This document shows, piece after piece, positions 1 through 64,000 of a stretch of 64,000 nt of DNA. The notes beneath the pieces were generated by a model. It was not told the origin of the DNA, did no database searches, and worked only from the letters and a program-made list of their open reading frames with translations. Source of the stretch: Thermoplasmatota archaeon (GTDB lineage: Archaea; Thermoplasmatota; Poseidoniia; Poseidoniales; Poseidoniaceae); contig JAYXXD010000001.1 of the NCBI GenBank assembly GCA_036019775.1, positions 3,202 to 67,201 of the forward strand. Reading direction: 5' to 3'. Made by a program: the position numbers and the translations under genes. Positions within the stretch are counted from its first letter, which is position 1. Each line of letters starts with the position of its first letter.

Positions 1-11
1 TACTCTGGGAT

Positions 12-269
12 TTGCTTCTAGGATTGCATATCATTTCTTTACTGGTTCCGAAACGGTATGCAATAACCTCGACCCATCTTTTTGCTGATGGACAACGTTA
101 CGAGTGGGGGCGGCTCGTACTCCCTAAACGTCAACCAAAACATCGCATCATGTTGTTGAGGAAAGGGTGGGGCCCATTTGGACCACTCCCTCTGGGTGGT
201 GATCGTGGTGATCTTGATATTGCAGCTGAGAAAATCATCGAAATTCTTCACCCAGACCAAGAGGAATGA
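12..269 (+). CDS. 3' end of a gene that begins upstream of the window (in-frame open to position 1); unknown function
   Basis: ORF track frame is open back to the window start; no ATG, only a TTG at 12; stop TGA at 267-269; no recognisable motif. Confidence 0.3.
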   Translation: MLLGLHIISLLVPKRYAITSTHLFADGQRYEWGRLVLPKRQPKHRIMLLRKGWGPFGPLPLGGDRGDLDIAAEKIIEILHPDQEE

Positions 270-309
270 GGAGAGGTATGGCTAAGTGATTCCTTGCCGT
301 GTTTGCATC

Positions 310-750
310 ATGGAATGGGCGCGTAGCGGAGATGATGTGGTTGTCGTCCTAGAACCGGGCGAAGAGATTCATGCTTCTTTACGTCAACTTGCAGATGAAC
401 TTGGAATTGATGGAGCAATGATCACAAGTGGAATTGGTCGAACGATGAATTCAACATTTGGTTACATGGATGAAACGTTCACCTATCATCGGCGAACCCT
501 TGAACAACCTGCAGAGCTCGTCACGCTTCAGGGTAATCTGGCTCGACATCAAGATGGATCGGCATTCACTCATCTTCACGCAACGTTTGCAGACGATGAT
601 TTTGTAACTCAATCGGGGCACATGTTCGAAGCAACGGTATTTGTTGTAGCTGAAATCCACATGCGCATCATGTCGAAGGTGGTGATGACTCGCTGCCCGA
701 TGGTTGATGGAGAGTTTGTTGAATTAAAACTGAAAAATCATGAACCTTAA
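310..750 (+). CDS. PPC (DUF296) domain DNA-binding protein
   Basis: ~147 aa; composition and length typical of the PCC/DUF296 fold (VVVLEPGEEIHASL...ATFADDDFVTQSGHMFEATV); ATG at 310 preferred over GTG at 286; stop TAA immediately abuts the ligA ATG. Confidence 0.55.
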   Translation: MEWARSGDDVVVVLEPGEEIHASLRQLADELGIDGAMITSGIGRTMNSTFGYMDETFTYHRRTLEQPAELVTLQGNLARHQDGSAFTHLHATFADDDFVTQSGHMFEATVFVVAEIHMRIMSKVVMTRCPMVDGEFVELKLKNHEP

Positions 751-2895
751 ATGGGTTCAACTTGGTGGTTAAACATGGCTCATGATGGCGAAGAATATAC
801 TTCCAAACAGAGCCGCGTAGCTTGGTTGGCGGAACAAATCGCATATCATTCAGATTTGTATTACAACCAAGCAAGGACTGAGATTTCAGATGCTGAATTT
901 GATGCACTTTGGGATGAACTCAAGCAAGCCAATCCCGAGCATCCACAATTACAACGGGTTGGGGCGGAAATCGATCCAGGGACTGTTAAAGTCGATCATA
1001 TGTTTCCAATGCGTTCTCTAAACAAAGGAACAGATGACGGGGACATTGCTCATTTTGTGAGGGAATCTTCCCTTGAATCAACACGATTCATTTCTCAACC
1101 AAAACTCGACGGGTCAGCACTTTCACTTGAATACAGAAAAGGGCGCTTAGTTCGCGCAGCAACTCGCGGTAGTGGCGATAGGGGTGAAGACGTCACCAAG
1201 AATGCTCGGAAGGTCGAGAACGTACCACATACACTCGGTACAGAGGTCGATGTTCACATCCGTGGCGAGGTCGTGATGAGAAAGTCTGTGTTTGAAGAAA
1301 AGTATCGGAAGATTTCCCCAAATCCACGAAATCTCGCGGCAGGGGCACTTCGTCAGAAAAAAGCAGATGGAAAAGCAGAAGCAAGTGACTTGGTGTTTTT
1401 GGCATACGATGCCAAATTTCCGAACGAATCGCACCGACATCCAGATTCGCAAGCGCCACCCAATGACTCATTTGACAGCCGAATTCTTGAATGGTTGAGC
1501 AAAGTTGCAGGCGTTGAGCCAGCACCTTGGGTTGTTCATGATTCAGATACTGAAGCGACCTCTATTGCTTCTCTGTGTAATGAAACACAAACTTGGAGTG
1601 GAAAGCGAGAGGCGTATAGTTTTGAAATCGATGGGCTCGTCTTCAAAGTTGATGACCTGGAAAAGCGAGAGTTACTTGGTATGACAGCACATCACCCCCG
1701 CTGGGCTTTAGCTTGGAAGTTTCCTCCCGAGGAGGCAGACTCGGTCCTTCTCGATGTTGACTGGCAGACAGGCCGAACGGGTACGATTACACCTGTTGCG
1801 CGCATCGCACCTCAACGCGTAGGTGGCGTAACTGTGGAAAACACCACCTTGCATAACCTTGGAGAGGTTGAACGATTGGGTATTCAAATTGGCGATAAAG
1901 TTCGCATAGTGCGTCGTGGAGATGTAATTCCGAAGATTGAAGCGAGCCTTGGTCCAGCAACACAGCACGATCTCGATGGTCGGGTGCATGCGGATGGAGA
2001 ACCATTCCATAGTGAGTTGCCACAACGTCGGGCAATTACACCTCCGAATGTATGCCCTTCTTGCGAGGGGCCAGTTGAAATTGAAGGGGCATTCCTTCGC
2101 TGCACAGACGTTCAATGTACGGCACGACTGGGTCGAAGCCTCCTCTATTATTGCAGAGCATTAGAAATGGATGGAATCGGAGAGAAACTTGTCGAGCAAC
2201 TGATCGATGAAGGCCTCGTATCGAGTATTGCTGACTTGTATCGACTCGATATTCGCATGTTACTCTCACTTGATCGAATGGGGCAAAAGTCAGCAGAGAA
2301 AGTTCTCAATGAAATCAACAAGAGTCGTTCAATGACCTTCTCGAAGTACCTTAGTGCACTTGGTTTGCCAGGCATAGGTCCAGAACTTGCGACGGCAATC
2401 TCCAACCATTTCAAAGATCCAGATCAACTCCTAGGTTGGGCTAGAGAAAGCCTCGATGACGAATCAAGAATATCCGAATTGACAAGGATTGATGGAGTCG
2501 GTGAAATCGTTGCGCTCCAATTGCGAAATGGAGTACACCTTCGAAAGGCATTCATTACCGACCTTCTCTCTTTCTTGACAATCCAGCAAGAAGAGTTCGT
2601 AGACGCCGGAGGGCCACTCGAGGGTATGACCTTCTGTGTAACAGGTACACTTTCAGAATCGAGGAAGAGTATTCAAGCCCGAATCAAGGCTGGTGGCGGA
2701 AAGGTTGTAAGCAGCGTTTCTGGGAATTTATCCGTACTTGTGGCTGGAGAGAACGCAGGGTCTAAACTTGCGAAGGCGGAAAAACTGAATGTCCAAGTTT
2801 GGGATGAGAAAACTTTGCTACAACGATTGTCAGAAACGACTCTTTCCCCTGAAAACAAATCGTCTGCGACCCAACCAACACTGTTTGATTATTGA
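751..2895 (+). CDS. ligA: NAD-dependent DNA ligase (LigA family) with C-terminal BRCT-like region
   Basis: Adenylation motif KLDG in ISQPKLDGSALSLEYRKGRLVRAATRGSGDRGEDVT; N-terminal Ia-domain signature YHSDLYYNQARTEISDAEFD; zinc-finger cysteines CPSCEG...C..C; 714 aa. Confidence 0.9.
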   Translation: MGSTWWLNMAHDGEEYTSKQSRVAWLAEQIAYHSDLYYNQARTEISDAEFDALWDELKQANPEHPQLQRVGAEIDPGTVKVDHMFPMRSLNKGTDDGDIAHFVRESSLESTRFISQPKLDGSALSLEYRKGRLVRAATRGSGDRGEDVTKNARKVENVPHTLGTEVDVHIRGEVVMRKSVFEEKYRKISPNPRNLAAGALRQKKADGKAEASDLVFLAYDAKFPNESHRHPDSQAPPNDSFDSRILEWLSKVAGVEPAPWVVHDSDTEATSIASLCNETQTWSGKREAYSFEIDGLVFKVDDLEKRELLGMTAHHPRWALAWKFPPEEADSVLLDVDWQTGRTGTITPVARIAPQRVGGVTVENTTLHNLGEVERLGIQIGDKVRIVRRGDVIPKIEASLGPATQHDLDGRVHADGEPFHSELPQRRAITPPNVCPSCEGPVEIEGAFLRCTDVQCTARLGRSLLYYCRALEMDGIGEKLVEQLIDEGLVSSIADLYRLDIRMLLSLDRMGQKSAEKVLNEINKSRSMTFSKYLSALGLPGIGPELATAISNHFKDPDQLLGWARESLDDESRISELTRIDGVGEIVALQLRNGVHLRKAFITDLLSFLTIQQEEFVDAGGPLEGMTFCVTGTLSESRKSIQARIKAGGGKVVSSVSGNLSVLVAGENAGSKLAKAEKLNVQVWDEKTLLQRLSETTLSPENKSSATQPTLFDY

Positions 2896-2952
2896 GAAAT
2901 TTTCTGTCGCAAAGAACGAACATTCTTAACGAGTACGGTCTACTTTTTCTCT

Positions 2953-5463
2953 ATGCAACTCAAAGCCGTTCTCCTTTCTGCTGTTGTTGCAATGGTCCTA
3001 CTCACACCTGTAATCGAAGCGAATTCAAGTGGTAAGCACTTCTCCTCAGTAGGCTGCGGCTGTCATGGAGGAAGCAGCCCTTCTGTTGCTATTTCTGAGA
3101 ATTTCCCATCGAGTTACACTGCTGGCCAAACATATTCAATTCAAGTTTCAGTATCTGGAGGTGTATCAGGTACACATGGGGGTTTCAATGTTGAAGTTGA
3201 CAAAGGATCACTTTCGACAGGAGGGAACTCGGGCGTCAAAGTAAGTGGCAAATCGATAACGCACTCGAACAAGGCGAATCGAGCATGGACTTTCGATTGG
3301 ACTGCTCCACCTTCTGGAAGCGGAACAGTATCGGTTGGAATAGCTGGATTGACAGCGAATGGCGCAAACGGAGATAATGGTGATGCTTGGTCCACCAAAT
3401 CCGTAACCATCACAGAAACGATTGTCGTATCCAACACTCCACCAACTGCATCTGATGTTCAAATTTCACCATCCAGTGCAACATCAAGCGATGACATTAC
3501 GCTCACCTACACATTTTCCGACCAAGACAGTGGTGATACTGAATCAGGGACGACAATCCATTGGTCATTCAATGGGACACATCAACCACAGTTTGACGGT
3601 ATGATGACAATTTCGAGTACATTTACCTCCAAAGGAGACAACTGGCAAGCATCGGTCACACCGAGTGATGGAGAAGACTTCGGCGCAACCGAGACTTCAA
3701 ACACAATCACGGTGTTGAACTCCCTTCCTACGATTTCTTCGGCCGCCATATCTCCATTGAATCCAACGTCGAACGATGACCTAATTGCGTCAAAAAGCGG
3801 TGATGTGGACAATGATGAAGATGCGCTTACTTTCGAGTATCGCTGGTATCTAAACGGCATTTTGCAAGACGGCTTGGATGATATTTCAGTCGTACCCTCG
3901 TTAGCGACACGGGCTGGCGATAGTTGGGAAGTCGAAGTCCGTGCTCATGATGGGGATGGCCACTCCTCATGGGTTCGTTCAAATCCCGTTTCCATTGTGG
4001 GAGATGAGTCAAACAATGCTCCAACGGTAGATAGTATCACGGTCTCACCTGCCAATCCGAAAACTCTTGACACACTTGTGGCCTTCTCCACCTCTTCCGA
4101 TGCAGATATGGATTCTATTGTTAACACACAATACCGATGGTTGAAAAACGATGTCTTGACCTTAATTACAACATCAACACTTGATTCAACGATGACGGCG
4201 AAAGGCGATCTTTGGGTAGTCGAAGTGCGAGTAAATGACGGCACGGAATGGTCAAATTGGACATCATCGCCAAATATCGAAATACTGAACTCTGCTCCTG
4301 TATTGGAATCAGCAAATATCAGCATTTCAGAAGCAACTACCAATCAAAATGTGACCGTGATGGCAACGATGAGCGACGTTGATGGAGACCAACAAACGAT
4401 GAGCGTAACATGGTACCTTGAGGGTGAAATACAACTGGAGTACAACAATCAAGCAACGCTTCCATCTTCTGCCACAAACAAAGGCGATTCGTGGACTGCT
4501 GTCGTACAAGCAAATGATGGTGAAGCAATGAGTTCTCAAAGCGAAACGCTTTCTGTGATCATACTTAACTCAGAACCACTTCTTTCTGTATCTCTTGATA
4601 ATGCAACTTCTCAAGACGACCTTTCCGTTCAGACAACTATCGCTGACATTGACGGTGATACCACTGAAGTTTCATCGATTACGTGGTTCAGAAATGGATT
4701 TAGAGAAAGCTCACTTGATGATGCAACAAACGTTCCGTCTTCGTATCTCGGTCCAGGTCAAATATGGAGTGTCGAAGTTGTTGTCACAGATGGGACGTCG
4801 ACAGTTAATTCAACAGCTACTATCGTTGTAGAAAATACACCTCCTCTTGCGAGGATTTCTGTACAGACAGATGCGCTTTATGCTGGTGAGCGAGTAATTC
4901 TATCAGGAATAACCTCAACCGATTCAGACAATTCCATTATCCGTTATCAATGGATTTGGATGAATGGAGCGTCCTCTGGAGATGAGACGTCGTTCCTGAT
5001 GCCAGCAAGCGGAACCGTTGAGGTATTTCTCACAGTTACCGATGAATCTGGAGCAACGAATTCAACCTCTATCACGATTGAACCCATCTCAGCTTTGTCT
5101 TGTCCAAATCTTACTCGAACGGTATCTGGTACCAACGTTCAACTCGATTGGACCTGGACATCCTCTGCTCCAGCATCGTTTGAAATTTCTCGAAATGGTG
5201 TGATCATCGGTATGACAAATGAGACAACCTTTAGTGACTCTCCAAATTTAGGTGGTAGTTCAAACTATGAGATCCAAACAATGCTCGGCGATCGGATTCT
5301 CGAATCTCCGTGTCAGTCCCCTTCAGTAAACGTCGATATTGATTCATTGACAATTGAGGTTGAGCAGGGGCCATCTTCCTTTGCAGGTCTAGGTTTGGGT
5401 TCAGTCTACATCATTATCGGAATCCTGTTATTTGGTGCGGCTCTATTTGGTAGAGGGGATTGA
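2953..5463 (+). CDS. Secreted surface protein with five tandem ~97-aa Ig/cadherin-like repeats and a C-terminal TM anchor
   Basis: Signal peptide MQLKAVLLSAVVAMVLLTPVIEA; CGCHGG motif near N-terminus; repeated D-rich modules (..DxDGD..W..NG..GDxWxVEV..DG..); C-terminal hydrophobic IIIGILLFGAALFG. Confidence 0.75.
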   Translation: MQLKAVLLSAVVAMVLLTPVIEANSSGKHFSSVGCGCHGGSSPSVAISENFPSSYTAGQTYSIQVSVSGGVSGTHGGFNVEVDKGSLSTGGNSGVKVSGKSITHSNKANRAWTFDWTAPPSGSGTVSVGIAGLTANGANGDNGDAWSTKSVTITETIVVSNTPPTASDVQISPSSATSSDDITLTYTFSDQDSGDTESGTTIHWSFNGTHQPQFDGMMTISSTFTSKGDNWQASVTPSDGEDFGATETSNTITVLNSLPTISSAAISPLNPTSNDDLIASKSGDVDNDEDALTFEYRWYLNGILQDGLDDISVVPSLATRAGDSWEVEVRAHDGDGHSSWVRSNPVSIVGDESNNAPTVDSITVSPANPKTLDTLVAFSTSSDADMDSIVNTQYRWLKNDVLTLITTSTLDSTMTAKGDLWVVEVRVNDGTEWSNWTSSPNIEILNSAPVLESANISISEATTNQNVTVMATMSDVDGDQQTMSVTWYLEGEIQLEYNNQATLPSSATNKGDSWTAVVQANDGEAMSSQSETLSVIILNSEPLLSVSLDNATSQDDLSVQTTIADIDGDTTEVSSITWFRNGFRESSLDDATNVPSSYLGPGQIWSVEVVVTDGTSTVNSTATIVVENTPPLARISVQTDALYAGERVILSGITSTDSDNSIIRYQWIWMNGASSGDETSFLMPASGTVEVFLTVTDESGATNSTSITIEPISALSCPNLTRTVSGTNVQLDWTWTSSAPASFEISRNGVIIGMTNETTFSDSPNLGGSSNYEIQTMLGDRILESPCQSPSVNVDIDSLTIEVEQGPSSFAGLGLGSVYIIIGILLFGAALFGRGD
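3420..4860 (+). repeat. Five tandem, diverged ~290-nt coding repeats (each ~97 aa) inside the surface-protein gene
   Basis: Protein-level periodicity: TPPTASD..., ISSAAISPLNPTSNDD..., ITVSPANPKTLD..., ANISISEATTNQN..., ATSQDDLSVQT..., each ending in a ..GDxWxVxV..DG..S module. Confidence 0.5.
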
Positions 5464-5465
5464 TT

Positions 5466-6422
5466 ATGAAACAGAAATTAATTCTCATACTTGCATTGTT
5501 ACTTATTATTCCGCTTCACGCTAGCGGGAATCCCGGTGGAGTCGGCAACGGGTTGGAAAACATGCAGTGCGGGGGAGCTTGTCACGGCGATGCCAATCAG
5601 AACGCTACGTCGAATTTACAACTCAATTTACAACCTTCTGGAACTGTTTGGGTTGGTCAACCTACTGAAATTACTGTCCAGATTTCAGGATTTGACACAT
5701 CACATGATGTTGATCAAATCGGAATTTTCCTTCTTTCCTCGACCAATGCTAACGGCGATATCCCAACAACCGATGGCTGGAGCATACTTTCCGATGGAAT
5801 GGGTGGCTCAAACAATTACATCGAGTTTGCACCCCCCGAATCGAACGTTCTTTCCCATTCCTGGATCCTTCGTGCCGATGAGATAGGAAAGAAATTGCTC
5901 TACGTATCGGTGCACCATGGGGACAATTCAGGAAACGATGCTGGAAGCCCCTTTTTTGGCGTTTCTGAAGCATTCGAAATTTCAGTTGAACCCATCCCTG
6001 AAAATCTACAAAGAATCAGTCCAGAATACGACCCACCGACATCAAGAGAGGTAGGTGAATCAACGACGTTGTGTCTCAAAACAATTGCAGCAAATAACGT
6101 TGTTATTGAATGGCGGGAGCCATCCGGAGAGTCGTATCAACTTGAGACCACACAAAACAACGGTTGCTGGGCCGCTGACCTACCGTCTGCATTAACCGCT
6201 TCCACAATCGAATGGAGAGCCATCCTAGATGGTGAAGGGCCACAACAAACTACACCCTGGTTCTCTCTTTCAAGTGTTGATCCAACGTGGGAAGCAGATG
6301 AAACAGCGCTGTTACTCCAATCGATTGCTCACGTGGTTCTCTTCTTTGGCTTGGTCATCCTCGTCCGAAAACCGAAACATCGAGAGGATGGGTTCAAAGA
6401 TTACATGGAGGAGAACATATGA
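5466..6422 (+). CDS. Secreted protein with N-terminal CGGACH (CX3CH) motif and C-terminal TM anchor
   Basis: ATG at 5466 follows the TTG at 5460; signal peptide MKQKLILILALLLIIPLHASG; motif MQCGGACHGD; C-terminal hydrophobic LLLQSIAHVVLFFGLVILV then basic RKPKHR. Confidence 0.65.
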   Translation: MKQKLILILALLLIIPLHASGNPGGVGNGLENMQCGGACHGDANQNATSNLQLNLQPSGTVWVGQPTEITVQISGFDTSHDVDQIGIFLLSSTNANGDIPTTDGWSILSDGMGGSNNYIEFAPPESNVLSHSWILRADEIGKKLLYVSVHHGDNSGNDAGSPFFGVSEAFEISVEPIPENLQRISPEYDPPTSREVGESTTLCLKTIAANNVVIEWREPSGESYQLETTQNNGCWAADLPSALTASTIEWRAILDGEGPQQTTPWFSLSSVDPTWEADETALLLQSIAHVVLFFGLVILVRKPKHREDGFKDYMEENI

Positions 6423-6970
6423 TTGAATCTGCCACGTTTCATGTGATAACGACAGAACTCGTTGTCGGGTCGTTTGCACTTGCAGGTTTATGTTTTGTCT
6501 TGCATTCGATTTTGTCGATTCAAAATAAAAACAGTCAATACCTTGCGATGATGGATTCAACGGCACATATGGCCTTATTGTTTGGCCTACTCGCATTACC
6601 GTTCGCAATATCTTCAGGCCTAGGATCGTCGCCAAGTGGAGCCCACACCTCTCCTCTTCTTGCCAACAAAATGTTACTTTCAACAGCAGGAGGAGGACTT
6701 GCTTTAGGCGTTTTATTCACGCGTTGGAAAATGGGTGGTGACATAAATTCGCACCACATTCACAATGCGTTTGGTTCCATTTCAACAGGTTGCATGCTCC
6801 TTACTGCATCGCTTGGAGGGACCTATACAAGGGCTGATTCACTCACAGAATTTTTGCCCTTCGTCAAAGAAACTACACTCCTACTTCCAGCATGGATGAG
6901 CATCCTCGTAATTCTGGTCATACTTGCTGCGTTAATTGTGCGACAGACATCAACCGTAAAGCATGGATGA
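6419..6970 (+). CDS. Integral membrane protein (4-5 predicted TM), unknown function
   Basis: ATGA overlap with the preceding stop; hydrophobic segments throughout the 183 aa. Confidence 0.5.
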   Translation: MIESATFHVITTELVVGSFALAGLCFVLHSILSIQNKNSQYLAMMDSTAHMALLFGLLALPFAISSGLGSSPSGAHTSPLLANKMLLSTAGGGLALGVLFTRWKMGGDINSHHIHNAFGSISTGCMLLTASLGGTYTRADSLTEFLPFVKETTLLLPAWMSILVILVILAALIVRQTSTVKHG

Positions 6971-7771
6971 CGGTGAAGGCGCCTCAGTAGGAGCTGCTTG
7001 GCTGAGCAGTGATTTTAGTTGTTCCTCAAGCAATTGCGCCTCTTCAAGTAGAGGTTGATCATCAAGATGTGTTGTTGGTAAAATAGCATTGAGTTTCTTG
7101 ACCAATGCAGCCGCAGCTCTCGCATCAGGGAATCGAGGGTCAGCCTCGACCATAACGCTCATGACATCGATGGCTCTTCTGCGAGCCTCACTGAGCAGAA
7201 CACCGTTGATACCGCGAATGACACCGCTGGTCAAGAGAGGCATCTCCATCTCTTTCAGCATATCACATACGTGGTCTGTTGCTCCAATGCCGAGCAAATC
7301 AATTCCATCTGTATCCTCATAATCAACAGTTGGCTCTTCGATACCTGAATTTCCACCAAGACCTTCCTTGGAAAAGGCATCGACCAAAATACCCATGCGA
7401 ATTTTCGAACCCTTTGACCAATCATACAAAGCCCATACAATATCGTGAACCAATGGGCTTGGAATAACAAGTTCGCTCATAAGCAAGATGATTTTATCAC
7501 ATCCTTCAATACTGCATTCAGGCTTCCCTGCATACGCTCGAATGATTGGCATTGGTTTCCCATCAGTGACCAGTGTCAATGGTGGTAGACGAGAGTCAAC
7601 AACTCCTCCAACAAATTCAAGATCCAGATTATCGATTAAATAATGCCCGACAACGCTTGATACCATTCCAACACTTGGAAAACAAGTAATGACAAGCGCA
7701 CCTTCGGTAATCACGTCTGCTCTAATTTTGACAAGGGTCCCTTCCATGACCACAACTTTGCAAGGAAGCAT
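6950..7771 (-). CDS. PAC2-family protein (proteasome assembly chaperone-like, COG1938)
   Basis: 273 aa; N-terminal GALVITCFPSVGMVSSVVGHYLID pattern typical of archaeal PAC2 proteins; paralogue at 23936-24685. Confidence 0.7.
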   Translation of the reverse strand: MLPCKVVVMEGTLVKIRADVITEGALVITCFPSVGMVSSVVGHYLIDNLDLEFVGGVVDSRLPPLTLVTDGKPMPIIRAYAGKPECSIEGCDKIILLMSELVIPSPLVHDIVWALYDWSKGSKIRMGILVDAFSKEGLGGNSGIEEPTVDYEDTDGIDLLGIGATDHVCDMLKEMEMPLLTSGVIRGINGVLLSEARRRAIDVMSVMVEADPRFPDARAAAALVKKLNAILPTTHLDDQPLLEEAQLLEEQLKSLLSQAAPTEAPSPSSMLYG

Positions 7772-7827
7772 TCAACACTTTCGGCTTCAAGCGTAGGTTT
7801 CATGTCCATCAAGGACCGGCATTGACC

Positions 7828-8982
7828 ATGGTCGAACAACGCATGCACAGCCTCTCGCCTTCTGCGTGGAATCGATACGAGACATGTCCCCGGATGTATT
7901 GGCTGAGCCGACAAGGCCTGCCCAAAAAGACTGGAATGGCTGCATCATTAGGAACTGCAGTTCATGCATCAATCGAAGATTTGCTGCAAATCGATCTCTC
8001 AGGACGTGAACCTGCAGAATCAAATTGGATTCGCTTCGAAGCAGATAAGTTGCTCAGGAATCGATGGGAAGAGGAAAAGCAAATTTTTCATGACACGCCA
8101 CGTCATCCAAACTGGAAAGAAGAGAAATACAAGGAAGCCCAAAAACAACAGAAGGGAGCAATCAATATGCTTCTCGATCATGTCGGAGTCCAGGGTTTGT
8201 CACATGAGCGAATTACTATCGCTTTATGGAAGAAAATACAATCGCTTGTGATCGCAGTCGAGGGCGAATTGGTGACAAAGGATGGCCGCTTGATGGGACG
8301 ATTGGATCTTCTACTCGCACATGTTGATGAATCTGGAAGCCTTACTGGCTGGCTTGTTGCTGATTTGAAGACCGGAAAACCACCACAAGGCAAACTCAAG
8401 CCTGAAGTCAATCGACAATTGAGGATGTATCGAGACATCCTTTTGTCAAATAATGAGAAAGCACCTCCAGTACAAGCACAGGGTTGGTATACAGATACAT
8501 CTTCAAAATGGGATGCAATTGGGGAAAACGTACTCGAGGCTGCATATGAGGCATGGAATGCCACGAAGCCAAGCGATACCCCTCTAAAGCCAACGCCAGG
8601 ACAGTCCTCTTGTGGAGGGTTTTGCGATTGGAAAGCTTGGTGCCCACATTGGTGGAATTGGCGGCATGAAAACAAAACGCTCCATAAGGGCGACTTTTCA
8701 GACGGGGTCGTGATTTTGCAACAGTATGACCAACAACGTTCAACAGCAATTGTTGAAGAATGCATACCGGAAAATGAGTTTGGCGGCGTTAAACCAACGG
8801 GGCAAATACGCAACGTCACCTTCGATGGACGAGGCAAAGAAGCCATCGAGAGTTTACTGGATGAGGGACATCAAGGGCCAATTTTCCTCGGGAGCGCAAT
8901 GATGAATCGTGAAGTTTGGCGTGTAGGACCGTGGTGCGATGTCTTACCATGGGCCCCTATTCTAGACTCAGGTAAGTCTTGA
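7828..8982 (+). CDS. Cas4/RecB-like PD-(D/E)XK nuclease with Fe-S cysteine cluster and an extra ~120-aa C-terminal domain
   Basis: Motifs CPRMYWL (first Cys), HASIEDLL, GRLDLLLAHVDE, ADLKTGK (D-x-K), QLRMY (QxxxY), CGGFCDWKAWCP; ATG at 7828 follows the TTG at 7822. Confidence 0.75.
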   Translation: MVEQRMHSLSPSAWNRYETCPRMYWLSRQGLPKKTGMAASLGTAVHASIEDLLQIDLSGREPAESNWIRFEADKLLRNRWEEEKQIFHDTPRHPNWKEEKYKEAQKQQKGAINMLLDHVGVQGLSHERITIALWKKIQSLVIAVEGELVTKDGRLMGRLDLLLAHVDESGSLTGWLVADLKTGKPPQGKLKPEVNRQLRMYRDILLSNNEKAPPVQAQGWYTDTSSKWDAIGENVLEAAYEAWNATKPSDTPLKPTPGQSSCGGFCDWKAWCPHWWNWRHENKTLHKGDFSDGVVILQQYDQQRSTAIVEECIPENEFGGVKPTGQIRNVTFDGRGKEAIESLLDEGHQGPIFLGSAMMNREVWRVGPWCDVLPWAPILDSGKS

Positions 8983-9772
8983 TTTCTTCAACGGCATGGT
9001 CGTCCTCAATACCATTTGGAGAGAGCAACCATTGAAGATAACGAGGATCGATTCCGGTTAATTCTTCCAGATGCCGTCCACGGTGGCGGCCAACTGCAAG
9101 AACCATGTGATCCCCGTCCCGGCGTACCATCCCATTCGGATCAACAACTTCCAAGTCATCGAGTTGTGGGCCGAGATCAGATTGAGCCTTAGCAGTTGAA
9201 CCAGTTGCACACCACTGTTCAACCTCTTCCAATGATTTACGAAAGTAACTTGGATGATCCAACCCCAATTTCCATAGAAGCAACAAGGATGCAGCAGCAT
9301 CTGCGGATGCCGTGTGGGCATTTTCTAAGGAAATGCCATGGCGATTGCACTGTGCTCCAAGGCGATGAGGTCGAGGTAATTTGAGTCTACGAACCATTTC
9401 GAGTGTATCGAGAACTGCCTTCGGTTCTGGAGGCAGAGCTCCGATTCGTAAGTATTCATTTCGTAACATCGCAAGGTCGAATTGGCGAACATTGTGGCCA
9501 ATGAGGACACAACCCTCGATTAACTCAGCAACACGATCTGCAATTTCTGCAAAATCAGGTTCTCCACGAACATCAGCATCCGATATCCCATGAATTCGCT
9601 GTGAGTCGTAAGGAATAGGTCGACGTGGATTGACCAATTGGTCATAGGAAATTTCTGAACCATCTGCATCAGAACCAATGAGGGCCAATTGAACTATTCG
9701 ATCTTTGGAGGTACTGATGCCTGTAGTTTCTAAATCGAAAGCGAGAACCCGTTCGCCTTCAAGCAGCTCCAT
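8957..9772 (-). CDS. DEDDh 3'-5' exonuclease (DnaQ/epsilon-like) fused to a DUF3820-like C-terminal domain
   Basis: Exo I LAFDLETTG, Exo II VLIGHNVRQFD, Exo III HTASADAAA; C-terminal GRHRGRHLEELTGIDPRYLQWLL resembles DUF3820; ATG at 9772 preferred over TTG at 9784. Confidence 0.75.
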   Translation of the reverse strand: MELLEGERVLAFDLETTGISTSKDRIVQLALIGSDADGSEISYDQLVNPRRPIPYDSQRIHGISDADVRGEPDFAEIADRVAELIEGCVLIGHNVRQFDLAMLRNEYLRIGALPPEPKAVLDTLEMVRRLKLPRPHRLGAQCNRHGISLENAHTASADAAASLLLLWKLGLDHPSYFRKSLEEVEQWCATGSTAKAQSDLGPQLDDLEVVDPNGMVRRDGDHMVLAVGRHRGRHLEELTGIDPRYLQWLLSPNGIEDDHAVEEIKTYLSLE

Positions 9773-9874
9773 GAAAACCCCCAATAAGATGCAATTGAAG
9801 AACTATCTCCTAAGCCACGTTGTTGACAGAATTGCTTCACTCAGTTTAATGAATGTCCCTTGATACGGAAGGGT

Positions 9875-10255
9875 ATGGGTTTCTTCCGACGCCTTTTTTC
9901 CAATCGCAAATCAACAACTGAAATGGAAGAGAATTCGGAAGATGATATGCTTTCTACACTCAAGGAGCAATATCAACGAGATATTGAACAAGATGTTTCA
10001 GCTATTGAATCGGTATTGGATTCCGATGAGGAACAACCAGAAATTGTTGAAGCTTTACCCGCTCCAGATTATGATAGCGAAAGAACTACGGTTGAAGAGG
10101 CGCTTCTTGACACAGAAATGGAAAATTTTTCCGAAAAAAATGTTATCGAACATAACTCGATTGAGGGCATTGGAAACCATCTGAAATCTGCAAGTATCGT
10201 TGGTGATATCCCATCAGAGGTATCCTTTGACCCGCCAAGCGAGACAACGCCCTGA
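9875..10255 (+). CDS. Small highly acidic, low-complexity (probably disordered) protein
   Basis: E/D/S-rich, 126 aa from ATG 9875; no motif. Confidence 0.4.
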   Translation: MGFFRRLFSNRKSTTEMEENSEDDMLSTLKEQYQRDIEQDVSAIESVLDSDEEQPEIVEALPAPDYDSERTTVEEALLDTEMENFSEKNVIEHNSIEGIGNHLKSASIVGDIPSEVSFDPPSETTP

Positions 10256-10318
10256 ATCGGTCAAATTTTACTCAGCACAACAACATGGTTAGATATAGGA
10301 CCGAATTGAGGGGAATTC

Positions 10319-11494
10319 ATGCAAGAGAAACTACTGCGGGCACGTGGCTTGTTTCTTGCTGCTGTTATGGTAACATTTTCACTTGCTGGATGTCTAGAGG
10401 CGTTGGATACAACGACCAAACCGCGAGCAACGCTTGAAGTGTATCCTCTTCTCATCCAAGAAGGTGAAATGGTCACGTTTGATGCACGGGAATCCGATGC
10501 TATAGAGGGAATAATCACCGCATATCGCTGGGATTTTGGTGATGGAGAGACCTCTGAAACCGTCACCGGTTTCACCTCACATATTTACGATATTTTTGGC
10601 GTTTATACCATTTCGCTTGAAGTCGAAAACGACCAAGGAGGAATCGACGAAGCATTTACTATCGTAACTGTCAATGGTGCTCCAACAATAGAACTCAACT
10701 ATCCCGATAATCCCCGAGCAGGTGACGCAGTACTCCTCGACGGTTCTTCCTCCAGCGATCCTGAGTCGGCTGAATTGTCCTTCCAATGGGATTTGGACTG
10801 GGGTGTGGATTCTGATGGAGATGGTGATGGCAGAAATGACATCGATTCCACTGATCCACAAACTCTCCTCCCAACTAATACGAGCGGGATTTACACCGGT
10901 TCATTGACCATCGATGACGGCCAAGGAGGAGTTGTTACAGAAGTGTTTGAAATTAATGTTTCAGCAAGACAATTCAACATCCAATGGAAGGAACGCGTCA
11001 TTGAAAAATCGTGGTCAGAATACCTCGATGAAGGAGATGAGTGGACAGAAGAAATCCTTCCCGGACAACAAGGAAGAATCCTTTCATTTGAAGCCACATT
11101 AGAACTCGAAGATGATATCATCCAGCCCTATGATAATTTTTCACTCATCATTTCAATACCAGAAGATGGTTTCAATGAGGAAGCTGAAACCGAGGGCGGT
11201 AACGTTACCCAATCCGAAAATGCGAAAGCGACAATAACAGCAAATGACCTCAATTCCAAAGGCCTCGATGAAGTCATTGAAGCTGACTCTGAAGCGGTCG
11301 TACTTCGGAAGATTCTTGGCCAGCCCGGCCAAAACTTTGGACAGGATTCTTGGAGGTTATTCGTCAAAGCATTACAGACAAATCCTGATTCGACAATAGA
11401 ATTTCTTCCTGACCCAGATCCAGGTAACGATTGGACTCTAACACTTCGAATAGTGATTCATGAACCAATCATTACTGAAATTTCATTTGAGTAA
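10319..11494 (+). CDS. Lipobox-containing secreted protein with PKD-like domains
   Basis: Signal peptide plus LAGC lipobox; PKD-like YRWDFGDGETSE...YTISLEVEND and a second copy LSFQWDLDWGVDSDGDGDG. Confidence 0.65.
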   Translation: MQEKLLRARGLFLAAVMVTFSLAGCLEALDTTTKPRATLEVYPLLIQEGEMVTFDARESDAIEGIITAYRWDFGDGETSETVTGFTSHIYDIFGVYTISLEVENDQGGIDEAFTIVTVNGAPTIELNYPDNPRAGDAVLLDGSSSSDPESAELSFQWDLDWGVDSDGDGDGRNDIDSTDPQTLLPTNTSGIYTGSLTIDDGQGGVVTEVFEINVSARQFNIQWKERVIEKSWSEYLDEGDEWTEEILPGQQGRILSFEATLELEDDIIQPYDNFSLIISIPEDGFNEEAETEGGNVTQSENAKATITANDLNSKGLDEVIEADSEAVVLRKILGQPGQNFGQDSWRLFVKALQTNPDSTIEFLPDPDPGNDWTLTLRIVIHEPIITEISFE

Positions 11495-11526
11495 GTCAAG
11501 ACGAAAAGGGTTTCAATGGTCAATGT

Positions 11527-11898
11527 ATGGGAGGGTTGAGTGGCATGGTTGAATCCGTTGAAATCAGTCGAGTCAATATCAGAGACACCCTCTCTGTTGA
11601 TCTTTCAGTATGGATGAATCACCCAGATGATATGGATTTCAGGCCATCGCTTTCTTGCAAGGATAAGATGTTCACCATCTCCTCCATCACTTCTGGAAAA
11701 GCACTCGCTAGTGTCGAATTGGATGATGAGCAAATGCAAGCCCTTGAAGCATCACTAACCGCTGAACTCCGAGTCAAATTCCAAGTCCATGGCATGCACG
11801 GCCGCTTGAACAAGATCGCTCCAATTATTGCGGATGGAAAAGCCAAGAAACTGGCTACTGCCAACTGGAAGACCGTTCAACCGGTCACAATGGAATAG
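11527..11898 (+). CDS. Hypothetical protein (123 aa)
   Basis: Clean ATG ORF; stop followed immediately by the GGGAATTCCC palindrome. Confidence 0.45.
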   Translation: MGGLSGMVESVEISRVNIRDTLSVDLSVWMNHPDDMDFRPSLSCKDKMFTISSITSGKALASVELDDEQMQALEASLTAELRVKFQVHGMHGRLNKIAPIIADGKAKKLATANWKTVQPVTME

Positions 11899-11947
11899 GG
11901 AATTCCCCCATTTGTTTCATAAGCGTAAACGCAAACATTTGCGTTTA
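11898..11947. promoter_or_regulatory. Intergenic region with a 10-bp perfect palindrome (GGGAATTCCC) and a 10-nt inverted repeat TAAACGCAAA-CA-TTTGCGTTTA abutting the next start codon
   Basis: Read directly from the sequence at ~11898-11907 and ~11926-11947. Confidence 0.45.
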
Positions 11948-12237
11948 TGTCCCCAAGAAGACTGGGCAAAGGTTCCCAGAAAAAGGCACGCTTTGAACGA
12001 CTGAAAGAAGAAATCATGCGGTTTGTGACAACAAACCCAGGGTGCTCAGCCCAATCGATTGTTGCGAATTTGTCCCATGATCGAACGATGCGAAATCATG
12101 GGCTGACTCCTCGAAAAGTTGGTTTCTTTATTCCAAGACATCTTGCAGATCGATTGACATGGTGGCAAGATCATCGTGCTGGACGCCGGGTGTACGGGTG
12201 TCTTCAAGCAAAAGATATTGGTTCAAAAAAAATTTGA
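11947..12237 (+). CDS. Small basic protein, possible winged-helix DNA-binding regulator
   Basis: 96 aa, K/R-rich; ATG overlapped by the upstream inverted repeat. Confidence 0.4.
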   Translation: MSPRRLGKGSQKKARFERLKEEIMRFVTTNPGCSAQSIVANLSHDRTMRNHGLTPRKVGFFIPRHLADRLTWWQDHRAGRRVYGCLQAKDIGSKKI

Positions 12238-12279
12238 TATTGCAATTCAATTAAATAACCATCGTTTGTATCATAATTT

Positions 12280-13125
12280 ATGCTTACAGGGACATCTTGG
12301 TACATTCTTTGGGTAGGATTTTGTTTTGCCGCTGCGGGTATCCTGGTTAACTTATTTATCAAAGACTTGTACAAAAAGAAGGACGACCACCAACTCTTTT
12401 CAAAGAACAATTTGGTGCTCCAGTTGTACATGATTATCGTATCGCTTTTTTTGGTTTTATTCGTTTTGAATTTATTAGGAGTCGCATTAGTTCTAATTCT
12501 TGAGCGAGGAGTAAGTGAAGGTTTTTTCATTCCTGCAGGGGAATGGGATCTCTCAATCTCAGAAAGTATAGTTTCAATATCATGTTGCGTTATTCTTGCT
12601 GCAATTTATTCATTGTCCGTTAGGGATGTTTTCACTATAAGCTCCAGAATAAGCCAAGTTAAATCATCGTTTTATCAAAACCAGTCCGCCAATAGAACAG
12701 GAATTGATTTGGAAGCAGCCGACCAAAACTCTCGAGAATCAACAGAATCTACTGGCCCGGTTACGTTAGATGACATTATCTCAGCCTTAGAATTTCAATT
12801 GAAACATGCCCGGCAAGATGCAGAAAATGCCAAGTCTGAGTTGCAAGAAACCCGTAAAAAAGTAGCTAGCTTGGAGGTTGAAATTGGACAAAAAGAAATT
12901 GAAATAAACAAGATATTGGCATCAAAATCGAATCTTGATCGGGTATTAGATGAACAAGACATTGGAGGAGATAGCTCGGGTAGAAAATCTCTTTCGATAC
13001 AGGATTCAGTCGTAGTTGGAGATACAATCTTTGGTGGGATAAAAATAGACAAATTGATTCTAAATGATGCTCAAGCCATTGCCGAAGCAATCATCCAACA
13101 CGATTGGGATAAAAGATCAGATTAG
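12280..13125 (+). CDS. Membrane protein (N-terminal TM helices) with a C-terminal coiled-coil region
   Basis: Hydrophobic N-terminal half; heptad-like charged segment LKHARQDAENAKSELQETRKKVASLEVEIGQKEIEINK. Confidence 0.5.
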   Translation: MLTGTSWYILWVGFCFAAAGILVNLFIKDLYKKKDDHQLFSKNNLVLQLYMIIVSLFLVLFVLNLLGVALVLILERGVSEGFFIPAGEWDLSISESIVSISCCVILAAIYSLSVRDVFTISSRISQVKSSFYQNQSANRTGIDLEAADQNSRESTESTGPVTLDDIISALEFQLKHARQDAENAKSELQETRKKVASLEVEIGQKEIEINKILASKSNLDRVLDEQDIGGDSSGRKSLSIQDSVVVGDTIFGGIKIDKLILNDAQAIAEAIIQHDWDKRSD

Positions 13126-13199
13126 ATGCGGCTCCGCAATTTTCACATGGCATGGTAGTGGAATCACACCAAGCATGTGGATATTTCGAATCTCGACAA

Positions 13200-13481
13200 T
13201 CATTCAGTTGCGACTGCTTCCCTTTCCTCACGCTTCTTACGATTTTGTCGCTTCTTGTACCATGGATAGATTGGCCACTTTGCTAAACCAGTCCACATGA
13301 CCAAGAATACAAAGGTGGTTGAAACGAACTTGTCTGTTTCTGCAGACCATGCAGTATCCATCCATCCGTACTCAACGTATGCAATTCTTGAATGATAAAC
13401 TACCAACATAATTCCTGCCAGCAAGTGTACATATCTCCAAATCTTGTTCCAATTTCGTGCCATTACCGTTGAATTATTCAT
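13200..13481 (-). CDS. Small membrane protein (2 TM), start uncertain
   Basis: ORF track start 13514 is a TTG; the first ATG gives MNNSTVMARNW...; hydrophobic helices present. Confidence 0.3.
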   Translation of the reverse strand: MNNSTVMARNWNKIWRYVHLLAGIMLVVYHSRIAYVEYGWMDTAWSAETDKFVSTTFVFLVMWTGLAKWPIYPWYKKRQNRKKREEREAVATE

Positions 13482-13542
13482 TTCAGTATATTTTGTTTCC
13501 TGCTGTAATTTCAATTTGCGATTTGGTTATAAAAATTCAAAC

Positions 13543-15708
13543 TTAATCGGAGAGCCTTTTTGCCATCTCTCGCCGAGTTTCTTCAGGATCGATGAACATA
13601 GCTCCGAAGATGACAACCGTTTCAAGCAATGCCGCGATAAAAAACAGCGTTGAATAATCAAATCTTGCAGCTAGGGGGGCCGTTAATTGGTACCCTATGA
13701 TTGCTGAGAGATTCATCATCGCCATGTATCCAGTGAATTGAGTCCCTCCAACCTCAGCCCATGTAATTCGCATCATGAGGGAATAAATATTGATCGATAC
13801 CATGGCCCAAACAAACGTCTGCAGGCTCCATACAGTCATCATAAACAGTCCATTGCTCCATAGAGATTCATTTATTCCCCAAATGACGGTAATGAGAGCG
13901 GTTGAAAACGCCGCACCGATGATGATTGCTTTGCCTCCAAACTGTTTTCCTAACTGGCCTCCAACCATGTAACCTAGCATTGTAACGATGAGAATTACGC
14001 CACCTTTGGTGGCATTGAATTGCTCCTCAGTCCATCCTAATTCTCGGACGAAAAGTAGAGGAAGAATAGGTATGAGGAAGTACGAGAGTGAGATAATCAA
14101 ACTCAATAAAACACCGAGTTGCGCTGAGCGAAACGAGAAGGCAATTTTGATATTGTCGAAAATGTCTTTGAAATTCTTTTGCTCAATCGCTTCCTGTTCA
14201 ACGATATTTTCAGAAGACTCACTCCATGGAAACAATTTCTCTCCAGGCCGTTCTGTCATGAATAATGGGACCAGCATGATGGCAACGAGGATTGGAATTT
14301 GCAGCACAATCGCTCCCTTTATTCCAACAAATCCGATGATGGTTCCCAAACCCGCCCCACCAATGATTCCTCCAACTGCTTTCGAAGTGAACATGTAACT
14401 GTTGACTTTCTCAAATTCGTGCGGTTCAAGGATATCGACAGCAAGCGCGTCAGTACTAACATCTTGTAGAGCAGTAAAGATGTTGTAAACGAGGAACATA
14501 ACTCCAACGAGCGTCACATTTGAGGACATGTTTGGGATCAACAACATAGAACTGAGAACAACAATCATTCCTGTTTGGGCGATTAAAATCCACGGTCTTC
14601 GCTTACCCATTTCTGGGAACTGATAGCGATCGATAATTGGACCCCATAGGAATTTTACCGACCAAGGGAGCGTTCCAAGCGTGAGCAAGAAAGCGAGTTG
14701 ACCCGCTGCTACACCTTCAACGGCCAAATAGGTCACGAAGGTCACTGTAATGAAACCCCATGGTATGCCCTGTGCAACATAAAGGGCACAGAGGGTCAAC
14801 ACTCGAGCACGATAACTTTCAACCAATGTCTTCCCTTCTTCGGCCGAAGATTGAGATTCATCAATGACTTCATCATCCTCGAGGATTACAGTGAGATGAT
14901 ACCGTTCTTTCTTAGTGAAAAGATAACCGACCAAAATGAGCATTCCGATAAACCAAGGGGAAAAAACGATGATGGAAATCGAACCGTTTCCAACTGCCAA
15001 GGAAGAAACATCATCACTTCCAATCAAATCAAGGTCGATGACCAATAGTGATATTGAGCTTGCAACATTCTCACCATTATCTGTGTGCGTGCAACTTCCT
15101 CCATCATAAGCGGCTGCTTCAACCATAATTTTGAAACTGTACGTTCCGAAGACGACTTCACCAAGATCGATTTGATTGAGAATTTCAGACTTTGACATTC
15201 CGGAGATGTTTTCCATCTCCAGTAAGGATTGGTTATGCCAAGTCAAGTTGAGAATGTGAGATCCTGGGTTGGAATCACTTTCTGTAAGTGTCCATGAATT
15301 TTTTGTTACAGTTCCGTAAATCACATCTGGAACATTATCTTCTAAACCCGTACAGAAACCAAAATTGGCAGATTCATCTTCATTAGGATAGTCAAGCACC
15401 ATTGAAATTCCAACAATAATTCCCCCAGCATTCTGAATTTCTTGTTCAACATCGTTCGATGTTAAATCCCAAACAACTTCTTCACCATCCGAATAATACT
15501 CGGACTTCGTTTCGAGTAAAATTTCAGTCCATTGAACATCAACCGAATACGTACCTGCTGCCGAATCAGTTTCGTTTCCACTAATGCAACCAGATAAAGG
15601 CAGAGCAAGTAAGGTGACAAGGATGAATGTCACCATGCGCTGCATGACTGGACCGTTTCCATCGCTTGTTTTGAATATTCGGGATTTCTGAACCGACGAC
15701 CTCATCAA
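13543..15708 (-). CDS. MFS permease (AmpG/PAT/folate-biopterin-transporter-like clade) fused to an N-terminal ~230-aa lipobox-anchored extracytoplasmic domain
   Basis: Motifs LWGPIIDRY and GKRRPWILIAQ typical of the AmpG/FBT clade; 12+ TM; N-terminal MQRMVTFILVTLLALPLSGC lipobox-type signal. Confidence 0.7.
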   Translation of the reverse strand: MMRSSVQKSRIFKTSDGNGPVMQRMVTFILVTLLALPLSGCISGNETDSAAGTYSVDVQWTEILLETKSEYYSDGEEVVWDLTSNDVEQEIQNAGGIIVGISMVLDYPNEDESANFGFCTGLEDNVPDVIYGTVTKNSWTLTESDSNPGSHILNLTWHNQSLLEMENISGMSKSEILNQIDLGEVVFGTYSFKIMVEAAAYDGGSCTHTDNGENVASSISLLVIDLDLIGSDDVSSLAVGNGSISIIVFSPWFIGMLILVGYLFTKKERYHLTVILEDDEVIDESQSSAEEGKTLVESYRARVLTLCALYVAQGIPWGFITVTFVTYLAVEGVAAGQLAFLLTLGTLPWSVKFLWGPIIDRYQFPEMGKRRPWILIAQTGMIVVLSSMLLIPNMSSNVTLVGVMFLVYNIFTALQDVSTDALAVDILEPHEFEKVNSYMFTSKAVGGIIGGAGLGTIIGFVGIKGAIVLQIPILVAIMLVPLFMTERPGEKLFPWSESSENIVEQEAIEQKNFKDIFDNIKIAFSFRSAQLGVLLSLIISLSYFLIPILPLLFVRELGWTEEQFNATKGGVILIVTMLGYMVGGQLGKQFGGKAIIIGAAFSTALITVIWGINESLWSNGLFMMTVWSLQTFVWAMVSINIYSLMMRITWAEVGGTQFTGYMAMMNLSAIIGYQLTAPLAARFDYSTLFFIAALLETVVIFGAMFIDPEETRREMAKRLSD

Positions 15709-15723
15709 TCGATTTCTCGTCGG

Positions 15724-16401
15724 GTGAGCATGGACGACCCATCGAAGGTTGCAGCATACTTCGATCTCGATGGCACATTACTCAACGCTTCTAGCGAGAA
15801 GACGTTGACAGGCGTTCTTGCAAAAAGGCGGCCTTGGAGAATTCCACATGCAACAGTTGCATGGATTTTTGGTGCGGCAATTGGCCTTCTCACAGGAAAG
15901 GCCCCTTACGACGCTTTACGAAACCGTGGACATCTTTCGTTTGCATCTTGGCGCATTCTTGAACAGTACTCAGAAGAAATAGCAACATCCATGCTCAAAT
16001 CAAAAATATCTGAAGGTGCTTGGGAGCGGCTCGAATGGCATCGCCGACAAGGACATCGTTTGGTTCTCGTTACAGCAACTGTTGCTCCGATGGCGGAAGC
16101 GATGGCACGCGTTCTCAACATGGATGAAGTGTATGGTTGTGGGCCTGAAACGCGTTCAGGATGGCTATCAGGATCCGAACGAGGATGGTCCGTGCCTCGT
16201 CGAAAAGGAAAGGTGCCTATAGTTGAGCAAGATGCGAGGATGAATGGCCATGATCTGACAAAGTGTTTCGGATACGGCAACACTCTTGCGGATTCGTGGT
16301 TTATGCGAATATGCGGCCATGCTATCGCTGTAAACCCAGAAGGGCCACTGCAAAAATTCGCAGAGGAGCGAGAATGGGAAATAGTTCATTGGCCCTCCTA
16401 A
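15724..16401 (+). CDS. HAD-superfamily hydrolase, subfamily IB (phosphoserine-phosphatase-like)
   Basis: Motif I YFDLDGTLL; Rossmannoid core; 225 aa. Confidence 0.7.
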   Translation: MSMDDPSKVAAYFDLDGTLLNASSEKTLTGVLAKRRPWRIPHATVAWIFGAAIGLLTGKAPYDALRNRGHLSFASWRILEQYSEEIATSMLKSKISEGAWERLEWHRRQGHRLVLVTATVAPMAEAMARVLNMDEVYGCGPETRSGWLSGSERGWSVPRRKGKVPIVEQDARMNGHDLTKCFGYGNTLADSWFMRICGHAIAVNPEGPLQKFAEEREWEIVHWPS

Positions 16402-16431
16402 GTTCAAATACCCTCGAATTCCGAATTCTTC

Positions 16432-17322
16432 ATGAGCGATGAATTTCTCCTAGCAGATGAAGAAGAGGTTGAGCACCCTTCCCCCTCAACCGAATATCAA
16501 AAAAAGAAATTAAAGCAATTTCAAGGAAGAATCGATTCAGGATTCACTGCAATGCAGACCTCTCTCGATTATCTGATGAAGACTATTGAAAAGAATCCAG
16601 AGAGAATCATTTTCGATGCAGAGAACATCATTGTACTCGGTAATCTTGCAACCTACTCAATTCCGCTTGATTCCGTTCTTTCACGACTCAAAAACCCATT
16701 TGCTGGAGGGAGTGGGCTTCAAGCAACAAAAACAACAAGAAAGGGCGAGTTAAAGGGGAAGGAGGCAACGGTATGTATTCAACCGGATTACAAAAATGTC
16801 TCAGATCTTCCCGGTTGCGATGTTTTGGATTCTTACTTCTTGATGCTTCTAAATGATGACAAATTTATCCTTCAGCCTGCACATGGCCCTCTACGAAGAG
16901 CGATGCTTCAATTGTATGGGCTTTCCACGAGCCCAGCTTCCTCGATCGTAAAATCATGGGTTGAATCCACAACTGGCGCAGTAATGAAGCCCGAAGAATC
17001 TGCTGCGGAGATTAAAGGAACTGATGGTTGGAAATGGCGAGTTTCCGATGCCAACCCGTTGGTGAGCGGATTCACGATATGGTTCAAGAAAAAGAACCAA
17101 AGAAAATGGACCAAGGTGGTCGATGATTCATCCGATTTTGAGTATTGTTACCACTATGATGATGTTTTGTCTGTGCTCGAATTGCTATCCGACTCTCCTC
17201 GAGTGCTCATTCACGACGAGCCTTATGCATCCGATGAGTATTTTATGCTGCAGGTCGCAAAACATCATCCCCCTGTCGCAAAGAGGGTGGAAAGAGATCG
17301 TGCTCAGCAGGCAGCATCATGA
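16432..17322 (+). CDS. Hypothetical protein (296 aa)
   Basis: Clean ORF with acidic N-terminus; no recognisable family. Confidence 0.5.
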   Translation: MSDEFLLADEEEVEHPSPSTEYQKKKLKQFQGRIDSGFTAMQTSLDYLMKTIEKNPERIIFDAENIIVLGNLATYSIPLDSVLSRLKNPFAGGSGLQATKTTRKGELKGKEATVCIQPDYKNVSDLPGCDVLDSYFLMLLNDDKFILQPAHGPLRRAMLQLYGLSTSPASSIVKSWVESTTGAVMKPEESAAEIKGTDGWKWRVSDANPLVSGFTIWFKKKNQRKWTKVVDDSSDFEYCYHYDDVLSVLELLSDSPRVLIHDEPYASDEYFMLQVAKHHPPVAKRVERDRAQQAAS

Positions 17323-17324
17323 TT

Positions 17325-17401
17325 TGGCGGCCCCTCCGCGATTCGAACACGGGTCTCAACCTCCGCAGGGTCGAAGGATATCCAAACTACCCCAAGGGGC
17401 C
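17325..17401 (-). tRNA. tRNA-Arg (anticodon GCG) with encoded CCA
   Basis: Hand-folded: 7-bp acceptor stem GGCCCCT/AGGGGCC; T-loop TTCGAAT with stem CCGTG/CGCGG; anticodon stem CGACC/GGTTG with loop CTGCGGA; discriminator G plus CCA; the GCG anticodon is archaeal-style. Confidence 0.8.
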
Positions 17402-17499
17402 GGGGTATTTGCTCCACCTGCCAAGTTGATATAAGCACAACGGCATAGAAACCGATGGCTCGTACAAGAGTTCATACTGCTTCTACCTATACGTAGGTC

Positions 17500-17916
17500 A
17501 TGGCAGTTCGAATTGAGCGAGGTGTTGATTTCCCAATGGTGGACCTCGCAAACATCGCTTATTACCCGAGGATTTTTGACCTTGCTCACCGTTTCTTCGA
17601 GGACGCATGGATGGACATCTGTAATATTCGGTATGCTGATTTGATCCTCGTACGAAAAACTGGCTTTCCCGTTGTTCACGTTGAATCCGAATTTCATCTC
17701 CCATTACGTTATGGTGATCAAATCACTGCTACAATTTGGATTGATGCAATCGGTGAATCGTCGTGCACATGGTGCTATGAGTTCCACAATCAACATGGCC
17801 AATTATTGTGGACATCATCTCAGGTTACAGTTTGTGTGGAGATGGAGTCAATGAAACGAAGAACGATTCCAGATGATTTGCGATTAGGGCTAGAATCATG
17901 TAAGAGGGATGATTGA
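17500..17916 (+). CDS. 4HBT-fold acyl-CoA thioesterase (YbgC/FcoT-like)
   Basis: 138 aa; hot-dog fold signature ...YYPRIFDLAHRFFED...VVHVESEFHLPLRYGDQI... Confidence 0.7.
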   Translation: MAVRIERGVDFPMVDLANIAYYPRIFDLAHRFFEDAWMDICNIRYADLILVRKTGFPVVHVESEFHLPLRYGDQITATIWIDAIGESSCTWCYEFHNQHGQLLWTSSQVTVCVEMESMKRRTIPDDLRLGLESCKRDD

Positions 17917-18514
17917 GATGATGAATTCAGAAGTTCCAGATATGTTTGCGGTACGCCCCGACCGCAAAGGTCCAAAGACGGTAGCGATTCTGCTCTTACT
18001 TGGTGGAATTTTCTTCGCAATTCTAGGTTATGCAGATTTGTCAAATCATAGGTCAGAAACTCTTTCAGATAGCCAAATTGAAACACTGATTAACGTACCC
18101 AACGAGCAGGGAGAGAATCTTACCATCGACCAATTCCAAGAGTTTCACAAGGAGGTAAATCACCAAAATGGATACCTTGTTCGGGGGATTTCACTATCAT
18201 TTGGTGCAGCATTTATCGTTACAGGAAGTATATTTCTTTACTTGATGAAACCAATTGGGGGTAAGCTGGCTTTGCTAGGTGCCGGAATCACGTTCATTGG
18301 AGGAATCTTGGGAAATATCATCATTCATGATGCAGCACAACTTCATCTGAATCAGTCTATGCTCATTCAAACGTATGAGATCACAGGTTATTTGTGCGGT
18401 GTTTGTACATTCTTATGTGGGGCTTTGGCCTTGCTCCCATTAATCAACGCGAGGGCGAAACTGGCTTTTGATGAGGCAAGAAATGTTGAAATCATTTATG
18501 ATGAATCAGAATGA
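17909..18514 (+). CDS. Membrane protein (4 TM), unknown function
   Basis: ATG overlaps the upstream gene's end; hydrophobic helices. Confidence 0.5.
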   Translation: MIEMMNSEVPDMFAVRPDRKGPKTVAILLLLGGIFFAILGYADLSNHRSETLSDSQIETLINVPNEQGENLTIDQFQEFHKEVNHQNGYLVRGISLSFGAAFIVTGSIFLYLMKPIGGKLALLGAGITFIGGILGNIIIHDAAQLHLNQSMLIQTYEITGYLCGVCTFLCGALALLPLINARAKLAFDEARNVEIIYDESE

Positions 18515-18954
18515 TTGTCTGGACGAGGCCATTTCTTTGCTAATGCTTTTTCCAAATCTTCATTCAATATAGCATTCCACCAATCACTCCCCTGCCATAT
18601 GGCATACTTGCCACGTATCCCGCGTAAGTCAGCTCCCTCCAACTTACAATTTCGAAAAGTCGACAGATTACAACGGGCTTTTCTTAAATCGGCTCCTCTG
18701 AAATCCGCTCCATCAAATGCAGATTTCATCAGGTCCGCTTCGACCATTGATGCACGCCGGAAATCACATTCAGAGAAGTCGCCTTCCGTTAGGTCTGCTT
18801 CGTCGAGAATCGCTCTCCGGAATGTTGATCCACGGTGCCGACCTTTCCTGAAAATTCCCTTTGCATGATTCTGATAGGAGCAATCGAGAACCTCTGCTTC
18901 TGTCGAATCCGGATCGTCCCGGGGGTCACCTGCCCCGCCACCAGACATTACCAT
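18496..18954 (-). CDS. Pentapeptide-repeat protein
   Basis: Repeats ADLTEGDFSECDFRRASMVEADLMKSAFDGADFRGADLRKARCNLSTFRNCKLEGADLRG; internal ATG (MVMSGG) removes the overlap with the upstream ORF. Confidence 0.7.
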   Translation of the reverse strand: MVMSGGGAGDPRDDPDSTEAEVLDCSYQNHAKGIFRKGRHRGSTFRRAILDEADLTEGDFSECDFRRASMVEADLMKSAFDGADFRGADLRKARCNLSTFRNCKLEGADLRGIRGKYAIWQGSDWWNAILNEDLEKALAKKWPRPDNHSDSS

Positions 18955-18961
18955 AAGGCGC

Positions 18962-19462
18962 TCAGGATGTTGATTGTTTATCGAGATGTGCCCTTCCAGC
19001 ATCTGTGAGTTGAGCAAATCTGTTTTTTTCTCCGAATTCAAGAGGGACCATAAGTAGACCTCGTTCTTTGAGTCTGTTGAGATACAGACTGAGGTTGCCT
19101 GGTGGTTCTATGCCAGCATCAGAAAACAACTGATTCACAACTCTTGGAGGGCTGTCTGATATTTTTTCAACATCGCGAAGATAATGAATTGCTGCTAATA
19201 CCTGATCTGGTTTCTTTGTCAATGAGCAGCTTTCCACAAGCGTGCTAAATGCCGATCCACGTTCAGGCAATCCATAATCGCGAGCAGCATCTATTGCAGC
19301 GTCAATCGCTGCATCTCGAGCATCTCGTAGACGTTCCAACACAATCGACCATGTATCTTCGCGACGCATTTGAATAAGGCGAGCGTCGATTTCAACTGCT
19401 GCGCCACTCAAGTCAATTTCTATATCACCTGCGGTGATTGCTATCTTTGACTGTATTGTCAT
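18962..19462 (-). CDS. Hypothetical protein with C-terminal winged-helix-like segment (MarR/PadR-like)
   Basis: 166 aa; C-terminal SLYLNRLKERGLLMVPLEFGEKNRFAQLTDAGRAHL. Confidence 0.45.
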   Translation of the reverse strand: MTIQSKIAITAGDIEIDLSGAAVEIDARLIQMRREDTWSIVLERLRDARDAAIDAAIDAARDYGLPERGSAFSTLVESCSLTKKPDQVLAAIHYLRDVEKISDSPPRVVNQLFSDAGIEPPGNLSLYLNRLKERGLLMVPLEFGEKNRFAQLTDAGRAHLDKQSTS

Positions 19463-19600
19463 GGTAAACGCTCTCGGTAAGATACCTTCATTGATAATGT
19501 TTGTATGTTGGCCAGCGAAGTTTATGTTGGCGACTTCTCCATATCGATGTCATTGATTTCAAGTATGTGTTTGCAGTGAGGAAATCGAGGGGGCGCAAAA

Positions 19601-22600
19601 GTGACGTCGATTTTAAAATCAAAAAAAGCAGTTCTGATATCGTTGTTACTCATCATACCACTGGTACTTGCTCCACAATCACTAGCGAACAATACAACCG
19701 AAGTAAACACGTTCACAGGAGGCGCCCAATCTCTAACAATACAGTCCGATGGCTCAAATACATCGAACGATTTACAACTTGAGTTAACGAGAAATGTTAC
19801 CTACCAAGACGCATCGTTTATTGTAAAATTTGAAAATCCTTCTCAGAGTCCAGGTAGTGTATTCGTCAACAATAGTTTCGGTGATAAGATTTGGGAGTTT
19901 AGCTCTCCTGAGTATGGGGGCCTTGGTTCTCAAAACTCATTCGAATCTGGATATACCTACGATATAGCTATGTTGAATAACAACTCAACAATTTCTACTC
20001 CGATTTTACTACCAACGAATGCAGGACTCCAATCCAGTTCTGTCAATGTGACGTTTACACCACAAATAGACGGACATTATGTTCCCGTAGGATCTGTAAC
20101 ACAGATGGAACTTGGTAATTCAAACAACGACAATATGTCTGACGCATTTGTTCTTTCAACAGATAACTCAACTACTGGCGTAAACACAGGATTTGCCGTG
20201 ATTGAAAGTAGCAACACAAATCACAATTACTCGCTTACGAACTGGACGCCTACTTGCTCGACTTCTGAAGTTATGCGAATTGCTGATTTGAATAACGATT
20301 CGTATGATGATGTCGTAACGTTTCAAATAATGAACAATACGATATGCATCCATTATTACAACCCAACCAACTTAACTTATGACCCTGAAATTCTTGTTAA
20401 TTTAACAACTGATCCAATGGACCTTCAAATTGCAGATTTAAATTTAGACGGAAAACCAGACCTTGTGAGCATCCATGGGCCAGCACAAAACGGCAGCGTA
20501 TCGTTATCGCTGCAAATTACTTCCTCAATGTTTGTCGAAGCGTCGAATTTACCGATTTATGAGTGGAATTCGAACCAAAACCGAGCTAATATGCGTTCCC
20601 TGAAGGTTGGAAACTTCTTTTCCCCTCTTCAAAATCAAACCTATTTGTTGGTAATAGATGACAATGATGATGCAACATTGGTCTATTATGATAGTCAATC
20701 TAAGGCCCTTATGAGCAACATGACGCAATACAGGAACATGAGTTCCGAATCTGTAGGGGGCGATATTGATGCGGATGGAGATATTGATTTTATTTCTCCT
20801 TACATGAGTGAATCGAGCATACATCTGAACAACGGGACCGGTTGGATTGAAACGAAAAGTAATCAGGTTATCGAAACTAGAAATGCGACAATTGCAGATC
20901 ACAATAACGATGGTATTGCCTCACTTTTCTTCCCGAATCCAATGGTAAGTGACGGTAATCCGGCTACGATTGAAGGGGTTATCCAGTTCAATGATTTCCA
21001 CAACTCAGGTATTCTCGCTACGAACCCAAGTCCGTTGCAACCATATTCCCAGCCATCCGACGTCTTGTTCTCTGATCTCAACAATGACAAAGTCATGGAA
21101 CAGTTTGTACTTGCAGGCGAGAGCTCTCAAGGCGTCTTCATAGGAGCGTGGCATAATCTCTCAATCGATGCAGATCTTGACGGTAGCAATGACTTGTCGG
21201 TGGAAGGGTACTCGAGCTCAACAATACAACACCTTGGGGTATTGACACTTTCAGATTCTAATGATTTAATTAAAACATCATTCGAGTATTCTCTTCCTCC
21301 TAATCCGAGTATAACCGATGGATACGATATAGAAATGCAAGGTTATTCCATCATGTTGTCAAGCAATTCAATTGGAATCGCAAATGTTTCAGATTTGGAG
21401 ATAAATTATGATATCGAATTTTTAGTAACCAACAATCCTGGATTAGTTGGCTCGTTAACCAATTCTCTAAATTTAGAGATGGAAGCGGGTATTGGCCAAT
21501 TTAACGTCACTTTACCTGTGGAAACAAGCCAACCCGGCTCCTTCGAAGTCGTGGATTTGAGTTTAATCTCTACCCCTGGCGCACCGAACATAACTCTACC
21601 CCCCGATCCAGCGCTAACAAGCACTGTAACTCTGGATAATGTAAAAATTGAATGGCAACCAATTTCTGAGTTTGGGCCAAATTTAGTTGAGTTCCTGATT
21701 TACAAATCCACCTCAGTAGAATCAATTGACTATTCGACTCCTGAAGAAATTGTTGTTAATCAAAATTATTTTGTTGACGAATCCATATCACCAGGATCAA
21801 CGTACGTTTACGTCTTACGCTCAATCCATCTTTATGGCGTAGCTAGTAATTTCTCGTCACCAATTGAAGTCTATGTGCCCTATCCATCGCCTCCAACTCC
21901 AGTTACAAATGTACAATTAATCGATCTTGACCTATCTACTCAATCCTCTCCTCTGAAAGTTTCATGGGAAGAAAACACTGATCTGCATTTGGTTTCAGAA
22001 TACAAAATCTATGTTGCAAAATCGAGTTTTTCTCCGTTAAATTCCGAATCCGAAATCCTAGCTACTGAAAATTACACAATCGATGGCGTTTCGTTCCAAC
22101 CAGTTGCTACAGTCCCAAGTTCAGTTTTGGAATATGAAATCGATCAAACGAGTTCTAAATTGAGCGAGGGAGTAGTCTTACCGTCTGAACCAATTCAGGA
22201 TGGAATACAATATTGGGTCGCAGTCGCAGCGGTGGACGGTTATGGAAATGCTACCGGCCCCTTGCCTTTTGCTGGGCCAACAACTCCATTCAATAATACG
22301 TACATCAATAGTCAGTTGGAAATTATAATTGAATCAGGGCCTGCAGAATCAGAAAATCACATTCTTGAGTCAACCAGTCCAATGAAAATTACTCTACATG
22401 CATACTATTTGGATGGCAACGGCGCAATTACAGCAATTGAAAATGCTGACCTTGAACTTAACTTGACCTATGGCGAGGAACAATATCTGCTCAGTGGAGA
22501 AAGTGATTCATCGGGGCAATGGATTGCCATCGATGTGGAAAACTTACACGATTCGGCGATTCCACAAAGCTTACTCAATTTCTCAACTAATCTGACCGGT

Positions 22601-23743
22601 ATAGTAAACATTCAGGCTTCTATGAATGCGATTGAGATTATCGATACCCAACCCTATGCTTCTGTGAATGCGGTTGAATCAATCTCCACCGGGATGTTTG
22701 TTGAACTTGTTGGTCCACAATCTCCGGTCGATGTTGATGCAAATGCAGCAATTGACGTTAACATATCGTTGAACGCCCTCGACTCTTCCAGTCCCGCTCA
22801 TCAGGCTTCACTTGAAGGAACAACAATTTCATGGAAGGCGTTCAACAATAATTCACAAGAACCATTGTCAACAGGCTCAGAAACAATAGATTCAGGAAAA
22901 ATTCGAATTGCATCCACATTTGAAGACATTAGCCGAATTGAATTTTCAGTCGATTCTGAGCAACGAATTTTCTTTGGTACGACTGAAATAACCCTCATAC
23001 TTAATCCATATTCTGTTCCAAATCAGAACAATGAAACGAATCAAAACGAAACGGAATGGGTTCCTACGAGCATACAGCCTGTTGAAATCGAATGCGAGGT
23101 GCCAACGTTGCTTACGAATCAACCATCCTCAGATGACCCAATCGAATGCAATATTAAAAACCCGAATCCGTTTTCAGTCAAGGTTGAAATTTTCGTAAAG
23201 GAATCTCCGCCGTTGTTTAAGTCGCCTGGCGTTGTGACAATCGAAGCAAATGGAACAGTTCCGGTATCGTTCGATCCAAAATACGACGAACCGCTCTGGG
23301 ACCGTCAAGATGATGCAAACGTTGAGAAAGAATTCACCATTCGAACACTCACAAGTGCAACGGTTTATGAGTTGAGCGTATCCAAGGAAGATATCGTTGT
23401 TTGGATAGCAGATATTTTTGTAACGACTGAACCGACTTCAGATGGAGAAGAACAAAGCTCTTCAGATGCAGTTCTATGGGGAGGAATTGGAGCAGGGGCA
23501 ATCATTCTTCTGATTGTCGGACTTGTTCTTTACCGTCGTGCATCTGCAGATTTTGAGGATGAATCCTTCTATCAAGAAGATGAAATTATGCTTGAAGAAA
23601 ATGATGAACCCGTTGAAATACCAACAGGAAAACCGCTCGATGAATTTGAAGACGTGGTTATTTCAGAACAACCAGAAAAGAAAGAACGTCCAAGCGATTC
23701 TCTTATTTCAGAGGTCGAGAACTTGGGAGACGAAATCATTTAA
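19601..23743 (+). CDS. Giant (1380 aa) secreted surface protein: FG-GAP/VCBS-like beta-propeller repeats, FN3/Ig-like domains, C-terminal TM anchor and acidic cytoplasmic tail
   Basis: GTG start with a GAGGGGG SD-like motif 9 nt upstream; signal peptide; FG-GAP-type repeats IADLNNDSYDDVV, IADLNLDGKPDLV, GGDIDADGDIDFI, ATIADHNNDGIASL, LFSDLNNDKVMEQ; TM GIGAGAIILLIVGLVLY; tail E/D-rich. Confidence 0.8.
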   Translation: MTSILKSKKAVLISLLLIIPLVLAPQSLANNTTEVNTFTGGAQSLTIQSDGSNTSNDLQLELTRNVTYQDASFIVKFENPSQSPGSVFVNNSFGDKIWEFSSPEYGGLGSQNSFESGYTYDIAMLNNNSTISTPILLPTNAGLQSSSVNVTFTPQIDGHYVPVGSVTQMELGNSNNDNMSDAFVLSTDNSTTGVNTGFAVIESSNTNHNYSLTNWTPTCSTSEVMRIADLNNDSYDDVVTFQIMNNTICIHYYNPTNLTYDPEILVNLTTDPMDLQIADLNLDGKPDLVSIHGPAQNGSVSLSLQITSSMFVEASNLPIYEWNSNQNRANMRSLKVGNFFSPLQNQTYLLVIDDNDDATLVYYDSQSKALMSNMTQYRNMSSESVGGDIDADGDIDFISPYMSESSIHLNNGTGWIETKSNQVIETRNATIADHNNDGIASLFFPNPMVSDGNPATIEGVIQFNDFHNSGILATNPSPLQPYSQPSDVLFSDLNNDKVMEQFVLAGESSQGVFIGAWHNLSIDADLDGSNDLSVEGYSSSTIQHLGVLTLSDSNDLIKTSFEYSLPPNPSITDGYDIEMQGYSIMLSSNSIGIANVSDLEINYDIEFLVTNNPGLVGSLTNSLNLEMEAGIGQFNVTLPVETSQPGSFEVVDLSLISTPGAPNITLPPDPALTSTVTLDNVKIEWQPISEFGPNLVEFLIYKSTSVESIDYSTPEEIVVNQNYFVDESISPGSTYVYVLRSIHLYGVASNFSSPIEVYVPYPSPPTPVTNVQLIDLDLSTQSSPLKVSWEENTDLHLVSEYKIYVAKSSFSPLNSESEILATENYTIDGVSFQPVATVPSSVLEYEIDQTSSKLSEGVVLPSEPIQDGIQYWVAVAAVDGYGNATGPLPFAGPTTPFNNTYINSQLEIIIESGPAESENHILESTSPMKITLHAYYLDGNGAITAIENADLELNLTYGEEQYLLSGESDSSGQWIAIDVENLHDSAIPQSLLNFSTNLTGIVNIQASMNAIEIIDTQPYASVNAVESISTGMFVELVGPQSPVDVDANAAIDVNISLNALDSSSPAHQASLEGTTISWKAFNNNSQEPLSTGSETIDSGKIRIASTFEDISRIEFSVDSEQRIFFGTTEITLILNPYSVPNQNNETNQNETEWVPTSIQPVEIECEVPTLLTNQPSSDDPIECNIKNPNPFSVKVEIFVKESPPLFKSPGVVTIEANGTVPVSFDPKYDEPLWDRQDDANVEKEFTIRTLTSATVYELSVSKEDIVVWIADIFVTTEPTSDGEEQSSSDAVLWGGIGAGAIILLIVGLVLYRRASADFEDESFYQEDEIMLEENDEPVEIPTGKPLDEFEDVVISEQPEKKERPSDSLISEVENLGDEII

Positions 23744-23935
23744 TAATATCCTGGAGAGGAAGATCCTGAAAACGATGACGACATCTCAGTGGATGAATTT
23801 GGAACGGAATGGTATGAAGATGAAGTTGGGACTTGGTGGTTCCGCGAAGCCGGAGAACAAGACTGGTCCGAATACAATGAATGATCGCCGAGATATTTTT
23901 CAAACACTATACGACCAGCGATATGGGGTGTGAGC

Positions 23936-24685
23936 ATGAAGCAACAATTCGAGACGTATGACCTCGTTCTTCGTTCGGGAGTTGACCCGGCCACGAGTGG
24001 TGTCGCAATATGTGGATTCACCACAGCTGGAATGGTGGGAGTTATTGCGACATCCCACATCATCGAATCGCTCAATCTCACGCAGCTTGGAACAGTCATG
24101 GATGAGAATTTTCCAGCAGTTGCTTTAATTCAGAATGAAATTCCTCGCCACCCGGTCCGTGTCTATCAGGGTGATGGTATTGGTGTTTTTACCGCAGAAA
24201 TTCAATTTGATAAAGAACAAGATATCGCTTTTGGCTCAACAGTCCTCGAATGGTTCAATGCAGGCGGTTTCGATCAATTGATAATTATCGATGGTATTCT
24301 GAAGCCAGAAAAACAGATTCAGGGTGAAGGCTTGTTTGCTGTCGGAGCCAATGATGTTGCACGTGCTCGCCTAAAATCCCTCGATTTGCAAACGATTCAA
24401 CGAGGGGTTGTTTCAGGAATTACAGGATTTTTGCTGAGTGAAGGCGATCGCCTCAATCTCGACATCACCGCTTTACTCTCTGAGGCGAGCCCGATGTATC
24501 CGGATGTTCGAGCGGCTGCTGTTGCTATCGAAGCAATCACAGAGATGACGGGCAAAGAAATTCCACTCTCAAAGATGCTCGAAAATGCCCGTAGTATCGA
24601 GCAATCGGTTCAAGAAATCATTGAAAGCGCTACGCCGCTTTTGCCCTCGCCAGATGAAGATTTAAACGACCCATCATTCGGTTGA
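23936..24685 (+). CDS. PAC2-family protein (second paralogue)
   Basis: GVAICGFTTAGMVGVIATSHIIESL pattern parallels the 6950-7771 protein; ATG at 23936 after GTG 23930. Confidence 0.7.
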   Translation: MKQQFETYDLVLRSGVDPATSGVAICGFTTAGMVGVIATSHIIESLNLTQLGTVMDENFPAVALIQNEIPRHPVRVYQGDGIGVFTAEIQFDKEQDIAFGSTVLEWFNAGGFDQLIIIDGILKPEKQIQGEGLFAVGANDVARARLKSLDLQTIQRGVVSGITGFLLSEGDRLNLDITALLSEASPMYPDVRAAAVAIEAITEMTGKEIPLSKMLENARSIEQSVQEIIESATPLLPSPDEDLNDPSFG

Positions 24686-26065
24686 TTGGAATGATTGAAC
24701 AAATTCGATGACAGTTTCAAACGGTGCCAACGTTGCTATGAATGGGCGTAAATCAGGTATTCGAGCGGTCAAATGTCCAGCTTCATTGAGAGCGCCAATA
24801 AGCCGTTCCATGGTCGGAAGGGAGCCTACATTTGCCAGGCGTGGAAGTTCATCAAAGGGCAACAACAAGTGTTCGCGAGACAACAATGGTGCTGCTTGCG
24901 CAATGTGGCGAACAGAACGACGAATTTCTCGTTCTGCGTAGAGTTGGTCCTCATCTGTCCATTTGAGACCAAGATCCATTCCCCTCTGAAGATCTGCAGC
25001 CGTAGCCAAACATGTCTCAACAGCATGTTCTTCTGTCAGTCGCAAGCAAACTTCTTCGTTCCATAGAGGGCCAATCCACATCGGCCCACTCGATCGTTCA
25101 AGTTCTTCCGAAGTCGGATGATTTGTGAACTTATACGGCTTGCCTTCGGTTCGTACTCGCCATCCCATGAAGTCTCGAGTTCGGTCAGCGTTCTGCTTGC
25201 TCTTTCGAACCAGTACCGAAACTCGAACATGATGTCCATCGAACAACGCCAAAATCGGTTCAATGGCCCTATCGAGCTGAGCCGCTCTAGTTGCAATCGT
25301 TCCGAGCAGAACGCGAACAGCATCATCATGAGCGTACAAATCGACGATGCCTCTGTGGCCATAGCGACGCATCCCTGATGATGCGGATGATCCTGTTAAT
25401 GCAGCAGTGTCTGTCGCCGTTACCTCAAGGACGCCAACTCTTCCAAGGGCCTGAAGAGCGCTATCGATGAAGGTGATGGGAGAACCGAATGGGTCTACAT
25501 CAATCCATTGAAATGAACCTTGAACCATGGCCATTCGAGCATCGTAATGCTGGAACTTGATTCCATTCTTCCCGATGAAATGAGGTTTTTCTTGTTCATC
25601 GTCAATGTGAGATGTATGCGAAACCACCTCGTCGGAATCGATGGAAGTCAAGGCCCAGTCAAGTGCATTTTTGTCGAGATCATTTGCAGTAATGTGAAGT
25701 TTTGATTGAAGGTTCATTTCAATCTCATTTCGCCACCGCCGAACACGGATTCCAGTCGCACACAAGGCGTCGAGGGCTCGGATTGGGCGGTCACCATTGA
25801 CCCACCCATGTTGCAAAGCATCTTGCAGCAGCAGCACAGAACGTGTCCGAGCGGGCGCCATAGCTGGATTCATGAAACCCGAACCTGACTTTGCTGCAGG
25901 ACCTCTTGGCATGTGTGAAGGACGAGACTGGTCGCTCTTGAGATGGACAAAAGTTCGTCCCTCACACCACAAATGGCCTGGCCAGCCTTGAGGAGATTCC
26001 TGGCCGGTGAACGATTCGCCCATGTTAGGTCGAAATGATTCCTCTTCTTGACCGCACCGCTTCAA
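24674..26065 (-). CDS. trm1: tRNA (guanine26-N2)-dimethyltransferase Trm1
   Basis: FMNPAMAPARTRSVLLL (FYNP-type) and ALDALCATGIRVRRW motifs; 463 aa; true start may be at an internal ATG. Confidence 0.8.
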   Translation of the reverse strand: MKRCGQEEESFRPNMGESFTGQESPQGWPGHLWCEGRTFVHLKSDQSRPSHMPRGPAAKSGSGFMNPAMAPARTRSVLLLQDALQHGWVNGDRPIRALDALCATGIRVRRWRNEIEMNLQSKLHITANDLDKNALDWALTSIDSDEVVSHTSHIDDEQEKPHFIGKNGIKFQHYDARMAMVQGSFQWIDVDPFGSPITFIDSALQALGRVGVLEVTATDTAALTGSSASSGMRRYGHRGIVDLYAHDDAVRVLLGTIATRAAQLDRAIEPILALFDGHHVRVSVLVRKSKQNADRTRDFMGWRVRTEGKPYKFTNHPTSEELERSSGPMWIGPLWNEEVCLRLTEEHAVETCLATAADLQRGMDLGLKWTDEDQLYAEREIRRSVRHIAQAAPLLSREHLLLPFDELPRLANVGSLPTMERLIGALNEAGHLTARIPDLRPFIATLAPFETVIEFVQSFQSTE

Positions 26066-27159
26066 TAATGATCAAAGAAAATTTCTGAATTTGAATGTGT
26101 GACTCTATGTCCATTGTCATGAACATAACCGATAATGGCTGCCTCTGGCTCGTGTTGTTGAATGAAGGAAAGGATGGAGCCTGCTTGGTCCTTTACAACT
26201 GCAAGAACCATACCTAGGCCCATATTGAACGTTCGATGCATTTCCAAATCTGTGACGTTTCCTTGGGACTGGAGCCAAGAGAATTCAGGAGGAATTGCCA
26301 TCGGTGTTTCGATGTGCCAACCAAGATCATCGTGCAAACGAAGCAAATTGGACAAACCGCCGCCAGTGATGTGAGCAATTCCATGAACTGCATGGACCGA
26401 TTTTTGTGAGGACTGAAGATGGTTGAGTAATGCGATGACGGGAGAACAATAGATTTTGGTCGGAATGAGAAGAACTTCTGCTAACGTGGGATTATCTGAT
26501 AATTCCCGGCCATTAAAATCAGCATTGAATGGACAAGGATCCGTGTAAGTTGGACCAATACGATCGATGATGTTTCGAACCAGTGAGAATCCGTTTGAAT
26601 GGATGCCTGATGATGGCAGCCCAATGAGCACATCTCCTGGTCCCAATCGTTCTCCGGTAATTGCTGAATCCTTCTTGAGGAAACCGAGCGCTGTACCTGA
26701 AAGGTCAAGCTCGGTTACAATCCCTGGAAGTGATGCCGTCTCCCCACCTGCGAGCGTGACGTTCGCTAATTCACATGCTTTTGCGAGAGACGCACCAACT
26801 GCGGCATGAACCACTGGGTCCGGTTTGGGAACGGCAATATAATCGACAAATGCAATAGGTTCAGCCCCTACGCACAACAAGTCGTTGACATTCATTGCCA
26901 TGCAGTCAATCCCAACGCTATCCCAATTGTTTACTGCTGTTGCAATCTGAAGTTTACTTCCAACTCCATCGGTCGCCATAGCCAAGAGATAATCTCCGAA
27001 TTCAATCAACCCACCAAAACCGCCAGGCAAATCAACTGGCGCTCCAGGGGTTCCGGGTTTACGCGTTGAGCGTTGTAGTGAACCGATGAGCGAGGCAACA
27101 GCAGCACCTTCAAGATCGATATCAACACCGCTTGAGGCATAATCCATGGGGTCGCTCAT
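26062..27159 (-). CDS. purM: Phosphoribosylformylglycinamidine cyclo-ligase (AIR synthetase, PurM family)
   Basis: DYASSGVDIDLEGAAV..GGFGGLIEF...AMATDGVGSKLQIA; start taken at MSDPMDY to avoid overlap with the esterase gene. Confidence 0.75.
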   Translation of the reverse strand: MSDPMDYASSGVDIDLEGAAVASLIGSLQRSTRKPGTPGAPVDLPGGFGGLIEFGDYLLAMATDGVGSKLQIATAVNNWDSVGIDCMAMNVNDLLCVGAEPIAFVDYIAVPKPDPVVHAAVGASLAKACELANVTLAGGETASLPGIVTELDLSGTALGFLKKDSAITGERLGPGDVLIGLPSSGIHSNGFSLVRNIIDRIGPTYTDPCPFNADFNGRELSDNPTLAEVLLIPTKIYCSPVIALLNHLQSSQKSVHAVHGIAHITGGGLSNLLRLHDDLGWHIETPMAIPPEFSWLQSQGNVTDLEMHRTFNMGLGMVLAVVKDQAGSILSFIQQHEPEAAIIGYVHDNGHRVTHSNSEIFFDHY

Positions 27160-27181
27160 ACAATTACCAAAGCAAGACAAT

Positions 27182-27709
27182 TCATGAATCAATCGTCTCG
27201 CCAATCAACAATCGAGCAGCGCTAATTATCTGTTTGTGGGATTCCGCAAGCCTGTGTCCGTCATTGACCTTGTGAAATGCAATGATTTCTTGTCCAGATC
27301 GTTCAGCATACTCGATGCTGCATTCGATAGGAACTATATCGTCATCAATGCCATGAATGATGACAGTCTTCAGTCCCTTAGGGGCAACGAGCACAGTGTC
27401 ATCCTCGATAGGGGGCTCACTAAGATGCAGTGCCGGTGCGCATAGAAGGAGTCCACGAAACGCTTCATTCATTCTCATCACAACGATCGATGCAGCCAGC
27501 CCACCATAGCTCGAACCCGCAAGCACCGGTTTCGCCTCTCGATGTTCTTCGCATACCCGTTGAAGCAAATCCACGCGGTCCGCAAGCGCCATTCCTTGGA
27601 AGTCAGGGGCAAGGACTTCAAATCCAGCTTCCCGAAGAGAGCGAATTTTACTCCCGTTTGGCGAACCTTCCATTCCATGAGCGAAGATAATCATGCCAAA
27701 TCCTCGCAT
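27182..27709 (-). CDS. Small alpha/beta-hydrolase (esterase, YqiA-like)
   Basis: GSSYGG nucleophile elbow; Asp and His later in sequence; 175 aa. Confidence 0.6.
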   Translation of the reverse strand: MRGFGMIIFAHGMEGSPNGSKIRSLREAGFEVLAPDFQGMALADRVDLLQRVCEEHREAKPVLAGSSYGGLAASIVVMRMNEAFRGLLLCAPALHLSEPPIEDDTVLVAPKGLKTVIIHGIDDDIVPIECSIEYAERSGQEIIAFHKVNDGHRLAESHKQIISAARLLIGETIDS

Positions 27710-27882
27710 CAGCCCAATATGAACTTATTGAGGCTGGCGTTTTTCCACTCCCTGTCAAATTTTGTGTAAATGCGGGCATGAAGACATCATTTTCTCCAGT
27801 GGAAATCAGGGGGAGCAGAAGTTGTAATGGAACCATTAAGAACGGTAGCCTTCCATAAGTAACTCCTTGGCGTGGTGCAACG

Positions 27883-29997
27883 ATGATTCAAGACTTTGAT
27901 TTAACAGCACGATGGTCAACGCTCCTTCATGCACATTTCACTGAGGATGTCCACAACATTGCTCAACTTTGGCCAGATGTTCAAAGTCTTGAAGTTTCAT
28001 ATCGAACCATAGAAGGGTTCGACCCTACATTTGCTCAGAGCATCTTGGAACAACCCGATCTTCACGGCGACGCATCGAACCGAGCATTGCGGGAACTACT
28101 TGCTGACGTTGGTTATGGAACCATCAACCCGTGGGTACGTATTGTCCATCTCCCCAGCGACCAAGTACGCACTGTCTCACAACTTCGCTCAGATGATATT
28201 GGTCTGATGATTTCGATTGATGCGGTGGTCACAAAAATTTCAGGTGTTCGTCCAAGAATGTATTCTGCTACATTCAAGTGCGTTGCTTGTGAGCACCTAA
28301 CTACGATTCAGCAACCAAATGAACAGGAATTAATCAATCCGATGGAATGTTCGCAAATCGATGGCGGATGCGGTTTGACAAATCGCCAAACACGATTCCA
28401 ATTGCTGCAAGAACGTTCAACGTTAACGAACTCTCAGTTTATTGAACTTCAAGAGCTACCCGAACAGGTCCGTGGAGGAGTTCAACCCGAACGTATCTCC
28501 TGCATCGCAGAACACGACCTCACCGGAAAAGTCAATCCAGGCGACCGAGTCAAAGCAAACGGCGTCTTGTTCATCCGTTCACAACGAAAGTTTGGCAAAG
28601 ATACTCCAGTGTTTGACATTTTCATGCGTGTTCAGTCTCTTGAACGACAGAACCTCGCTCTCGAAGAAATTGTTGTAAGCGATGAGGAAGAAGCAGAGAT
28701 TCGAGCATTTGCTGCCAATCAAGATGTGTACAAGCGCATCTCTGAATCCATAGCACCATCGATTTTTGGTATGGATAAAATCAAAGAAACTTTGATGTTA
28801 CAATTGTTTGGAGGCGTTGCACGCCTCAACCCCGATGGGACAAGAAACCGTGGAGATATTCACATTCTCCTTATGGGCGATCCCGGTGTTGCAAAATCAC
28901 AACTTCTTGCCTACATGGGGAACATTTCACCTCGTGGTCGATTCACTTCTGGTATGTCTGCCTCCGCTGCTGGTTTAACTGCAGCTGCTGTGCAAGATGC
29001 AAGTGCTGATGGTCGATGGACTTTGGAAGCGGGGGCTCTTGTTCTTGCAGACCAAGGCCTTGCTGCGATTGACGAATTCGACAAGATGAACCAAGCCGAC
29101 AGATCGAGCATGCACGAGGCAATGGAGCAGCAGACTATTTCGATTTCAAAAGCAGGAATCAATGCTAGTCTTCGGACTCGTTGTGCGGTTTTGGCTGCTG
29201 CTAACCCGAAGGCAGGTCGATTCCAACCCGTTTCGGAGGTTCCATTCACTGGACAAATCAATCTCGCTCCACCGCTCATTTCACGTTTCGATGTCATTTG
29301 GCTGTTGACCGACGAGCCTTCGGAAGATAAGGATGCCAAGATTGCTGGACATATTGTCGACAATCGGTTGTCTGGAACGAGTGAATTACTGGTGAATGAA
29401 GGGTCAAGGCCCGACCCTAGAAAGCTGAGTTCTGTAATGACAAAACCAAGCCATACCGACGGGCACCTCCACAGAGAGTTCATCCGAAAGTACGTTGCTT
29501 ATGCAAAGAGAACCGTTCATCCAAATCTAAACGAAGAGGCAAAAAAACACATCATCAGTTATTACGTTACAACACGAAAGCAATCAGGTGAGTTCCAAGA
29601 TTCAGTTGCAATCACAGCACGTGCTCTTGAGGCGCTCGCCCGCCTTGCCGAGGCTAGTGCCCGAATTCGCTTGTCGGAAATTGCGACGATTGAGGATGCC
29701 GAGCGAGCAGTTCGTTTGACCAAGACTTGGAGATACGATCTCATGGGTGAGAACTTCGATGAGACTGCCATTGCCTCGAATCAGAAAGGGAAGGCTCGGC
29801 ATGCGGAACGAACAATTCTCGACATCGTGGACCGTTTGTCCTCCAATGGTGAAGGATTCGCACAACTCGTCGATGTTCTCAATGAGGCAGAGCGCCTTGA
29901 TATCACTCGAGATAAAGCAGAAGAAGTCATTGATAAACTCAATCAAAATGGTCGATTGATGCGTCCAACGGGTTACGATACACTTCAAATTGTTTAG
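27883..29997 (+). CDS. mcm: MCM replicative helicase
   Basis: Walker A ILLMGDPGVAKSQLL, Walker B/arginine finger AAIDEFDKM...SRFD; N-terminal zinc motif CVACEH...C..C; 704 aa, no intein. Confidence 0.9.
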   Translation: MIQDFDLTARWSTLLHAHFTEDVHNIAQLWPDVQSLEVSYRTIEGFDPTFAQSILEQPDLHGDASNRALRELLADVGYGTINPWVRIVHLPSDQVRTVSQLRSDDIGLMISIDAVVTKISGVRPRMYSATFKCVACEHLTTIQQPNEQELINPMECSQIDGGCGLTNRQTRFQLLQERSTLTNSQFIELQELPEQVRGGVQPERISCIAEHDLTGKVNPGDRVKANGVLFIRSQRKFGKDTPVFDIFMRVQSLERQNLALEEIVVSDEEEAEIRAFAANQDVYKRISESIAPSIFGMDKIKETLMLQLFGGVARLNPDGTRNRGDIHILLMGDPGVAKSQLLAYMGNISPRGRFTSGMSASAAGLTAAAVQDASADGRWTLEAGALVLADQGLAAIDEFDKMNQADRSSMHEAMEQQTISISKAGINASLRTRCAVLAAANPKAGRFQPVSEVPFTGQINLAPPLISRFDVIWLLTDEPSEDKDAKIAGHIVDNRLSGTSELLVNEGSRPDPRKLSSVMTKPSHTDGHLHREFIRKYVAYAKRTVHPNLNEEAKKHIISYYVTTRKQSGEFQDSVAITARALEALARLAEASARIRLSEIATIEDAERAVRLTKTWRYDLMGENFDETAIASNQKGKARHAERTILDIVDRLSSNGEGFAQLVDVLNEAERLDITRDKAEEVIDKLNQNGRLMRPTGYDTLQIV

Positions 29998-30041
29998 ATG
30001 TGAAGCAATCATCTCTTGAAGGGGAAATGTGTGGGAAGCCC

Positions 30042-32069
30042 ATGGCAGGTGATGGTCATCAGGAACCTGAAGGTGATGTCACTGATGCCTCAACCTTCGA
30101 TACAGAACAATTAGGATTCATGTGTGGTATCGAAGTCCACCAGCAACTTGCCACTGGAAAACTCCATTCGCGTCAACCGTCAATGCTCTTTGATGTGACC
30201 ATCGATACCGTTCCAAGCGACTGGCCACGTTACGCTCGAAAACTTCGATTGGCCAGTGGAGAAGGTGGTAAAGTCGATGTTGCAGCTCGTTTTGAGAAGC
30301 GACGAAACCGTTCCTTTGTTTACATACAGTCGCCCAATTCGGGACTGATTGAGTTGGATGAAAGTCCACCGCTTTCGCATGATTCTGAGGCTCTCGATGT
30401 GGCGCTCACAGTCTCAGCGATGCTTGGAGCAAAACCGGTTGGAGCGGTTCAAACGATGAGAAAGACGGTCGTAGATGGTTCGAACACAAGTGGCTTCCAA
30501 CGCACTTCTCTGATTTCAACCGATGGCACACTCAAGACTGATACAGGCGATGTTGGCATCGATGTTCTCTGCTTGGAAGAAGACAGTGCACGCAAACTTG
30601 ACACCATCCCTACAGATCACGGTGAACAAGTCATCTACAATCTCGATCGTCTCGGCGTACCGTTGATTGAGATTGCAACATCACCAGATATTCAAACTCC
30701 AGAACATGCCAAAGAGACGGCTATGGCTCTCGGCCGAACACTTCGAGACACCCGGCGTGTCCGTCGTGGTCTCGGTTCCATTCGCCAAGATTTGAACGTC
30801 AGTGTCGCTTGTGGCGATCGCGTGGAAATCAAAGGCTGTCAAGACCTTGGATGGATTCCGCGAATCGTTCGATTGGAGATGGTTCGACAGGTCCACATGT
30901 ATCGTCTTGCCAACGAACTCCGTTCGTCTCTTGGATTGCCACAACTTCCACCAAATCGTGATTTAGATGATTCTGACATGGAATCTGACGTCGTGGAAGC
31001 AGTTGCCAAACACATTCCCTTGGAGTATACAGATGTTACAGCCGCATTTACATCCTGTGAAAGCAGAATGGTTACTGAGGGTCTTACTGAGGGATACACA
31101 ATGCTGGCGCTTCCATTGAAAGGATTTGCTGGGAAGATCGGTTCGAAAATCCTAGACGTTGATGGAGCACAACTCCCTCGTTTGGGACGAGAATTAGCAG
31201 GAGCAGCGAAACTAGCTGGCGTTCGTGGTGTTTTCCACTCAGACGAACTTCCCGCCTATGGCATTGAAGAAGAGCATGTAGAATCAGTTCGAAAGCAACT
31301 TGAACTTAAATCAAATGATGCGTTTGTCCTCTGTCTCGCACCATCGTGGCAAGCACGTCTTGCACTCGAATCGGTTGGTCGTCGAGCAAGACTTGCTTTT
31401 CATCGCATCCCTCAAGAGGTCCGAAACGTCGTTGTCAAGAAAGGGGCTCCAGAAGACGGAACAACCACGCCAATGCGCCCTCTTCCAGGTGGTGCGCGAA
31501 TGTACCCTGAAACGGATGTTCCAACCATTTCTATCGACAGCGGGCATTGGCGACGTATTTCCGAGAATTTACCGATGCGGCAAGATGAACGAAAGCAACG
31601 CCTTGCTCAGACGGATCTCTCCGAAGATCAATCCAAGCAACTTCTATCACGTGAATTGGATGATGCTTTCTTTGATTATCATGAATCCAAGAGCAAGGCT
31701 TGGGGAACTTTACTCCTCGAACATGAAACCGTTCACCCCTCGGTCCTTTCTCAAATTCTTTCGGTTCGCGAGTCAGGAGGTTTAACTCGAGAGGGGATTG
31801 AGCAGGTAGTCGAACAATTTGCTCATGTCAAGCACGTCTCGGTACAAGAAATCGAAGCCTTTGCCGATGAAAACGACCTTGTTCCTGCTGATGTGGGCAA
31901 TTTAGAATCAATTGTCGAAGGTATCGTTCTAGAACGTATTGATTTCGTTAAAGAACGAGGAATGGGCGCAATGGGACCTCTCATGGGTGTTGTCATGGGG
32001 GCCTGTCCTGGAGTTGATGGGAAAGAGGTTAGCTCAGTACTTCGGACAATGATTCAGAGGCATTCATGA
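30042..32069 (+). CDS. gatE: Glutamyl-tRNA(Gln) amidotransferase subunit E (GatE)
   Basis: GFMCGIEVHQQLATGKLHS N-terminal signature and GatB/E-like C-terminal domain; ATG 30042 chosen over GTG 30000; TAG-ATG-GTG junction with mcm. Confidence 0.85.
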   Translation: MAGDGHQEPEGDVTDASTFDTEQLGFMCGIEVHQQLATGKLHSRQPSMLFDVTIDTVPSDWPRYARKLRLASGEGGKVDVAARFEKRRNRSFVYIQSPNSGLIELDESPPLSHDSEALDVALTVSAMLGAKPVGAVQTMRKTVVDGSNTSGFQRTSLISTDGTLKTDTGDVGIDVLCLEEDSARKLDTIPTDHGEQVIYNLDRLGVPLIEIATSPDIQTPEHAKETAMALGRTLRDTRRVRRGLGSIRQDLNVSVACGDRVEIKGCQDLGWIPRIVRLEMVRQVHMYRLANELRSSLGLPQLPPNRDLDDSDMESDVVEAVAKHIPLEYTDVTAAFTSCESRMVTEGLTEGYTMLALPLKGFAGKIGSKILDVDGAQLPRLGRELAGAAKLAGVRGVFHSDELPAYGIEEEHVESVRKQLELKSNDAFVLCLAPSWQARLALESVGRRARLAFHRIPQEVRNVVVKKGAPEDGTTTPMRPLPGGARMYPETDVPTISIDSGHWRRISENLPMRQDERKQRLAQTDLSEDQSKQLLSRELDDAFFDYHESKSKAWGTLLLEHETVHPSVLSQILSVRESGGLTREGIEQVVEQFAHVKHVSVQEIEAFADENDLVPADVGNLESIVEGIVLERIDFVKERGMGAMGPLMGVVMGACPGVDGKEVSSVLRTMIQRHS

Positions 32070-33688
32070 TGCGTATTGCGGCAACCCTTGTTCTTGTATT
32101 ACTCATCTTGCCTATGGTCCAAGCCTCTTCTGAATCATCATGGACGCATGAGTTTGAATCGGGCTACATATCAACTCAACCCATTGTAGTGGATGACACT
32201 GTTTTCGTACGAACCTCAGGATTCTGGACCGGCGAAGAGCGTCCAATTGTTGCAGCATTTGAATTAGAATCTGGAAATGAGATATGGAACTATTCGTCAC
32301 AAACATCACTTCAGCATGACATGACGCCCCTCATGTTTGTAGAGGGAGGTTCAGGAGCCTGTGGCGAATGGGGGTCTCTCCTCTTGGTTGGTTGGGCGGA
32401 TGGAAGAATCACTGCACACTCTCCAACAAATGGCTCAATTGTTTGGCAAAATCAAACCGAAGTCGAACTTATTGGTATCACTGGAAAGATGGCATTGGAA
32501 GGAGACAGAGTCATCGTCCCAACACGGACAGGCCTCTCGAGTTTTTGTCTTGAAGATGGTTTTGAACTGATGGATATTGATACTGGGAACGTTGGTTGGA
32601 GAAATGGTGTAACAATCACCGAGAGTGGGTATGTGTATGGGGATGAATTTGGTTATCTTCACGAGATTGATCGAGATGGAACGATTTCAAGCATATTCCT
32701 TGGTGAAGGAAAAATAAGACATGCTCCATTGGATACTCGACATGGTTTGTTTGTTCATCTTCAAACGTCTCAAGGTTCAACAATGTATCTGAATGGTTCA
32801 GTCATAGCAAATGTGGGAGCATCTCCAGCAATGCCGTTAATACACAACAATCGCATTTATGTTGCAACCAGTAATGAATGGATGTCTCTTCTCTGCGACG
32901 AACAATCATGTACAATCGATTCAATTGAACCGTTTTCGTCGAATGGCGAATTGGCCTTACGAATCATTGATTCCGATGTTGAAATTTGGGCCCCATCCAA
33001 TACCCCTAATGGCGGCTGGGGCGTCTTTAACGAAACATCATTGATCCGAACGGAAACGACCTTCTTTGATACGTATGGGACTGCTGCACCAGGATTCGGC
33101 CAAGGAGTAGTCGTGTTGGGCAATGACGCGGGGATTCTCTCCGTAAGTTATCAAATTCCGAACGAGTCATCACCAGAAGATTCTCAAATCGACATTGCTG
33201 GGATACTACATTACCTGTTTATTCTCGTGTTCTTTGTCCTCACCTGCTCTTATTTTGCTTTACACGATTGGCAACAGTTTGCCAAGATTGGATCTGCTTT
33301 TCTTCTCATCTTGGCTATCGCAATCGTTCCAGAACTATCGGTGAAACTCGCAGAACAAACAGCACTCGAACAGGATGTGGAATGGGATAGTTCGTGGCCA
33401 GATGAATGGAAAGGGACACAAGTCATCGTGTTCGAAATTGATGGAGAGGAGCATGTTATAGGTGGCCTGGAAACACAAAATACGGTATTGGATCTAACGG
33501 TTCTAGCTTGTGATTATTTAGGAATTTCAAATGAAATTGAGCAACAGTATCTTGGCGCCTATCTTGTTTCGTTCAATGGAAGCATGGGTGATGGTTGGGA
33601 GTTCACCGTCGATGGTAATCGGGTCCCAGTGGGAATGACTGAAGCTGAACTCAACGATGACTCAATCGTCGAATGGCGACCAGTTTGA
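32066..33688 (+). CDS. Secreted PQQ-like beta-propeller protein with 2 TM segments and a C-terminal DUF4430-like (transcobalamin-like) domain
   Basis: Signal peptide; propeller repeats; TM ILHYLFILVFFVLTCSYFAL / SAFLLILAIAIV; C-terminal GDGWEFTVDGNRVPVGMTEAELNDDSIVEWRP matches the W.Y.VNG.....GA..Y.L.DGD.I.W hallmark of DUF4430. Confidence 0.6.
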   Translation: MMRIAATLVLVLLILPMVQASSESSWTHEFESGYISTQPIVVDDTVFVRTSGFWTGEERPIVAAFELESGNEIWNYSSQTSLQHDMTPLMFVEGGSGACGEWGSLLLVGWADGRITAHSPTNGSIVWQNQTEVELIGITGKMALEGDRVIVPTRTGLSSFCLEDGFELMDIDTGNVGWRNGVTITESGYVYGDEFGYLHEIDRDGTISSIFLGEGKIRHAPLDTRHGLFVHLQTSQGSTMYLNGSVIANVGASPAMPLIHNNRIYVATSNEWMSLLCDEQSCTIDSIEPFSSNGELALRIIDSDVEIWAPSNTPNGGWGVFNETSLIRTETTFFDTYGTAAPGFGQGVVVLGNDAGILSVSYQIPNESSPEDSQIDIAGILHYLFILVFFVLTCSYFALHDWQQFAKIGSAFLLILAIAIVPELSVKLAEQTALEQDVEWDSSWPDEWKGTQVIVFEIDGEEHVIGGLETQNTVLDLTVLACDYLGISNEIEQQYLGAYLVSFNGSMGDGWEFTVDGNRVPVGMTEAELNDDSIVEWRPV

Positions 33689-34386
33689 GCGGTAACACTC
33701 AAGGCTCACCGCTAAGTGGGCAGGTTATGTTGAGCGCAATAGGCACCCATGGGCCTGCTGTCTCACCGATTGCGATGGGAATGTTGAATGCAGCATTCTT
33801 CGCAATCGCAGTTTGGTTGTTGGTGAAACCACAACAGAAATCTGAAACATGGATGTGGCCACTTTTTCTTTTTGTCGGACTTGCTTCAATCTCTCGGATT
33901 GCGTTGAGTTTTATTCCAAATGTTATGCCTGTCACCATCATGGCAGTTCTTGTCGGTTCCAAGTTTGGTGTTCAACGCGGTGTTTCTTTTGCAATACTCG
34001 TTACCCTAATGAGCAATGCAGTGCTTGGGCATGGATGGTGGAGTTTCTTCCAAATAATTGGTTGGGGTTCAGTTGCAGCCATGGCATCGATGATGAGCGT
34101 CCACGACGCTGAAGGAAGACTTTCGATGAATCGACTCGCTTTCGCATCGTTATGGAGCGTTCCAATCTTCAGCATCATCGTTTCTATTTCGATTATTGAT
34201 TCGGGCATGTCGGTGATTGAATTCGGTCTTTACATCGCCAATGGATTGCTTTACGATTTACTTCATTTCCTCGGTAACGTCTTCTTTGCCATGTGGTTTG
34301 GGCAATGGTTTGAACGCCTACTTTCAATGAACCAACCACAAAACCATCTCACCCAACAGGAGAAGGAGCATGTCAGCACTATCTGA
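33673..34386 (+). CDS. Polytopic membrane protein, possible ECF-transporter S component
   Basis: ~6 TM, ~200-230 aa, 16-nt overlap with upstream gene; assignment by size, topology and context only. Confidence 0.4.
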   Translation: MATSLSGNTQGSPLSGQVMLSAIGTHGPAVSPIAMGMLNAAFFAIAVWLLVKPQQKSETWMWPLFLFVGLASISRIALSFIPNVMPVTIMAVLVGSKFGVQRGVSFAILVTLMSNAVLGHGWWSFFQIIGWGSVAAMASMMSVHDAEGRLSMNRLAFASLWSVPIFSIIVSISIIDSGMSVIEFGLYIANGLLYDLLHFLGNVFFAMWFGQWFERLLSMNQPQNHLTQQEKEHVSTI

Positions 34387-34741
34387 TCCACCCACGATGG
34401 CATTCCTTTGTCGAGCGGATCTCCAACTTTCATCTGGGAAACTTGCCGTCCAATGTGCACATGCTGCCGTAGGTTCCCTACAGCTGGCGAAGAAAACGCA
34501 CTCAAGAATGGTTCAACGTTGGACAGAATCTTCCTCGCGAAAAGTATGTCTTTCGGTCGAAGATGAAGAAGAGTTGGAGTACTATCTTGAACGTGTACAA
34601 GAAGCATCCCTTCCTTTTGCACTCATCAAAGATGCTGGATTAACCGAAGTCGCTCCCGGAACAGTAACCGTGCTTGGTGTAGGCCCTGGGCCGCGTCATA
34701 CTATGGATTCTTTGTTTAGCAATCTCAGGGCATATGAATGA
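34370..34741 (+). CDS. Peptidyl-tRNA hydrolase Pth2-family paralogue (divergent)
   Basis: LSSGKLAVQCAHAAVGS vs canonical MGKGKxAAQVxHAA; GGAGAAGGAG SD-like motif upstream; non-canonical C-terminus. Confidence 0.7.
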   Translation: MSALSDPPTMAFLCRADLQLSSGKLAVQCAHAAVGSLQLAKKTHSRMVQRWTESSSRKVCLSVEDEEELEYYLERVQEASLPFALIKDAGLTEVAPGTVTVLGVGPGPRHTMDSLFSNLRAYE

Positions 34742-34750
34742 GGTCATACA

Positions 34751-35170
34751 ATGGGTTTTCGAAGTTTTCTTCATCGTATAACAGCTCCAAAATTTGAGCG
34801 TTATGTCCACCGTAATCAATCACTAAAAATGGTGTTCATTATCAATCATGAATTGAAAATGGGGAAGGGGAAAGTTGCTGCACAGGTCGGTCATGCTGCC
34901 GTTAAAGCGACACTCAAATCGGGTGAACTTCATCCAGAACTTCTCGATGCATGGCTTTCAACAGGACAGAAGAAAATATGCCTAAAAGCAGATAATGCAC
35001 ATCATATTGAACAGATTGAAAGACAATCAAAAGAACTTAAAATTCTAACGTCAAAAATACATGATGCTGGCCACACACAGATTCCAGCAGGCTCTCTAAC
35101 AGTCCTTGCTTTGGGGCCAGATGAAGATGAGAAACTGAATCTTTTGACGGGAGAATTGAAACTTCTCTAA
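34751..35170 (+). CDS. pth2: Peptidyl-tRNA hydrolase Pth2 (canonical archaeal type)
   Basis: [17 protein letters not shown]...ICLKADN...[15 protein letters not shown]...TGELKLL. Confidence 0.8.
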
Positions 35171-35208
35171 GTCGATTCCTTGAACATGGGAAACAAGGTG
35201 GAGCAACC

Positions 35209-36255
35209 ATGCGAGAGATTAGTTCCAATCGAATTGACTTGCGTTCAGATACGGTCACCCAACCAACTATTCCTATGCGCGAGGCCATGGCTAAAGCAGA
35301 AGTTGGGGACGACGTTCTCGGTGATGATCCTACCGTTCAACAACTCGAATCCATGGTTGCCGAATTGTGCGGAAAGGATGCAGGTTTGTTCGTACCATCA
35401 GGAACCATGTCGAATGCTGTTGCGCTCAAAACACATACCGTGCCAGGAGACGAGATTGTCACCGAGCGTTACAGTCACATCTACCTCTATGAGGGAGGCG
35501 GGTATGCTGCACTTTGTGGCTCAAGCATCGCTCTCCCTGAAGGACAAAATGGACTCTTGACACCAGATCTTGTTGAACAATCCATCCGAAAGCAGAGAGG
35601 TTCACAATCACATTATCCAGATGGTAGTCTTGTTTGTGTCGAAAACACGGCAAATCGAGGCGGGGGGACGTGCTATGAACAGACTGTTCTCGATGAAATA
35701 GCAGAAATATCCAAAGCGAAAAATTGCGGAACACACATTGATGGGGCTCGTATTTTCAACGCCTCAGTTGCTACTAAAACTCCACTCCATAGAATGACTC
35801 GTGATTATGATTCAGTCTCAATATGTCTTTCGAAAGGCCTTGGTGCACCTGTAGGTTCAGTCCTTGTTGGTTCCGAAGAATTCATCGAAGAAGCGCACCG
35901 ATGGCGGAAAATGTTTGGTGGGGGTATGCGCCAATCTGGAATCCTTGCAGCAGCAGGAATTTATGCACTTGAGAACAATATCCAGCGAATGGAGGAAGAC
36001 CATCGCCGCGCAAGAACAATTGCAAAAGCCATTGATGAAATGGATCATGTCTCAGTCGATTTCGACGCAGTTCAAACCAATATGGTATACTTTTCAGCAG
36101 CAGAGTATTCAGCAGCAGAAGTTTCTCAAAAGATGGCCCAATCAGGTATTGATATGTTTGACATTTCACCAACACATTGTCGAATTGTAACGCATCTACA
36201 TATTTCTGATGACGATGTACAGCATGTGATAGAAGCGCTATCATCCCTCAGTTGA
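35209..36255 (+). CDS. ltaE: Low-specificity L-threonine aldolase (PLP-dependent)
   Basis: [12 protein letters not shown]...MSNAVALK (PLP lysine region)...; 348 aa; AGGTGGA SD-like upstream. Confidence 0.8.
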
Positions 36256-36287
36256 AACTTTTTAACACCTCGACTGACAAAACTCCC

Positions 36288-38513
36288 ATGATTGGGGAAG
36301 CCTGTGGCATCTGCCAAAACGAATTGAATGAAACGAATTGCTCGATTTGCATCCGCTGTGTTGAAATCACAGAGGAGAGTAAATGGGCTCCATCTCTTTC
36401 ACCAGAAGTTCACCAACGAATGGTCGATGTCTTGGGGGGGCCAGCTCGATCCTTGCGACAACGATGGGAAAATCTTCAACGATTTATGGATCACACTCCC
36501 GATGTTGATTGGGCGCGACTGAGCAATCCTGAGCTCGATCCTGTCCGATATTCTCCTTTCCCAGAGGAAGAAGAACGTATCTTTGTTGAAAAACTCGAGA
36601 AGCTGAGTGGTTATTCTGGTTTTGAAAAAGAACGATTGGAGGAAGGATTTGTCATGTGGGACGGAACGCATCTTTCTTTCATCGATGGAAAGATGTGGAT
36701 TGACGGCCGTTCCCATGAGGCTAGAATACCAACAGAGCAGTACCTTCTTCTTTTGACAAATTCAGAACAACGTAAAGGGTGGGATCTCATCAAGATTTTC
36801 CTTGCCGTAAGTGGATTGTACCAAACGATTGACTTGAATGGCAGACCTCAGCGGTATATGTATCGATTTCAAAGACTTCTTGGTCAGACTCAGCGAGAAA
36901 TACTCACACCGTTTGATACATTTGTACAATCCTCATTTCTCCTGGATCAAAACGAACGAAGAAAAAAGAAAACGAACGATTTTGCAGAAGGAAGCTGGTC
37001 GTACGATCTGATGAATCGGTTGTCAGGCCGTCGTCCTCGACAGAGACTGAAGTTTGCACGACGTTTTATTCGAACTCAAGAGAATAGGAATCTTCCTGCA
37101 TCAAAATTACCCTGGGTTCAACGTTGGGAACAAATGGTGACGAATGTTGAACTGTCCAATGTTCGTTATCCATTTATGGTGAATTCTAAAGGTATACTTT
37201 GCCTTCGAACATTGACAAAAAATGGAAGTGTTCGAATGGCACCTATTCCATTTTTACCAGGGCTTTTAGCAGGCCTCATTTCGTGGGGTTCTTCCCCTCA
37301 TGCATCGAGAGAAGGAGAGTGGTTAGTAGCGACACAAATGAATTGGACGGCACCATACAACAATGCAGAAACTGCTGATGAGCCATTTCGTCGGTCCATG
37401 CAATTTTTACGCGGAGTCCTCAAACAATTCCCTGAAGATACTTGGGTTCATCGAGATCGGTTACTCGTGCGAGGGATGCTCGGACATTTCTATGAGATTC
37501 GGATTGCACGAGGGTCACATAACGCTCCATTCAAGATCCATGGTGTTGGAAAGAAAACAACACAACGACATTCAATCTGTATCCATACTGGAAAATATCA
37601 TCGCGATATCCCAATTGGGGATACAATCGCTATCGTTGTGCTTTCTCTTCTTTCTGATGTAACAACTGCAGAACGAGTGAATAGTTTACAGATGCATCTC
37701 ATGACGCAGCCACCAATCGGCTTTCCACAAAAAGAGGCAGGCATGAACCCACAAACGTTCTATCAATCAAATGGCAATAAGTTCCATTTCCCTCTCCACC
37801 CGTTCTTATTTCGAGAAAATGAAGAAAGAGAACTCATTGACCTCGATTCTCTGGAATTGATGAATGATAAAGCCATTTTTGATGACTGGAAATTGAGACC
37901 ACTCCGTGAAAAGCAATTTGATCAGCCGGGGCACCTCAACCCTGATCTTGATTTCGATGATGAGGACAGAATTTTGGAAGGACATTTCTTTGAGTATCGG
38001 CGCCAAAGACCAATTTTTCAGAACATTCAACCAAACATCATCGACGTTCAAAATCCTCCCTTTCAATTTGAGGATGAGAGGCAACAACCTCGCGACGATC
38101 AATTTCATCGATGGTATCGTACGATGCCATTGGTTTGGGAAGCACTCTCCTTGCAACCTATTGGTCACCAAGTAGAGTTAGGTGGAGTGCGTGGATTGTT
38201 TCGGATGCAGGGATGTCGGTTGCGAATGACCATCCGTTCAGCACAAGAAGAGGATGCTGTTCAGCGTATTCTTGAAATCTTAGGTTACAGGCATGCTCGA
38301 TATCGTCAGTTGAATCAGGTCTACATAAGAAGGGATTTTCCAATCGCAGATCCGAGACATGCATTGCGAGAACTCATGGAACCTCTCACTGAAGAATTTG
38401 GTTTTGCAAATATTGACGACTATGTTTTGCGCTTTATTGAAGTCGGTCGTCCACCAGATCGCATGCCAGAAGTTGATGCACGCCTCCATGCGAATATGGT
38501 TGATTTCTACTGA
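36288..38513 (+). CDS. Large hypothetical protein with N-terminal treble-clef-like zinc finger (CGICQ..x9..CSICIRC)
   Basis: ATG 36288 after TTG 36252; ~740 aa; no recognisable catalytic motif. Confidence 0.5.
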   Translation: MIGEACGICQNELNETNCSICIRCVEITEESKWAPSLSPEVHQRMVDVLGGPARSLRQRWENLQRFMDHTPDVDWARLSNPELDPVRYSPFPEEEERIFVEKLEKLSGYSGFEKERLEEGFVMWDGTHLSFIDGKMWIDGRSHEARIPTEQYLLLLTNSEQRKGWDLIKIFLAVSGLYQTIDLNGRPQRYMYRFQRLLGQTQREILTPFDTFVQSSFLLDQNERRKKKTNDFAEGSWSYDLMNRLSGRRPRQRLKFARRFIRTQENRNLPASKLPWVQRWEQMVTNVELSNVRYPFMVNSKGILCLRTLTKNGSVRMAPIPFLPGLLAGLISWGSSPHASREGEWLVATQMNWTAPYNNAETADEPFRRSMQFLRGVLKQFPEDTWVHRDRLLVRGMLGHFYEIRIARGSHNAPFKIHGVGKKTTQRHSICIHTGKYHRDIPIGDTIAIVVLSLLSDVTTAERVNSLQMHLMTQPPIGFPQKEAGMNPQTFYQSNGNKFHFPLHPFLFRENEERELIDLDSLELMNDKAIFDDWKLRPLREKQFDQPGHLNPDLDFDDEDRILEGHFFEYRRQRPIFQNIQPNIIDVQNPPFQFEDERQQPRDDQFHRWYRTMPLVWEALSLQPIGHQVELGGVRGLFRMQGCRLRMTIRSAQEEDAVQRILEILGYRHARYRQLNQVYIRRDFPIADPRHALRELMEPLTEEFGFANIDDYVLRFIEVGRPPDRMPEVDARLHANMVDFY

Positions 38514-39406
38514 TCGTGTCGTCGTAAGGCAACGGCAAGAAGGGCAAGTATGGTCAAAGGCATGGATAGGAACGGTGTATTCTCCGTGTCAGATTCTGGT
38601 TGCGTATCACCTTGCTCTTCTGGCTTTTCGATGTATTCATGGAACATGATGTGAACTTCAAGATCATCATCATCGTATGCATCAGCATAGGTGATTTGTT
38701 TGGTTCCTGTACTTAGTCCGACATCTGTAACAGTCCCCACATCGATGATTTCACGTACAATGTGATGATAGTAAATCTGGTTGTTTGTACCATCTGGATA
38801 GTAGGCGACCGTTTCGACCATCCATACGCTGACGTTGTAAACAGCGTCGTTTGATTGATTGATGCTCCAAACTACGGTTCCTGAGTTTTCTCCAGCAGGT
38901 GTCCATGCCATTGTAACCAAGCCTTCACCAAGATTTCGTGGTTGTGTTGCCAAGTCAGCGAAGTCAGACTCTAGTGAATCACCGACTGGATTACTGCCTC
39001 GAAGGGCATATTTACCATTAATACCGGCAACGGGGGGCTTGAATTCAGGTGCATATATATCGTATCTGTCTCTAAAGCGTGCATCTACATTTTCGTTACC
39101 TAGTGGGTCTTGAGTCTCGTAGATGTTTCGATGAACGGCATAAATCTCCATACTGATATTCTCTGCCACAGTTTCGAGAGCATCACCAACCTTGACGCAA
39201 TTTCCGCACCATGTAGCCGTATAATCTTCCGCAATTGCAGGTAGATCCTCGAGCGTACTGTTGGCAACTATCGTTTGATTCGCCATACCATGAAGCCCGC
39301 CGAAAAGAACACCCGTTTCGAGTTCTCTAATCTCAGCAGCATTTGCCGTAGGGATAATCGATACCATGAGTAAAGCCAAAAGACTAGCAACAATTGTTCT
39401 AGACAT
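38507..39406 (-). CDS. Secreted thioredoxin-fold protein (WCGNC active site) with C-terminal hydrophobic anchor
   Basis: Signal peptide MSRTIVASLLALLMVSIIPTANA (start 39406); TATWCGNCVKV; C-terminal LSMPLTILALLAVALRR. Confidence 0.65.
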   Translation of the reverse strand: MSRTIVASLLALLMVSIIPTANAAEIRELETGVLFGGLHGMANQTIVANSTLEDLPAIAEDYTATWCGNCVKVGDALETVAENISMEIYAVHRNIYETQDPLGNENVDARFRDRYDIYAPEFKPPVAGINGKYALRGSNPVGDSLESDFADLATQPRNLGEGLVTMAWTPAGENSGTVVWSINQSNDAVYNVSVWMVETVAYYPDGTNNQIYYHHIVREIIDVGTVTDVGLSTGTKQITYADAYDDDDLEVHIMFHEYIEKPEEQGDTQPESDTENTPFLSMPLTILALLAVALRRHDQ

Positions 39407-39453
39407 GTGTAGAGGTACCAACCTCTCCTTAATGATATAATCCATTTTATGCC

Positions 39454-40629
39454 TCAGAATACCTTCTGAAGGACACCATAGTCGACAATCTCGCCGGAAG
39501 CTACTTTCTTCAAGAGGGCCTTTAACCGGTTCTTGATGGTGTTGCGACATCGGCCAATAGCATGGGCAATGTTCTCAAGCCGTCCTTGTTCCACTTCAAA
39601 GGCTTCACAAGACTTTTGGAAAAGAATAGCGCACAAGACTCGAGCTTCGATGTTCTCCTGTGAGAATGGTGAATCGCTAAGCGTTGGTTCACCAAGTCGA
39701 AACAATCGTTGGTTAAAATCATCCATAATCTTTGACTTCAATGCATCATCAAGCCCATCGAGAAGCAACTTAAGGCGGAGTTTTGTGTTTTGAATCTCCG
39801 TATTTCGCAACTCATGGTGAACTGTTCTTCGGTCAGAACGTTGTTCGATGAGCTTTGCCTTCTCACAGAGATTAAGATACTTCATGACGACTTTGGCAGC
39901 GTCAACAACTTGTTTGAGCGTTAGGCCAGTACCCTCAACCATCTGTGGCCAATCAATGTTGATTTTGCCTGTTCGCTCTTGGTGGGCTCGCAGACATGCA
40001 AGTGCAAGCAAACGTTCGTTATTTTTCGTACTGCCGCCTCGTGTCTTTTTTCGACATACAGAGTTCTTTGGAAGGATAATTTCATCTTCCTTTGCAATCT
40101 TTTTTATCGCATTGGACTTTGCTCCATTAAGTGGAACAGTTGCCAGTGTTATGACCTTTTTCGCTTTCATTGCGTTGTCTTTTCCTGCCAAATCTTTCGC
40201 CGCATTCATTGTGGCTTGCGCCATCGGATGCATGTCCTTGATGCCTTGGTTGTTCAGGTTACTGAGAATCTTCCATTTGCCTTTTGCTTCTCCAGGTTTG
40301 CCGATGTATGAGCCAAGCCCATTCCCTTTCACACCAGTCTTAATTTTCGACTCATCTTTGGTTGGGGTATTGAAACCATGTTCACCCCACATTGTTCCTG
40401 CATTATCGTTTTCTGTCATCGATGCATGATCGACGACAACGAGACCACAATCATTGCAAACCACCTCGCCTCGGTTGATGTCCATATTCAAGTCATAGCT
40501 TCCACATTCTTCACACTTTTCCGTCAATTTTCTTCCTCCTTGTTCAGTTTTGTTCCAACATGAATCATTATCAACCCTCTTTGTGCTGTTGAGTTCGAAG
40601 GGAAGAAAGACACGCTGGAGTATAGACAT
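39454..40629 (-). CDS. tfb: Transcription initiation factor TFB (TFIIB homologue) with a ~90-aa Lys-rich insertion
   Basis: N-terminal Zn ribbon CEECGSYDL..x..CNDCG; two cyclin-fold repeats; C-terminal helix region. Confidence 0.85.
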   Translation of the reverse strand: MSILQRVFLPFELNSTKRVDNDSCWNKTEQGGRKLTEKCEECGSYDLNMDINRGEVVCNDCGLVVVDHASMTENDNAGTMWGEHGFNTPTKDESKIKTGVKGNGLGSYIGKPGEAKGKWKILSNLNNQGIKDMHPMAQATMNAAKDLAGKDNAMKAKKVITLATVPLNGAKSNAIKKIAKEDEIILPKNSVCRKKTRGGSTKNNERLLALACLRAHQERTGKINIDWPQMVEGTGLTLKQVVDAAKVVMKYLNLCEKAKLIEQRSDRRTVHHELRNTEIQNTKLRLKLLLDGLDDALKSKIMDDFNQRLFRLGEPTLSDSPFSQENIEARVLCAILFQKSCEAFEVEQGRLENIAHAIGRCRNTIKNRLKALLKKVASGEIVDYGVLQKVF

Positions 40630-40776
40630 GCCCTCGATTCTATTTAAACCTGTGTAATCATGATGTAATTATTGCTAAACATGAACAATTCATGTTACAA
40701 ATTCAATTATCCGACATCGCGAAATTATCTATGACACATTTGCATCGAATTAGAAAAATAACAAACTCGCGTACGT
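40630..40776. promoter_or_regulatory. AT-rich divergent promoter region between tfb and the AddB-like gene, containing a 17-bp palindrome ACATGAACAATTCATGT (~40679-40695)
   Basis: Read from sequence; TTTAAA and AATAATTA TATA-like elements present. Confidence 0.4.
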
Positions 40777-43700
40777 TTGCTTTTATACCGTCGTCTTCTA
40801 TGTTACGAAGCGGGGGATATTTTAGTGAACATCACGTTTGAAGCATGTCCTCCAGAGAACATCGTCCCCTCATGGTTAATTGCTAATATTGCAAGCGGAC
40901 GAGACGATATACTCGTGATTTATCCGAATGAAAGTACGCGTTCAAACTCGATTCAATCCATACTCCAAAAAACAGGGACAGTTGATTCGAGTAGACACAC
41001 AACTCTCCAGCGACTTACCAAAGCGTTAGCAATTGATTTTCGCCTCCCAGTTCTGATCCCTAAATCATCAATTGGTCTTGTTCAAGTTCATGAAAAGCTG
41101 GTCACAGAGGCGTTGAATCATCGCTTCCCTCGTCTTCATCCAGACCCGACTCGGCCTTGGACGATTTCAAAATCTGAGAGGTTACTCAAACTTCATTCGT
41201 ATGCCACCAATCATCGTATTCTTTCGAAATGGGAGGAAGATCCAGGTGCTCGTGAGGCAGAACGTATTCTTTCCACATTCAGAAAAAACGACCTTCTCCA
41301 TGAACATCATGTCTTAGATCGACTTTCTAGAGATTTATTGGATGCAGAAATCTTAGGACCGTATACAATTAGTACAATCAAAGGCATTGTGTTGTTGAAC
41401 CACCCTCCAGACTTCACTGAAACCGAGAAGCGATTTTTCAAAGCATTGTCAACACGATGCCCAATTCACCATGTATGCGTTACAGGTTCCTTCCGTCTTG
41501 GATACCATGGGGCTTACATTGATGATGAAATCAAGGCCATTGAGGATATAGCAGACTTGCCTTCGTGGGTACCACAACATCAGATTTACACTTCAAAACA
41601 AAATGATTACGCGACAAATGGCGTTCATGTACTCAGCTTTGATCAAGCCACATTGGTGATGGATGCAGCGATTTCAGCTCTACAACTATACAAGAGTCAC
41701 ACGGGAGGGCGCGTTTTACTCGTGGACGCAAATAGACATAGGCATATTGAATGGGTTCGTCGATTGAATCGAATCGGAATAACATGTAATATTCATCGCG
41801 ATGTAGTAGGGAGCACATCGGCTGTTCAAGCGATTCTTCGATTCCTGTCGATTTCGAATGGCCAAGATGCTTGGTCTGCAACGAAGTTGTTCGACATCAT
41901 TCAATCACAGGCATTCCCGATGCTGGAGAACCTTTTTTCAGAACTTGAACACCCAATAAACAAAGATTGGCGACCTAGACCTCATTTGGATGTGATTGAA
42001 AATCTTGGACGAAGTTTTCATGTTCTTGGTGGAAAAGGAGCCCTTCAACGTTGGCTAGGTTCACTATCTGTCGCAAAACCCTATTCAACGGAAGCCTTTC
42101 GCCAAGAACAAGAGTTGCGGAAACTTGAGGAGACACAATGGTGGTTCCAATGTCTTGCAGTTTCTTGGTCAGCACTCCTGAGCGAACAAGAACGGAAGAC
42201 CCTCACAACTGAATTGATTGGAACATCAACTAAAACATCACTTCCTTTGCCGCAACCGAGTAAGTCGCCTAGAGATATTCTTTCATTGATGCTTTCATCT
42301 TGCGACTGGGAGCGCTTGTTTAGGCGGACTCAAAGATATGATGCCTCAGTAGGCGCAATCCAAGTTTGGGTCCAAACCATCGATGCGATGCTTCAGTATG
42401 AAACGAGCATCGATTTTGTTGACCTTTGCCGCCTTGCCTCTGAAGAAACCGAAATACCTGCTCATCGGATTGAACACCCCGACGTACTCGTTCGCACTCC
42501 TCTTCAGGCATACGGAGTCGAAGCAGATATCACAATGTTCGTCGGTCTTGATGCCGAATCGTGGTCGATGAAAGCAGAGCGAATTCCTTGGATTGATGAT
42601 TCAGTTCGAATTCAGCTAGGCTTGACTGATGGTGATCTCCCCATCCGTCGTGCCCGCCATGTGTTCAAATCATTACTTAATTCCAGCCAACAGGCGATAC
42701 TTTTTGAAACGGAACATGATGAATCAACAGGAAATTCGACACCAATTGCTGAGTATCTTTCAAAAATAGAATTGGATGGTAAATTGACAGCATTGAGACA
42801 ACCTCCGGCCTTTATTCAGCCATCAATATCTGATGGCGCAGGATGGACAACGATAACAAGAGATGACGGAAATGTCGTTACTTATCGAAGGTCAGCATTA
42901 TCCATCAACGGAAGAGAGGTATCCCTCGATTACGCGGAAAATACTCTTCGAAATAACAAACAAAAGGCAGGCCTTGAACTCAAAGCACACCGCCAACCAA
43001 TTTCAGATGTCCAATCACCGAATTCAATTGCTGCACGTTATGAGCGAGAAATTCATCTCGATCGATTTCGCCGCCAACCAAAATTCGAATCCATAGAGAA
43101 TGGAAGTTTCATGAATTGGTCGATAAGAAACAACCTGCTGACGACGACGAATATCATCATTCAGCCTACCGTTTCTCAAGCAAAGATTGCCGGGGGCAGG
43201 ACAACTAATCTCTACCCACACCTTGGTTACAAAAGGAATAGAATTTCAAGTGGCCCTTCTATCGATCCACGGCCACTTCCACCTCCACAATTCGATTCTG
43301 TGAGTTTGAATGCAATCCTTACAACTCAGACTAGAGAAAACAAATTGAGAATTTGGTCAACGAGTCGATTGAATCCTTGGTTTATTTGTCCTCGCCAAGC
43401 ATGGGCTGAGCAAACGTTGCAAGTTACCGAATCTTCTCCAGAACTTTCTGAAGATATTGCGCCTTTGACGAAAGGAACGTTGGTTCATTCCATTGAGGAA
43501 CATCTAATGACGATGCTTGGAATTGAGGTTGGTGGTCTACCGCTTTCAGCAGGTGTGCCATTGCACCTTGGCGTTCCGCTTTCTGAACAAGAAATATGGG
43601 AAAGTGTACTTGGCCGACTATCTGAACTCGCTCCGTGGCTTTCAAGGACCAATGCTGTTTCTGTACATCGTTGTAACGATCTAATTGGATGCACTCCAGA

Positions 43701-44496
43701 TAATTGGAATGCTTGGATTGATGGGAGCCAAAAATTGCCAATTAGTGGACGATTAGGACGCCTTCTTTCTGCAGACTTGAGTCTTACATCTGCCGCTCCG
43801 ATTGCAAGCGAGTGGGCGCTTCAGCATCAGGATGAACACCATGTTGAAATTCAAGGATACAACGATTTGATGGAAACGGCTTCAATCAATATACGTGGCA
43901 GAATTGACAGAGTCGATGAAAATGTTTTCCCAACAGAGGATATTGCGCAATTGCGTGAAAATGGACTCTTTGCAGAGGATGCTAAAGAGATTCCACTCTT
44001 CTTTGATGGTACGGAGCCGCCTGCAAAACGCTTCATCATCATCCGGGATATCAAAACGATTGAAGGGCCAAAACCCGGACGAGCGGGAGCACGGCATACC
44101 TCTGGGCTGTTCAACGAAATTCAACTTGCTATGTATGCACGTGCTTGGGAAATTGCCCATCCGGGTGATCGCGTCGTTGGGGTTGGAATTTCAGAGGTTG
44201 GCGACGATACCGAGCATTTTGTTGAGTTGGACCCAAGTTTTGAACCATTTACCTCAGCTCTCAATCTTGGGACGCCGACTTCATATTCAATCAACCATTT
44301 TCGTCTTCCAAATGAGAATGCAAGTCCGCAGACGAATAGTTTTCGTGCATGGATGAATTCCCGAATCACAGCTGCATTGAGAGCGGCTGAAGCAAGTGAA
44401 TTGGGTTGGAATCATCCGACGCCAGGGCCACATTGCTCCTATTGCTCTCTTTCGAGTGCATGTCCTTCAGCATCAATAGGAGGTGAATTGAAGTGA
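40777..44496 (+). CDS. AddB/RexB-like subunit: degenerate helicase-like N-terminal region plus C-terminal RecB-family PD-(D/E)XK nuclease with Fe-S cluster
   Basis: C-terminal motifs FICPRQAW (Cys 1), LVHSIEEHL, GRIDRVDE, IIRDIKT (D-x-K), QLAMY, HCSYCSLSSAC (C-x2-C-x5-C); no Walker A; start TTG 40777 or GTG 40825. Confidence 0.7.
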   Translation: MLLYRRLLCYEAGDILVNITFEACPPENIVPSWLIANIASGRDDILVIYPNESTRSNSIQSILQKTGTVDSSRHTTLQRLTKALAIDFRLPVLIPKSSIGLVQVHEKLVTEALNHRFPRLHPDPTRPWTISKSERLLKLHSYATNHRILSKWEEDPGAREAERILSTFRKNDLLHEHHVLDRLSRDLLDAEILGPYTISTIKGIVLLNHPPDFTETEKRFFKALSTRCPIHHVCVTGSFRLGYHGAYIDDEIKAIEDIADLPSWVPQHQIYTSKQNDYATNGVHVLSFDQATLVMDAAISALQLYKSHTGGRVLLVDANRHRHIEWVRRLNRIGITCNIHRDVVGSTSAVQAILRFLSISNGQDAWSATKLFDIIQSQAFPMLENLFSELEHPINKDWRPRPHLDVIENLGRSFHVLGGKGALQRWLGSLSVAKPYSTEAFRQEQELRKLEETQWWFQCLAVSWSALLSEQERKTLTTELIGTSTKTSLPLPQPSKSPRDILSLMLSSCDWERLFRRTQRYDASVGAIQVWVQTIDAMLQYETSIDFVDLCRLASEETEIPAHRIEHPDVLVRTPLQAYGVEADITMFVGLDAESWSMKAERIPWIDDSVRIQLGLTDGDLPIRRARHVFKSLLNSSQQAILFETEHDESTGNSTPIAEYLSKIELDGKLTALRQPPAFIQPSISDGAGWTTITRDDGNVVTYRRSALSINGREVSLDYAENTLRNNKQKAGLELKAHRQPISDVQSPNSIAARYEREIHLDRFRRQPKFESIENGSFMNWSIRNNLLTTTNIIIQPTVSQAKIAGGRTTNLYPHLGYKRNRISSGPSIDPRPLPPPQFDSVSLNAILTTQTRENKLRIWSTSRLNPWFICPRQAWAEQTLQVTESSPELSEDIAPLTKGTLVHSIEEHLMTMLGIEVGGLPLSAGVPLHLGVPLSEQEIWESVLGRLSELAPWLSRTNAVSVHRCNDLIGCTPDNWNAWIDGSQKLPISGRLGRLLSADLSLTSAAPIASEWALQHQDEHHVEIQGYNDLMETASINIRGRIDRVDENVFPTEDIAQLRENGLFAEDAKEIPLFFDGTEPPAKRFIIIRDIKTIEGPKPGRAGARHTSGLFNEIQLAMYARAWEIAHPGDRVVGVGISEVGDDTEHFVELDPSFEPFTSALNLGTPTSYSINHFRLPNENASPQTNSFRAWMNSRITAALRAAEASELGWNHPTPGPHCSYCSLSSACPSASIGGELK

Positions 44497-47400
44497 TCTC
44501 CTTCAATCGAAGCCAGCGATTGGGCCTGAATTTGGATCAACATATTGCTTTGGATGCAGGTGCAGGTACGGGAAAAACAACCGTTATGGCAGAACGGTAT
44601 GTTCAGCATCTCCTGTCTGCTGAGCAACGTGCCACGTATGTACTTCCGCCTCCGATCCGACAAGAACAATTTGGGTCAGGAAAGGTCTTGGCAGCAAAGC
44701 GTGATCGAACTTCCGTGAAAGATTGGAAAGGTCTCTTGCCACAAGAGATTGTCGCGATTACATTCACTCGAAAAGCCGCTTCGGAACTACGCTCCCGTAT
44801 ACGTAAACGGATACAATCTCTGCGTGCCAACCCTGTCAATGATGATGATCGAATGGGCGTTCATGACCCTCGACTACGTCATCAGGGCGATGTTTCGATG
44901 CTGATGTCATTGCTTGAGGCTGCACCAATTTCAACAATTGATGCATTTCTTTCAGAAATTTTGGCGCCGCATATTGATTTAGTTGCCATACATTTGAGTA
45001 GAGAACAATTGCCTGAAGAAAAAGCCCCTCTTCTACGTAACCAAGCCCTCAATTCTGCATGGAGAATTCGGAATTCTCAAGACGCTATCGAGGCAGGCAT
45101 GTATCAATCTGCGGATGAGTTCATTTCTGCTCGAAACAGGTTGGCAATCCGGCTCGGGGGACAACAGAGTGCTCAAACAGTTTTAGCAGGCCTTCTCGAG
45201 TCGTCCCTTTTTGTTGAGGAATCAAGACGTCGTCTTCGTTCACGTTCTATCAGTGCGAACCTACCTTGGGATGGCCATTCACCTCCAGATTACCGTTTGG
45301 TTGAAGATATGATTTTACAGGAATGTCAACACTTGGTCGATCCAGTGGTAGAGGATGTTTATGCCATTCTAAATGAATGGATTGATGTCTTCCTTCAGTA
45401 CCATTCTATATTTGTTGCACCGGCACAAATTGAAACAACCAGTACTCGTTTCAATCAACTCGTAGATTTAGCAAGAGGAGCATTACCAGATGCGCCGATT
45501 GAACGGCTCCAATGGTTGTACCAAGTCGTATCCTCGGCCACATCGATTACTCAGTTGAACGAGGCCAAACCTACTGTTTTGAAAGGAGGAAACTTTCCGC
45601 GCAGCAATTCACTTTCCGGTTGGCCAGCGGGGTTGATGACCTGGTCTTCAGTTCTCAAAAGAAAGGATGAGAAATCTCTGAAAGGCCAGATTTCAAGTGC
45701 TGCTTCTGATGCCGCACAACGGCTGCAAGACCGCATTCATGACCCTTCAGATGGTCGGTTGGTTTTCATGCTCTCGAAGGTGGCCTATTGCCTCAATCCG
45801 TCTCGTCGGTTCGCGTATAGAGATGCCAACGAACGCTATGATCGTCAACAACTTGGTCTCAAATTAAGTCAAGAAGCCCCCCTGGCGGGCATGAGAGTTT
45901 CGAAAGAACTCCAAGTAGAGGTTTTGAATGATCTTTACATCGTACATTCGGGTTGCCAAGATTTGCTTCGTCACCTGAAGTCTCAGGAAGAGGCCCATGA
46001 TTTTGATGATGTGCAAGTTATGGTAGGAGATCTGCTTCTGGTCCGCTGCCCAGCAATCGTTCGTCATTGGTATCCTCCTGAGGCTGTCCAAGCCTTAGAT
46101 GACCTTGGAGAAGAACCCTGGTCCGATGAACACATTCGAAAGGCCCTCACAATTATGCAAAGTGATGAGGCAAAATATCTGGATTTGCAACGAAGGTATG
46201 CACTTCTGAAGCAGATTCGCGCTCGGTATCGAGCATTCATTATCGACGAATATCAAGATACAAACCCTGAACATGCACGTCTCCTTTCTCGTCTATGGGG
46301 CCGTCGCGAAGGCATATCCGATGAACATCCAGCGCCATCTGGACCGTGGGACCCAACCATTTGCATCGTCGGGGATATGAAGCAGAGCATCTATCGTTTC
46401 AGACAGGCAGAGGTCACGGTTATGCGCCGAATGGTTGCAGCCATCCGTGTTGCGAATAGTCTCGAAAATAATGAGTCAAGACTGGAGGCCTTCACCCAAC
46501 AAGGATTTGGTAGAGATCCCCGACCAATCGGCGCAGGGGGAGAATTGGGCTCTTTCATTCGGGCATCGGATTATTCCCGTGAGGAACAATCATCGTCATG
46601 GGATTACGTTTCTTTCGGGAGAGATGATGCTGGGATGGCACTCGAAGACTCAACCAGACAAGAACGAGCAGAGGGTCATATTCAACTTCGAACAAATTTC
46701 CGTACTGCTCCTGCTTTGCTCCAAACTCTCAACAACATGTTTGAAGACACTTTTGACTCAAGACATCATCAATTCCCTGGAGATTTTCATGCGACTGCGC
46801 AACCACTTGACGCCGGCCGAGAAACCTCTCTTGAAGGGGCGATTGAATGGCTCTTGCCCACACAAAACAATACTGGAGAGTTGCCATTGAATCTGATGGA
46901 AGGATACAACCTCTACGATGCAAGAAATGCAAACCTTCGCCACCTTGAACATGAACTGATTGCTTCGAGGTTGGATACATTAGTTCGAGGATTACCGACG
47001 CGAATTTGGTCTGCAGAAAATGCAGAGTACATCGAGATAGAGGCTGAAGAGAAGATTTCTCCTGAAGACGTGATGATTCTTGTACATTCACGGAAGCACA
47101 TCCCAGATCTTGTTGCGCGTCTTCAATCGCGAGGACTACCGGTTATGGCCGATAAGCAAGGCGAATTGCTTAAACAACCCGTCGTTCAACCATTGATGGC
47201 TGTTCTGGAACTACTTGCCAAGCCAAATTCAAGGCATGCTGCACATTCCTTACTACGTTCCTCGATTGTTGGTGCTTCATCCATTCAAATTGAAGAAATA
47301 TTCCAATTGACCGATGTGGAAGACTATTGGGTTCATTCGGCAGAATATTTTGCTTCAGCAGCGCAAGGACCCCTTCTTCTTGCACTTGCTCAATTGGCTC

Positions 47401-49466
47401 AAAATGGTGCAGTTTACGACTTATTCGATGCAGTATTGGATTACAGCGATTTGCTTATTGCGTTCCCCGACGAAGCTGAGCGTCAAGTGGCTGAGATGTG
47501 GTGCGCATTGGTTCATAAGATTGGGTCTGAAACCGGCCATGAACCCGCGGCAATACTTGAACAAATGAAGGCATATGCAACACTTGGAAATAAGGGGCCA
47601 CAAGCCAGTTCATCACCAACCAGTGGCGCAATTCAAATAATGACAATTCACGGTGCGAAGGGACTCCAAGCACCTGTTGTTATTGTAACAGGATTGTTCG
47701 AAGCAGGGCGGAGAAGTTCAAGCATAGAAGCACAGAACAATATTTTGATCACACCCGATGTTATTGCTGGAAGAATCCAGCCATGGAAGTCAAAAGATAA
47801 ACCAGCGGATGCTCTCTGGATGCTAGCAGAACAAATGAACAAGGCACAGAATCAAGCCGAGTTACGACGTCAGTTCTACGTAGCGTTAACTCGCGTCAAA
47901 GATCGTCTCATTTTTGTTGGATCTCCGAACACTCCCTGTACAATTGGTGAGAATTCGATGGTGACCATGAAAATCAATTCGAAAGGAAACAATATGGGTG
48001 ATTTGATGTTGGATGGATTCCGATATATGGGGCACTGCTCTGGAAATCAGCAAGTATGGAGTCTTGAAGGAGATGTGCAAGGTGAACACTTGGAAGAATA
48101 CGGAGAACAAGTGTTGGAATTCAACCCCATCAGTATTTTCCATGCTAGCGGCTTCATGTCAGGTTCCCTTCAACGACTTCGAATGTATCATCATCCTGAC
48201 TGTTTTTCAATCCAAACGCCAACTTCAGCCTTATCGAATTGGTTGGCTATTGAAGAACAACTTTGCGAGCCTGTTGACGCGGTCCAATCGGACCAATACA
48301 TCGTACATCAATCACCAACTCTCAGAATGACAGCACATGGATTGGATACTGCAAATTCATGCCGTCGCAGATATTGGTTATCGCATGTGAAGGGTTGGCA
48401 AAGTGAACCGTTCAATATCGGAAAAAATTCGAGTTCAGCCATTGATGAAGAGGAGCAAAAGGATCGTTCAAATGGAGAGGATTTGGAAAATATGGTAATT
48501 GGTTGGCCTTCAGCAACATCATTTGGTTCGATGTTTCACAGACTTGTTGAGATTGGTTTAGCTAATCCAGCAAGAATAAAATCGAAGAACAGTGAACTTG
48601 GTCCAGTTTGGCTCAATGCTCAGAAAAATCAACTGCTTTCAGACAAAGAAATCGATGATGCAACACAGTCACAGCCGGAATGGCATCGACTGTCAAAAGA
48701 AGAGCAACAGAAAACTCGATCAAGAATCGTTCAACTTGCAACATTGCTTACAAATGGATCCTTAGGAAGGATGGTTGATGGCGAAGAAATCAATGATTGC
48801 AACATTGAAGGGTTACGCACTGAAGCATCCTTCTATTTTGATTATGAAGTCGACTTCGAAGGCCTTGTTCGGTTGCCACTTACCCAACTGAATGAACCGT
48901 ATGTAACACGAATCGATACCGTCAAAATACTCTTCGAGGGCCAAGCAGATCTCGCATTGGCAGGTGTTCAAGGAGATAAACCATGGTTGCAGGTTGTCGA
49001 TTTGAAAACTTCCGGTGCACGCACGGAACGTCTCGAAGAACATGCATTGTATGAGTCATTGAATGAACCGTATTCTTTTGAACCTCAAAACGATGCTGAG
49101 TATGAGATGTTACGTAATCATCGACTTCAACTGACTCTGTATTCTCTTGTTTTTCGACGCCAAGAAGATCGAAAACCAACTGATAAGCGAAGAGAAGTAC
49201 GTCCACCGGCTTTGCTAATCGCAAGCACTGGTCGTTTTGTTCAAATGCCTGAGAATATGTACGAGGAAGCTGAGAATGAATTGCTTGACCTGCTTCAATG
49301 GGTGGCGAATTTGACCGCGAATCCGAATGGCACCACCGAGCCAAAACGCCTTCCGATGGAATTCATTGATACCTGCAAGAAATGTCCATTCTTCAAGGGC
49401 GATGTTCGAATGTGTGGTCCACAAGGAATGGAATTAGGCATCAACGGTGACCTTTCTTTCCAATGA
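44493..49466 (+). CDS. AddA/RecB-like UvrD-family SF1 helicase with C-terminal PD-(D/E)XK nuclease (1657 aa)
   Basis: Motif I LDAGAGTGKT, Ia TFTRKAASEL, III FIIDEYQDT, IV GDMKQSIYRFRQAE, IVa NFRTAP, V TIHGAKGLQAPVV, VI YVALTRVKDRL; nuclease GSMFHRLVE, EGQADLAL, VVDLKTSG, LTLYSL; GTGA overlap with the upstream gene. Confidence 0.85.
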   Translation: MISFNRSQRLGLNLDQHIALDAGAGTGKTTVMAERYVQHLLSAEQRATYVLPPPIRQEQFGSGKVLAAKRDRTSVKDWKGLLPQEIVAITFTRKAASELRSRIRKRIQSLRANPVNDDDRMGVHDPRLRHQGDVSMLMSLLEAAPISTIDAFLSEILAPHIDLVAIHLSREQLPEEKAPLLRNQALNSAWRIRNSQDAIEAGMYQSADEFISARNRLAIRLGGQQSAQTVLAGLLESSLFVEESRRRLRSRSISANLPWDGHSPPDYRLVEDMILQECQHLVDPVVEDVYAILNEWIDVFLQYHSIFVAPAQIETTSTRFNQLVDLARGALPDAPIERLQWLYQVVSSATSITQLNEAKPTVLKGGNFPRSNSLSGWPAGLMTWSSVLKRKDEKSLKGQISSAASDAAQRLQDRIHDPSDGRLVFMLSKVAYCLNPSRRFAYRDANERYDRQQLGLKLSQEAPLAGMRVSKELQVEVLNDLYIVHSGCQDLLRHLKSQEEAHDFDDVQVMVGDLLLVRCPAIVRHWYPPEAVQALDDLGEEPWSDEHIRKALTIMQSDEAKYLDLQRRYALLKQIRARYRAFIIDEYQDTNPEHARLLSRLWGRREGISDEHPAPSGPWDPTICIVGDMKQSIYRFRQAEVTVMRRMVAAIRVANSLENNESRLEAFTQQGFGRDPRPIGAGGELGSFIRASDYSREEQSSSWDYVSFGRDDAGMALEDSTRQERAEGHIQLRTNFRTAPALLQTLNNMFEDTFDSRHHQFPGDFHATAQPLDAGRETSLEGAIEWLLPTQNNTGELPLNLMEGYNLYDARNANLRHLEHELIASRLDTLVRGLPTRIWSAENAEYIEIEAEEKISPEDVMILVHSRKHIPDLVARLQSRGLPVMADKQGELLKQPVVQPLMAVLELLAKPNSRHAAHSLLRSSIVGASSIQIEEIFQLTDVEDYWVHSAEYFASAAQGPLLLALAQLAQNGAVYDLFDAVLDYSDLLIAFPDEAERQVAEMWCALVHKIGSETGHEPAAILEQMKAYATLGNKGPQASSSPTSGAIQIMTIHGAKGLQAPVVIVTGLFEAGRRSSSIEAQNNILITPDVIAGRIQPWKSKDKPADALWMLAEQMNKAQNQAELRRQFYVALTRVKDRLIFVGSPNTPCTIGENSMVTMKINSKGNNMGDLMLDGFRYMGHCSGNQQVWSLEGDVQGEHLEEYGEQVLEFNPISIFHASGFMSGSLQRLRMYHHPDCFSIQTPTSALSNWLAIEEQLCEPVDAVQSDQYIVHQSPTLRMTAHGLDTANSCRRRYWLSHVKGWQSEPFNIGKNSSSAIDEEEQKDRSNGEDLENMVIGWPSATSFGSMFHRLVEIGLANPARIKSKNSELGPVWLNAQKNQLLSDKEIDDATQSQPEWHRLSKEEQQKTRSRIVQLATLLTNGSLGRMVDGEEINDCNIEGLRTEASFYFDYEVDFEGLVRLPLTQLNEPYVTRIDTVKILFEGQADLALAGVQGDKPWLQVVDLKTSGARTERLEEHALYESLNEPYSFEPQNDAEYEMLRNHRLQLTLYSLVFRRQEDRKPTDKRREVRPPALLIASTGRFVQMPENMYEEAENELLDLLQWVANLTANPNGTTEPKRLPMEFIDTCKKCPFFKGDVRMCGPQGMELGINGDLSFQ

Positions 49467-50121
49467 TGGCCAAAGTACCTGGCTGGCCTGATGATTGATT
49501 GGCTCGCCATGCCTGTACTTCACAAAAACCAACATGATTCCACATTTCTATCCATTCCTTTTCTGAGAATGTGGACATATGGACATCGAGTGCTTCAGGC
49601 CAGCCCAGACTTTCTTCATTTTCTGAATAATGATCAATTCCAATCACTGCCCAACCACCTTCAGCCAACCAATCGTCGTGAATGGATTGTAACATTTGAT
49701 GAGGTTCGTGGAGATAATAAATAAATTCCATTGAATGGATAAGATTGTATTGTTGAGGTGGCTGTGTATCAGGAAATACAGCAAGATGATAACCATGTTT
49801 AGAATCAATATTTTTTGCCTTCTCAATCATGTGCGGAGCGCCATCAAAACCATCAGCTTGGGTGCAATTTTCAAGTTCACCAACGATTCGAACAACCCAA
49901 CCATTTCCACATCCTAAGTCTGCGAATGAAAATAAATCATTTTCTTGATTCATCTTTTGGAAAGCAACCTCCAACATTTCTTTGACAGCAGGGCTATGTC
50001 CACGTTCCATACCTTCGTCTTTGCCTCTGTGTGCCCAATCGTTGAAGACATCTGTTGCCTGCTTCATGACCCGACGAAGGCATTCGTCGAAAAAAGGCAT
50101 CGAAAGCAACATCATCCTCAT
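49441..50121 (-). CDS. Class I SAM-dependent methyltransferase
   Basis: Motif I FADLGCGNGWVV; 226 aa; 26-nt convergent overlap with the AddA-like 3' end. Confidence 0.65.
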   Translation of the reverse strand: MRMMLLSMPFFDECLRRVMKQATDVFNDWAHRGKDEGMERGHSPAVKEMLEVAFQKMNQENDLFSFADLGCGNGWVVRIVGELENCTQADGFDGAPHMIEKAKNIDSKHGYHLAVFPDTQPPQQYNLIHSMEFIYYLHEPHQMLQSIHDDWLAEGGWAVIGIDHYSENEESLGWPEALDVHMSTFSEKEWIEMWNHVGFCEVQAWRANQSSGQPGTLAIIGKKGHR

Positions 50122-50137
50122 TCGTATCGGTTGTTGT

Positions 50138-51097
50138 ATGAGCCTAACTTCTCAATCGATTGACGATGTTCTCTATCCGAAAATTGAACCATACTCAACA
50201 GGCATGCTTGCAGTATCAGAGCGTCATACAATCGCTTGGGAATGTGCAGGCAATCCTGACGGTATCCCAGTCATTGTCATCCACGGTGGCCCAGGAGGAG
50301 GAAGCCAACCATCCTATCGTCAGTATTTCGATCCGCAAAAGTGGAACATCATTCAGTTCGACCAGCGAGGATGTGGCAAGTCAACACCCTATGCAGATCT
50401 TGAAGAGAATACAACCATGCACTTGGTTTCCGATATTGAGGCTCTACGAGAACACTTTGGTATTGAAACGTGGCATGTCTTTGGAGGTTCTTGGGGATCA
50501 ACGCTTTCACTCATTTACGGAATATCTCATCCAGACCGCATCCAATCATTCATTCTTCGAGGCATCTTCATGTGTAGAACTTCTGAATTGCATTGGTTCT
50601 ATCAAGATGGAGCCAGCCATGTCTTTCCAGACGCTTTTGAACCGTACCAGCAACACATCCCTCTGGATGAGCAATCGACTCTCATTCCAGCCTATTACAA
50701 GCGCCTGACGAGTGAAGATGTTGAAGTTCGACGGGCTGCAGCAAAGGAATGGACGCGTTGGGAGATGGCGACAAGTCGACTGTTCCCTGACCCAGAATAC
50801 CTCGAAAAGGCGGAAGATCTTGATTTCGCAGTTGCTTTTGCTCGTATTGAATGTCATTATTTTATCAATGGAATTTTCGTAGAAGATTCCTACATTCTCA
50901 ACAATACGGAGGCAATAGAAAATATTCCAACAATCATTGTACAGGGTCGCTATGACATGGTCTGTCCTGCGAAAAGTGCATGGGAATTGCATAAGCAGCT
51001 TCCCAAATCAACACTCCACATGATTCCTGATGCAGGCCATTCGATGGGCGAGGTTCCAATTGCGAGAGCTTTGGTTGAGGCTACTGATTCAGTGTAA
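50138..51097 (+). CDS. pip: Prolyl aminopeptidase (proline iminopeptidase, S33 alpha/beta hydrolase)
   Basis: HGGPGGG, QRGCGKS, GGSWGSTL (GxSxG); ATG 50138 (MSLTSQ) preferred over upstream alt start; divergent from the MTase by ~17 nt. Confidence 0.8.
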   Translation: MSLTSQSIDDVLYPKIEPYSTGMLAVSERHTIAWECAGNPDGIPVIVIHGGPGGGSQPSYRQYFDPQKWNIIQFDQRGCGKSTPYADLEENTTMHLVSDIEALREHFGIETWHVFGGSWGSTLSLIYGISHPDRIQSFILRGIFMCRTSELHWFYQDGASHVFPDAFEPYQQHIPLDEQSTLIPAYYKRLTSEDVEVRRAAAKEWTRWEMATSRLFPDPEYLEKAEDLDFAVAFARIECHYFINGIFVEDSYILNNTEAIENIPTIIVQGRYDMVCPAKSAWELHKQLPKSTLHMIPDAGHSMGEVPIARALVEATDSV

Positions 51098-51447
51098 GAA
51101 GTACGCTTCTTAGACTGAGCGATATAAATGAGTCAATAAGGGAGAAGGATGACCTATTACTATGGCCAAACCCCGTCGAGTGGTAGGTTGCTTCAATCCC
51201 AAGCAGGCTTATGTCTTCTGATTATGCTTCTATAATTGATTTTCTTCAGAAGGGAAAAGTTCGTTGAGGTTGAGAAATCCGATGTAGAAAGATCCAGCCG
51301 CTGGCTATTCCCACGCGGACCAAAAAAGAAATTTTAGTCGCCCGCCGATTGTACAGATGAGAAGCGAGTTATCGTTCTCAACGAAGCGTCGTCTTCATAG
51401 GGTAAAGGCGACTGGGTTGAAACGGAGGCATTCCTCCGGGTGAAAAA

Positions 51448-52245
51448 ATGAGTGAAGAAGGAACCATCACCCCTGAAGTTCAAATCGGACAACTCGAAGA
51501 GGCTCTTGCGACTGAAACTGATCGGTTGAAGAAACTCTTTGCAGCTTATGAAACTCAAGAAAAGGAACTCGTTGATGCACGTGCAGAAATTGAAGTTCTT
51601 GAGAAAGAAATTATCGACAAAGAGATTGAGCGAGAAGCTCAAGAATCACTCATCGCCGAGAAGGATTTTCGAATTCGTGAACTTGAAATGAAGGCAACCA
51701 AGGCTGACAAGCGTGTCGAGCATTTGGAACCTGCTCTCCAAACTATGGAAGAAAAGTATTCACGTGAGAAGGATCGACTTGGCAAAGTCTTCGGTATTGC
51801 TGAAGAACTTGATAACGACCTCAAACTCGCTGTGTCAGAAATGAAAGCACGAGATGATTGGTATGTTGCCCACATGACCCTGTTTGAGGATTTGAACAAG
51901 GCGATTAAGGAACGTTACGAAATGATTGAGAGTGCTGTTGAAGCCGAGCGCCAATCTCAACACATGTCTCGTGCCTTCACAGAGCGCATGGATGAGATGG
52001 TCGAAGCGCGAGCAGCAGAAATGACCGTTGAAGAAGCAGAATCCCTCATTGAAGAGGAATCTGCAACAGATTCAGAAGCGGCTGAAGAACCCGTGCCTGA
52101 GGAAACATCATCCGAAGAAACAGAAGAAAATGAAACCCCACCCGAGGAAGTTTCTCCTGAAGCCGAATCGAAAGAAGAGGAACAGGCTGAAGCATCGGAG
52201 GAAGATACCTGGAATTCCGATGTCGACCCTTGGTCTGACAATTGA
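51448..52245 (+). CDS. Coiled-coil protein with strongly acidic low-complexity C-terminus
   Basis: Heptad-rich N-terminal 200 aa; E/S/T-rich tail; GGAGGcattCCTCC hairpin just upstream of the ATG. Confidence 0.5.
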   Translation: MSEEGTITPEVQIGQLEEALATETDRLKKLFAAYETQEKELVDARAEIEVLEKEIIDKEIEREAQESLIAEKDFRIRELEMKATKADKRVEHLEPALQTMEEKYSREKDRLGKVFGIAEELDNDLKLAVSEMKARDDWYVAHMTLFEDLNKAIKERYEMIESAVEAERQSQHMSRAFTERMDEMVEARAAEMTVEEAESLIEEESATDSEAAEEPVPEETSSEETEENETPPEEVSPEAESKEEEQAEASEEDTWNSDVDPWSDN

Positions 52246-52256
52246 GGTGAATCTCC

Positions 52257-53111
52257 GTGGCAGGTCTCGCCCGAGGCGGGCATGCACCAGTTGCAACGTT
52301 CGCCATTGCAGGAATTGCGATTCTCATCGGGGGAATCTATCTCGATACGCTCAATGGCCTCATGCCATTTCTTGGTGTTCTTTGCCTTATGATTGCAGTC
52401 TTCTTTGCGAATTTTTGGAGAGACCCTGATCGCCCAATTCCGAAAGAGGCTGGTCTATTGGTTTCTCCAGCTGATGGCCACGTGATGTTCGTACGACGTG
52501 AACGTGCTACAGGACGCCGTCCTTCAAAATCCGAACGAGAACTTGGCGGTATTGAGCATGATGAATTCACAGGTGATTGGTATCCTGAACCATGTGAAAA
52601 TCCAACGTCTTTCGAAACAGAACAACGCTTCGTCCCTGTAGACGGGAAGGAATTGGAAACAGATGTTTGGCGAATTGCTATCTTCATGTCTCCTCTTGAT
52701 GTCCATGTCAATCGCGCACCACGCGCTTCAAAAATCATAATGATGGAACACCGAACTGGAAAAGGACGACGACGTGGACCATTCGCACCTGCGTATCGAA
52801 AAGAAAGCGAGTATAATGAACGAGTTCGCACAGTCTTTGAATCGAACGATGGGGAACGAATTGAAGTTACCCAGATATCAGGAGCACTTGCACGTACAAT
52901 AGTCCCTTGGAAAGGAATCGGTGACGAATTACGGCGAGGTGAACGATACGGTATGATTCGACTTGGTAGTCGAGTCGATGTTCGAGTTCCTGCAGCGTTT
53001 TATCAGCCCCGAGTTATCTCTGCAGAAGCAAAACACCCTCAACACCCTAAGGGACAATTCATTAGAGCAGGCGCAGATATTATCTTCAAAAGAATTCTTG
53101 AAGAGGAATAA
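52257..53111 (+). CDS. Phosphatidylserine (archaetidylserine) decarboxylase-like proenzyme, short form with N-terminal TM segments
   Basis: FMSPLDVHVNRAP (PSD motif FxSPxDYHR-like) and LGS autocleavage-type motif (MIRLGSRVDV); GTG start. Confidence 0.6.
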   Translation: MAGLARGGHAPVATFAIAGIAILIGGIYLDTLNGLMPFLGVLCLMIAVFFANFWRDPDRPIPKEAGLLVSPADGHVMFVRRERATGRRPSKSERELGGIEHDEFTGDWYPEPCENPTSFETEQRFVPVDGKELETDVWRIAIFMSPLDVHVNRAPRASKIIMMEHRTGKGRRRGPFAPAYRKESEYNERVRTVFESNDGERIEVTQISGALARTIVPWKGIGDELRRGERYGMIRLGSRVDVRVPAAFYQPRVISAEAKHPQHPKGQFIRAGADIIFKRILEEE

Positions 53112-53124
53112 GTGAGGTGTGAAT

Positions 53125-54291
53125 ATGGCATTCGAGAAAGGACTGACCATCCTGGGCAATGAGTCAAAGAGTCTCAAGATCCATGACCTCGTGAAAGCGC
53201 CAGCGAATACACCGTGGGCCAAGGAGCGTCAACATTCCTGGGATGCCTCATTCCCTGCAACAGTGTACTCAACGCCAGAGATGACAAGAGACGGCGAACC
53301 GTGTACTGCTGTAACTGTTATTCTTCGAACCAAAGGTTGCCACTGGTGGTGGTCATCCGGATGTACCTTTTGTGGCTACTTTAATGATACACGTGATGAC
53401 GTAAATAGCGAGGACCTCCATGCGCAATGGCAGCATGCAAAAGAGAAGTTTAGCAATTTCGAAAATCATGCAATGGTCAAGGTTTACACTTCTGGATCTT
53501 TACTCGAAGATCGAGAAATTCCAGTTGATTTCCAAGAAACCGTTCTCCGTGATTGCTTTGAAATGAAAAAAGAACTCATCGTTGAAAGCCGAACCGAACA
53601 ACTTACGGAAGAGAAATTAGCATGGGCTACATCCATTAATCCAAATTTCACCGTCGCTATCGGTCTCGAAGCATATGATGATGAAGTACTAAGGTTCCAC
53701 GTGAATAAAGGATTTTCAGTTGCTTCGTGGGACCGAGCGGTTGAAAAATTAAACAAATTCAATCTTCGGGTAAAGACATATTTGATGTTCAAGCCCCCAT
53801 TCATGAGCGAAGCTGATGCGCTTGATCATTGCATTAAATGGATTGAAGCCGTCGCTGAGCAAAGCGATGAAATCTCCATTAATCCAATGAACATTCAACG
53901 CGGAACCGTCATCGATCGCCTTCATCGACACCGAGAGTATCGGCCCCCTTGGTTGTGGTCCCTGGTAGAACTCATCCAACAGAGCCATCATATCGTGCAT
54001 CCTGATGGTGGAACAAATGCAGATAGTGGACAAATTTCGCGTTTGATTATTCATCCAACAGCAGGAGGGAAAATCCGAGGTTCACATAACTGTGGTGAAT
54101 GTGATGCAGAAGTCGTAGCCGCAATTGAGCGATATGCTGTATCCGGCTCTTTGGAGGAGTTCCAAGGTCTTGATTGTACCTGCAAAAGCCGTTGGAATCA
54201 AGAACTCAGAAATGACCGTTCAATTCCAGTCCCACTGGGAACCTCTATGCCTCGACGCGGCTCAATCACTGAAATTCTTCGCTCACCATAA
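53125..54291 (+). CDS. Fe-S enzyme, radical-SAM-like with non-canonical CX7CX2C motif (archaeal COG1244-like)
   Basis: GCHWWWSSGCTFCGY cysteine triad; TIM-barrel-like length (~390 aa); second Cys pair CGEC near C-terminus. Confidence 0.5.
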   Translation: MAFEKGLTILGNESKSLKIHDLVKAPANTPWAKERQHSWDASFPATVYSTPEMTRDGEPCTAVTVILRTKGCHWWWSSGCTFCGYFNDTRDDVNSEDLHAQWQHAKEKFSNFENHAMVKVYTSGSLLEDREIPVDFQETVLRDCFEMKKELIVESRTEQLTEEKLAWATSINPNFTVAIGLEAYDDEVLRFHVNKGFSVASWDRAVEKLNKFNLRVKTYLMFKPPFMSEADALDHCIKWIEAVAEQSDEISINPMNIQRGTVIDRLHRHREYRPPWLWSLVELIQQSHHIVHPDGGTNADSGQISRLIIHPTAGGKIRGSHNCGECDAEVVAAIERYAVSGSLEEFQGLDCTCKSRWNQELRNDRSIPVPLGTSMPRRGSITEILRSP

Positions 54292-54392
54292 TGGACGCGA
54301 TTAACGATGTCGTTCAATGGCGCTCTTGGTGAATGTTTATCACCGCGCTTTGAGTCGCAGGCATGTCCATCTTAGGCACGTGAGGGCTCATA

Positions 54393-54665
54393 ATGTCGAA
54401 CAGCACCGAACTCCCCGATGCAGTTATTGGAACTGCAGAACCATCATCCAGCCGTATCATTCTCGTATTGCTTTCAGTTGTAACTGTCGGCATGTTTGGA
54501 TTGTTTAGCACAATCTTTGGGTGGGACAACATTCCTGTCGCTGGAGATATTGTTCCATTAATGTCAAATCTCGGAGGTTCTGGAATTTGGTATTACTTAC
54601 TCGGATTTATAATCGGACTTGGTGCGATTGTATCGACACTAGCAGGCGAGGTCCTTGCAGATTGA
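54393..54665 (+). CDS. Small 2-TM membrane protein
   Basis: 90 aa, two hydrophobic helices. Confidence 0.4.
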   Translation: MSNSTELPDAVIGTAEPSSSRIILVLLSVVTVGMFGLFSTIFGWDNIPVAGDIVPLMSNLGGSGIWYYLLGFIIGLGAIVSTLAGEVLAD

Positions 54666-54675
54666 GGTGATATGA

Positions 54676-56637
54676 ATGGATGCAGTATTCATTGCTCTTG
54701 CCTTCTTTTTTACTGTTGTTGGATTTGCAACATTTTACGTTCAGCGTGGAATAGGAAATATGGCAGATCCGATGCGCCAGTTCGGACTGTTCCTCCTCAA
54801 CAAAGCGCCCGCAGGTATTGTTGACCTTTTCAGTGATGGGAAAGGCAGCGGTTCCAAAACGTGGATGAATTTTGGAATGATTTGGCTCACTTTTGCTGCC
54901 ATTGGAACATTCCTTGCTCTTTGGCATGATTATGATGCAACAGCATTGGATTCACTTGCAAGCATTGGTTGGGAATACGACGATGGGAGTTCATTGAACG
55001 CATTTGTTGATATCACGCTCATGACAGGCCTCATGTCGATTCTAATTGGCGGCGGACTTGTTGCAGCAGCACGAGCAGGAGCAGGTCGACTTGCTAGTGA
55101 AGCAAATGCGAGTCTCACCGCACTTCTGTTCTCGGTTTTGACAATCTCTTCGATGCTTCTTCCTACAATTCTTGGCCTTATTTTCGATTTATCAGCAGCA
55201 AATGATGCATTCATCAAAGACCTCTTTCTGAATGCTCTTCGTTCATTCATCATCATTGCTGTAATGATCAACGTTCTCATTACAGTTGGCCAACGAAAAG
55301 GAGAGGTTGTTTCAGCGAGCAATTGGTTCCTGTTCATGGCGCTTGCTTCGTTTATTTTCGGTTCACAATTCCGCTTCTTTGGAGAACTCGCAGATTCTAC
55401 TCAAACCGTTTGGCTCGGTGAGAGAATGTCTCAGTCTTGGACACTTATCGCACTTCTATTCGCTGTGGCTTATCACGTTGTTCCACGAGCCGCAAGTCGT
55501 CCAATTTGGTCGGATTCAATGACAAAAGCGAGCCTTCTTCTCCTCTTTTTCACATTACCACCGTTTTTGTTATCTTCAGCAGATGCTGGAACGCTGCTTG
55601 AGAATATCGGAGCCATCTTGATGACGCTTGCACTACTTCCAATTTTGGCTGGTTCTGTGAACATTATCATGACTTCATTGAGCAATGCGACTGGTGTTGT
55701 CTCACGACCGGGTGCACTAGCCGCAACCATCGCAATGGTCTTTTTCCCACTGTACGCCCTTGGAGGATACTTCACTTCACTTGATGTTTTCATAGGGCTA
55801 GGAGCTCTAAACGATATGGCTGAGACAGTTGATATCGGATTCATGTGGACTGTTGGTGGTTTGATGGCTGTTGCTTGTGTTGCTGAATCTTACCCTCTTG
55901 CAGGAGATCGACAACTTTCCTCGCCTTCATCTGCATCGCTGTCGACGATGTTGATTGCTTTCGGTGGGGTTACCTCTACGGTTGCAAAATTGATGGGAGA
56001 CTTCACAGAAAAAGCACTTCTTGATTCTGGAAGCGAAGATGTCGTCATGACAGATGGTGGTTTCAGCCTTACCGCTGCTGTTTTGTTTTACTTTGGATCA
56101 ATTGGTATTATACTCTTGTTCCTCAATCTCATCCGCACTTCAATTGGTGGCGTAAAAGTCGATACATCTGTTTCAACGACATCAGACATCTCTCGTTATT
56201 CGATGCAACCTGGTGAATCCTCAATTCGCAAGCTATTGCAACGTGGAGTGGGCGTGGATACAATTCTCGTTGTTGGAGCAGATGTCGAAGACGAAGGCGG
56301 AATGACAATCATCGATGTATCGTCAACATTGCACGATGACGAAATTGATGAATTCCCAGTCGAAAAGAACGAGCTGGAAATGTTATCCGATTATCTGGCA
56401 AAGAAAGACATCAGTATTTTCGAATTCTTCCGGTCAATAGACCTTGACGACTCTGGCCTCATTGATGGATATGAACTTCAGCAAGCACTGCGGAATGCAG
56501 AAATTGCAGATTTACCTCCATGGGATATCGCCAAGTTGATGGAATTTGTTGATATTGATGGCGACGGACGAGTAAATCTTCCAGAGCTTGATATTGCAAT
56601 TGCACGTGTTCGTTCAGGCGTATCTGAAGAAGAGTGA
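54676..56637 (+). CDS. Polytopic membrane protein (~12 TM) with C-terminal pair of canonical EF-hand Ca2+-binding loops
   Basis: EF loops DLDDSGLIDGYE and DIDGDGRVNLPE (DxDxDGxIxxxE consensus) at ~56440-56590; hydrophobic helices throughout. Confidence 0.65.
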   Translation: MDAVFIALAFFFTVVGFATFYVQRGIGNMADPMRQFGLFLLNKAPAGIVDLFSDGKGSGSKTWMNFGMIWLTFAAIGTFLALWHDYDATALDSLASIGWEYDDGSSLNAFVDITLMTGLMSILIGGGLVAAARAGAGRLASEANASLTALLFSVLTISSMLLPTILGLIFDLSAANDAFIKDLFLNALRSFIIIAVMINVLITVGQRKGEVVSASNWFLFMALASFIFGSQFRFFGELADSTQTVWLGERMSQSWTLIALLFAVAYHVVPRAASRPIWSDSMTKASLLLLFFTLPPFLLSSADAGTLLENIGAILMTLALLPILAGSVNIIMTSLSNATGVVSRPGALAATIAMVFFPLYALGGYFTSLDVFIGLGALNDMAETVDIGFMWTVGGLMAVACVAESYPLAGDRQLSSPSSASLSTMLIAFGGVTSTVAKLMGDFTEKALLDSGSEDVVMTDGGFSLTAAVLFYFGSIGIILLFLNLIRTSIGGVKVDTSVSTTSDISRYSMQPGESSIRKLLQRGVGVDTILVVGADVEDEGGMTIIDVSSTLHDDEIDEFPVEKNELEMLSDYLAKKDISIFEFFRSIDLDDSGLIDGYELQQALRNAEIADLPPWDIAKLMEFVDIDGDGRVNLPELDIAIARVRSGVSEEE

Positions 56638-57929
56638 GACGAGGCGGTCTAACCGTGCGTGTAGGTTTGGTTGGAAAACCAAATGTTGGAAAGTCAACGT
56701 TCTTCTCAGCATCGACACTCATTCCTGTGGACATTGCGAATTACCCTTTTTGTACGATAGAACCCAATGTCGGGTTTTCTTTCATCCCCAGTCGGCAACC
56801 ATGCCCATGCGGTGATTTACGTGAACGTCTAGAGGAGAGTGGGCGCGCTCAATTTAGTGATGAACGAGGTGGTAGCATATGCACTCCAAGGACAGGTTCT
56901 TGTCATGGTCATCAACGTTATGTTCCCTGTTTGCTTGTTGATGTTGCTGGTCTAGTACCGGGTGCGAATGAAGGCCGTGGGAGAGGGAATGCCTTTCTAT
57001 CAGATTTAGCAGAGTGTGATGCACTAATCCAAGTCATTGATGTTGCTGGTACGACAGATATCGAGGGAAACCCTACCGGATTGAAAGCAACTAAGGAAGA
57101 AGCCATTCAACAGGCTCTTGCAGAGGTAGAATTTCTCACGAATGAGTTGGATGCTTGGATTCTTGGCCTTGTAAAAGACGGTTGGTCCAGAGGTGCTCGG
57201 AGAATACAAGCCGAAGGCGTGAAAGGATTTACACAATTTCTTCAAGAACGTCTATCCGGTTTAGGTGCAACCGAAATAATGTGTCAACGATCTTTTGATA
57301 TGTTTGCACAAAAGCACTCCGACATGACGTCACCATGGGATTGGTCTGATGATGTGTTGATACTTCTCGCCTCGTCTCTGCGTGTAAATTTATTTCCAAT
57401 CTTTGTCGCAGGAAACAAAGCAGATTTAGCACCAGAAGGCGTTGTTGAACACCTTAATGCAATGCTTCCATCATTCACACCTTGTTCCGCTGAAACTGAG
57501 CTTGCACTTCGTCAAGCAGGTAAAGCAGGATTCATTACCTACAAGTTGGGCGACTCATTTTTTGAATTAAATAAAGACCAATCTATGAGTGAAGCACAAC
57601 AGAAGGGTCTCGATGTATTAGCAGAACGTCTGCATAGAATGCAAGGCACTGGAATTCTCAAGTTGCTTGATCAAGTGTTGTTTGATGAACTTGAGCGTAT
57701 TGTGGTTTATCCTGTTCAGGATGAAGCTCAATGGACTGATGGTGAGGGGCATGTTCTTCCCGATGCATTCGTCGTTCCAAATGGAATACAAGCAAAGCAA
57801 GTTGCTTACAAGGTTCATTCAGACCTTGGTGATGGATTCATCAAGGGCGTTGATGCTCGCACACGACGAATTGTTGGTGCTGAACATCAACTTACAGACG
57901 GAGATGTTCTGAGGATCCATTCTAAGTGA
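56634..57929 (+). CDS. ychF: YchF/Ola1-family GTPase with C-terminal TGS-like domain and a Cys-rich insertion
   Basis: G1 GLVGKPNVGKST, ANYPFCTIEPNVG, G3 DVAGLV, NKAD (G4); insertion PCPCGD...C...CHGH; start GTG 56634 or 56655. Confidence 0.8.
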   Translation: MRRGGLTVRVGLVGKPNVGKSTFFSASTLIPVDIANYPFCTIEPNVGFSFIPSRQPCPCGDLRERLEESGRAQFSDERGGSICTPRTGSCHGHQRYVPCLLVDVAGLVPGANEGRGRGNAFLSDLAECDALIQVIDVAGTTDIEGNPTGLKATKEEAIQQALAEVEFLTNELDAWILGLVKDGWSRGARRIQAEGVKGFTQFLQERLSGLGATEIMCQRSFDMFAQKHSDMTSPWDWSDDVLILLASSLRVNLFPIFVAGNKADLAPEGVVEHLNAMLPSFTPCSAETELALRQAGKAGFITYKLGDSFFELNKDQSMSEAQQKGLDVLAERLHRMQGTGILKLLDQVLFDELERIVVYPVQDEAQWTDGEGHVLPDAFVVPNGIQAKQVAYKVHSDLGDGFIKGVDARTRRIVGAEHQLTDGDVLRIHSK

Positions 57930-57933
57930 CAAT

Positions 57934-58320
57934 TCAATGCCCTTTTGGTCGCTCATATTCAGGTGTCAGCCGAGCAAGATTGCTCGAGTATTTTGCTGCA
58001 CCAGTGATAAAGACAACAATCGACGCAAGCGTAAGCAATGTGAGCATGATTAGCATGTACCAGCCCCATGGATCAACACCTCGAATTGTGGTGATGAAAA
58101 TTCCCCACAAAACGGTCAGATAGAGAAATGGACGGTAGCGGCGAGTGACGGTACTCAGTCGGGCCGACTTCAGGGTATCGTCGTAGAGGTTTGCAACCTC
58201 ATCTTTGCTAACATAACCATGCTCGACTCCACAACGAGAGCAAACTTGTGTGTTTGGTCCGTTCCCGTGAATAAAAAATTCACGAGGATAGGTTCCAGAG
58301 CAGAGTCGACAGATTGGCAT
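57934..58320 (-). CDS. Zinc-ribbon (CxxC...CxxC) membrane protein, 2 TM
   Basis: CRLCSG...CSRCG then two hydrophobic helices. Confidence 0.45.
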   Translation of the reverse strand: MPICRLCSGTYPREFFIHGNGPNTQVCSRCGVEHGYVSKDEVANLYDDTLKSARLSTVTRRYRPFLYLTVLWGIFITTIRGVDPWGWYMLIMLTLLTLASIVVFITGAAKYSSNLARLTPEYERPKGH

Positions 58321-58369
58321 CTTGTTCCCTCATTCCAATCCAATAGGTGCCGTCATTTCAACCATGCGC

Positions 58370-60568
58370 TCAAGAATCTAGGAATTTCGAAAGAATGTAA
58401 ACTCCAGACTGGCTTCCAACTGATTCAGGATGAAATTGAATACCAAAAACTGGGACATCGCTTGAATGGAAACCAAGAACCAACGATCCTGTATCATCGG
58501 TTGCATCGAGAGTGAGCTTTGAATTTTCGTGAACATCCGCTGATAAAAATGTCAAGGAATTGTAACGTGTCATCATGACATCACGAAGCCCTTCGAACAT
58601 GTTCTTCTCTTCATGGAGACATTTGACAGGTATGCCATGAACGGGACCTATCGGGCTCGGGACAAGACTCAATCCTGCAACTACTCCAATGGCTTGATGC
58701 CCAAGGCAAATCCCAAGCAGAGGAGGTGTTTCTCCCCTTAGCGATAATCTTGCTAATTCCATCGTAAGAGGGCTATCATTCGGCCATCCAGGGCCTGGTC
58801 CAAGAATAATGTGTGATGGTTGCAGATCATCGAGCAACTGTTGGGCAGAAAAATCTATTTTTTCACGTCCAGAAACAATGTTCACGTGATGCCCTAAGCC
58901 ACATATTTCATGAGCAATGTTGTATGTAAATGAATCCAAATTATCAACGAGTAGGACTGCATTTTTCTTGTATTGTGATGTTTGAATTTGGCAAGAGACC
59001 TGGTGAGTACTCTGGTTCGACTCAAGAGGCAGAGGGTATATTCCCAGCGTTTTTTCAGGACTTGAGCTGAAAGAATCGTTTATCCAGCCACATGAACGTA
59101 GAAGAGCATTGGCTTTCCATTTCGCTTCTGCAACCTCTGATTTTGGATTGGATTCGATGGTAATTCCACCGCCAGCAGAAACTGAAGAGTGCCACACTCC
59201 TTTTCGTCTATGTAGTTCTGCCGTGCGGATGAGAATGTTCCATGATGAGTATCCTGTCAAAGGATCAAACCACCCGATTGAACCGGTCCAAAACGAACGT
59301 GGTTTTCTCTCCAATTCATCAATTGCTGCACAGACTACTGTTCTAGGACATCCCGTAATCGAACCCCCGGGAAATACATTCTCTATGGCATCAAAGAGAT
59401 CGATGTCATCTCGTAACCGTCCCTTTATTCGCGATACGAGATGTTGAACCTCTGAATATGCTTCAACATCAAATCGGTCGACCCAAACCTGATTTGGTTT
59501 CGCAATTCGCCCGATATCGTTTCGCATTAAATCAACCAACATTCGATGCTCAGCACGCTCTTTACGGTCGGAAATCATGTCCTCGCGAAGAAGTAATTCT
59601 TCTGCATCTGACGCACCTCGTGGAGCAGTTCCTTTGATTGGAGCGGTCGTAATGATTCCATTTTCTGTGCAAAGAAGCGATTCAGGTGATGCTGAAACAA
59701 GAGCAAATTCCTCATCTTTCATGTGGAGAAAACCAGAATATGGTGCAGGATTTGATGCAATAGAATGCCGGAAAACATCCCATGGTTCGGATTGAATTTC
59801 ACCTTCCCAAGTGCGTCCATAGTTCAATTGATACAACTGCCCATCGACAATAGCTGATTGAACATCCTTGACTACTTCTTCATGCTCGCCATCAGTACAA
59901 TTAGAACTTGGTAGTTGAGCGAGCAATGTTTCAATTTCATCAAGCTCTTCCTTTACATCGTTAAGACAATTCAACGCACCGCTTCTCCAATTCTCATCTG
60001 TCGATAAAACCAAAAAACAATCACGTTCTTTGTCATATACTATACAACGTTCAATGTGCCATAAAACGCATAATAAATTCCCCTCAGCTGGCGGATATTG
60101 AAGTCTCAGTGGTTGTGTCAATTGCAAGAGATCGTAGGAAAGCCCTCCTGCCCAAAATGGACCACGGAATGGAAGATCTTTAGGACATTCTCCAGAAAAC
60201 GTGGATTCATTTGCCGGGCACATTTCTCTCAGTCCTGTAGCTAATGACGAATGTGAGCTCGTTGAGGATTGAATCCAAATTTTACCGTTCCATTTCTCTT
60301 CTCGGAATGTAAATTGTGGTCTTTCTTCAAGGCGAATATCACCTGAAAGAGGTGAATGTCTTTGCTGCATTGGTAGAGTTTCACTTGAAGGCTGTCGGAT
60401 GGTAACTCGAGTGGTTGAGGGGCCACATAAGAACGAAAAACGGGACAAATGACTCGTAGGTCCTGCTGAAACGAGCATGAATTCATCACTCGTTCCAAAT
60501 GCACCAGCATTTGGGCCAATAAGTCCCCGTTCGATGAGGAGCTGGCGAATAGAGTTCATCGATTTCAT
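58370..60568 (-). CDS. pabBA: Aminodeoxychorismate (or anthranilate) synthase, fused component I (chorismate-binding) and glutamine amidotransferase
   Basis: Chorismate-binding PGGSITGCP...SVSAGGGITIESNP; GATase LLGICLGHQAIG, HPES; start at MKSMNS gives ATGA overlap with pabC. Confidence 0.8.
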   Translation of the reverse strand: MKSMNSIRQLLIERGLIGPNAGAFGTSDEFMLVSAGPTSHLSRFSFLCGPSTTRVTIRQPSSETLPMQQRHSPLSGDIRLEERPQFTFREEKWNGKIWIQSSTSSHSSLATGLREMCPANESTFSGECPKDLPFRGPFWAGGLSYDLLQLTQPLRLQYPPAEGNLLCVLWHIERCIVYDKERDCFLVLSTDENWRSGALNCLNDVKEELDEIETLLAQLPSSNCTDGEHEEVVKDVQSAIVDGQLYQLNYGRTWEGEIQSEPWDVFRHSIASNPAPYSGFLHMKDEEFALVSASPESLLCTENGIITTAPIKGTAPRGASDAEELLLREDMISDRKERAEHRMLVDLMRNDIGRIAKPNQVWVDRFDVEAYSEVQHLVSRIKGRLRDDIDLFDAIENVFPGGSITGCPRTVVCAAIDELERKPRSFWTGSIGWFDPLTGYSSWNILIRTAELHRRKGVWHSSVSAGGGITIESNPKSEVAEAKWKANALLRSCGWINDSFSSSPEKTLGIYPLPLESNQSTHQVSCQIQTSQYKKNAVLLVDNLDSFTYNIAHEICGLGHHVNIVSGREKIDFSAQQLLDDLQPSHIILGPGPGWPNDSPLTMELARLSLRGETPPLLGICLGHQAIGVVAGLSLVPSPIGPVHGIPVKCLHEEKNMFEGLRDVMMTRYNSLTFLSADVHENSKLTLDATDDTGSLVLGFHSSDVPVFGIQFHPESVGSQSGVYILSKFLDS

Positions 60569-61323
60569 TCCCAAACCTCTGTCCAAAGATTTTCGTTCTT
60601 GTACTGTCCATCGAGAATTGAAACACAATGTTCGAAAAGGAATGAACTTTCATTCCCGATCGGATCACCATCGATTGAATCGATTTTTAGTACATTTACT
60701 CCACTTCCGACGGCGATAGCCTCAACGCATCGAGCCACAAGGCGCTCATTGAGAATTCCACGTTGAATGAAAAACCCCTTCATCACCAATTCATCTTCAA
60801 GCAACTCAAAGGTAATTGAATCAACCGAAAGTTCTGAACTACTTCTCCAAATAACACCGTCTTCATCCAAGATAAGAGGTGTACATCTATCGCAATCAAT
60901 AATCGAATAATTGTGAATAAGGAGAGCTAAATCAGCCCCATGACGCTCTGCACGCTCTCGGGCATCACCATATGATTTCCATTCACCATGTTTCGTTCCA
61001 GCTACACGCTTTGGCCAAACTTTACTGGGTACTGTAATGGCGTCCACTTGTTCGTTTTGAATTGAAAATGAGCGATATGAGATGCGGAGTTCGAGAGTAG
61101 AAGTGCATTCAAGCCGAAGGAGACCTTCAGTTAAATCAGGAGGGTTTTTTTGAAGCAAGTCGAGAATTGAATCAAAATCAATTTTCGAAGTATCAATTCT
61201 CAATTTATCGGCATGAAGCCTCAAACGGTTGAGATGATTTTCGAGCAAAAATACGCCTTGGCTTTTTGAAAACCTCATTGTTGTGAATACCGATGACCGA
61301 GGGCCCTGTTTAACCCCGCTCAT
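60565..61323 (-). CDS. pabC: Aminodeoxychorismate lyase-like (fold-type IV PLP enzyme), PabC candidate
   Basis: 252 aa; N-terminal FTTMRF..G.FLLENHLNRL resembles ADC lyase / class IV aminotransferases; operonic with pabBA. Confidence 0.55.
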   Translation of the reverse strand: MSGVKQGPRSSVFTTMRFSKSQGVFLLENHLNRLRLHADKLRIDTSKIDFDSILDLLQKNPPDLTEGLLRLECTSTLELRISYRSFSIQNEQVDAITVPSKVWPKRVAGTKHGEWKSYGDARERAERHGADLALLIHNYSIIDCDRCTPLILDEDGVIWRSSSELSVDSITFELLEDELVMKGFFIQRGILNERLVARCVEAIAVGSGVNVLKIDSIDGDPIGNESSFLFEHCVSILDGQYKNENLWTEVWE

Positions 61324-61362
61324 GCTTAGTCCTCAACGCGCTATGCCTTGAGCATCTCGGTG

Positions 61363-64000
61363 TTACAACAAGTCATCAAGGAATGATGTATCTACTGATG
61401 AGGTTGACTTCTGCTGAGTTTTCCCGATATCGAGGTCGTTCAATAGAGAGTCATCTAGGTTGGTTCGTACAGGACTCATTACTGGCATCTGTGGAACATA
61501 CTGCTCTCTGCCGTTTTCTTGACGTTCAATCCGATCAGCAGCTTGGAAGAGCGTGTCGGTTTGAACTGGTGTTGTAGGTGGAGGAGGAGGCACATTTGAC
61601 TGTGAGGGAGTGTTCCACGAGTCATCGCTGATTCCCCAAGTAGCCGCTTGAATATCCCACTCTTTATCTCGCTGGTTTCGCTTTCCTCTTCCACGGAAGA
61701 TGGCGATAAGAAGCAAGAGCGATATGAGAACAAGCCCTGTTGCTACAAGGTTTGGTGTTGTCAGTAATGACTCAAGACCTTCCTCAGGGCTGTCAGTCAA
61801 CTCATCACTTCCAGCATTCACAGCGGTGATTCGTACAGCATCGACCGTTCTTCGAACTTCATTTTCATCAAAGGTTGTTACAGAAATGAACCAGTCCGAC
61901 GAATTTACAAGGCTTTCAAAAATGGTGCTTGTTATTTTGAACGAATTCAAGGTTTGCGTCTCTCCAACAAGTGTTGCATCGGAAATATCCATGAAATCTT
62001 CTGAACTAATGTGTATCTGGTATCCCTTGACATTCAGGTTATTGGAATGATTCCATGTAACCAAGATATCGCTTTCTTCAACCCATTTGAGCGTAATTCC
62101 GTCGATACTCGGCAAATAATTGCCTGGATCAGTTATTCCATCATCTACCGATTGTGCCGAAACGACCGTTAGATCTGTTTTGAATGAATTTGCAGATGAA
62201 TCAACAGGGACAACTGTAACCCAAGTTTCTTGTCCAGGTAGAACTGGCAGGCCACCTGCTAATTCTGAAATGGTTAGTGGAAGAGCAGGGTCCCGACTGA
62301 GAGTGATAATTGGAGCATTGGGCCCATCTGCTCCAACTCCGACGCTTGTAAAGGACCATGATGCAGCATAGATTGCATATTCGGTTACGTCTCCTGCCGT
62401 AGAGAGTTCGAAATCAAGGTTGAGGGCTGAGCCATCATCCATCGGGCGGTCATAGAGGCTAATATTTCGAAGTCTTGGAGGGGGGTTTGTATCCTCAAAA
62501 TTATTGATTGGTGTTACACTTGCAGATAGCAATGCATCAGTGTAAACATTACCTTGGAGGTCATGAACGGTGACGGTTACAAACAACTCAATTCCAGGTT
62601 GAATCAATTGAGGTGTATCAGATGGCCCAAACTGATTGCTTTGCGTTGAATCACCATAGAGTGCAGTATTCAACGTCAACTCAATCGGGTTTTTCTCTTC
62701 ATCAATCCATTGTTTGTCGATAACGATGCAGCCACAATTACTTGAATCATCACCGTAAGAATTCCATAGATACCCAATATCGTCAACAGGTTTGTCAGCT
62801 GCCCAGACTACGTATTTACTGAAATCTCCAGCATCTGAAATTGACCATACAACATCGATTGCAGTCCCATCATCGTTCGGATGGTCGTAAGCTTGTATGC
62901 TTTCAATTCGTGATGGAGGTATTGCAGAACCGTTTGAATTGTCAAGGGGGGTTGCAGTTACAATCTCAACACCATTGAGGTTGCCATTTAGCCAAGTGTC
63001 GAACGCAACAACTCCGATGTAATATTCCAAATTATTGGATAGAGGTAAATCGCCAATCTGAGATATAACGGTTGAATTTTCATCGCAACTGTTGACAACA
63101 CTTGATTCTGAAAATCCTGCCACAGATGTGGGATCTGTGGTGAAAATTACGTCTGTGATGGCGTATACGACATAAAATGCACAATCATCTTCGGGACTGA
63201 TGTCCCACCCGACAGTAATGCGCCCACCTTCATCATCTGGGGTATCAATAGCCCAAACATTTTCCAATTTAGCGGGCGGTATTCCGTCATCAACGCCTCC
63301 CGTTGGAACAACAGGACCAATGATCGTTGCATTCATTACATCTTCTTGTCCAATCAAATCTACACATGTAAATCCAAGCCAGTACGGCTTTCCAGCCTCC
63401 AAATTAAGGATGGTGGTATTTCCTTCTGATGGCACGACAGAGGATTCAACAGAAAGCCCCAGGATGTTTGTCATAGGTTGAGTGGAGGCATAAATTCGAG
63501 TTTCAAGCAGGTCAAGAGCAGTACATCGCGACCATTCAGTTTCCAAATCACCTGGAACTCCACCTTCCAAAGGTTGAGCAGTTGCCCAATTCGGTGGCAT
63601 TGGAACTTCGTTACTGGTAGTTACTGGGCCAAAGACTTGACTTGGTATTCCGAATCTACCATTATTGTACTCTACAACTACAAGCGCATAATATTCGGTA
63701 CCATCTGAAAGTGGCACTCCGTTTGCAGTCGTAATATCAGCTTTCAATCGACTGTGTATGGACTCGGATTTGTCAATGATTCGACTGGTGAGATCGAAAT
63801 CTGTCGGAAGACCGGTCCAGGGTTGATCACTTACATACACTAAGTAGCGGCTGAAATCCGGATCGTGAACTAACGTCCATTCAACGGTTAGAGCACCACC
63901 GCCATCATCAGGTCTGTCATACATGTCTGAAATCTCAACGGGGGTATCCAATCGAACCCAGTCATATGTTAATCGGACCTCTATTGAACCGTTTGATGGA
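61363..64000 (-). CDS. Large surface protein with repeated FN3-like modules, C-terminal TM anchor and Pro-rich cytoplasmic tail; 5' end lies beyond the window
   Basis: Frame is open to the window edge (track start 63951 is a TTG); repeated YD.P.DDG.A..V.W.....DFS.Y.VY modules; TM LVLISLLLLIAIF; tail PPPPTTP. Confidence 0.75.
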   Translation of the reverse strand, partial: PSNGSIEVRLTYDWVRLDTPVEISDMYDRPDDGGGALTVEWTLVHDPDFSRYLVYVSDQPWTGLPTDFDLTSRIIDKSESIHSRLKADITTANGVPLSDGTEYYALVVVEYNNGRFGIPSQVFGPVTTSNEVPMPPNWATAQPLEGGVPGDLETEWSRCTALDLLETRIYASTQPMTNILGLSVESSVVPSEGNTTILNLEAGKPYWLGFTCVDLIGQEDVMNATIIGPVVPTGGVDDGIPPAKLENVWAIDTPDDEGGRITVGWDISPEDDCAFYVVYAITDVIFTTDPTSVAGFSESSVVNSCDENSTVISQIGDLPLSNNLEYYIGVVAFDTWLNGNLNGVEIVTATPLDNSNGSAIPPSRIESIQAYDHPNDDGTAIDVVWSISDAGDFSKYVVWAADKPVDDIGYLWNSYGDDSSNCGCIVIDKQWIDEEKNPIELTLNTALYGDSTQSNQFGPSDTPQLIQPGIELFVTVTVHDLQGNVYTDALLSASVTPINNFEDTNPPPRLRNISLYDRPMDDGSALNLDFELSTAGDVTEYAIYAASWSFTSVGVGADGPNAPIITLSRDPALPLTISELAGGLPVLPGQETWVTVVPVDSSANSFKTDLTVVSAQSVDDGITDPGNYLPSIDGITLKWVEESDILVTWNHSNNLNVKGYQIHISSEDFMDISDATLVGETQTLNSFKITSTIFESLVNSSDWFISVTTFDENEVRRTVDAVRITAVNAGSDELTDSPEEGLESLLTTPNLVATGLVLISLLLLIAIFRGRGKRNQRDKEWDIQAATWGISDDSWNTPSQSNVPPPPPTTPVQTDTLFQAADRIERQENGREQYVPQMPVMSPVRTNLDDSLLNDLDIGKTQQKSTSSVDTSFLDDLL

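Follow-up and report, generated by a model that had tools for sequence, protein, structure and literature searches.

Nucleases of the Fe–S subgroup of the PD-(D/E)XK superfamily, among them Cas4, AddB, Dna2 and Exo5, share a characteristic set of four cysteines, with one residue at the N-terminal end of the domain and a triad at the C-terminal end. In AddB (a subunit of Bacillus AddAB), in AdnA (a subunit of mycobacterial AdnAB) and in Dna2, this nuclease domain is accompanied by a helicase motor: a fused UvrD-like helicase or helicase-like region in AddB and AdnA, as in RecB, and an SF1B helicase in Dna2, which also contains OB/beta-barrel domains that handle single-stranded DNA (ssDNA). Cas4 is a stand-alone protein. 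A separate ‘Cas4-like’ group defined by pfam12705 is not CRISPR-associated (Hudaiberdiev et al. 2017; PMC5704561), and many phage exonucleases fall within it. Among the exonucleases of the DEDDh type, E. coli ExoX and phage DnaQ-like enzymes consist of the catalytic domain followed by an ExoX-like C-terminal tail. Here we describe two neighbouring archaeal genes, ORF A and ORF B, whose products recall these systems. A survey of the literature on Poseidoniales DNA repair and CRISPR, on the ExoX C-terminal domain and on DUF3820 yielded nothing specific to either protein.

The genes lie within a 64-kb window (the whole stretch of DNA analysed, to which all coordinates refer) from a Poseidoniaceae archaeon. 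The Poseidoniales (Marine Group II) are uncultured, very abundant ocean archaea; the archaeal host proposed in a first-pass annotation of the sequence was correct. That annotation had also placed two convergent nuclease genes at 7822–9784, and both ORFs are found exactly there. ORF A (7822..8982, + strand) encodes a 386 amino acid stand-alone PD-(D/E)XK nuclease, predicted to carry an Fe–S cluster, with an OB-like C-terminal domain, whilst ORF B (8957..9784, − strand) encodes a 275 amino acid DEDDh exonuclease, presumably of 3′–5′ polarity, with an ExoX-like C-terminal tail. Their 3′ ends overlap tail to tail by 26 nt (8957..8982). On the basis of a comparison of orthologue N-termini, the true start codons are probably ATG 7828 for ORF A (giving 384 amino acids) and ATG 9772 for ORF B (271 amino acids). 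Both are real genes, since their orthologues number in the hundreds, at 33–93% identity. A PAC2-family gene (6950..7771, − strand; PF09754, E 6e-29) is located upstream of ORF A and is divergent from it, with ~56 nt separating the two start codons; other neighbours in the window include LigA, an NAD-dependent DNA ligase assigned by Pfam (751..2895, + strand), and MCM.

The nuclease domain of ORF A (amino acids 10–275; 7849..8646, + strand) matches PF12705 (PDDEXK_1) over the entire model (1–247 of 247) and, at 76.4 bits, clears the cutoff of 22 easily (E 4e-21), making the protein a member of the RecB/AddB/AdnA-type, ‘Cas4-like’ nucleases. Alignment of 22 orthologues reveals all the RecB-type motifs together with four conserved cysteines, in keeping with the nuclease motifs and Cys cluster of the first-pass annotation. 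C22 (7885..7887, + strand), H48 and E52 are invariant, as are the catalytic motifs (8305..8430, + strand), comprising D162 (in GRLDLL), D181-L-K183 (in VADLKTG) and Q199…Y203 (in QLRMY), and the C-terminal C264-x3-C268-x5-C274 (8611..8643, + strand); the triad takes the form CxxCx5C in the more distant family members P0121 and P0126. At the sequence level, ORF A thus carries the one-plus-three cysteine pattern of the Fe–S subgroup.

The closest solved relatives of this domain are the nuclease domains of AdnA and AddB, and AdnA/AdnB and AddB provide its best matches in both sequence and structure. They have the same GRLD…(V/A)DLKTG…QLxxY motifs and the same cysteine layout, and in a profile alignment D181 falls opposite AdnA D934, the catalytic residue mutated to alanine in entries 9np6 and 6ppj. 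Foldseek ranks AdnA (2e-7) and AddB (1.7e-6) above ACE1 (2e-5) and Dna2 (4e-5), with Cas4 also matched; phage RecB-family exonucleases of COG2887 are similar too, and the phrog_69 exonuclease family matches at E 4e-21. What sets ORF A apart from AdnA and AddB is that it has neither a helicase(-like) domain nor a partner subunit and carries an OB-like barrel instead. A Pfam scan of its 386 amino acids found no UvrD-like helicase fusion, and the AddAB-like gene pair of the window (40777–49466) is separate from it, bearing out the earlier description of the protein as stand-alone. Nor does ORF A appear to have arisen by duplication of those genes: BLASTP E-values are >1, so it is not a close paralogue of the pair.

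How far does the likeness to Cas4 extend? In the broad superfamily sense the label ‘Cas4-like’ given in the first-pass annotation holds, for ORF A is likewise a stand-alone protein with the PD-(D/E)XK fold, motifs and Fe–S cysteine set of Cas4, and these features, with weak partial matches to TIGR00372 and to PADLOC Cas4 models, could be read as those of a genuine Cas4 whose CRISPR-Cas adaptation module lies in another part of the genome. We regard this reading as extremely unlikely. The TIGR00372 (Cas4) model, which has a cutoff of 65 bits, is matched at 17.7 bits and over amino acids 12–55 only, and PF01930 is not matched at E ≤ 1 in the Pfam scan; Cas4 proper is therefore not the right name. 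The nuclease domain, at ~280 amino acids, is ~80 longer than that of a typical Cas4 and is followed by the extra OB-like domain. The genomic context agrees with the earlier statement that CRISPR-cas genes are absent, at least across the 64-kb window: a tandem-repeat scan found no CRISPR array or tandem repeats, there was no Rfam match, and Pfam scans of 41 ORFs in the window, 39 of them 150 amino acids or longer and two small, gave no cas-family match. The 20-kb orthologous loci with gene tables examined likewise contain no cas genes or arrays. ORF A shares with pfam12705-type proteins, reported as not CRISPR-associated (PMC5704561), a position outside CRISPR loci. The first-pass annotation had named a widespread archaeal solo-Cas4 lacking any conserved partner as the identity that would speak against it; ORF A is instead a member of a lineage-specific family, and its neighbour is conserved.

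The region following the Fe–S motif of ORF A had been described as a ~120 amino acid extension of unknown fold. The extension is there, at a length of ~100–110 amino acids, and AF2 predicts that its main part (amino acids ~290–379; 8689..8958, + strand) forms a beta1-beta2-beta3-alpha-beta4-beta5(-beta6) barrel of OB-type topology, with a pLDDT of 86 in the full-length model and 88.8 for the domain alone. Most of the Foldseek matches listed for the domain, including all the best-scoring ones, are OB folds, headed by HIN-200, Teb1 OB-B and Mycoplasma SSB, although these structural matches are weak (best E 1.8e-3, TM 0.48–0.53). At the level of sequence, no Pfam match was obtained for the domain, whether on its own or in 20 diverse family members, nor was there a match in a profile search against PDB sequences, and full-sensitivity HMMER against 1.84 billion representative proteins retrieved only the family fragments P0212, P0218 and P0222. 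Comparison by hmmsearch and hhalign with the 86–155 amino acid tails of eight distant PF12705 proteins (P0210, P0213, P0217, P0219, P0221, P0229, P0230 and P0233) gave no homology signal; P0219 alone among these has a weak PF01336 OB match in its tail. The best reading of the models is that ORF A represents a lineage-specific nuclease–OB variant with a small, previously undescribed barrel domain. With a pI of 4.9 the domain is acidic, a property seldom expected of OB folds that bind DNA; a role in protein interaction would fit it at least as well as one in DNA binding.

The combination of an Fe–S PD-(D/E)XK nuclease with an OB-like barrel brings Dna2 to mind. Among all PDB Foldseek matches to ORF A, Dna2 scores highest by query TM (0.44) and aligns over the greatest length (406–424 columns), though at an rmsd of 16–18 Å, which does not establish a common domain arrangement. 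ORF A has no SF1B helicase and does not match PF08696 (Dna2) in Pfam. The similarity is one of logic, not of membership.

ORF B is, as first annotated, a DnaQ-like DEDDh exonuclease. Its catalytic domain (amino acids 15–169; 9278..9742, − strand) matches PF00929 (RNase_T) far above the cutoff of 24 bits (100.7 bits, E 1.6e-28), and the DEDDh set is complete, with D17, E19, D103, H157 and D162 invariant in an alignment of 13 sequences. The best PDB sequence matches are the exonuclease domains of PolC and DinG. The C-terminal tail (amino acids 185–275; 8960..9232, − strand) had been likened to DUF3820 and described as of a kind usually found in bacteria. A bacterial/phage-type tail it is, but DUF3820 (PF12843) has no Pfam match at E ≤ 1, and the tail instead contains an ExoX-like_C motif, ‘VGRHRGRHLEEL..DPRYLQWLL’ (amino acids 232–254; 9023–9091, − strand), which scores below the PF20600 cutoff (18 bits against 26.5) in ORF B itself and is on record as PF20600 for many orthologues at 58–64% identity. 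DUF3820 and ExoX-like_C presumably share a KG…YLxWL motif. The whole layout, a DEDDh domain and then the tail, is that of ExoX and the phage enzymes: phrog_192, a family of phage DnaQ-like exonucleases, spans amino acids 11–273 (E 6e-47), and the ExoX equivalog model NF005937 aligns to the tail (amino acids 222–256). With a score of 34.1 bits against the equivalog cutoff of 202, however, ORF B is not an ExoX orthologue. It differs from ExoX in its longer linker and in the absence of the tail from some Poseidoniia lineages; the orthologues at loci L087 and L088, only 190–195 amino acids long, do without it, and judging from these sequences the tail is dispensable in some lineages.

Relatives of the ORF A type are present in 402 species genomes, the best 80 matches all being on Poseidoniales-type contigs, and the family is narrow, with only 119 matches among 1.84 billion representative proteins. 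Of the nearest relatives from outside the Poseidoniia, the only one with an organism label is marked ‘bacterium’. A viral origin for the gene was considered and rejected, no relatives having been found in IMG/VR contigs.

Given that ORF A resembles both ACE1 (Foldseek 2e-5), a Cas4-family nuclease that assists Argonautes, and Cas4, which together with DEDDh enzymes trims CRISPR prespacers, the two proteins might be imagined to work as a pair in defence against viruses or plasmids. PADLOC gives some encouragement, reporting weak DruK (30 bits) and Cas4 matches for ORF A and, for ORF B, PDC-S48 (2.5e-41) and a CRISPR-associated DEDDh model (4.9e-35). These matches span generic catalytic domains only, however (the PDC-S48 match, for instance, occupies positions 9–170 of a 411-position profile), and the partner genes of the corresponding systems are absent from the window. 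No Argonaute, cas1/cas2 or array is present in the window and no defence genes are found among the neighbours of ORFs A and B there. Across the 402 species genomes the locus keeps the same place amid housekeeping genes, the IMG/VR search turned up no viral or mobile copies, and conservation is high (60–90% identity), as expected of core genes. A defence role is accordingly very improbable; the two genes have the look of everyday repair functions of the cell rather than of a CRISPR or defence system.

That position is part of a larger and old conserved block, LigA…PAC2-A-B-PKD-o123, the last member being a conserved 123 amino acid ORF (11527–11898), and the block from LigA to PKD is maintained even where ORF A is only 33–40% identical. 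PAC2 is upstream of ORF A in 84 of 84 loci, and in all four of those with upstream sequence among five later loci. LigA was found in 39 of the 40 loci with enough flanking sequence and directly adjoins PAC2 in L087, L088 and L033. Of the 81 loci that offer enough space for ORF B, 74 have it within 100 nt of ORF A, and in five more the gap is ~230–420 nt. Only in two are the genes apart: L068 has a 4.3-kb insertion between them, and in L063 ORF B is missing within 10 kb. We considered whether a replacement exonuclease might occupy its place in L063, and rejected the idea: ORF A is adjoined there by a TSP_3-repeat protein and then by GlutR, which makes this a plain break in synteny.

An attractive way of reading this arrangement is as a dedicated end-processing or gap-repair module whose neighbourhood reflects cooperation, in which ORF A would trim 5′ ssDNA or flaps, ORF B would trim 3′ ends and LigA would seal the nick, and in which the A and B proteins might bind each other. 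The three activities are complementary, LigA and the A–B pair stay linked from the Poseidoniaceae to the lineages with 33–40% identical ORF A even as the outer flanks differ, and the two nuclease genes are seldom far apart. Yet PAC2, the PKD surface protein and ORFs of unknown function are conserved in the block to the same degree, and L063 and L068 do not keep the pair together. Being convergent, ORFs A and B cannot share a transcript and do not form an operon. Co-occurrence across related genomes, a check suggested in the first-pass annotation, shows the pair to be conserved, but only within the larger block. Because that block persists at 33–40% ORF A identity, the adjacency is best taken as inherited synteny and is no proof of partnership; with PAC2 and LigA equally conserved beside ORF A, the neighbourhood by itself does not demonstrate cooperation, and with PAC2, the PKD protein and uncharacterised ORFs sharing the block, no one function is singled out by it. 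We therefore view the cooperative module as conceivable though doubtful.

The explanation that we favour, and think probable, is that ORFs A and B encode chromosomal nucleases with housekeeping functions, inherited vertically within the Poseidoniia and acting most likely in DNA repair or in the processing of replication intermediates. The four cysteines of ORF A would be expected to hold a 4Fe–4S cluster, closing the domain round an active site that we propose to consist of D162, D181-x-K183, Q199 and Y203. By analogy with Cas4, AddB and Dna2, the enzyme should act on ssDNA with a free end, such as 5′ overhangs or flaps. The OB-like barrel would take the place of the helicase motor and might provide a second grip, either on ssDNA or on a partner protein, whilst ORF B, as an ExoX-like DEDDh 3′–5′ exonuclease, would supply the opposite polarity. 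A bolder proposal, which we consider unlikely, is that ORF A is a helicase-independent Dna2/Exo5-like 5′-flap or 5′-end nuclease and that with ORF B and the bacterial-type LigA it constitutes a pathway for end processing and ligation peculiar to the Poseidoniia, which would stand in for some of the usual archaeal machinery (solo-Cas4, NurA–HerA or similar).

The DNA-maintenance toolkit of these organisms looks like a mixture of archaeal genes (MCM) and genes of bacterial type (LigA, the AddAB-like pair and the ExoX-like exonuclease). The catalytic families to which ORFs A and B belong are well known, and the roles we infer for them do not overturn current understanding. As a core, clade-specific putative Fe–S nuclease joined to an OB-like domain without sequence relatives, ORF A is nevertheless a concrete candidate for biochemistry, which would reveal how a nuclease domain of this kind works without its usual helicase partner. 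Within the conserved block, the spacing between the two nuclease genes is free to vary: the A/B overlap seen in the window is not conserved, the tblastn match ends in most other loci ranging from a 19-nt overlap to 89 nt apart.

ORFs A (7822..8982, forward strand, 386 aa) and B (8957..9784, reverse strand, 275 aa) both appear in the ORF list at the positions assigned to them in the first-pass annotation. The two genes are convergent and share their final 26 nt (8957-8982). Comparison with orthologue N-termini suggests that the true starts are the ATG codons at 7828 (A) and 9772 (B). A 222 aa ORF antisense to A (8178..8846) lies entirely within the conserved A coding frame.

The A protein is a stand-alone PD-(D/E)XK nuclease with a predicted Fe–S cluster, an assignment based on a domain match, motif alignment, invariant residues and structural similarity. 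PDDEXK_1 (PF12705) matches at full length across residues 10-275 (E 4e-21; 76 bits, cutoff 22) and phrog_69 ('exonuclease') spans residues 1-277. The solved structures closest in sequence are the nuclease domains of mycobacterial AdnA and AdnB. A profile built from 12 members of the A family aligns 'GRLDLL...VADLKTG...QLRLY' of A with 'GRLDRL...VVDLKTGK...QLAMYQ' of AdnA, placing D181 opposite AdnA D934, the residue changed to alanine in entries 9np6 and 6ppj. Residues C22, H48, E52, D162, D181, K183, Q199, Y203, C264, C268 and C274 are invariant in 22 orthologues, and more remote members of the family display canonical CxxCx5C spacing. The AlphaFold2 model (pLDDT 86, pTM 0.77) resembles PDB entries for AdnA (2e-7), AddB (1.7e-6), the Argonaute-associated Cas4-family protein ACE1 (2e-5), Dna2 (4e-5), Cas4 (1e-3) and also MGME1, whereas comparison with viral structures gives phage 'COG2887 RecB family exonucleases' (8.5e-10). 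The protein had been described as a Cas4-like Fe–S nuclease, which the PF12705 match, the catalytic motifs and the four invariant cysteines bear out, but it is not Cas4 proper: the Cas4 equivalog TIGR00372 scores just 17.7 bits (cutoff 65), over residues 12-55 only, and PF01930 is not reported by the Pfam scan. A belongs instead to the pfam12705 'Cas4-like' group, which is reported not to be CRISPR-associated (Hudaiberdiev et al. 2017, PMC5704561, section 8).

Beyond the nuclease domain lies the C-terminal extension (window 8671-8979, forward strand, aa 284-386), previously said to be of unknown fold. It is indeed without sequence relatives: Pfam scans of residues ~284-386, on their own and in 20 diverse family members, were empty, a profile of this stretch retrieved nothing from PDB sequences, and full HMMER searching of 1.84 billion representative proteins turned up nothing for it beyond the family. 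AlphaFold2 confidently predicts the order beta1-beta2-beta3-helix-beta4-beta5(-beta6), that of an OB fold, both in context and for the region alone (pLDDT 88.8). The best Foldseek matches in the PDB (HIN-200 domains, Teb1 OB-B, Mycoplasma SSB, SilF and editosome OB proteins) are all OB-type barrels, with a best E of just 1.8e-3 and a TM of ~0.5. The domain is a probable OB-like barrel. Its residues conserved across the family are chiefly glycines and hydrophobics, together with a near-terminal 'GDW(C/S)(D/E)(V/I)LPWxP' motif. It is acidic (pI 4.9; 15 D+E versus 10 K+R), the nuclease domain being near neutral (pI 7.8); this would be unusual for a barrel that binds DNA and cautions against presuming that it simply binds DNA. 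Tails of 86-155 aa past the Cys triad occur in several distant PF12705 proteins as well, and that of P0219 gives a weak OB match (PF01336); no homology between these tails and the A domain was detected.

ORF B encodes a DEDDh exonuclease of an ordinary type, ExoX-like or phage-like. RNase_T (PF00929) matches residues 15-169 (E 1.6e-28), the top PDB sequence matches are the exonuclease domains of PolC and DinG, phrog_192 spans residues 11-273, and D17, E19, D103, H157 and D162 are invariant. The first-pass annotation was correct as to the DEDDh domain but not as to a DUF3820-like tail, DUF3820 (PF12843) being unmatched in the Pfam scan. The tail motif 'VGRHRGRHLEEL..DPRYLQWLL' instead gives a sub-threshold match to ExoX-like_C (PF20600; 18 bits, cutoff 26.5), a domain on record for many B orthologues, and the ExoX model NF005937 matches residues 222-256 with a score well under its cutoff. 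Two deep lineages (L087 and L088) have B proteins of only 190-195 aa that lack the tail.

The A family is narrow. Only 119 of the 1.84 billion representatives, mostly fragments, match at E<=1e-3; beyond these lie generic PF12705 proteins of 25-35% identity that match the nuclease domain only. By source name the homologues belong to Candidatus Poseidoniales/Poseidoniaceae (Marine Group II), with more remote members in Thalassarchaeaceae and other Thermoplasmatota MAGs. Scanning one genome per species identified a relative in 402 genomes, and none was found on viral contigs. A is a lineage-specific variant of a well-known nuclease family, in which the nuclease is joined to an OB-like barrel without sequence relatives. 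Three loci (L006, L007 and L038) are filed as bacterial MAGs (Rhodobiaceae, Salipiger bermudensis and Verrucomicrobiales) but share the PAC2-A-B block of Poseidoniaceae at 64-88% identity, and their contigs are therefore probably mis-binned.

The chromosomal setting is conserved. PAC2 (6950-7771 in the window) is found upstream of A in 84/84 loci tested, and the flanking sequence fetched contained B in 80 of the 81 loci with room for it. The tblastn matches to A and B end overlapping or <100 nt apart in 74 loci, with a gap of ~230-420 nt in five more. In L068 (11143-15491), the two are separated by small genes (GAF domain, zinc ribbon and unknowns) spanning ~4.3 kb. In L063 (10001-13404) synteny ends directly after A, where a 747 aa TSP_3-repeat protein and a GlutR gene are found instead, and B was not found within 10 kb. 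All lineages examined have LigA, an NAD-dependent (bacterial-type) DNA ligase (751-2895, forward strand), conserved 1-7 kb upstream of PAC2-A-B. Of the 40 loci with sufficient flanking sequence, 39 carry LigA, the PKD protein and two small ORFs. The order LigA-PAC2-A-B-PKD-o123 (o123 being a conserved 123 aa ORF) is retained, with differing outer flanks, even in lineages whose A shows just 33-40% identity (L087, L088 and L086, the last on a 3.0-Mb contig). The A-B adjacency is ancient, but is one trait of a block of six genes with mixed functions and does not therefore by itself demonstrate partnership. A joint role of A, B and LigA in processing ends or repairing gaps is an attractive but rather unlikely proposal. 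The window also encodes an MFS transporter, HAD, MCM, GatE-like and other housekeeping proteins as well as the PKD protein, and the absence of CRISPR-cas context is confirmed, as it contains neither cas genes nor repeats. Because the housekeeping locus is fixed, inheritance is vertical, family models fail and partner genes are lacking, a role for A or B in defence is very unlikely, and that A is a true Cas4 is scarcely credible. Overall, the original observation was sound and its interpretation right in part only.

In Cas4, AddB and Dna2, a four-cysteine cluster pins the N-terminal helix to the domain's C-terminal portion, such that ssDNA has to thread in from a free end. By analogy, A may cut 5'-ended ssDNA or flaps, with its OB-like domain perhaps providing, in lieu of a helicase, another point of contact with DNA or a partner; B would take off 3' ends.

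The window also encodes a bacterial-type AddAB/AdnAB-like helicase–nuclease pair, in an archaeon (40777-49466). The first protein (40777-44496, forward strand, 1239 aa) combines PDDEXK_1 with a C...CxxCx5C set, and the second (44493-49466, forward strand, 1657 aa) is a helicase of the UvrD type bearing PDDEXK_1 at its C terminus. A is not a close paralogue of either (BLASTP E>1).

Between LigA and PAC2, three or four genes (2953-6970, forward strand) encode large secreted, PKD-like and membrane proteins. They are missing from this interval in L033, L087 and L088, where LigA directly adjoins PAC2, and a single unrelated gene is found there in L086; they seem to have been inserted into the conserved block in a lineage-specific manner. 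Divergent from B is a small, very acidic ORF (9860-10255, forward strand, 131 aa) that has no Pfam match and was found by tblastn in 15/40 loci only. It is absent from L087 and L088, where the B tail is also missing, numbers too small for a correlation. Finally, a second PAC2-family paralogue (23930-24685, forward strand) is located ~16 kb from the first, and L088 has a second PAC2 ~5 kb downstream of A.

Follow-up and report, generated by a model that had tools for sequence, protein, structure and literature searches.

A predicted corrinoid capture-and-uptake gene pair of Poseidoniales, with a beta-propeller joined to a DUF4430 protein

What is the role of the two adjacent genes at this locus of a marine Group II archaeon (Poseidoniaceae), one encoding a large predicted surface protein (ORF A) and the other a small membrane protein (ORF B)? 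A sequence-only reading had interpreted them as a corrinoid-type propeller/DUF4430 protein next to a putative ECF S-component, and this interpretation is largely right, being supported by the checks that it had proposed. The gene pair is confirmed as real in the sequence. Its probable role is to capture and take up a corrinoid (vitamin B12 / cobamide), as a module of the cbrS-cbrT type. The window referred to below is the whole stretch of DNA that was analysed, 64 kb in length. The features of ORF A are as follows.

32066–33688, forward strand: ORF A, a 540-aa predicted surface protein with a signal peptide, a beta-propeller, a TM hairpin and a DUF4430 domain (ORF list, Pfam).
32066–32128, forward strand: signal-peptide-like N-terminus, residues 1–21, MMRIAATLVLVLLILPMVQAS (hydropathy).
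32135–33175, forward strand: PQQ-like beta-propeller, residues ~24–370, predicted to be extracellular (Pfam PQQ_2).
33194–33343, forward strand: two-helix membrane hairpin, residues 377–399 and 408–426, with the short loop HDWQQFAK (hydropathy).
33344–33685, forward strand: DUF4430 / transcobalamin-beta-like domain, residues 427–540, with the folded part at ~445–540 (Pfam matches of the family, AF2, Foldseek).

More than 120 homologues of ORF A were found, with 64–99% identity, and every one is from Poseidoniaceae or Thermoplasmatota. A second ATG, at 32069, is a possible alternative start. The N-terminal segment has a hydropathy peak of 2.13 across residues 4–22 and contains no lipobox cysteine, and from its sequence it would be cleaved as a signal peptide. 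In the databases, the protein carries the names 'PQQ-binding-like beta-propeller' or 'BamB'.

The propeller is recognized by PQQ_2 (PF13360) with an E value of 5.5e-12 (46.3 bits against a gathering cut-off of 27.6, residues 24–191). Many Trp, Gly, His, Arg and Asp residues are invariant in this region, with orthologues as low as 37% identity, and six of the seven N-X-S/T sequons of ORF A are located within it. A profile search of the PDB found generic PQQ-type propellers only, the best being the quinoprotein ADH 1kv9 (6e-7). Similarity to BtuG was not found with the ORF A profile against all PDB chains at E ≤ 10, which gave PQQ-type, BamB and designed propellers only. Two specific assignments were rejected with NCBIfam models: ORF A scores 30.2 bits against a cut-off of 480 for a PQQ-dependent dehydrogenase (TIGR03075), and 26.1 bits against a cut-off of 285 for BamB (TIGR03300).

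Just ahead of the C-terminal domain are the two TM helices noted in the sequence-only reading, with hydropathy peaks of 2.28 and 2.25. The loop between them has one to three basic residues in the orthologues.

The C-terminus of ORF A (...GDGWEFTVDGNRVPVGMTEAELNDDSIVEWRPV) is the DUF4430 motif, a hallmark claimed earlier that is borne out at the level of the family. ORF A itself is below the Pfam PF14478 cut-off of 23.8 bits, scoring 15.4 bits over its full length and 18.5 bits when the domain is taken by itself. However, PF14478 is matched at E ≤ 0.1 by 15 of 18 members of the ORF A family (best E 1.2e-5), one relative (P0203) has a precomputed match, and two orthologues in the same genomic slot are above the cut-off (L090, 33 bits; L008, 30.5 bits). 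The weak match of ORF A is not due to chance.

The AF2 model of the DUF4430 domain (pLDDT 86, pTM 0.80) confirms the fold. The top 19 Foldseek matches, all with a probability of 1.00, consist of a bacterial DUF4430 structure (3U7Z) together with beta-domains from transcobalamin, intrinsic factor and haptocorrin, consistent with the relation to the C-terminal domain of transcobalamin that had been suggested. The best bacterial match is 3u7z (E 9e-6). The transcobalamin beta-domain (5no0/5np4) gives target-normalised TM scores of 0.67–0.68 and an rmsd of 2.6 Å, and 5np4, also among the top 19, is an isolated beta-domain with cyanocobalamin bound. HMMER profile searches of PDB sequences with the domain did not reach transcobalamin. 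Based on the family matches and the model, the C-terminus of ORF A is DUF4430 / transcobalamin-beta-like. The depositors of 3U7Z labelled it a 'putative metal binding protein'.

In sister lineages (L090, L092/L093), the same slot holds a short anchored DUF4430 protein of 157–185 aa without the propeller, paired with a CbrT-like gene. The one in L092, with 157 aa, carries a DUF4430 annotation. The second helix of the hairpin in ORF A is the counterpart of the sole anchor helix in the short forms of L090 and L092. The propeller is therefore a real, lineage-specific addition to the DUF4430 protein, in agreement with the novel propeller fusion proposed earlier, and what is new in ORF A is this propeller together with an extra helix.

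ORF B is located directly downstream, with the following features.

33727–34386, forward strand: ORF B, a CbrT-type S-component homologue, 219 aa from the conserved Met (PDB profile, BLASTP, AF2).
33727–33756, forward strand: conserved N-terminal peptide MLSAIGTHGP with a near-invariant His, preceding an extra, seventh TM helix.
33844–34287, forward strand: six-helix S-component core, aligned to CbrT residues 9–157 (HMMER, 6fnp_A).

The longest version of the reading frame, 33673–34386 on the forward strand (237 aa), overlaps ORF A by 16 nt, as was pointed out earlier. This overlap is probably a longest-ORF effect, because the homologues are mostly 219 aa in length, conservation sets in exactly at the invariant M19 (33727), and in a distant orthologue the start codon follows the upstream stop at a distance of 37 nt. 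The probable start of ORF B, judging from this conservation, is 33727.

No Pfam or NCBIfam model matches ORF B itself, the S-component models PF12822, PF07155 and PF20221 included. These three families are matched by 61, 45 and 30 of 91 relatives, respectively; moreover, the L090 counterpart scores 42.7 bits against a cut-off of 27 on DUF6580, and the L008 orthologue has an ECF_trnsprt match. With a profile of the ORF B family, the search of the PDB found one solved membrane protein, 6fnp_A, with an E value of 1.4e-14, aligning residues 40–187 of the query (148 residues) to residues 9–157 of the chain. This 182-aa chain is present in entry 6FNP (ECF-CbrT) alone. BLASTP gives 37% identity to the CbrT fragment over 62 aa only (E 2e-10), and all the sampled relatives of ORF B have 30–47% identity to this fragment. 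The core shares the motifs PNVxPVT, SN..LG.G.W and GL.FD..H..GN with CbrT.

The AF2 model of ORF B has a pLDDT of 75.7 and a pTM of 0.75. Its top Foldseek matches are RibU, ThiT, PanT, FolT, CbiM and an ECF-transporter S chain (4hzu_S), and all high-probability matches are ECF S-components rather than members of an unrelated family. The probabilities are mostly 0.8–1.0 (0.51 for PanT 6zg3 and CbiM) and the target-normalised TM scores are 0.5–0.66 for the best, with weak E-values of 0.2–2. 6FNP is not among the structural matches listed. From the sequence profile and the model, ORF B is a CbrT homologue with an S-component-like predicted fold, in line with the putative ECF S-component of the sequence-only reading. 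The specificity of an S-component is not readable from family membership.

ORF B has the six-helix core and one additional helix at the N-terminus, so that the total is ~7 TM helices and not the ~6 of the sequence-only reading. This seventh helix, with its near-invariant histidine, is the novel part of ORF B. In the homologue alignment (A2), M19, I23, G24, T25, H26, G27 and P28 are invariant. The His is kept in at least 90% of a set with 26–37% identity and recurs in many representatives. The positive-inside pattern places the N-terminal end outside the cell. The function of this peptide and its His is speculative.

The extra helix and His recall the metal-binding N-terminus of CbiM/NikM, and CbiM (5x3x_m) is among the Foldseek matches. 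The pair could import a ligand other than a corrinoid (another cofactor, a tetrapyrrole or a metal ion), with the DUF4430 and CbrT-like folds being re-used. The moderate similarity of ORF B to CbrT, the depositors' label of 3U7Z and the absence of B12 genes near the pair are in line with such a ligand. However, the only experimentally characterised relatives (CbrT, and the beta-domains of transcobalamin, intrinsic factor and haptocorrin) bind cobalamin, and in bacteria the DUF4430 and CbrT families form a cassette beside B12 genes (PMC5997447 and the loci here). We regard a non-corrinoid ligand as improbable.

The bacterial loci agree with the earlier statement that DUF4430 proteins accompany B12/ECF uptake genes. 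In a Firmicute (L005/L006), the closest CbrT relative is preceded by the gene of a DUF4430 lipoprotein of 126 aa, which runs 14 nt into its start. An ABC ATPase is immediately upstream of one bacterial relative of ORF B, and Cob_adeno_trans and CbiQ fragments are in the vicinity of another. Bacterial members of the family adjoin ECF ATPase and T genes or form fusions with them. In L. delbrueckii the gene order is nrdJ-cbrS-cbrT-pduO, and the affinity of CbrT for Cbl and Cbi is in the nM range, both ligands being transported by the ECF complex (PMC5997447).

Among Poseidoniales, ORF A is directly upstream of ORF B in 78 of 80 species genomes, and with the short forms and the Firmicute locus the conserved pairing reaches far outside this lineage. 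The neighbours of the two genes are housekeeping genes (MCM, GatE, Pth2), so the A–B pairing is the sole evidence from genomic context. Furthermore, the entire MCM-GatE-...-Pth2 block is conserved across Poseidoniales, and adjacency inside the order is therefore not independent evidence. ORF A might be a surface propeller that serves an unrelated purpose (as a scaffold, in adhesion or as an enzyme) and lies beside ORF B through block synteny alone, and its database names would fit such a role. Against this, the DUF4430 and CbrT families are also paired where the propeller is missing (L090, L092), as well as in the Firmicute, which lacks the synteny, and ORF A is far under the PQQ dehydrogenase and BamB cut-offs (30 against 480 and 26 against 285 bits). 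An unrelated role is very hard to credit.

No EcfA/EcfT gene, B12-dependent enzyme, adenosyltransferase or riboswitch was found in the 64-kb window, and the Poseidoniales loci that were fetched likewise have none of these within 10 kb on either side of the two genes. Apart from a LivGF-like pair, no ABC ATPase was found in these regions, nor was a CbiQ-type gene. Solitary S-component-like B12 proteins exist, such a mode having been proposed for BtuM. With the same ligand and capture protein, ORF B could be a solitary transporter of this kind, working without an ECF ATPase, and ORF A would give affinity and directionality. The extra helix and the near-invariant His, unlike the six-helix bacterial CbrT, could mean a different working mode. 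On the other hand, ECF ATPase and T genes are found beside the bacterial relatives or in fusion with them, and the PDB profile search matched CbrT and not BtuM. A missing ECF module nearby says little, because in group II the genes of the ECF module normally lie apart from those of the S-components. We consider a solitary ORF B unlikely, though a serious alternative.

In the preferred reading, as part of a cbrS-cbrT-type corrinoid module, ORF A would be exported and held in the membrane by its helical hairpin, so that the propeller and the DUF4430 domain would both face outward. The DUF4430 domain, possibly with the propeller, would capture dissolved B12, which is scarce, at the cell surface, from where ORF A would hand it to ORF B. 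The corrinoid would then be taken into a membrane-embedded pocket of ORF B and moved across the membrane by toppling. The driver would most likely be a shared EcfA/A'/T module with its genes at another place in the genome, as in group II ECF transporters. Marine Group II would need such uptake, as it reportedly does not synthesize B12 (PMC9296465).

A more elaborate version, which we find rather doubtful, has the propeller and the DUF4430 domain jointly clamping the corrinoid, like the alpha- and beta-domains of transcobalamin, and feeding a seven-helix CbrT variant in which the His ligates cobalt, perhaps without an ECF ATPase. If true, a membrane-tethered B12 clamp of very high affinity would have arisen from a propeller by convergence, and it would be the main route of B12 acquisition in one of the most abundant archaeal groups of the surface ocean.

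The pair is thus best described as a variant of the already known cbrS-cbrT B12 module, with the propeller and the seventh helix as its new parts. ORF B resembles CbrT of L. delbrueckii (6FNP; PMC5997447) in homology across the six-helix core, shared motifs and an S-component-like predicted fold, and a DUF4430 gene is directly upstream both in the Firmicute relative of CbrT and in Poseidoniales. It differs in being archaeal, in the added N-terminal TM helix with the conserved MxxxGxHG peptide, in a pairwise identity limited to 37% over 62 aa, and in having no ECF module in the window or the fetched flanks.

ORF A shares its domain family and fold with the CbrS-type bacterial DUF4430 lipoproteins (solved example 3U7Z, from Ruminococcus gnavus), as well as the slot right upstream of the S-component gene and, by prediction, a membrane-tethered, extracellular location. 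The bacterial proteins are ~100–130 aa, a lipid anchor plus the domain, whereas ORF A has 540 aa, with a signal peptide, a ~350-aa propeller and a second TM helix added N-terminally. We take L. delbrueckii cbrS to encode a DUF4430 protein, the Firmicute locus being the one checked here.

The model of the ORF A domain has the fold of the beta-domain in transcobalamin, intrinsic factor and haptocorrin (TM ~0.63–0.68, rmsd 2.5–2.8 Å, ~20% identity), and the isolated beta-domain binds cyanocobalamin (5np4). TCN proteins carry a C-terminal DUF4430 (PMC4350170). In Pfam, ORF A has no Cobalamin_bind or toroid family match, and the alpha6/alpha6-barrel alpha-domain is absent. In its place is the propeller, in the same polypeptide, with the membrane hairpin between it and the DUF4430 domain.

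BtuG of Bacteroides is a surface-exposed seven-bladed beta-propeller with femtomolar affinity for B12 (PMC6143338), a precedent for a propeller that is itself a high-affinity corrinoid binder. Like ORF A in its proposed role, it is a cell-surface propeller tied to B12 uptake. However, there is no detectable homology between the two, and the transporter supplied by BtuG is a TonB-dependent one of the outer membrane rather than an S-component.

CbiM and NikM are seven-helix S-components with an N-terminal His that coordinates the metal (CbiM structure 5X3X). ORF B likewise has an extra N-terminal helix and a conserved near-terminal His, predicted to be on the outer side, but there is no family-level sequence match, and 5x3x_m is a weak Foldseek match (probability 0.51). 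Unlike in CbiM/NikM, the partner protein of ORF B suggests a corrinoid and not a free metal.

ORF A and ORF B are located in a tightly packed block of genes read in a single direction, in the order MCM, GatE, ORF A, ORF B, two Pth2 paralogues and a beta-eliminating lyase. The features considered here are listed below.

27883-29997, co-directional with ORF A and ORF B: MCM
30000-32069, co-directional with ORF A and ORF B: GatE
32066-33688, + strand: ORF A, 540 aa
33673 or 33727 to 34386, + strand: ORF B, 219 aa in most homologues
33727-33756: N-terminal peptide of ORF B, ahead of an extra transmembrane (TM) helix, with the pattern MxxxGxHG or MxxxH and a near-invariant His

The DNA of the window is of archaeal origin. 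The names given for homologues of ORF A are Candidatus Poseidoniaceae or Thermoplasmatota archaeon, and an identical deposited copy of ORF B is a hypothetical protein from a Thermoplasmatota MAG. The tandem Pth2 (peptidyl-tRNA hydrolase) paralogues are at positions 34370-34741 and 34751-35170, with an overlap of 17 nt between the first of them and the end of ORF B. The Pth2 pair is kept in some related loci (L001, L091), and a single copy is found in others (L008, L092). A 753-aa protein without Pfam match (36252-38513) is conserved in position among relatives, with a length of 809 aa in L001.

The last 114 residues of ORF A contain the motif from which the sequence-only reading had proposed a DUF4430, transcobalamin-like C-terminus, and both family-level Pfam matches and the predicted structure support this assignment. 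The DUF4430 match of ORF A itself is under the Pfam threshold (15.4 and 18.5 bits, with a cut-off of 23.8). The model is matched by 15 of 18 family members, a relative with 48% identity has a precomputed PF14478 match, and orthologues in the same slot score above the cut-off (33 and 30.5 bits). AlphaFold2 models these 114 residues with confidence (pLDDT 86, pTM 0.80). The best match of the model in the PDB is 3U7Z, a bacterial DUF4430 protein (E 9e-6), and the 17 that follow are without exception beta-domains from transcobalamin, intrinsic factor or haptocorrin (TM 0.63-0.68, rmsd 2.5-2.8 Å, probability 1.00), including the isolated human beta-domain in apo and cyanocobalamin-bound forms. The TCN proteins carry DUF4430 at their C-terminus (PMC4350170). 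A search of PDB sequences with a DUF4430 profile (alignment A1) gave no match, and one with a broader profile (A6) gave only spurious matches to designed proteins with Kelch-like repeats. Pfam and structural matches are therefore the basis of the link to transcobalamin.

The remainder of ORF A consists of a signal-like N-terminal segment, a propeller (residues 24-191 match PQQ_2, E 5.5e-12) and, as noted in the sequence-only reading, two TM helices ahead of the C-terminal domain, which hydropathy places at residues 377-399 and 408-426 with the short loop HDWQQFAK between them. If the N-terminal segment is a signal, the propeller would be outside; the first helix would then run inward and the second outward, so that the C-terminal domain would also face the outside. 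Seven N-X-S/T sequons and conserved cysteines are consistent with a surface protein. In a profile search of PDB chains, the propeller resembles only generic PQQ-type propellers. The NCBIfam scores for a PQQ dehydrogenase or BamB are far under the cut-offs, and these identities were rejected. The same search found no sequence similarity to BtuG, the B12-binding propeller of Bacteroides (PMC6143338), and homology to that protein was rejected. Many propeller residues are invariant across orthologues, a hint that the propeller may have a part in corrinoid capture. A propeller forming part of a transcobalamin-like clamp would, if true, be of greater interest.

ORF B itself has no match in Pfam or NCBIfam. 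A profile built from 27 homologues finds one relevant solved chain, 6fnp_A (182 aa, E 1.4e-14, 148 residues aligned). Entry 6FNP is ECF-CbrT, a vitamin B12 transporter from L. delbrueckii, in which CbrT has nM affinity for cobalamin and cobinamide, and both are transported by the complex (PMC5997447). The chain was taken to be CbrT because it is unique to 6FNP and the chains of the ECF module are shared with other entries. In a pairwise BLAST, ORF B and the CbrT fragment are 37% identical over 62 aa (E 2e-10). For the AlphaFold2 model of ORF B (pLDDT 75.7, pTM 0.75), the only credible structural matches are ECF S-components (RibU, ThiT, PanT, FolT and CbiM), with probabilities mostly of 0.8-1.0 and weak E-values. 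An HMM search of 1.8 billion representative proteins finds 1149 relatives. Among 91 sampled, Pfam assigns ECF_trnsprt to 61, the riboflavin S-component family to 45 and DUF6580 to 30, and all show 30-47% identity to the CbrT fragment. Several homologues had already been named 'ECF transport system substrate-specific component' by JGI. The proposal of a putative ECF S-component beside ORF A is thus upheld by the profile homology to CbrT and the predicted fold.

Two details of that proposal are revised. The 16-nt overlap between ORF A and ORF B is probably not real and is judged an artefact of longest-ORF calling. The true start is probably at 33727, since most homologues are 219 aa long, conservation begins precisely at Met19 (MLSAIGTHGP), and an orthologue with 38% identity starts 37 nt past the stop codon of the upstream gene. 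The protein is a membrane protein as stated, but seven helices fit its sequence rather than about six: basic residues are located in alternate loops, consistent with an N-terminus outside and a C-terminus inside.

The pairing of the two genes is conserved. A scan of one genome per species with the ORF B family alignment A2 gave 400 relatives. Among the best 80 of these, all from Poseidoniales, 78 have a full-length ORF A homologue directly upstream in the same orientation; as synteny extends over the entire block, the count is by itself weak evidence of pairing. Three Poseidoniales contigs with the MCM-GatE-A-B order (L011, L024, L027) are in MAGs titled Salipiger bermudensis, Rhodobiaceae bacterium and Opitutaceae bacterium, which is likely due to binning contamination.

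More divergent loci are more informative. A short form, consisting of an N-terminal anchor helix and the DUF4430 domain only, occupies the same slot in L090 (185 aa, 9416-9973), L092 (157 aa, 5727-6200) and L093 (157 aa). A more distant lineage (L094, 5172-7943) has the long propeller form, and there A and B are separated by an inserted gene for a cytoplasmic-looking protein of 205 aa without Pfam match. In a Firmicute locus with unrelated neighbours, a 126-aa DUF4430 lipoprotein precedes the closest CbrT relative (47% identity), and the two genes overlap by 14 nt. The gene order in L. delbrueckii is nrdJ-cbrS-cbrT-pduO (PMC5997447). Judged from these arrangements, the DUF4430-CbrT pair is an old cassette of two genes. 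The forms found in bacteria and the short ones of archaea, which have no propeller, support the earlier view of the propeller fusion as a novel feature. They suggest that an anchored DUF4430 protein gained a propeller and one further helix at its N-terminus, which would account for the unusual hairpin lying between two domains that both face outward. Alternatively, the propeller was possibly lost in the short-form lineages.

Other bacterial relatives of ORF B show a different fusion. In 18 of the 91 sampled, long proteins of actinobacterial type, the CbrT-like domain is joined to an alpha/alpha toroid resembling prenyltransferases and squalene cyclases. These fusions span 360-770 aa (representatives P0260-P0348; loci L007, L010), and one also has SLH repeats. 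The C-terminus of an ABC ATPase is located just ahead of one toroid fusion, Cob_adeno_trans and CbiQ fragments are upstream of another, and several start with apparent ABC ATPase C-termini. As the alpha-domain of transcobalamin is an alpha6/alpha6 barrel, the toroids may, by analogy, supply the other half of a split transcobalamin-like binder.

No ABC ATPase, CbiQ/EcfT, B12-dependent enzyme, adenosyltransferase or riboswitch was found in the 64-kb window. The Pfam scan covered essentially all of its larger ORFs and gave no CbiQ/EcfT, ABC_tran or B12 enzyme match. No cobalamin riboswitch was found when the window, L001 and L005 were scanned with Rfam, and the sole match was a T-box that precedes pheS in the Firmicute locus. 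No ECF genes were found within 10 kb of the A-B pair in the fetched Poseidoniales loci. A motif scan for ABC ATPases over the window and 90 loci had one Poseidoniales match, two ATPases in L090, which belong to a LivM-LivG-LivF-like amino-acid transporter and were rejected as ECF components. The genes of shared ECF modules usually lie elsewhere in a genome, so their absence nearby fits either ECF-driven or solitary transport.

Other genes in the window include a bacterial-type NAD-dependent DNA ligase, LigA (BRCT and HhH domains, 751-2895), in this archaeal genome. PD-(D/E)XK nuclease and UvrD helicase domains are present in two very large adjoining genes (1239 and 1657 aa, 40777-49466), whose AddAB-like organisation is unusual in archaea. 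Several large proteins with PKD, FG-GAP or EF-hand domains, predicted to be secreted or exposed at the surface, are found at 2953-5463, 10319-11494, 19601-23743 and 54676-56637, and two PAC2-family (proteasome assembly chaperone-like) genes at 6950-7771 (- strand) and 23930-24685 (+ strand).

Marine Group II archaea belong to the most abundant heterotrophs of the plankton, and dissolved B12 is scarce in seawater. They are reported to lack B12 synthesis and to be B12 auxotrophs (PMC9296465), which makes a need for uptake plausible. The DUF4430 fold, the CbrT homology and the conserved pairing support the interpretation of the pair as a corrinoid-scavenging module. The outward DUF4430 domain would capture dissolved corrinoid at the cell surface, as its fold and family suggest, and would hand it to the CbrT-type S-component, as the pairing suggests. 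Passage across the membrane would then be the task of the S-component, with an ECF module from another part of the genome as the most likely driver. Our literature search gave no specific report on ECF or B12 transport in Marine Group II. An order-wide conserved gene pair would be tied to B12 capture and import in these uncultured archaea, and their competition for B12 could be studied with it through expression, binding and metatranscriptomic work. The database names, 'BamB / PQQ-binding propeller' for ORF A and 'hypothetical protein' for ORF B, are also corrected.

ORF A and ORF B appear to be a variant of the known cbrS-cbrT B12 module in abundant marine archaea, extending this cassette from Firmicutes to archaea. 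There are two architectural novelties, the propeller added to ORF A and the seven-helix S-component with an N-terminal His, and neither was described in the literature searched. The archaeal CbrT-like subfamily has one helix more than CbrT, at the N-terminus, and the near-invariant His is 5-8 residues from the Met (alignment A5; representatives P0205-P0241). In comparison, the six-helix bacterial CbrT has neither this helix nor the His peptide. The arrangement is reminiscent of CbiM/NikM, which have a metal-binding N-terminus whose His extends into the pocket; by analogy, and speculatively, the His of ORF B could be a cobalt ligand.

Follow-up and report, generated by a model that had tools for sequence, protein, structure and literature searches.

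A probable AddAB-type helicase-nuclease pair conserved across the archaeal order Poseidoniales

Introduction

In the bacterial AddAB (RexAB) system, adjacent addB and addA genes encode a partner protein, which combines an inactive helicase-like N-terminal scaffold with a C-terminal nuclease bearing a four-cysteine Fe-S signature, and a single SF1A motor with a C-terminal RecB-type nuclease. The AddB of Bacillus subtilis keeps a Walker A motif, and the RecC domain that corresponds to the AddB nuclease is catalytically dead. The mechanism of AddAB and the role of its Fe-S cluster have been described (PMC3321194, PMC8789073), and AdnA, a subunit of the mycobacterial AdnAB, keeps Walker A and B motifs (PMC3321194). 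Hudaiberdiev et al. 2017 (PMC5704561) describe a further group, the UvrD-Cas4-like fusions (pfam12705), which occur both in bacteria and in mesophilic archaea and are often associated with defence.

The textbook split places RecBCD and AddAB in Bacteria, and Mre11-Rad50 together with HerA-NurA in Archaea (e.g. PMC12977600). Transfer of AddAB into archaea was suggested in 2009 (Cromie 2009, as that work is cited in PMC2887965), and the archaeal AddAB-like pair described here is a variant of the kind proposed since then rather than wholly new. The pair lies in a 64-kb stretch of DNA, hereafter the window, from an archaeon of the family Poseidoniaceae (Marine Group IIa, MGIIa). This family belongs to the order Poseidoniales, whose members rank with the most abundant archaea in ocean surface waters.

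Results

As originally predicted, two giant open reading frames lie on the + strand and overlap by the tetranucleotide GTGA at 44493-44496. In our ORF scan, the AddB-like gene (40825..44496, + strand) encodes 1223 aa from GTG 40825, and the AddA-like gene (44493..49466, + strand) encodes 1657 aa. The AddB-like start had previously been placed at TTG 40777 (1239 aa), probably 16 codons too early. GTG 40825 is the likelier start because a 99 %-identical database protein (P0121) has 1223 aa, the motif GGGGGAT (40812-40818) lies 6 nt 5' of this codon, and a TATA-box-like TTTTATA (40781..40787, + strand) lies 38 nt 5' of it; AddB-like residues are accordingly counted from GTG 40825. Judging from its sequence, TTTTATA is a putative archaeal promoter element of a two-gene operon. 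The coupling junction (44479..44496, + strand; ...GGAGGTGAATTGAAGTGATC...) comprises a Shine-Dalgarno-like motif, GGAGGTGA, at 44479-44486, ahead of the AddA-like GTG start (44493-44495), which overlaps the AddB-like TGA stop (44494-44496). We infer that the two genes are co-transcribed. The AddA-like start is shared with database relatives of 1640-1667 aa, which align end to end.

Pfam searches, proposed with the original prediction, recovered UvrD-helicase (E 3e-34), UvrD_C (E 1e-20) and PDDEXK_1 in the downstream protein and only PDDEXK_1 (E 2e-11) in the upstream one, the N-terminus of which contains no Pfam domain. The SF1A (UvrD/RecB-type) helicase region of the AddA-like protein, with family-specific insertions, spans residues 1-~1150 (44493..47942, + strand) and includes Walker A (GAGTGKT, 23-29), motif II (DEYQD, 585-589), motif III (GDMKQSIY, 627-634), motif V (TIHGAKG, 1051-1057) and motif VI (ALTR, 1131-1134). 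These motifs are kept at a level of at least 95 % across 120 sequences. The PD-(D/E)XK nuclease domain (residues ~1280-1657; 48330..49463, + strand) contains the motifs DLKT (1503-1506) and QLTLY (1546-1550), and its catalytic residues are invariant down to 30 % identity. This domain also bears a conserved four-cysteine signature (C1290; C1628-x2-C1631-x9-C1641), which the original prediction overlooked. Among the nearest bacterial AddA-type proteins, such a signature is rare (2/40), and the characterised AddAB and AdnAB differ from the MGII pair in that they do not have it in both nuclease domains.

The AddA-like protein had been noted as some 400 aa longer than AddA and RecB, and it does exceed both E. 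coli RecB (1180 aa) and B. subtilis AddA (1232 aa), the latter by a surplus of about 425 aa. The extra domains postulated to account for this length can, however, be rejected because the insertion map resolves the surplus into at least nine dispersed insertions of 21-60 aa each. A second metal site formed by C488, C519, C624 and C1237 was also considered and dropped: C488 is not conserved in the deep members of the family, and C519, C624 and C1237 are each missing in some of the deepest ones.

The best PDB sequence match of the AddA-like protein is B. subtilis AddA (E 6e-15); PDB searches with the nuclease domain, and with a 13-sequence profile of that domain, gave no significant match. An AF2 model of an AddA-like fragment is of medium quality (pLDDT 75). 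In comparisons with NCBIfam, the protein scores 147.0 bits to addA_Gpos (TIGR02785, cutoff 707.65) and 123.6 bits to addA_alphas (TIGR02784, cutoff 860.75), that is, it lies outside both curated equivalog families and belongs to the broader AddA/RecB class. An exhaustive search covered 1.84 billion proteins, and the top eight full-length relatives from outside the family that were scanned each have an addA model as their best match (8/8).

The AddB-like protein consists of an inactivated SF1-helicase-like scaffold without a P-loop (residues 1-840; 40825..43344, + strand) and a PD-(D/E)XK nuclease domain (residues ~845-1223; 43357..44493, + strand) with a Cas4/AddB-type four-cysteine signature. 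The nuclease matches the Cas4 N-terminal motif and contains G..DR.D (1025-1031), DIKT (1075-1078) and QLAMY (1100-1104), all intact and conserved across the family. The C-x2-C-x5-C element that had been predicted for the upstream protein was located at residues 1204-1213 and forms part of a signature (C855; C1204-x2-C1207-x5-C1213) in which C855 is kept in 107/107 members, and C1204, C1207 and C1213 in 93-94 %. The nuclease motif sets of both subunits are intact, and the cysteine patterns suggest that the two nuclease domains probably each bind an Fe-S cluster.

An N-terminal P-loop (Walker A) occurs in 119/119 AddA-like but 0/110 AddB-like proteins, and we therefore interpret the pair as a single-motor system. 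In this respect, the MGII AddB-like protein, which entirely lacks the P-loop, differs from both AdnA, with its Walker A/B motifs, and B. subtilis AddB. The absence of Walker A throughout the family leaves no AdnA-like second motor, which makes a machine of the AdnAB type (two motors, two nucleases) or the RecBCD type (two motors, one nuclease) very unlikely. The RecBCD arrangement is further disfavoured by the intact active site and Fe-S signature of the AddB-like nuclease, the counterpart of a dead domain in RecC, and by the scan for a RecD-like SF1B helicase near the pair, which found none among the window ORFs of at least 150 aa. The AlphaFold model of the AddB-like protein, which is confident (pLDDT 86), matches AdnA, AddB and RecC over 670-820 residues in fold searches, and the longest of these structural alignments, 817 residues, is to AddB.

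A PDB sequence search with the whole AddB-like protein yielded no significant match, and hhalign of the non-nuclease region to genuine AddB gave E 2.5e-6. The protein reaches 19.6 bits to addB_alphas (TIGR02786, cutoff 486.5) and does not match addB_Gpos (TIGR02773, cutoff 903.7), so that it falls far below the curated NCBIfam AddB cutoffs. The very weak conservation of the N-terminus and its lack of a Pfam domain could be taken to indicate that no complex forms, the AddA-like protein acting alone and the upstream protein being a separate Cas4-like nuclease whose large N-terminus is structural. The heterodimer is a prediction only, and the window does contain a solo nuclease of this class, a stand-alone PDDEXK_1 protein. 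However, the same N-terminus folds confidently as a scaffold of the AdnA/AddB/RecC type, for which the only role known to us is that of a partner to a RecB, AddA or AdnB motor. These partnerships are treated in PMC3321194. Furthermore, the two families diverge in parallel. Their gene order, in which stop and start overlap or abut, persists from relatives of 99 % identity to those of 28-30 % and extends to a lineage with 71 % GC. Given these observations, we regard independent action of the two proteins as improbable and favor an AddAB-type pair.

The AddAB-like pair is present in MGIIa, MGIIb and the 71 %-GC lineage. The two genes are adjacent in L001-L033 and L038-L042, that is, in every examined locus long enough to contain both, and in the distant loci L038-L042, the AddB-like and AddA-like coordinates abut or overlap. 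More than 30 loci, which bear the labels Poseidoniaceae, Poseidoniales or unclassified archaeon, have identical surrounding synteny, and part of it is retained in MGIIb and L042. The dN/dS ratio is 0.08-0.09 for the AddB-like protein against its orthologues and 0.066 for the AddA-like protein; the pair is under purifying selection. The spread over MGIIa, MGIIb and the 71 %-GC lineage, the adjacency of the genes, the housekeeping synteny and dN/dS values of about 0.07-0.09 jointly argue for ancient acquisition followed by vertical inheritance, and the pair looks like an old core feature of Poseidoniales (Marine Group II). The original prediction had offered a horizontally acquired repair module as one option, while allowing that placement in an established archaeal AddAB-like clade with conserved synteny would make the pair ordinary. 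Largely, the latter is what we found: the best matches span MGIIa and MGIIb, and the pair belongs to a large Poseidoniales-wide clade, being neither a recent import nor an oddity of one genome.

A recent horizontal gain limited to this genome or its genus, with the contig possibly a bacterial contaminant, would fit the bacterial-type architecture and the fact that two public metagenome-assembled genomes (MAGs) containing the locus are labelled as bacteria, namely Rhodobiaceae (L003) and Salipiger (L004). These labels are best explained by mis-binning, given that both contigs share the archaeal gene order. Moreover, the pair is flanked by archaeal genes, the GC content of the window is uniform, with no compositional island at the pair, and a large score gap, 349 bits vs at most 111 bits, separates the family from any bacterial protein. 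Recent acquisition is thus refuted by the distribution and the synteny, and we assign it a negligible probability. Across the large score gap, the nearest outside relatives of the pair are bacterial AddA and an alphaproteobacterial-type AddB. Because a 107-sequence AddB-like profile, run against 5.8 billion proteins, returned family members and a single AddB of that type (E 9e-4), the only outside relative of the AddB-like protein detectable by sequence, the donor clade cannot be named.

The neighbours named in the original prediction, MCM, GatE, Pth2 (in two tandem copies) and tRNA-Arg GCG, are present, and the flanks additionally encode Trm1 and a YGR210-type GTPase. The exception is the presumed TFB, of which we recognise the N-terminal zinc ribbon but not a full-length protein (27 bits vs a cutoff of 384). 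The convergent SAM-methyltransferase, suggested earlier to form a defence system with the pair, is a Tam/BioC-like enzyme of the small-molecule type rather than a DNA methyltransferase; in MGIIb and L042, it is swapped for a Peptidase_M20 gene, and it is not conserved beyond the family.

These findings bear on the possibility that the pair serves in defence against viruses or plasmids, either as a Gabija-like module or as an R-M-associated UvrD-Cas4 fusion, perhaps acting with the methyltransferase. AddAB and RecBCD degrade linear foreign DNA, and the nuclease of the AddA-like protein belongs to the Cas4/Fe-S type. In PADLOC, GajB matches extend down to E 2e-22, although they cover only generic UvrD-type helicase motifs, and no GajA-like partner was found among the annotated neighbours, as would be expected for Gabija (GajA-GajB). 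The UvrD-Cas4-like fusions resemble the AddA-like protein in joining a UvrD-type SF1 helicase to a Cas4-like, cysteine-bearing PD-(D/E)XK nuclease, and often occur in defence contexts, but they are stand-alone or tied to type III R-M or Dcm/Vsr (PMC5704561), whereas the MGII protein always occurs together with its AddB-like partner and has housekeeping flanks, and the nearest outside relatives scanned score as AddA. Order-wide, fixed housekeeping synteny is just what a variable defence island would not show, and, combined with the uniform composition, it speaks strongly against such an island; no relatives of the pair were found on viral contigs either. A dedicated defence role appears unlikely on this evidence, and an AddAB-type enzyme remains the preferred reading.

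Discussion

Taken together, these results make it likely that the pair is a single-motor, dual-nuclease machine of the AddAB type that is vertically inherited as part of the core gene complement of Poseidoniales. Motifs, profile comparison and fold searches all support the predicted AddA/AddB architecture, in a genome that is clearly archaeal, the motor finding its best PDB match in AddA and the partner its longest structural alignment in AddB. Compared to AddAB of B. subtilis, of other bacteria and of the alphaproteobacterial type (NCBIfam TIGR02784/TIGR02786), the MGII pair is distinguished by its archaeal host order, its scores far below the curated family cutoffs, the longer AddA-like protein, and the four-cysteine signature that is also found in the motor subunit.

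What we observed directly is the structure of the genes, their domains and motifs, the similarity in fold, the distribution and synteny of the family, and purifying selection. A model of the machine can be built on these observations; the heterodimer, the polarity on the two strands, the binding of Fe-S clusters, regulation by Chi and the role in the cell enter it by analogy. The Poseidoniales that carry the pair are uncultured, and the mechanism is predicted by homology. By comparison with B. subtilis AddAB, the two proteins would form a heterodimer on a double-stranded DNA end. The AddA-like protein, as the sole ATPase, would move 3'->5' on one strand and unwind the duplex, with its C-terminal nuclease cutting the 3'-terminated strand and the AddB-like nuclease cutting the 5'-terminated strand. 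In the AddB-like protein, the first 840 residues, a dead helicase-like region, would serve as a scaffold and, possibly, as a scanner for a regulatory, Chi-like sequence. The expected product is a single-stranded 3' tail on which the archaeal recombinase could act, and the same activity would degrade linear foreign DNA.

The presumed task, to supply the archaeal recombinase with 3' tails at DNA ends, is shared with Mre11-Rad50 and HerA-NurA (PMC12977600), the proteins and architecture of which are unrelated to those of the MGII pair. No Mre11, Rad50, HerA or NurA was detected among the window ORFs scanned, our literature search found no paper that ties NurA to MGII, and the supplements of Rinke et al. 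do not contain these four terms. A tentative extension of the model, which we consider possible but doubtful, is that the main end-resection enzyme of Poseidoniales is an AddAB-type machine, acquired in ancient times and equipped with two Fe-S nucleases, that feeds RadA, is perhaps regulated by lineage-specific Chi-like words, and supplements or replaces Mre11-Rad50 and HerA-NurA. No Chi-like word stood out in the 64 kb of the window, where Markov-corrected over-representation of 6-8-mers peaked at z ~3.5 among thousands of words; the search was underpowered.

If this extension holds, a bacterial end-processing engine has been wired into archaeal/eukaryotic-type recombination across an entire order. 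A conserved AddAB-type machine in a whole, ecologically dominant archaeal order would in itself run contrary to the textbook split. It would also extend to DNA repair the known wave in which mesophilic archaea took up bacterial genes. Should the pair prove to be a working resection enzyme, the handover of a bacterial-type motor-nuclease to RadA instead of RecA, the existence of Chi-like regulatory words in archaeal genomes, and the contribution of a second Fe-S cluster, located in the motor subunit, would all become testable.

Public records name the two families only 'UvrD-helicase domain-containing protein' and 'PD-(D/E)XK nuclease family protein' or 'hypothetical'. With a dedicated family model, thousands of marine metagenome proteins would be better annotated. 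Elsewhere in the same 64-kb window, we observed the stand-alone PDDEXK_1 nuclease, at 7822-8982, and a bacterial-type NAD-dependent ligase.

Gene structure and architecture of the pair

The six-frame ORF list contains the two giant ORFs of the original prediction, at 40777..44496 (+, 1239 aa, TTG start) and 44493..49466 (+, 1657 aa, GTG start), and the GTGA overlap can be read in the junction sequence GGAGGTGAATTGAAGTGATC, where the GTG start (44493-44495) lies over the TGA stop (44494-44496). A strong Shine-Dalgarno-like GGAGGTGA at 44479-44486 (+) precedes the downstream, AddA-like gene. For the upstream, AddB-like gene, GTG 40825 is a more probable start than TTG 40777, because a 99 %-identical database protein has 1223 aa, GGGGGAT lies 6 nt upstream, and a TATA-like TTTTATA occupies 40781-40787 (+). 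Residue 1 is taken here as the GTG at 40825 in the AddB-like protein (gene 40825..44496, +) and as the GTG at 44493 in the AddA-like protein (gene 44493..49466, +). The GC content is even, at 0.43-0.48, over 36-54 kb of the window; a compositional island is therefore absent at the pair.

The AddA-like protein matches the Pfam families UvrD-helicase (E 3e-34), UvrD_C (1e-20), AAA_19 and PDDEXK_1 (1.6e-7, with the profile almost fully covered). Together with the helicase motifs (Walker A GAGTGKT 23, DEYQD 585, GDMKQSIY 627, TIHGAKG 1051, ALTR 1131) and the nuclease motifs (DLKT 1503, QLTLY 1546), these matches confirm the predicted SF1 UvrD-type motif set and C-terminal nuclease. For the AddB-like protein, Pfam detects PDDEXK_1 alone (E 2e-11, residues ~860-1048 when counted from TTG 40777), and NCBIfam adds faint matches to addB_alphas (19.6 bits, within the non-nuclease stretch) and to the Cas4 N-terminal motif. 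Its nuclease shows DIKT 1075, QLAMY 1100 and the anticipated C-x2-C-x5-C Fe-S signature at C1204, C1207 and C1213, with C855 upstream. No P-loop was found in the AddB-like protein, and an N-terminal Walker A occurs in 0/110 members of its family, compared with 119/119 near the N-terminus in the AddA-like family. Because both nuclease motif sets are intact as well, the pair has the AddAB layout of one motor and two nucleases (PMC3321194), and the AddA/AddB-type architecture originally proposed is borne out. We rejected the AdnAB type because the partner has no P-loop, and the RecBCD type because the partner nuclease is intact and the scan of window ORFs yielded no RecD gene. The pair may serve in recombinational repair, in breaking down linear foreign DNA, or in both.

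By sequence alone, the AddB-like protein is nearly an orphan. A PDB sequence search gave no match, and a search of 5.8 billion proteins with a profile of 107 sequences retrieved just its own family and a single 1013-aa protein (E 9e-4). The latter is a genuine AddB of the alphaproteobacterial type (TIGR02786, 841 bits vs a cutoff of 486), which hhalign aligned with the family profile over 334 non-nuclease columns (E 2.5e-6, probability 89 %), including the common block ADLvLLvGLDvdSWsMK..PWLD..R..LGL...D..IR.gRH. Given this match, we conclude that residues 1-840 constitute an SF1-helicase scaffold that has lost activity and belongs to the AddB/AdnA/RecC class.

The great length of the AddA-like protein had been attributed to extra domains. 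Alignment with 11 bacterial AddA-type proteins (1118-1303 aa), taken from the nearest ones, lent no support to an added autonomous domain: the surplus is scattered over nine or more insertions conserved in the family, each of 21-60 aa (residues 47-75, 365-396, 430-465, 518-564, 659-718, 1454-1478, 1514-1534, 1562-1584 and 1626-1655, the last being the Cys tail), and the clean insertions total 303 aa. Separately, C488, C519, C624 and C1237 (nt ~45954-48203) are 97-100 % conserved in the 120 closest family sequences, with C624 immediately preceding helicase motif III. C488 is absent from deep members, and each of the other three is missing in some of the deepest; these cysteines may make up a second site for metal binding or redox chemistry, or may be lineage-specific.

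A four-cysteine signature in both nucleases

The original prediction overlooked a four-cysteine pattern in the AddA-like nuclease, namely C1290, within the motif 'LD....CRRR.WL', together with C1628-x2-C1631-x9-C1641 at the very end of the protein. These residues are 92-99 % conserved in 120 sequences and unchanged in a 13-sequence sample down to 26-30 % identity. In profile-profile comparison, the first-Cys motif matches the AddB-like family motif 'SRL..WL.CPRQAWL...G.LVH' (E 1.8e-5). Of the full-length family members, 122/137 have the C-terminal cluster, as do only 2/40 of the closest AddA-type proteins from bacteria. From sequence and fold, we infer that the AddA-like nuclease probably binds an Fe-S cluster. 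Such clusters have been reported for characterised AddB (PMC3321194) and AdnA (PMC8789073), and neither report describes one in the motor subunit; the pair, with four cysteines in both nucleases, thus differs from these systems, in which Fe-S is placed in one subunit. The two outside proteins, P0423 and P0450, terminate in CxxCx(5-6)C, so that motor subunits with an Fe-S-type nuclease appear sporadically outside the family.

Relationship to bacterial AddAB

The pair is so divergent from bacterial AddAB that the curated NCBIfam models fail on it. The AddA-like protein scores nearly equally with recB (150.6 bits), addA_Gpos (147.0) and addA_alphas (123.6), far under the cutoffs (~700-860 bits). 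In an exhaustive phmmer search with residues 458-1657 against 1.84 billion representatives, the family formed a set of full-length proteins (1506-1716 aa) that aligned end to end and scored between 1800 and 349 bits. Beyond a gap, the full-length proteins that followed (1030-1350 aa) reached at most 111 bits, mostly over the helicase 2A/2B region. All eight outside relatives scanned, one of them labelled Thiotrichales, had addA_alphas or addA_Gpos as the best model (243-551 bits, all under cutoff), and RecB, UvrD or PcrA was best for none. These sequence comparisons place the AddA-like family as a well-separated sister of bacterial AddA, and the AddB-like side shows a faint affinity to alphaproteobacterial-type AddB. 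No donor clade could be named from the phmmer and profile searches, and no Chi-like signal was seen in the 64-kb window, a size at which the search is underpowered.

Distribution and vertical inheritance

Named database relatives of the pair are 'Candidatus Poseidoniaceae / Poseidoniales archaeon'. Clustered at 90 % identity, the AddA-like family comprises more than 120 clusters, with lengths of 1640-1667 aa throughout and identities of 98 % to 43 %; AddB-like identities range from 99 % to 28 %, and a 31 %-identical cluster contains a protein from 'Candidatus Thalassarchaeaceae' (MGIIb). On either side of the pair the genes are archaeal (MCM, GatE, Trm1, two tandem Pth2, a YGR210-type Obg GTPase and a TFB-like zinc-ribbon protein). 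Among the neighbours originally named, MCM, GatE and Pth2 hold; the 'TFB' (39454-40629, -) reduces to an N-terminal TFIIB zinc-ribbon match (27 bits vs the PRK00423 cutoff of 384), no cyclin-fold repeats being detected in its 391 aa. This gene is divergent from the AddB-like gene and keeps its position within Poseidoniaceae only.

All Poseidoniaceae loci of sufficient length share the order lyase - orf753 - orf347 - TFB-like - AddB - AddA - MTase - hydrolase - orf265 - PSD - rSAM - EF-hand - Obg. The two genes also lie side by side in MGIIb loci (1176/1190 aa, then 1630/1643 aa), with MCM - GatE - Pth2 - lyase upstream and Peptidase_M20 downstream where Poseidoniaceae have the methyltransferase. 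At 30 % identity, the deepest AddA-like representative has 1558 aa; it is encoded on a 3.0-Mb contig of 69-73 % GC, overlapped and preceded by a 1164-aa AddB-like gene, in a wider neighbourhood like that of Poseidoniales (Pth2, M20, PSD, rSAM, Obg). Approximate dN/dS values against two orthologous loci, with dS near saturation, are 0.08-0.09 (AddB-like) and 0.066 (AddA-like), and no relatives of the pair were found on viral contigs. In combination, these findings point to a single ancient presence, in the Poseidoniales ancestor or deeper, with vertical inheritance thereafter, and argue against a mobile or defence-island origin. Recent transfer or contamination is rejected by synteny, and the idea of a recently acquired module gives way to an archaeal gene order fixed across related loci.

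That the pair is a defence module with the convergent methyltransferase (49441-50121), as had also been suggested, we consider improbable. PADLOC does give matches, limited to GajB (UvrD helicase) and, weakly, Cas4, and UvrD-Cas4 fusions (PMC5704561) share the helicase and Cys-nuclease architecture of the AddA-like protein. However, the GajB matches are only generic, no GajA, R-M or Dcm/Vsr gene is among the annotated neighbours of the pair, and the methyltransferase is of the small-molecule type (Methyltransf_23/12/25, Tam/BioC-like) and is kept beside the pair only within Poseidoniaceae. Moreover, the fusions are stand-alone or R-M-linked, whereas the AddA-like protein has its AddB-like partner in every examined locus of sufficient length.

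The 3.0-Mb contig with the deepest representative, ENA ERZ26167216 ctg495766 (3,002,195 bp), bears the most divergent copy of the pair. Five of its proteins were looked up, each a singleton, and the contig may be a whole genome from a high-GC, undescribed relative of Poseidoniales. Two contigs from public MAGs labelled 'uncultured Rhodobiaceae bacterium' (CALDQY010000213.1) and 'Salipiger bermudensis' (CAXQWT010000040.1) are probably mis-binned, since they carry the archaeal Poseidoniaceae gene order.

A recent HerA-NurA paper (PMC12977600) repeats the Bacteria/Archaea split of end-processing systems. An archaeal AddAB-like system is nevertheless not unprecedented, because transfer of AddAB genes 'even into the archaea' was suggested by Cromie (2009), as cited in PMC2887965, and UvrD-Cas4-type fusions are on record for mesophilic archaea (PMC5704561). 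The system is unmentioned in two MGII genomics papers (PMC6461757, PMC6741140) and in one on Poseidoniales evolution (PMC10877094), and a full-text search found no paper joining AddAB with Marine Group II or discussing RecB in Poseidoniales. Within the literature searched, the order-wide, vertically inherited conservation, the divergence beyond the reach of curated models and the four-cysteine pattern in both nucleases are undescribed.

Other genes in the window

A bacterial-type NAD-dependent DNA ligase, LigA (751-2895, +; adenylation, OB, HhH and BRCT domains), is a further bacterial-flavoured DNA-metabolism gene in this archaeal window beside the AddAB-like pair. A solo 386-aa PDDEXK_1 nuclease of the Cas4/AddB class (7822-8982, +; full Pfam profile, E 4e-21) is convergent, with a small overlap, with a DnaQ/RNase T-like DEDDh exonuclease gene (8957-9784, -), and the two may be another DNA-end-processing pair. 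Large proteins predicted to be surface-bound or secreted include a 1380-aa FG-GAP repeat protein (19601-23743, +), a 653-aa protein with a C-terminal EF-hand pair (54676-56637, +) and two PKD-domain proteins (2953-5463 and 10319-11494, both +). The tandem archaeal peptidyl-tRNA hydrolase (Pth2) genes (34370-34741 and 34751-35170, +) score above or near the NCBIfam cutoffs, and MGIIb loci and the deepest, high-GC locus have one copy vs the two here.
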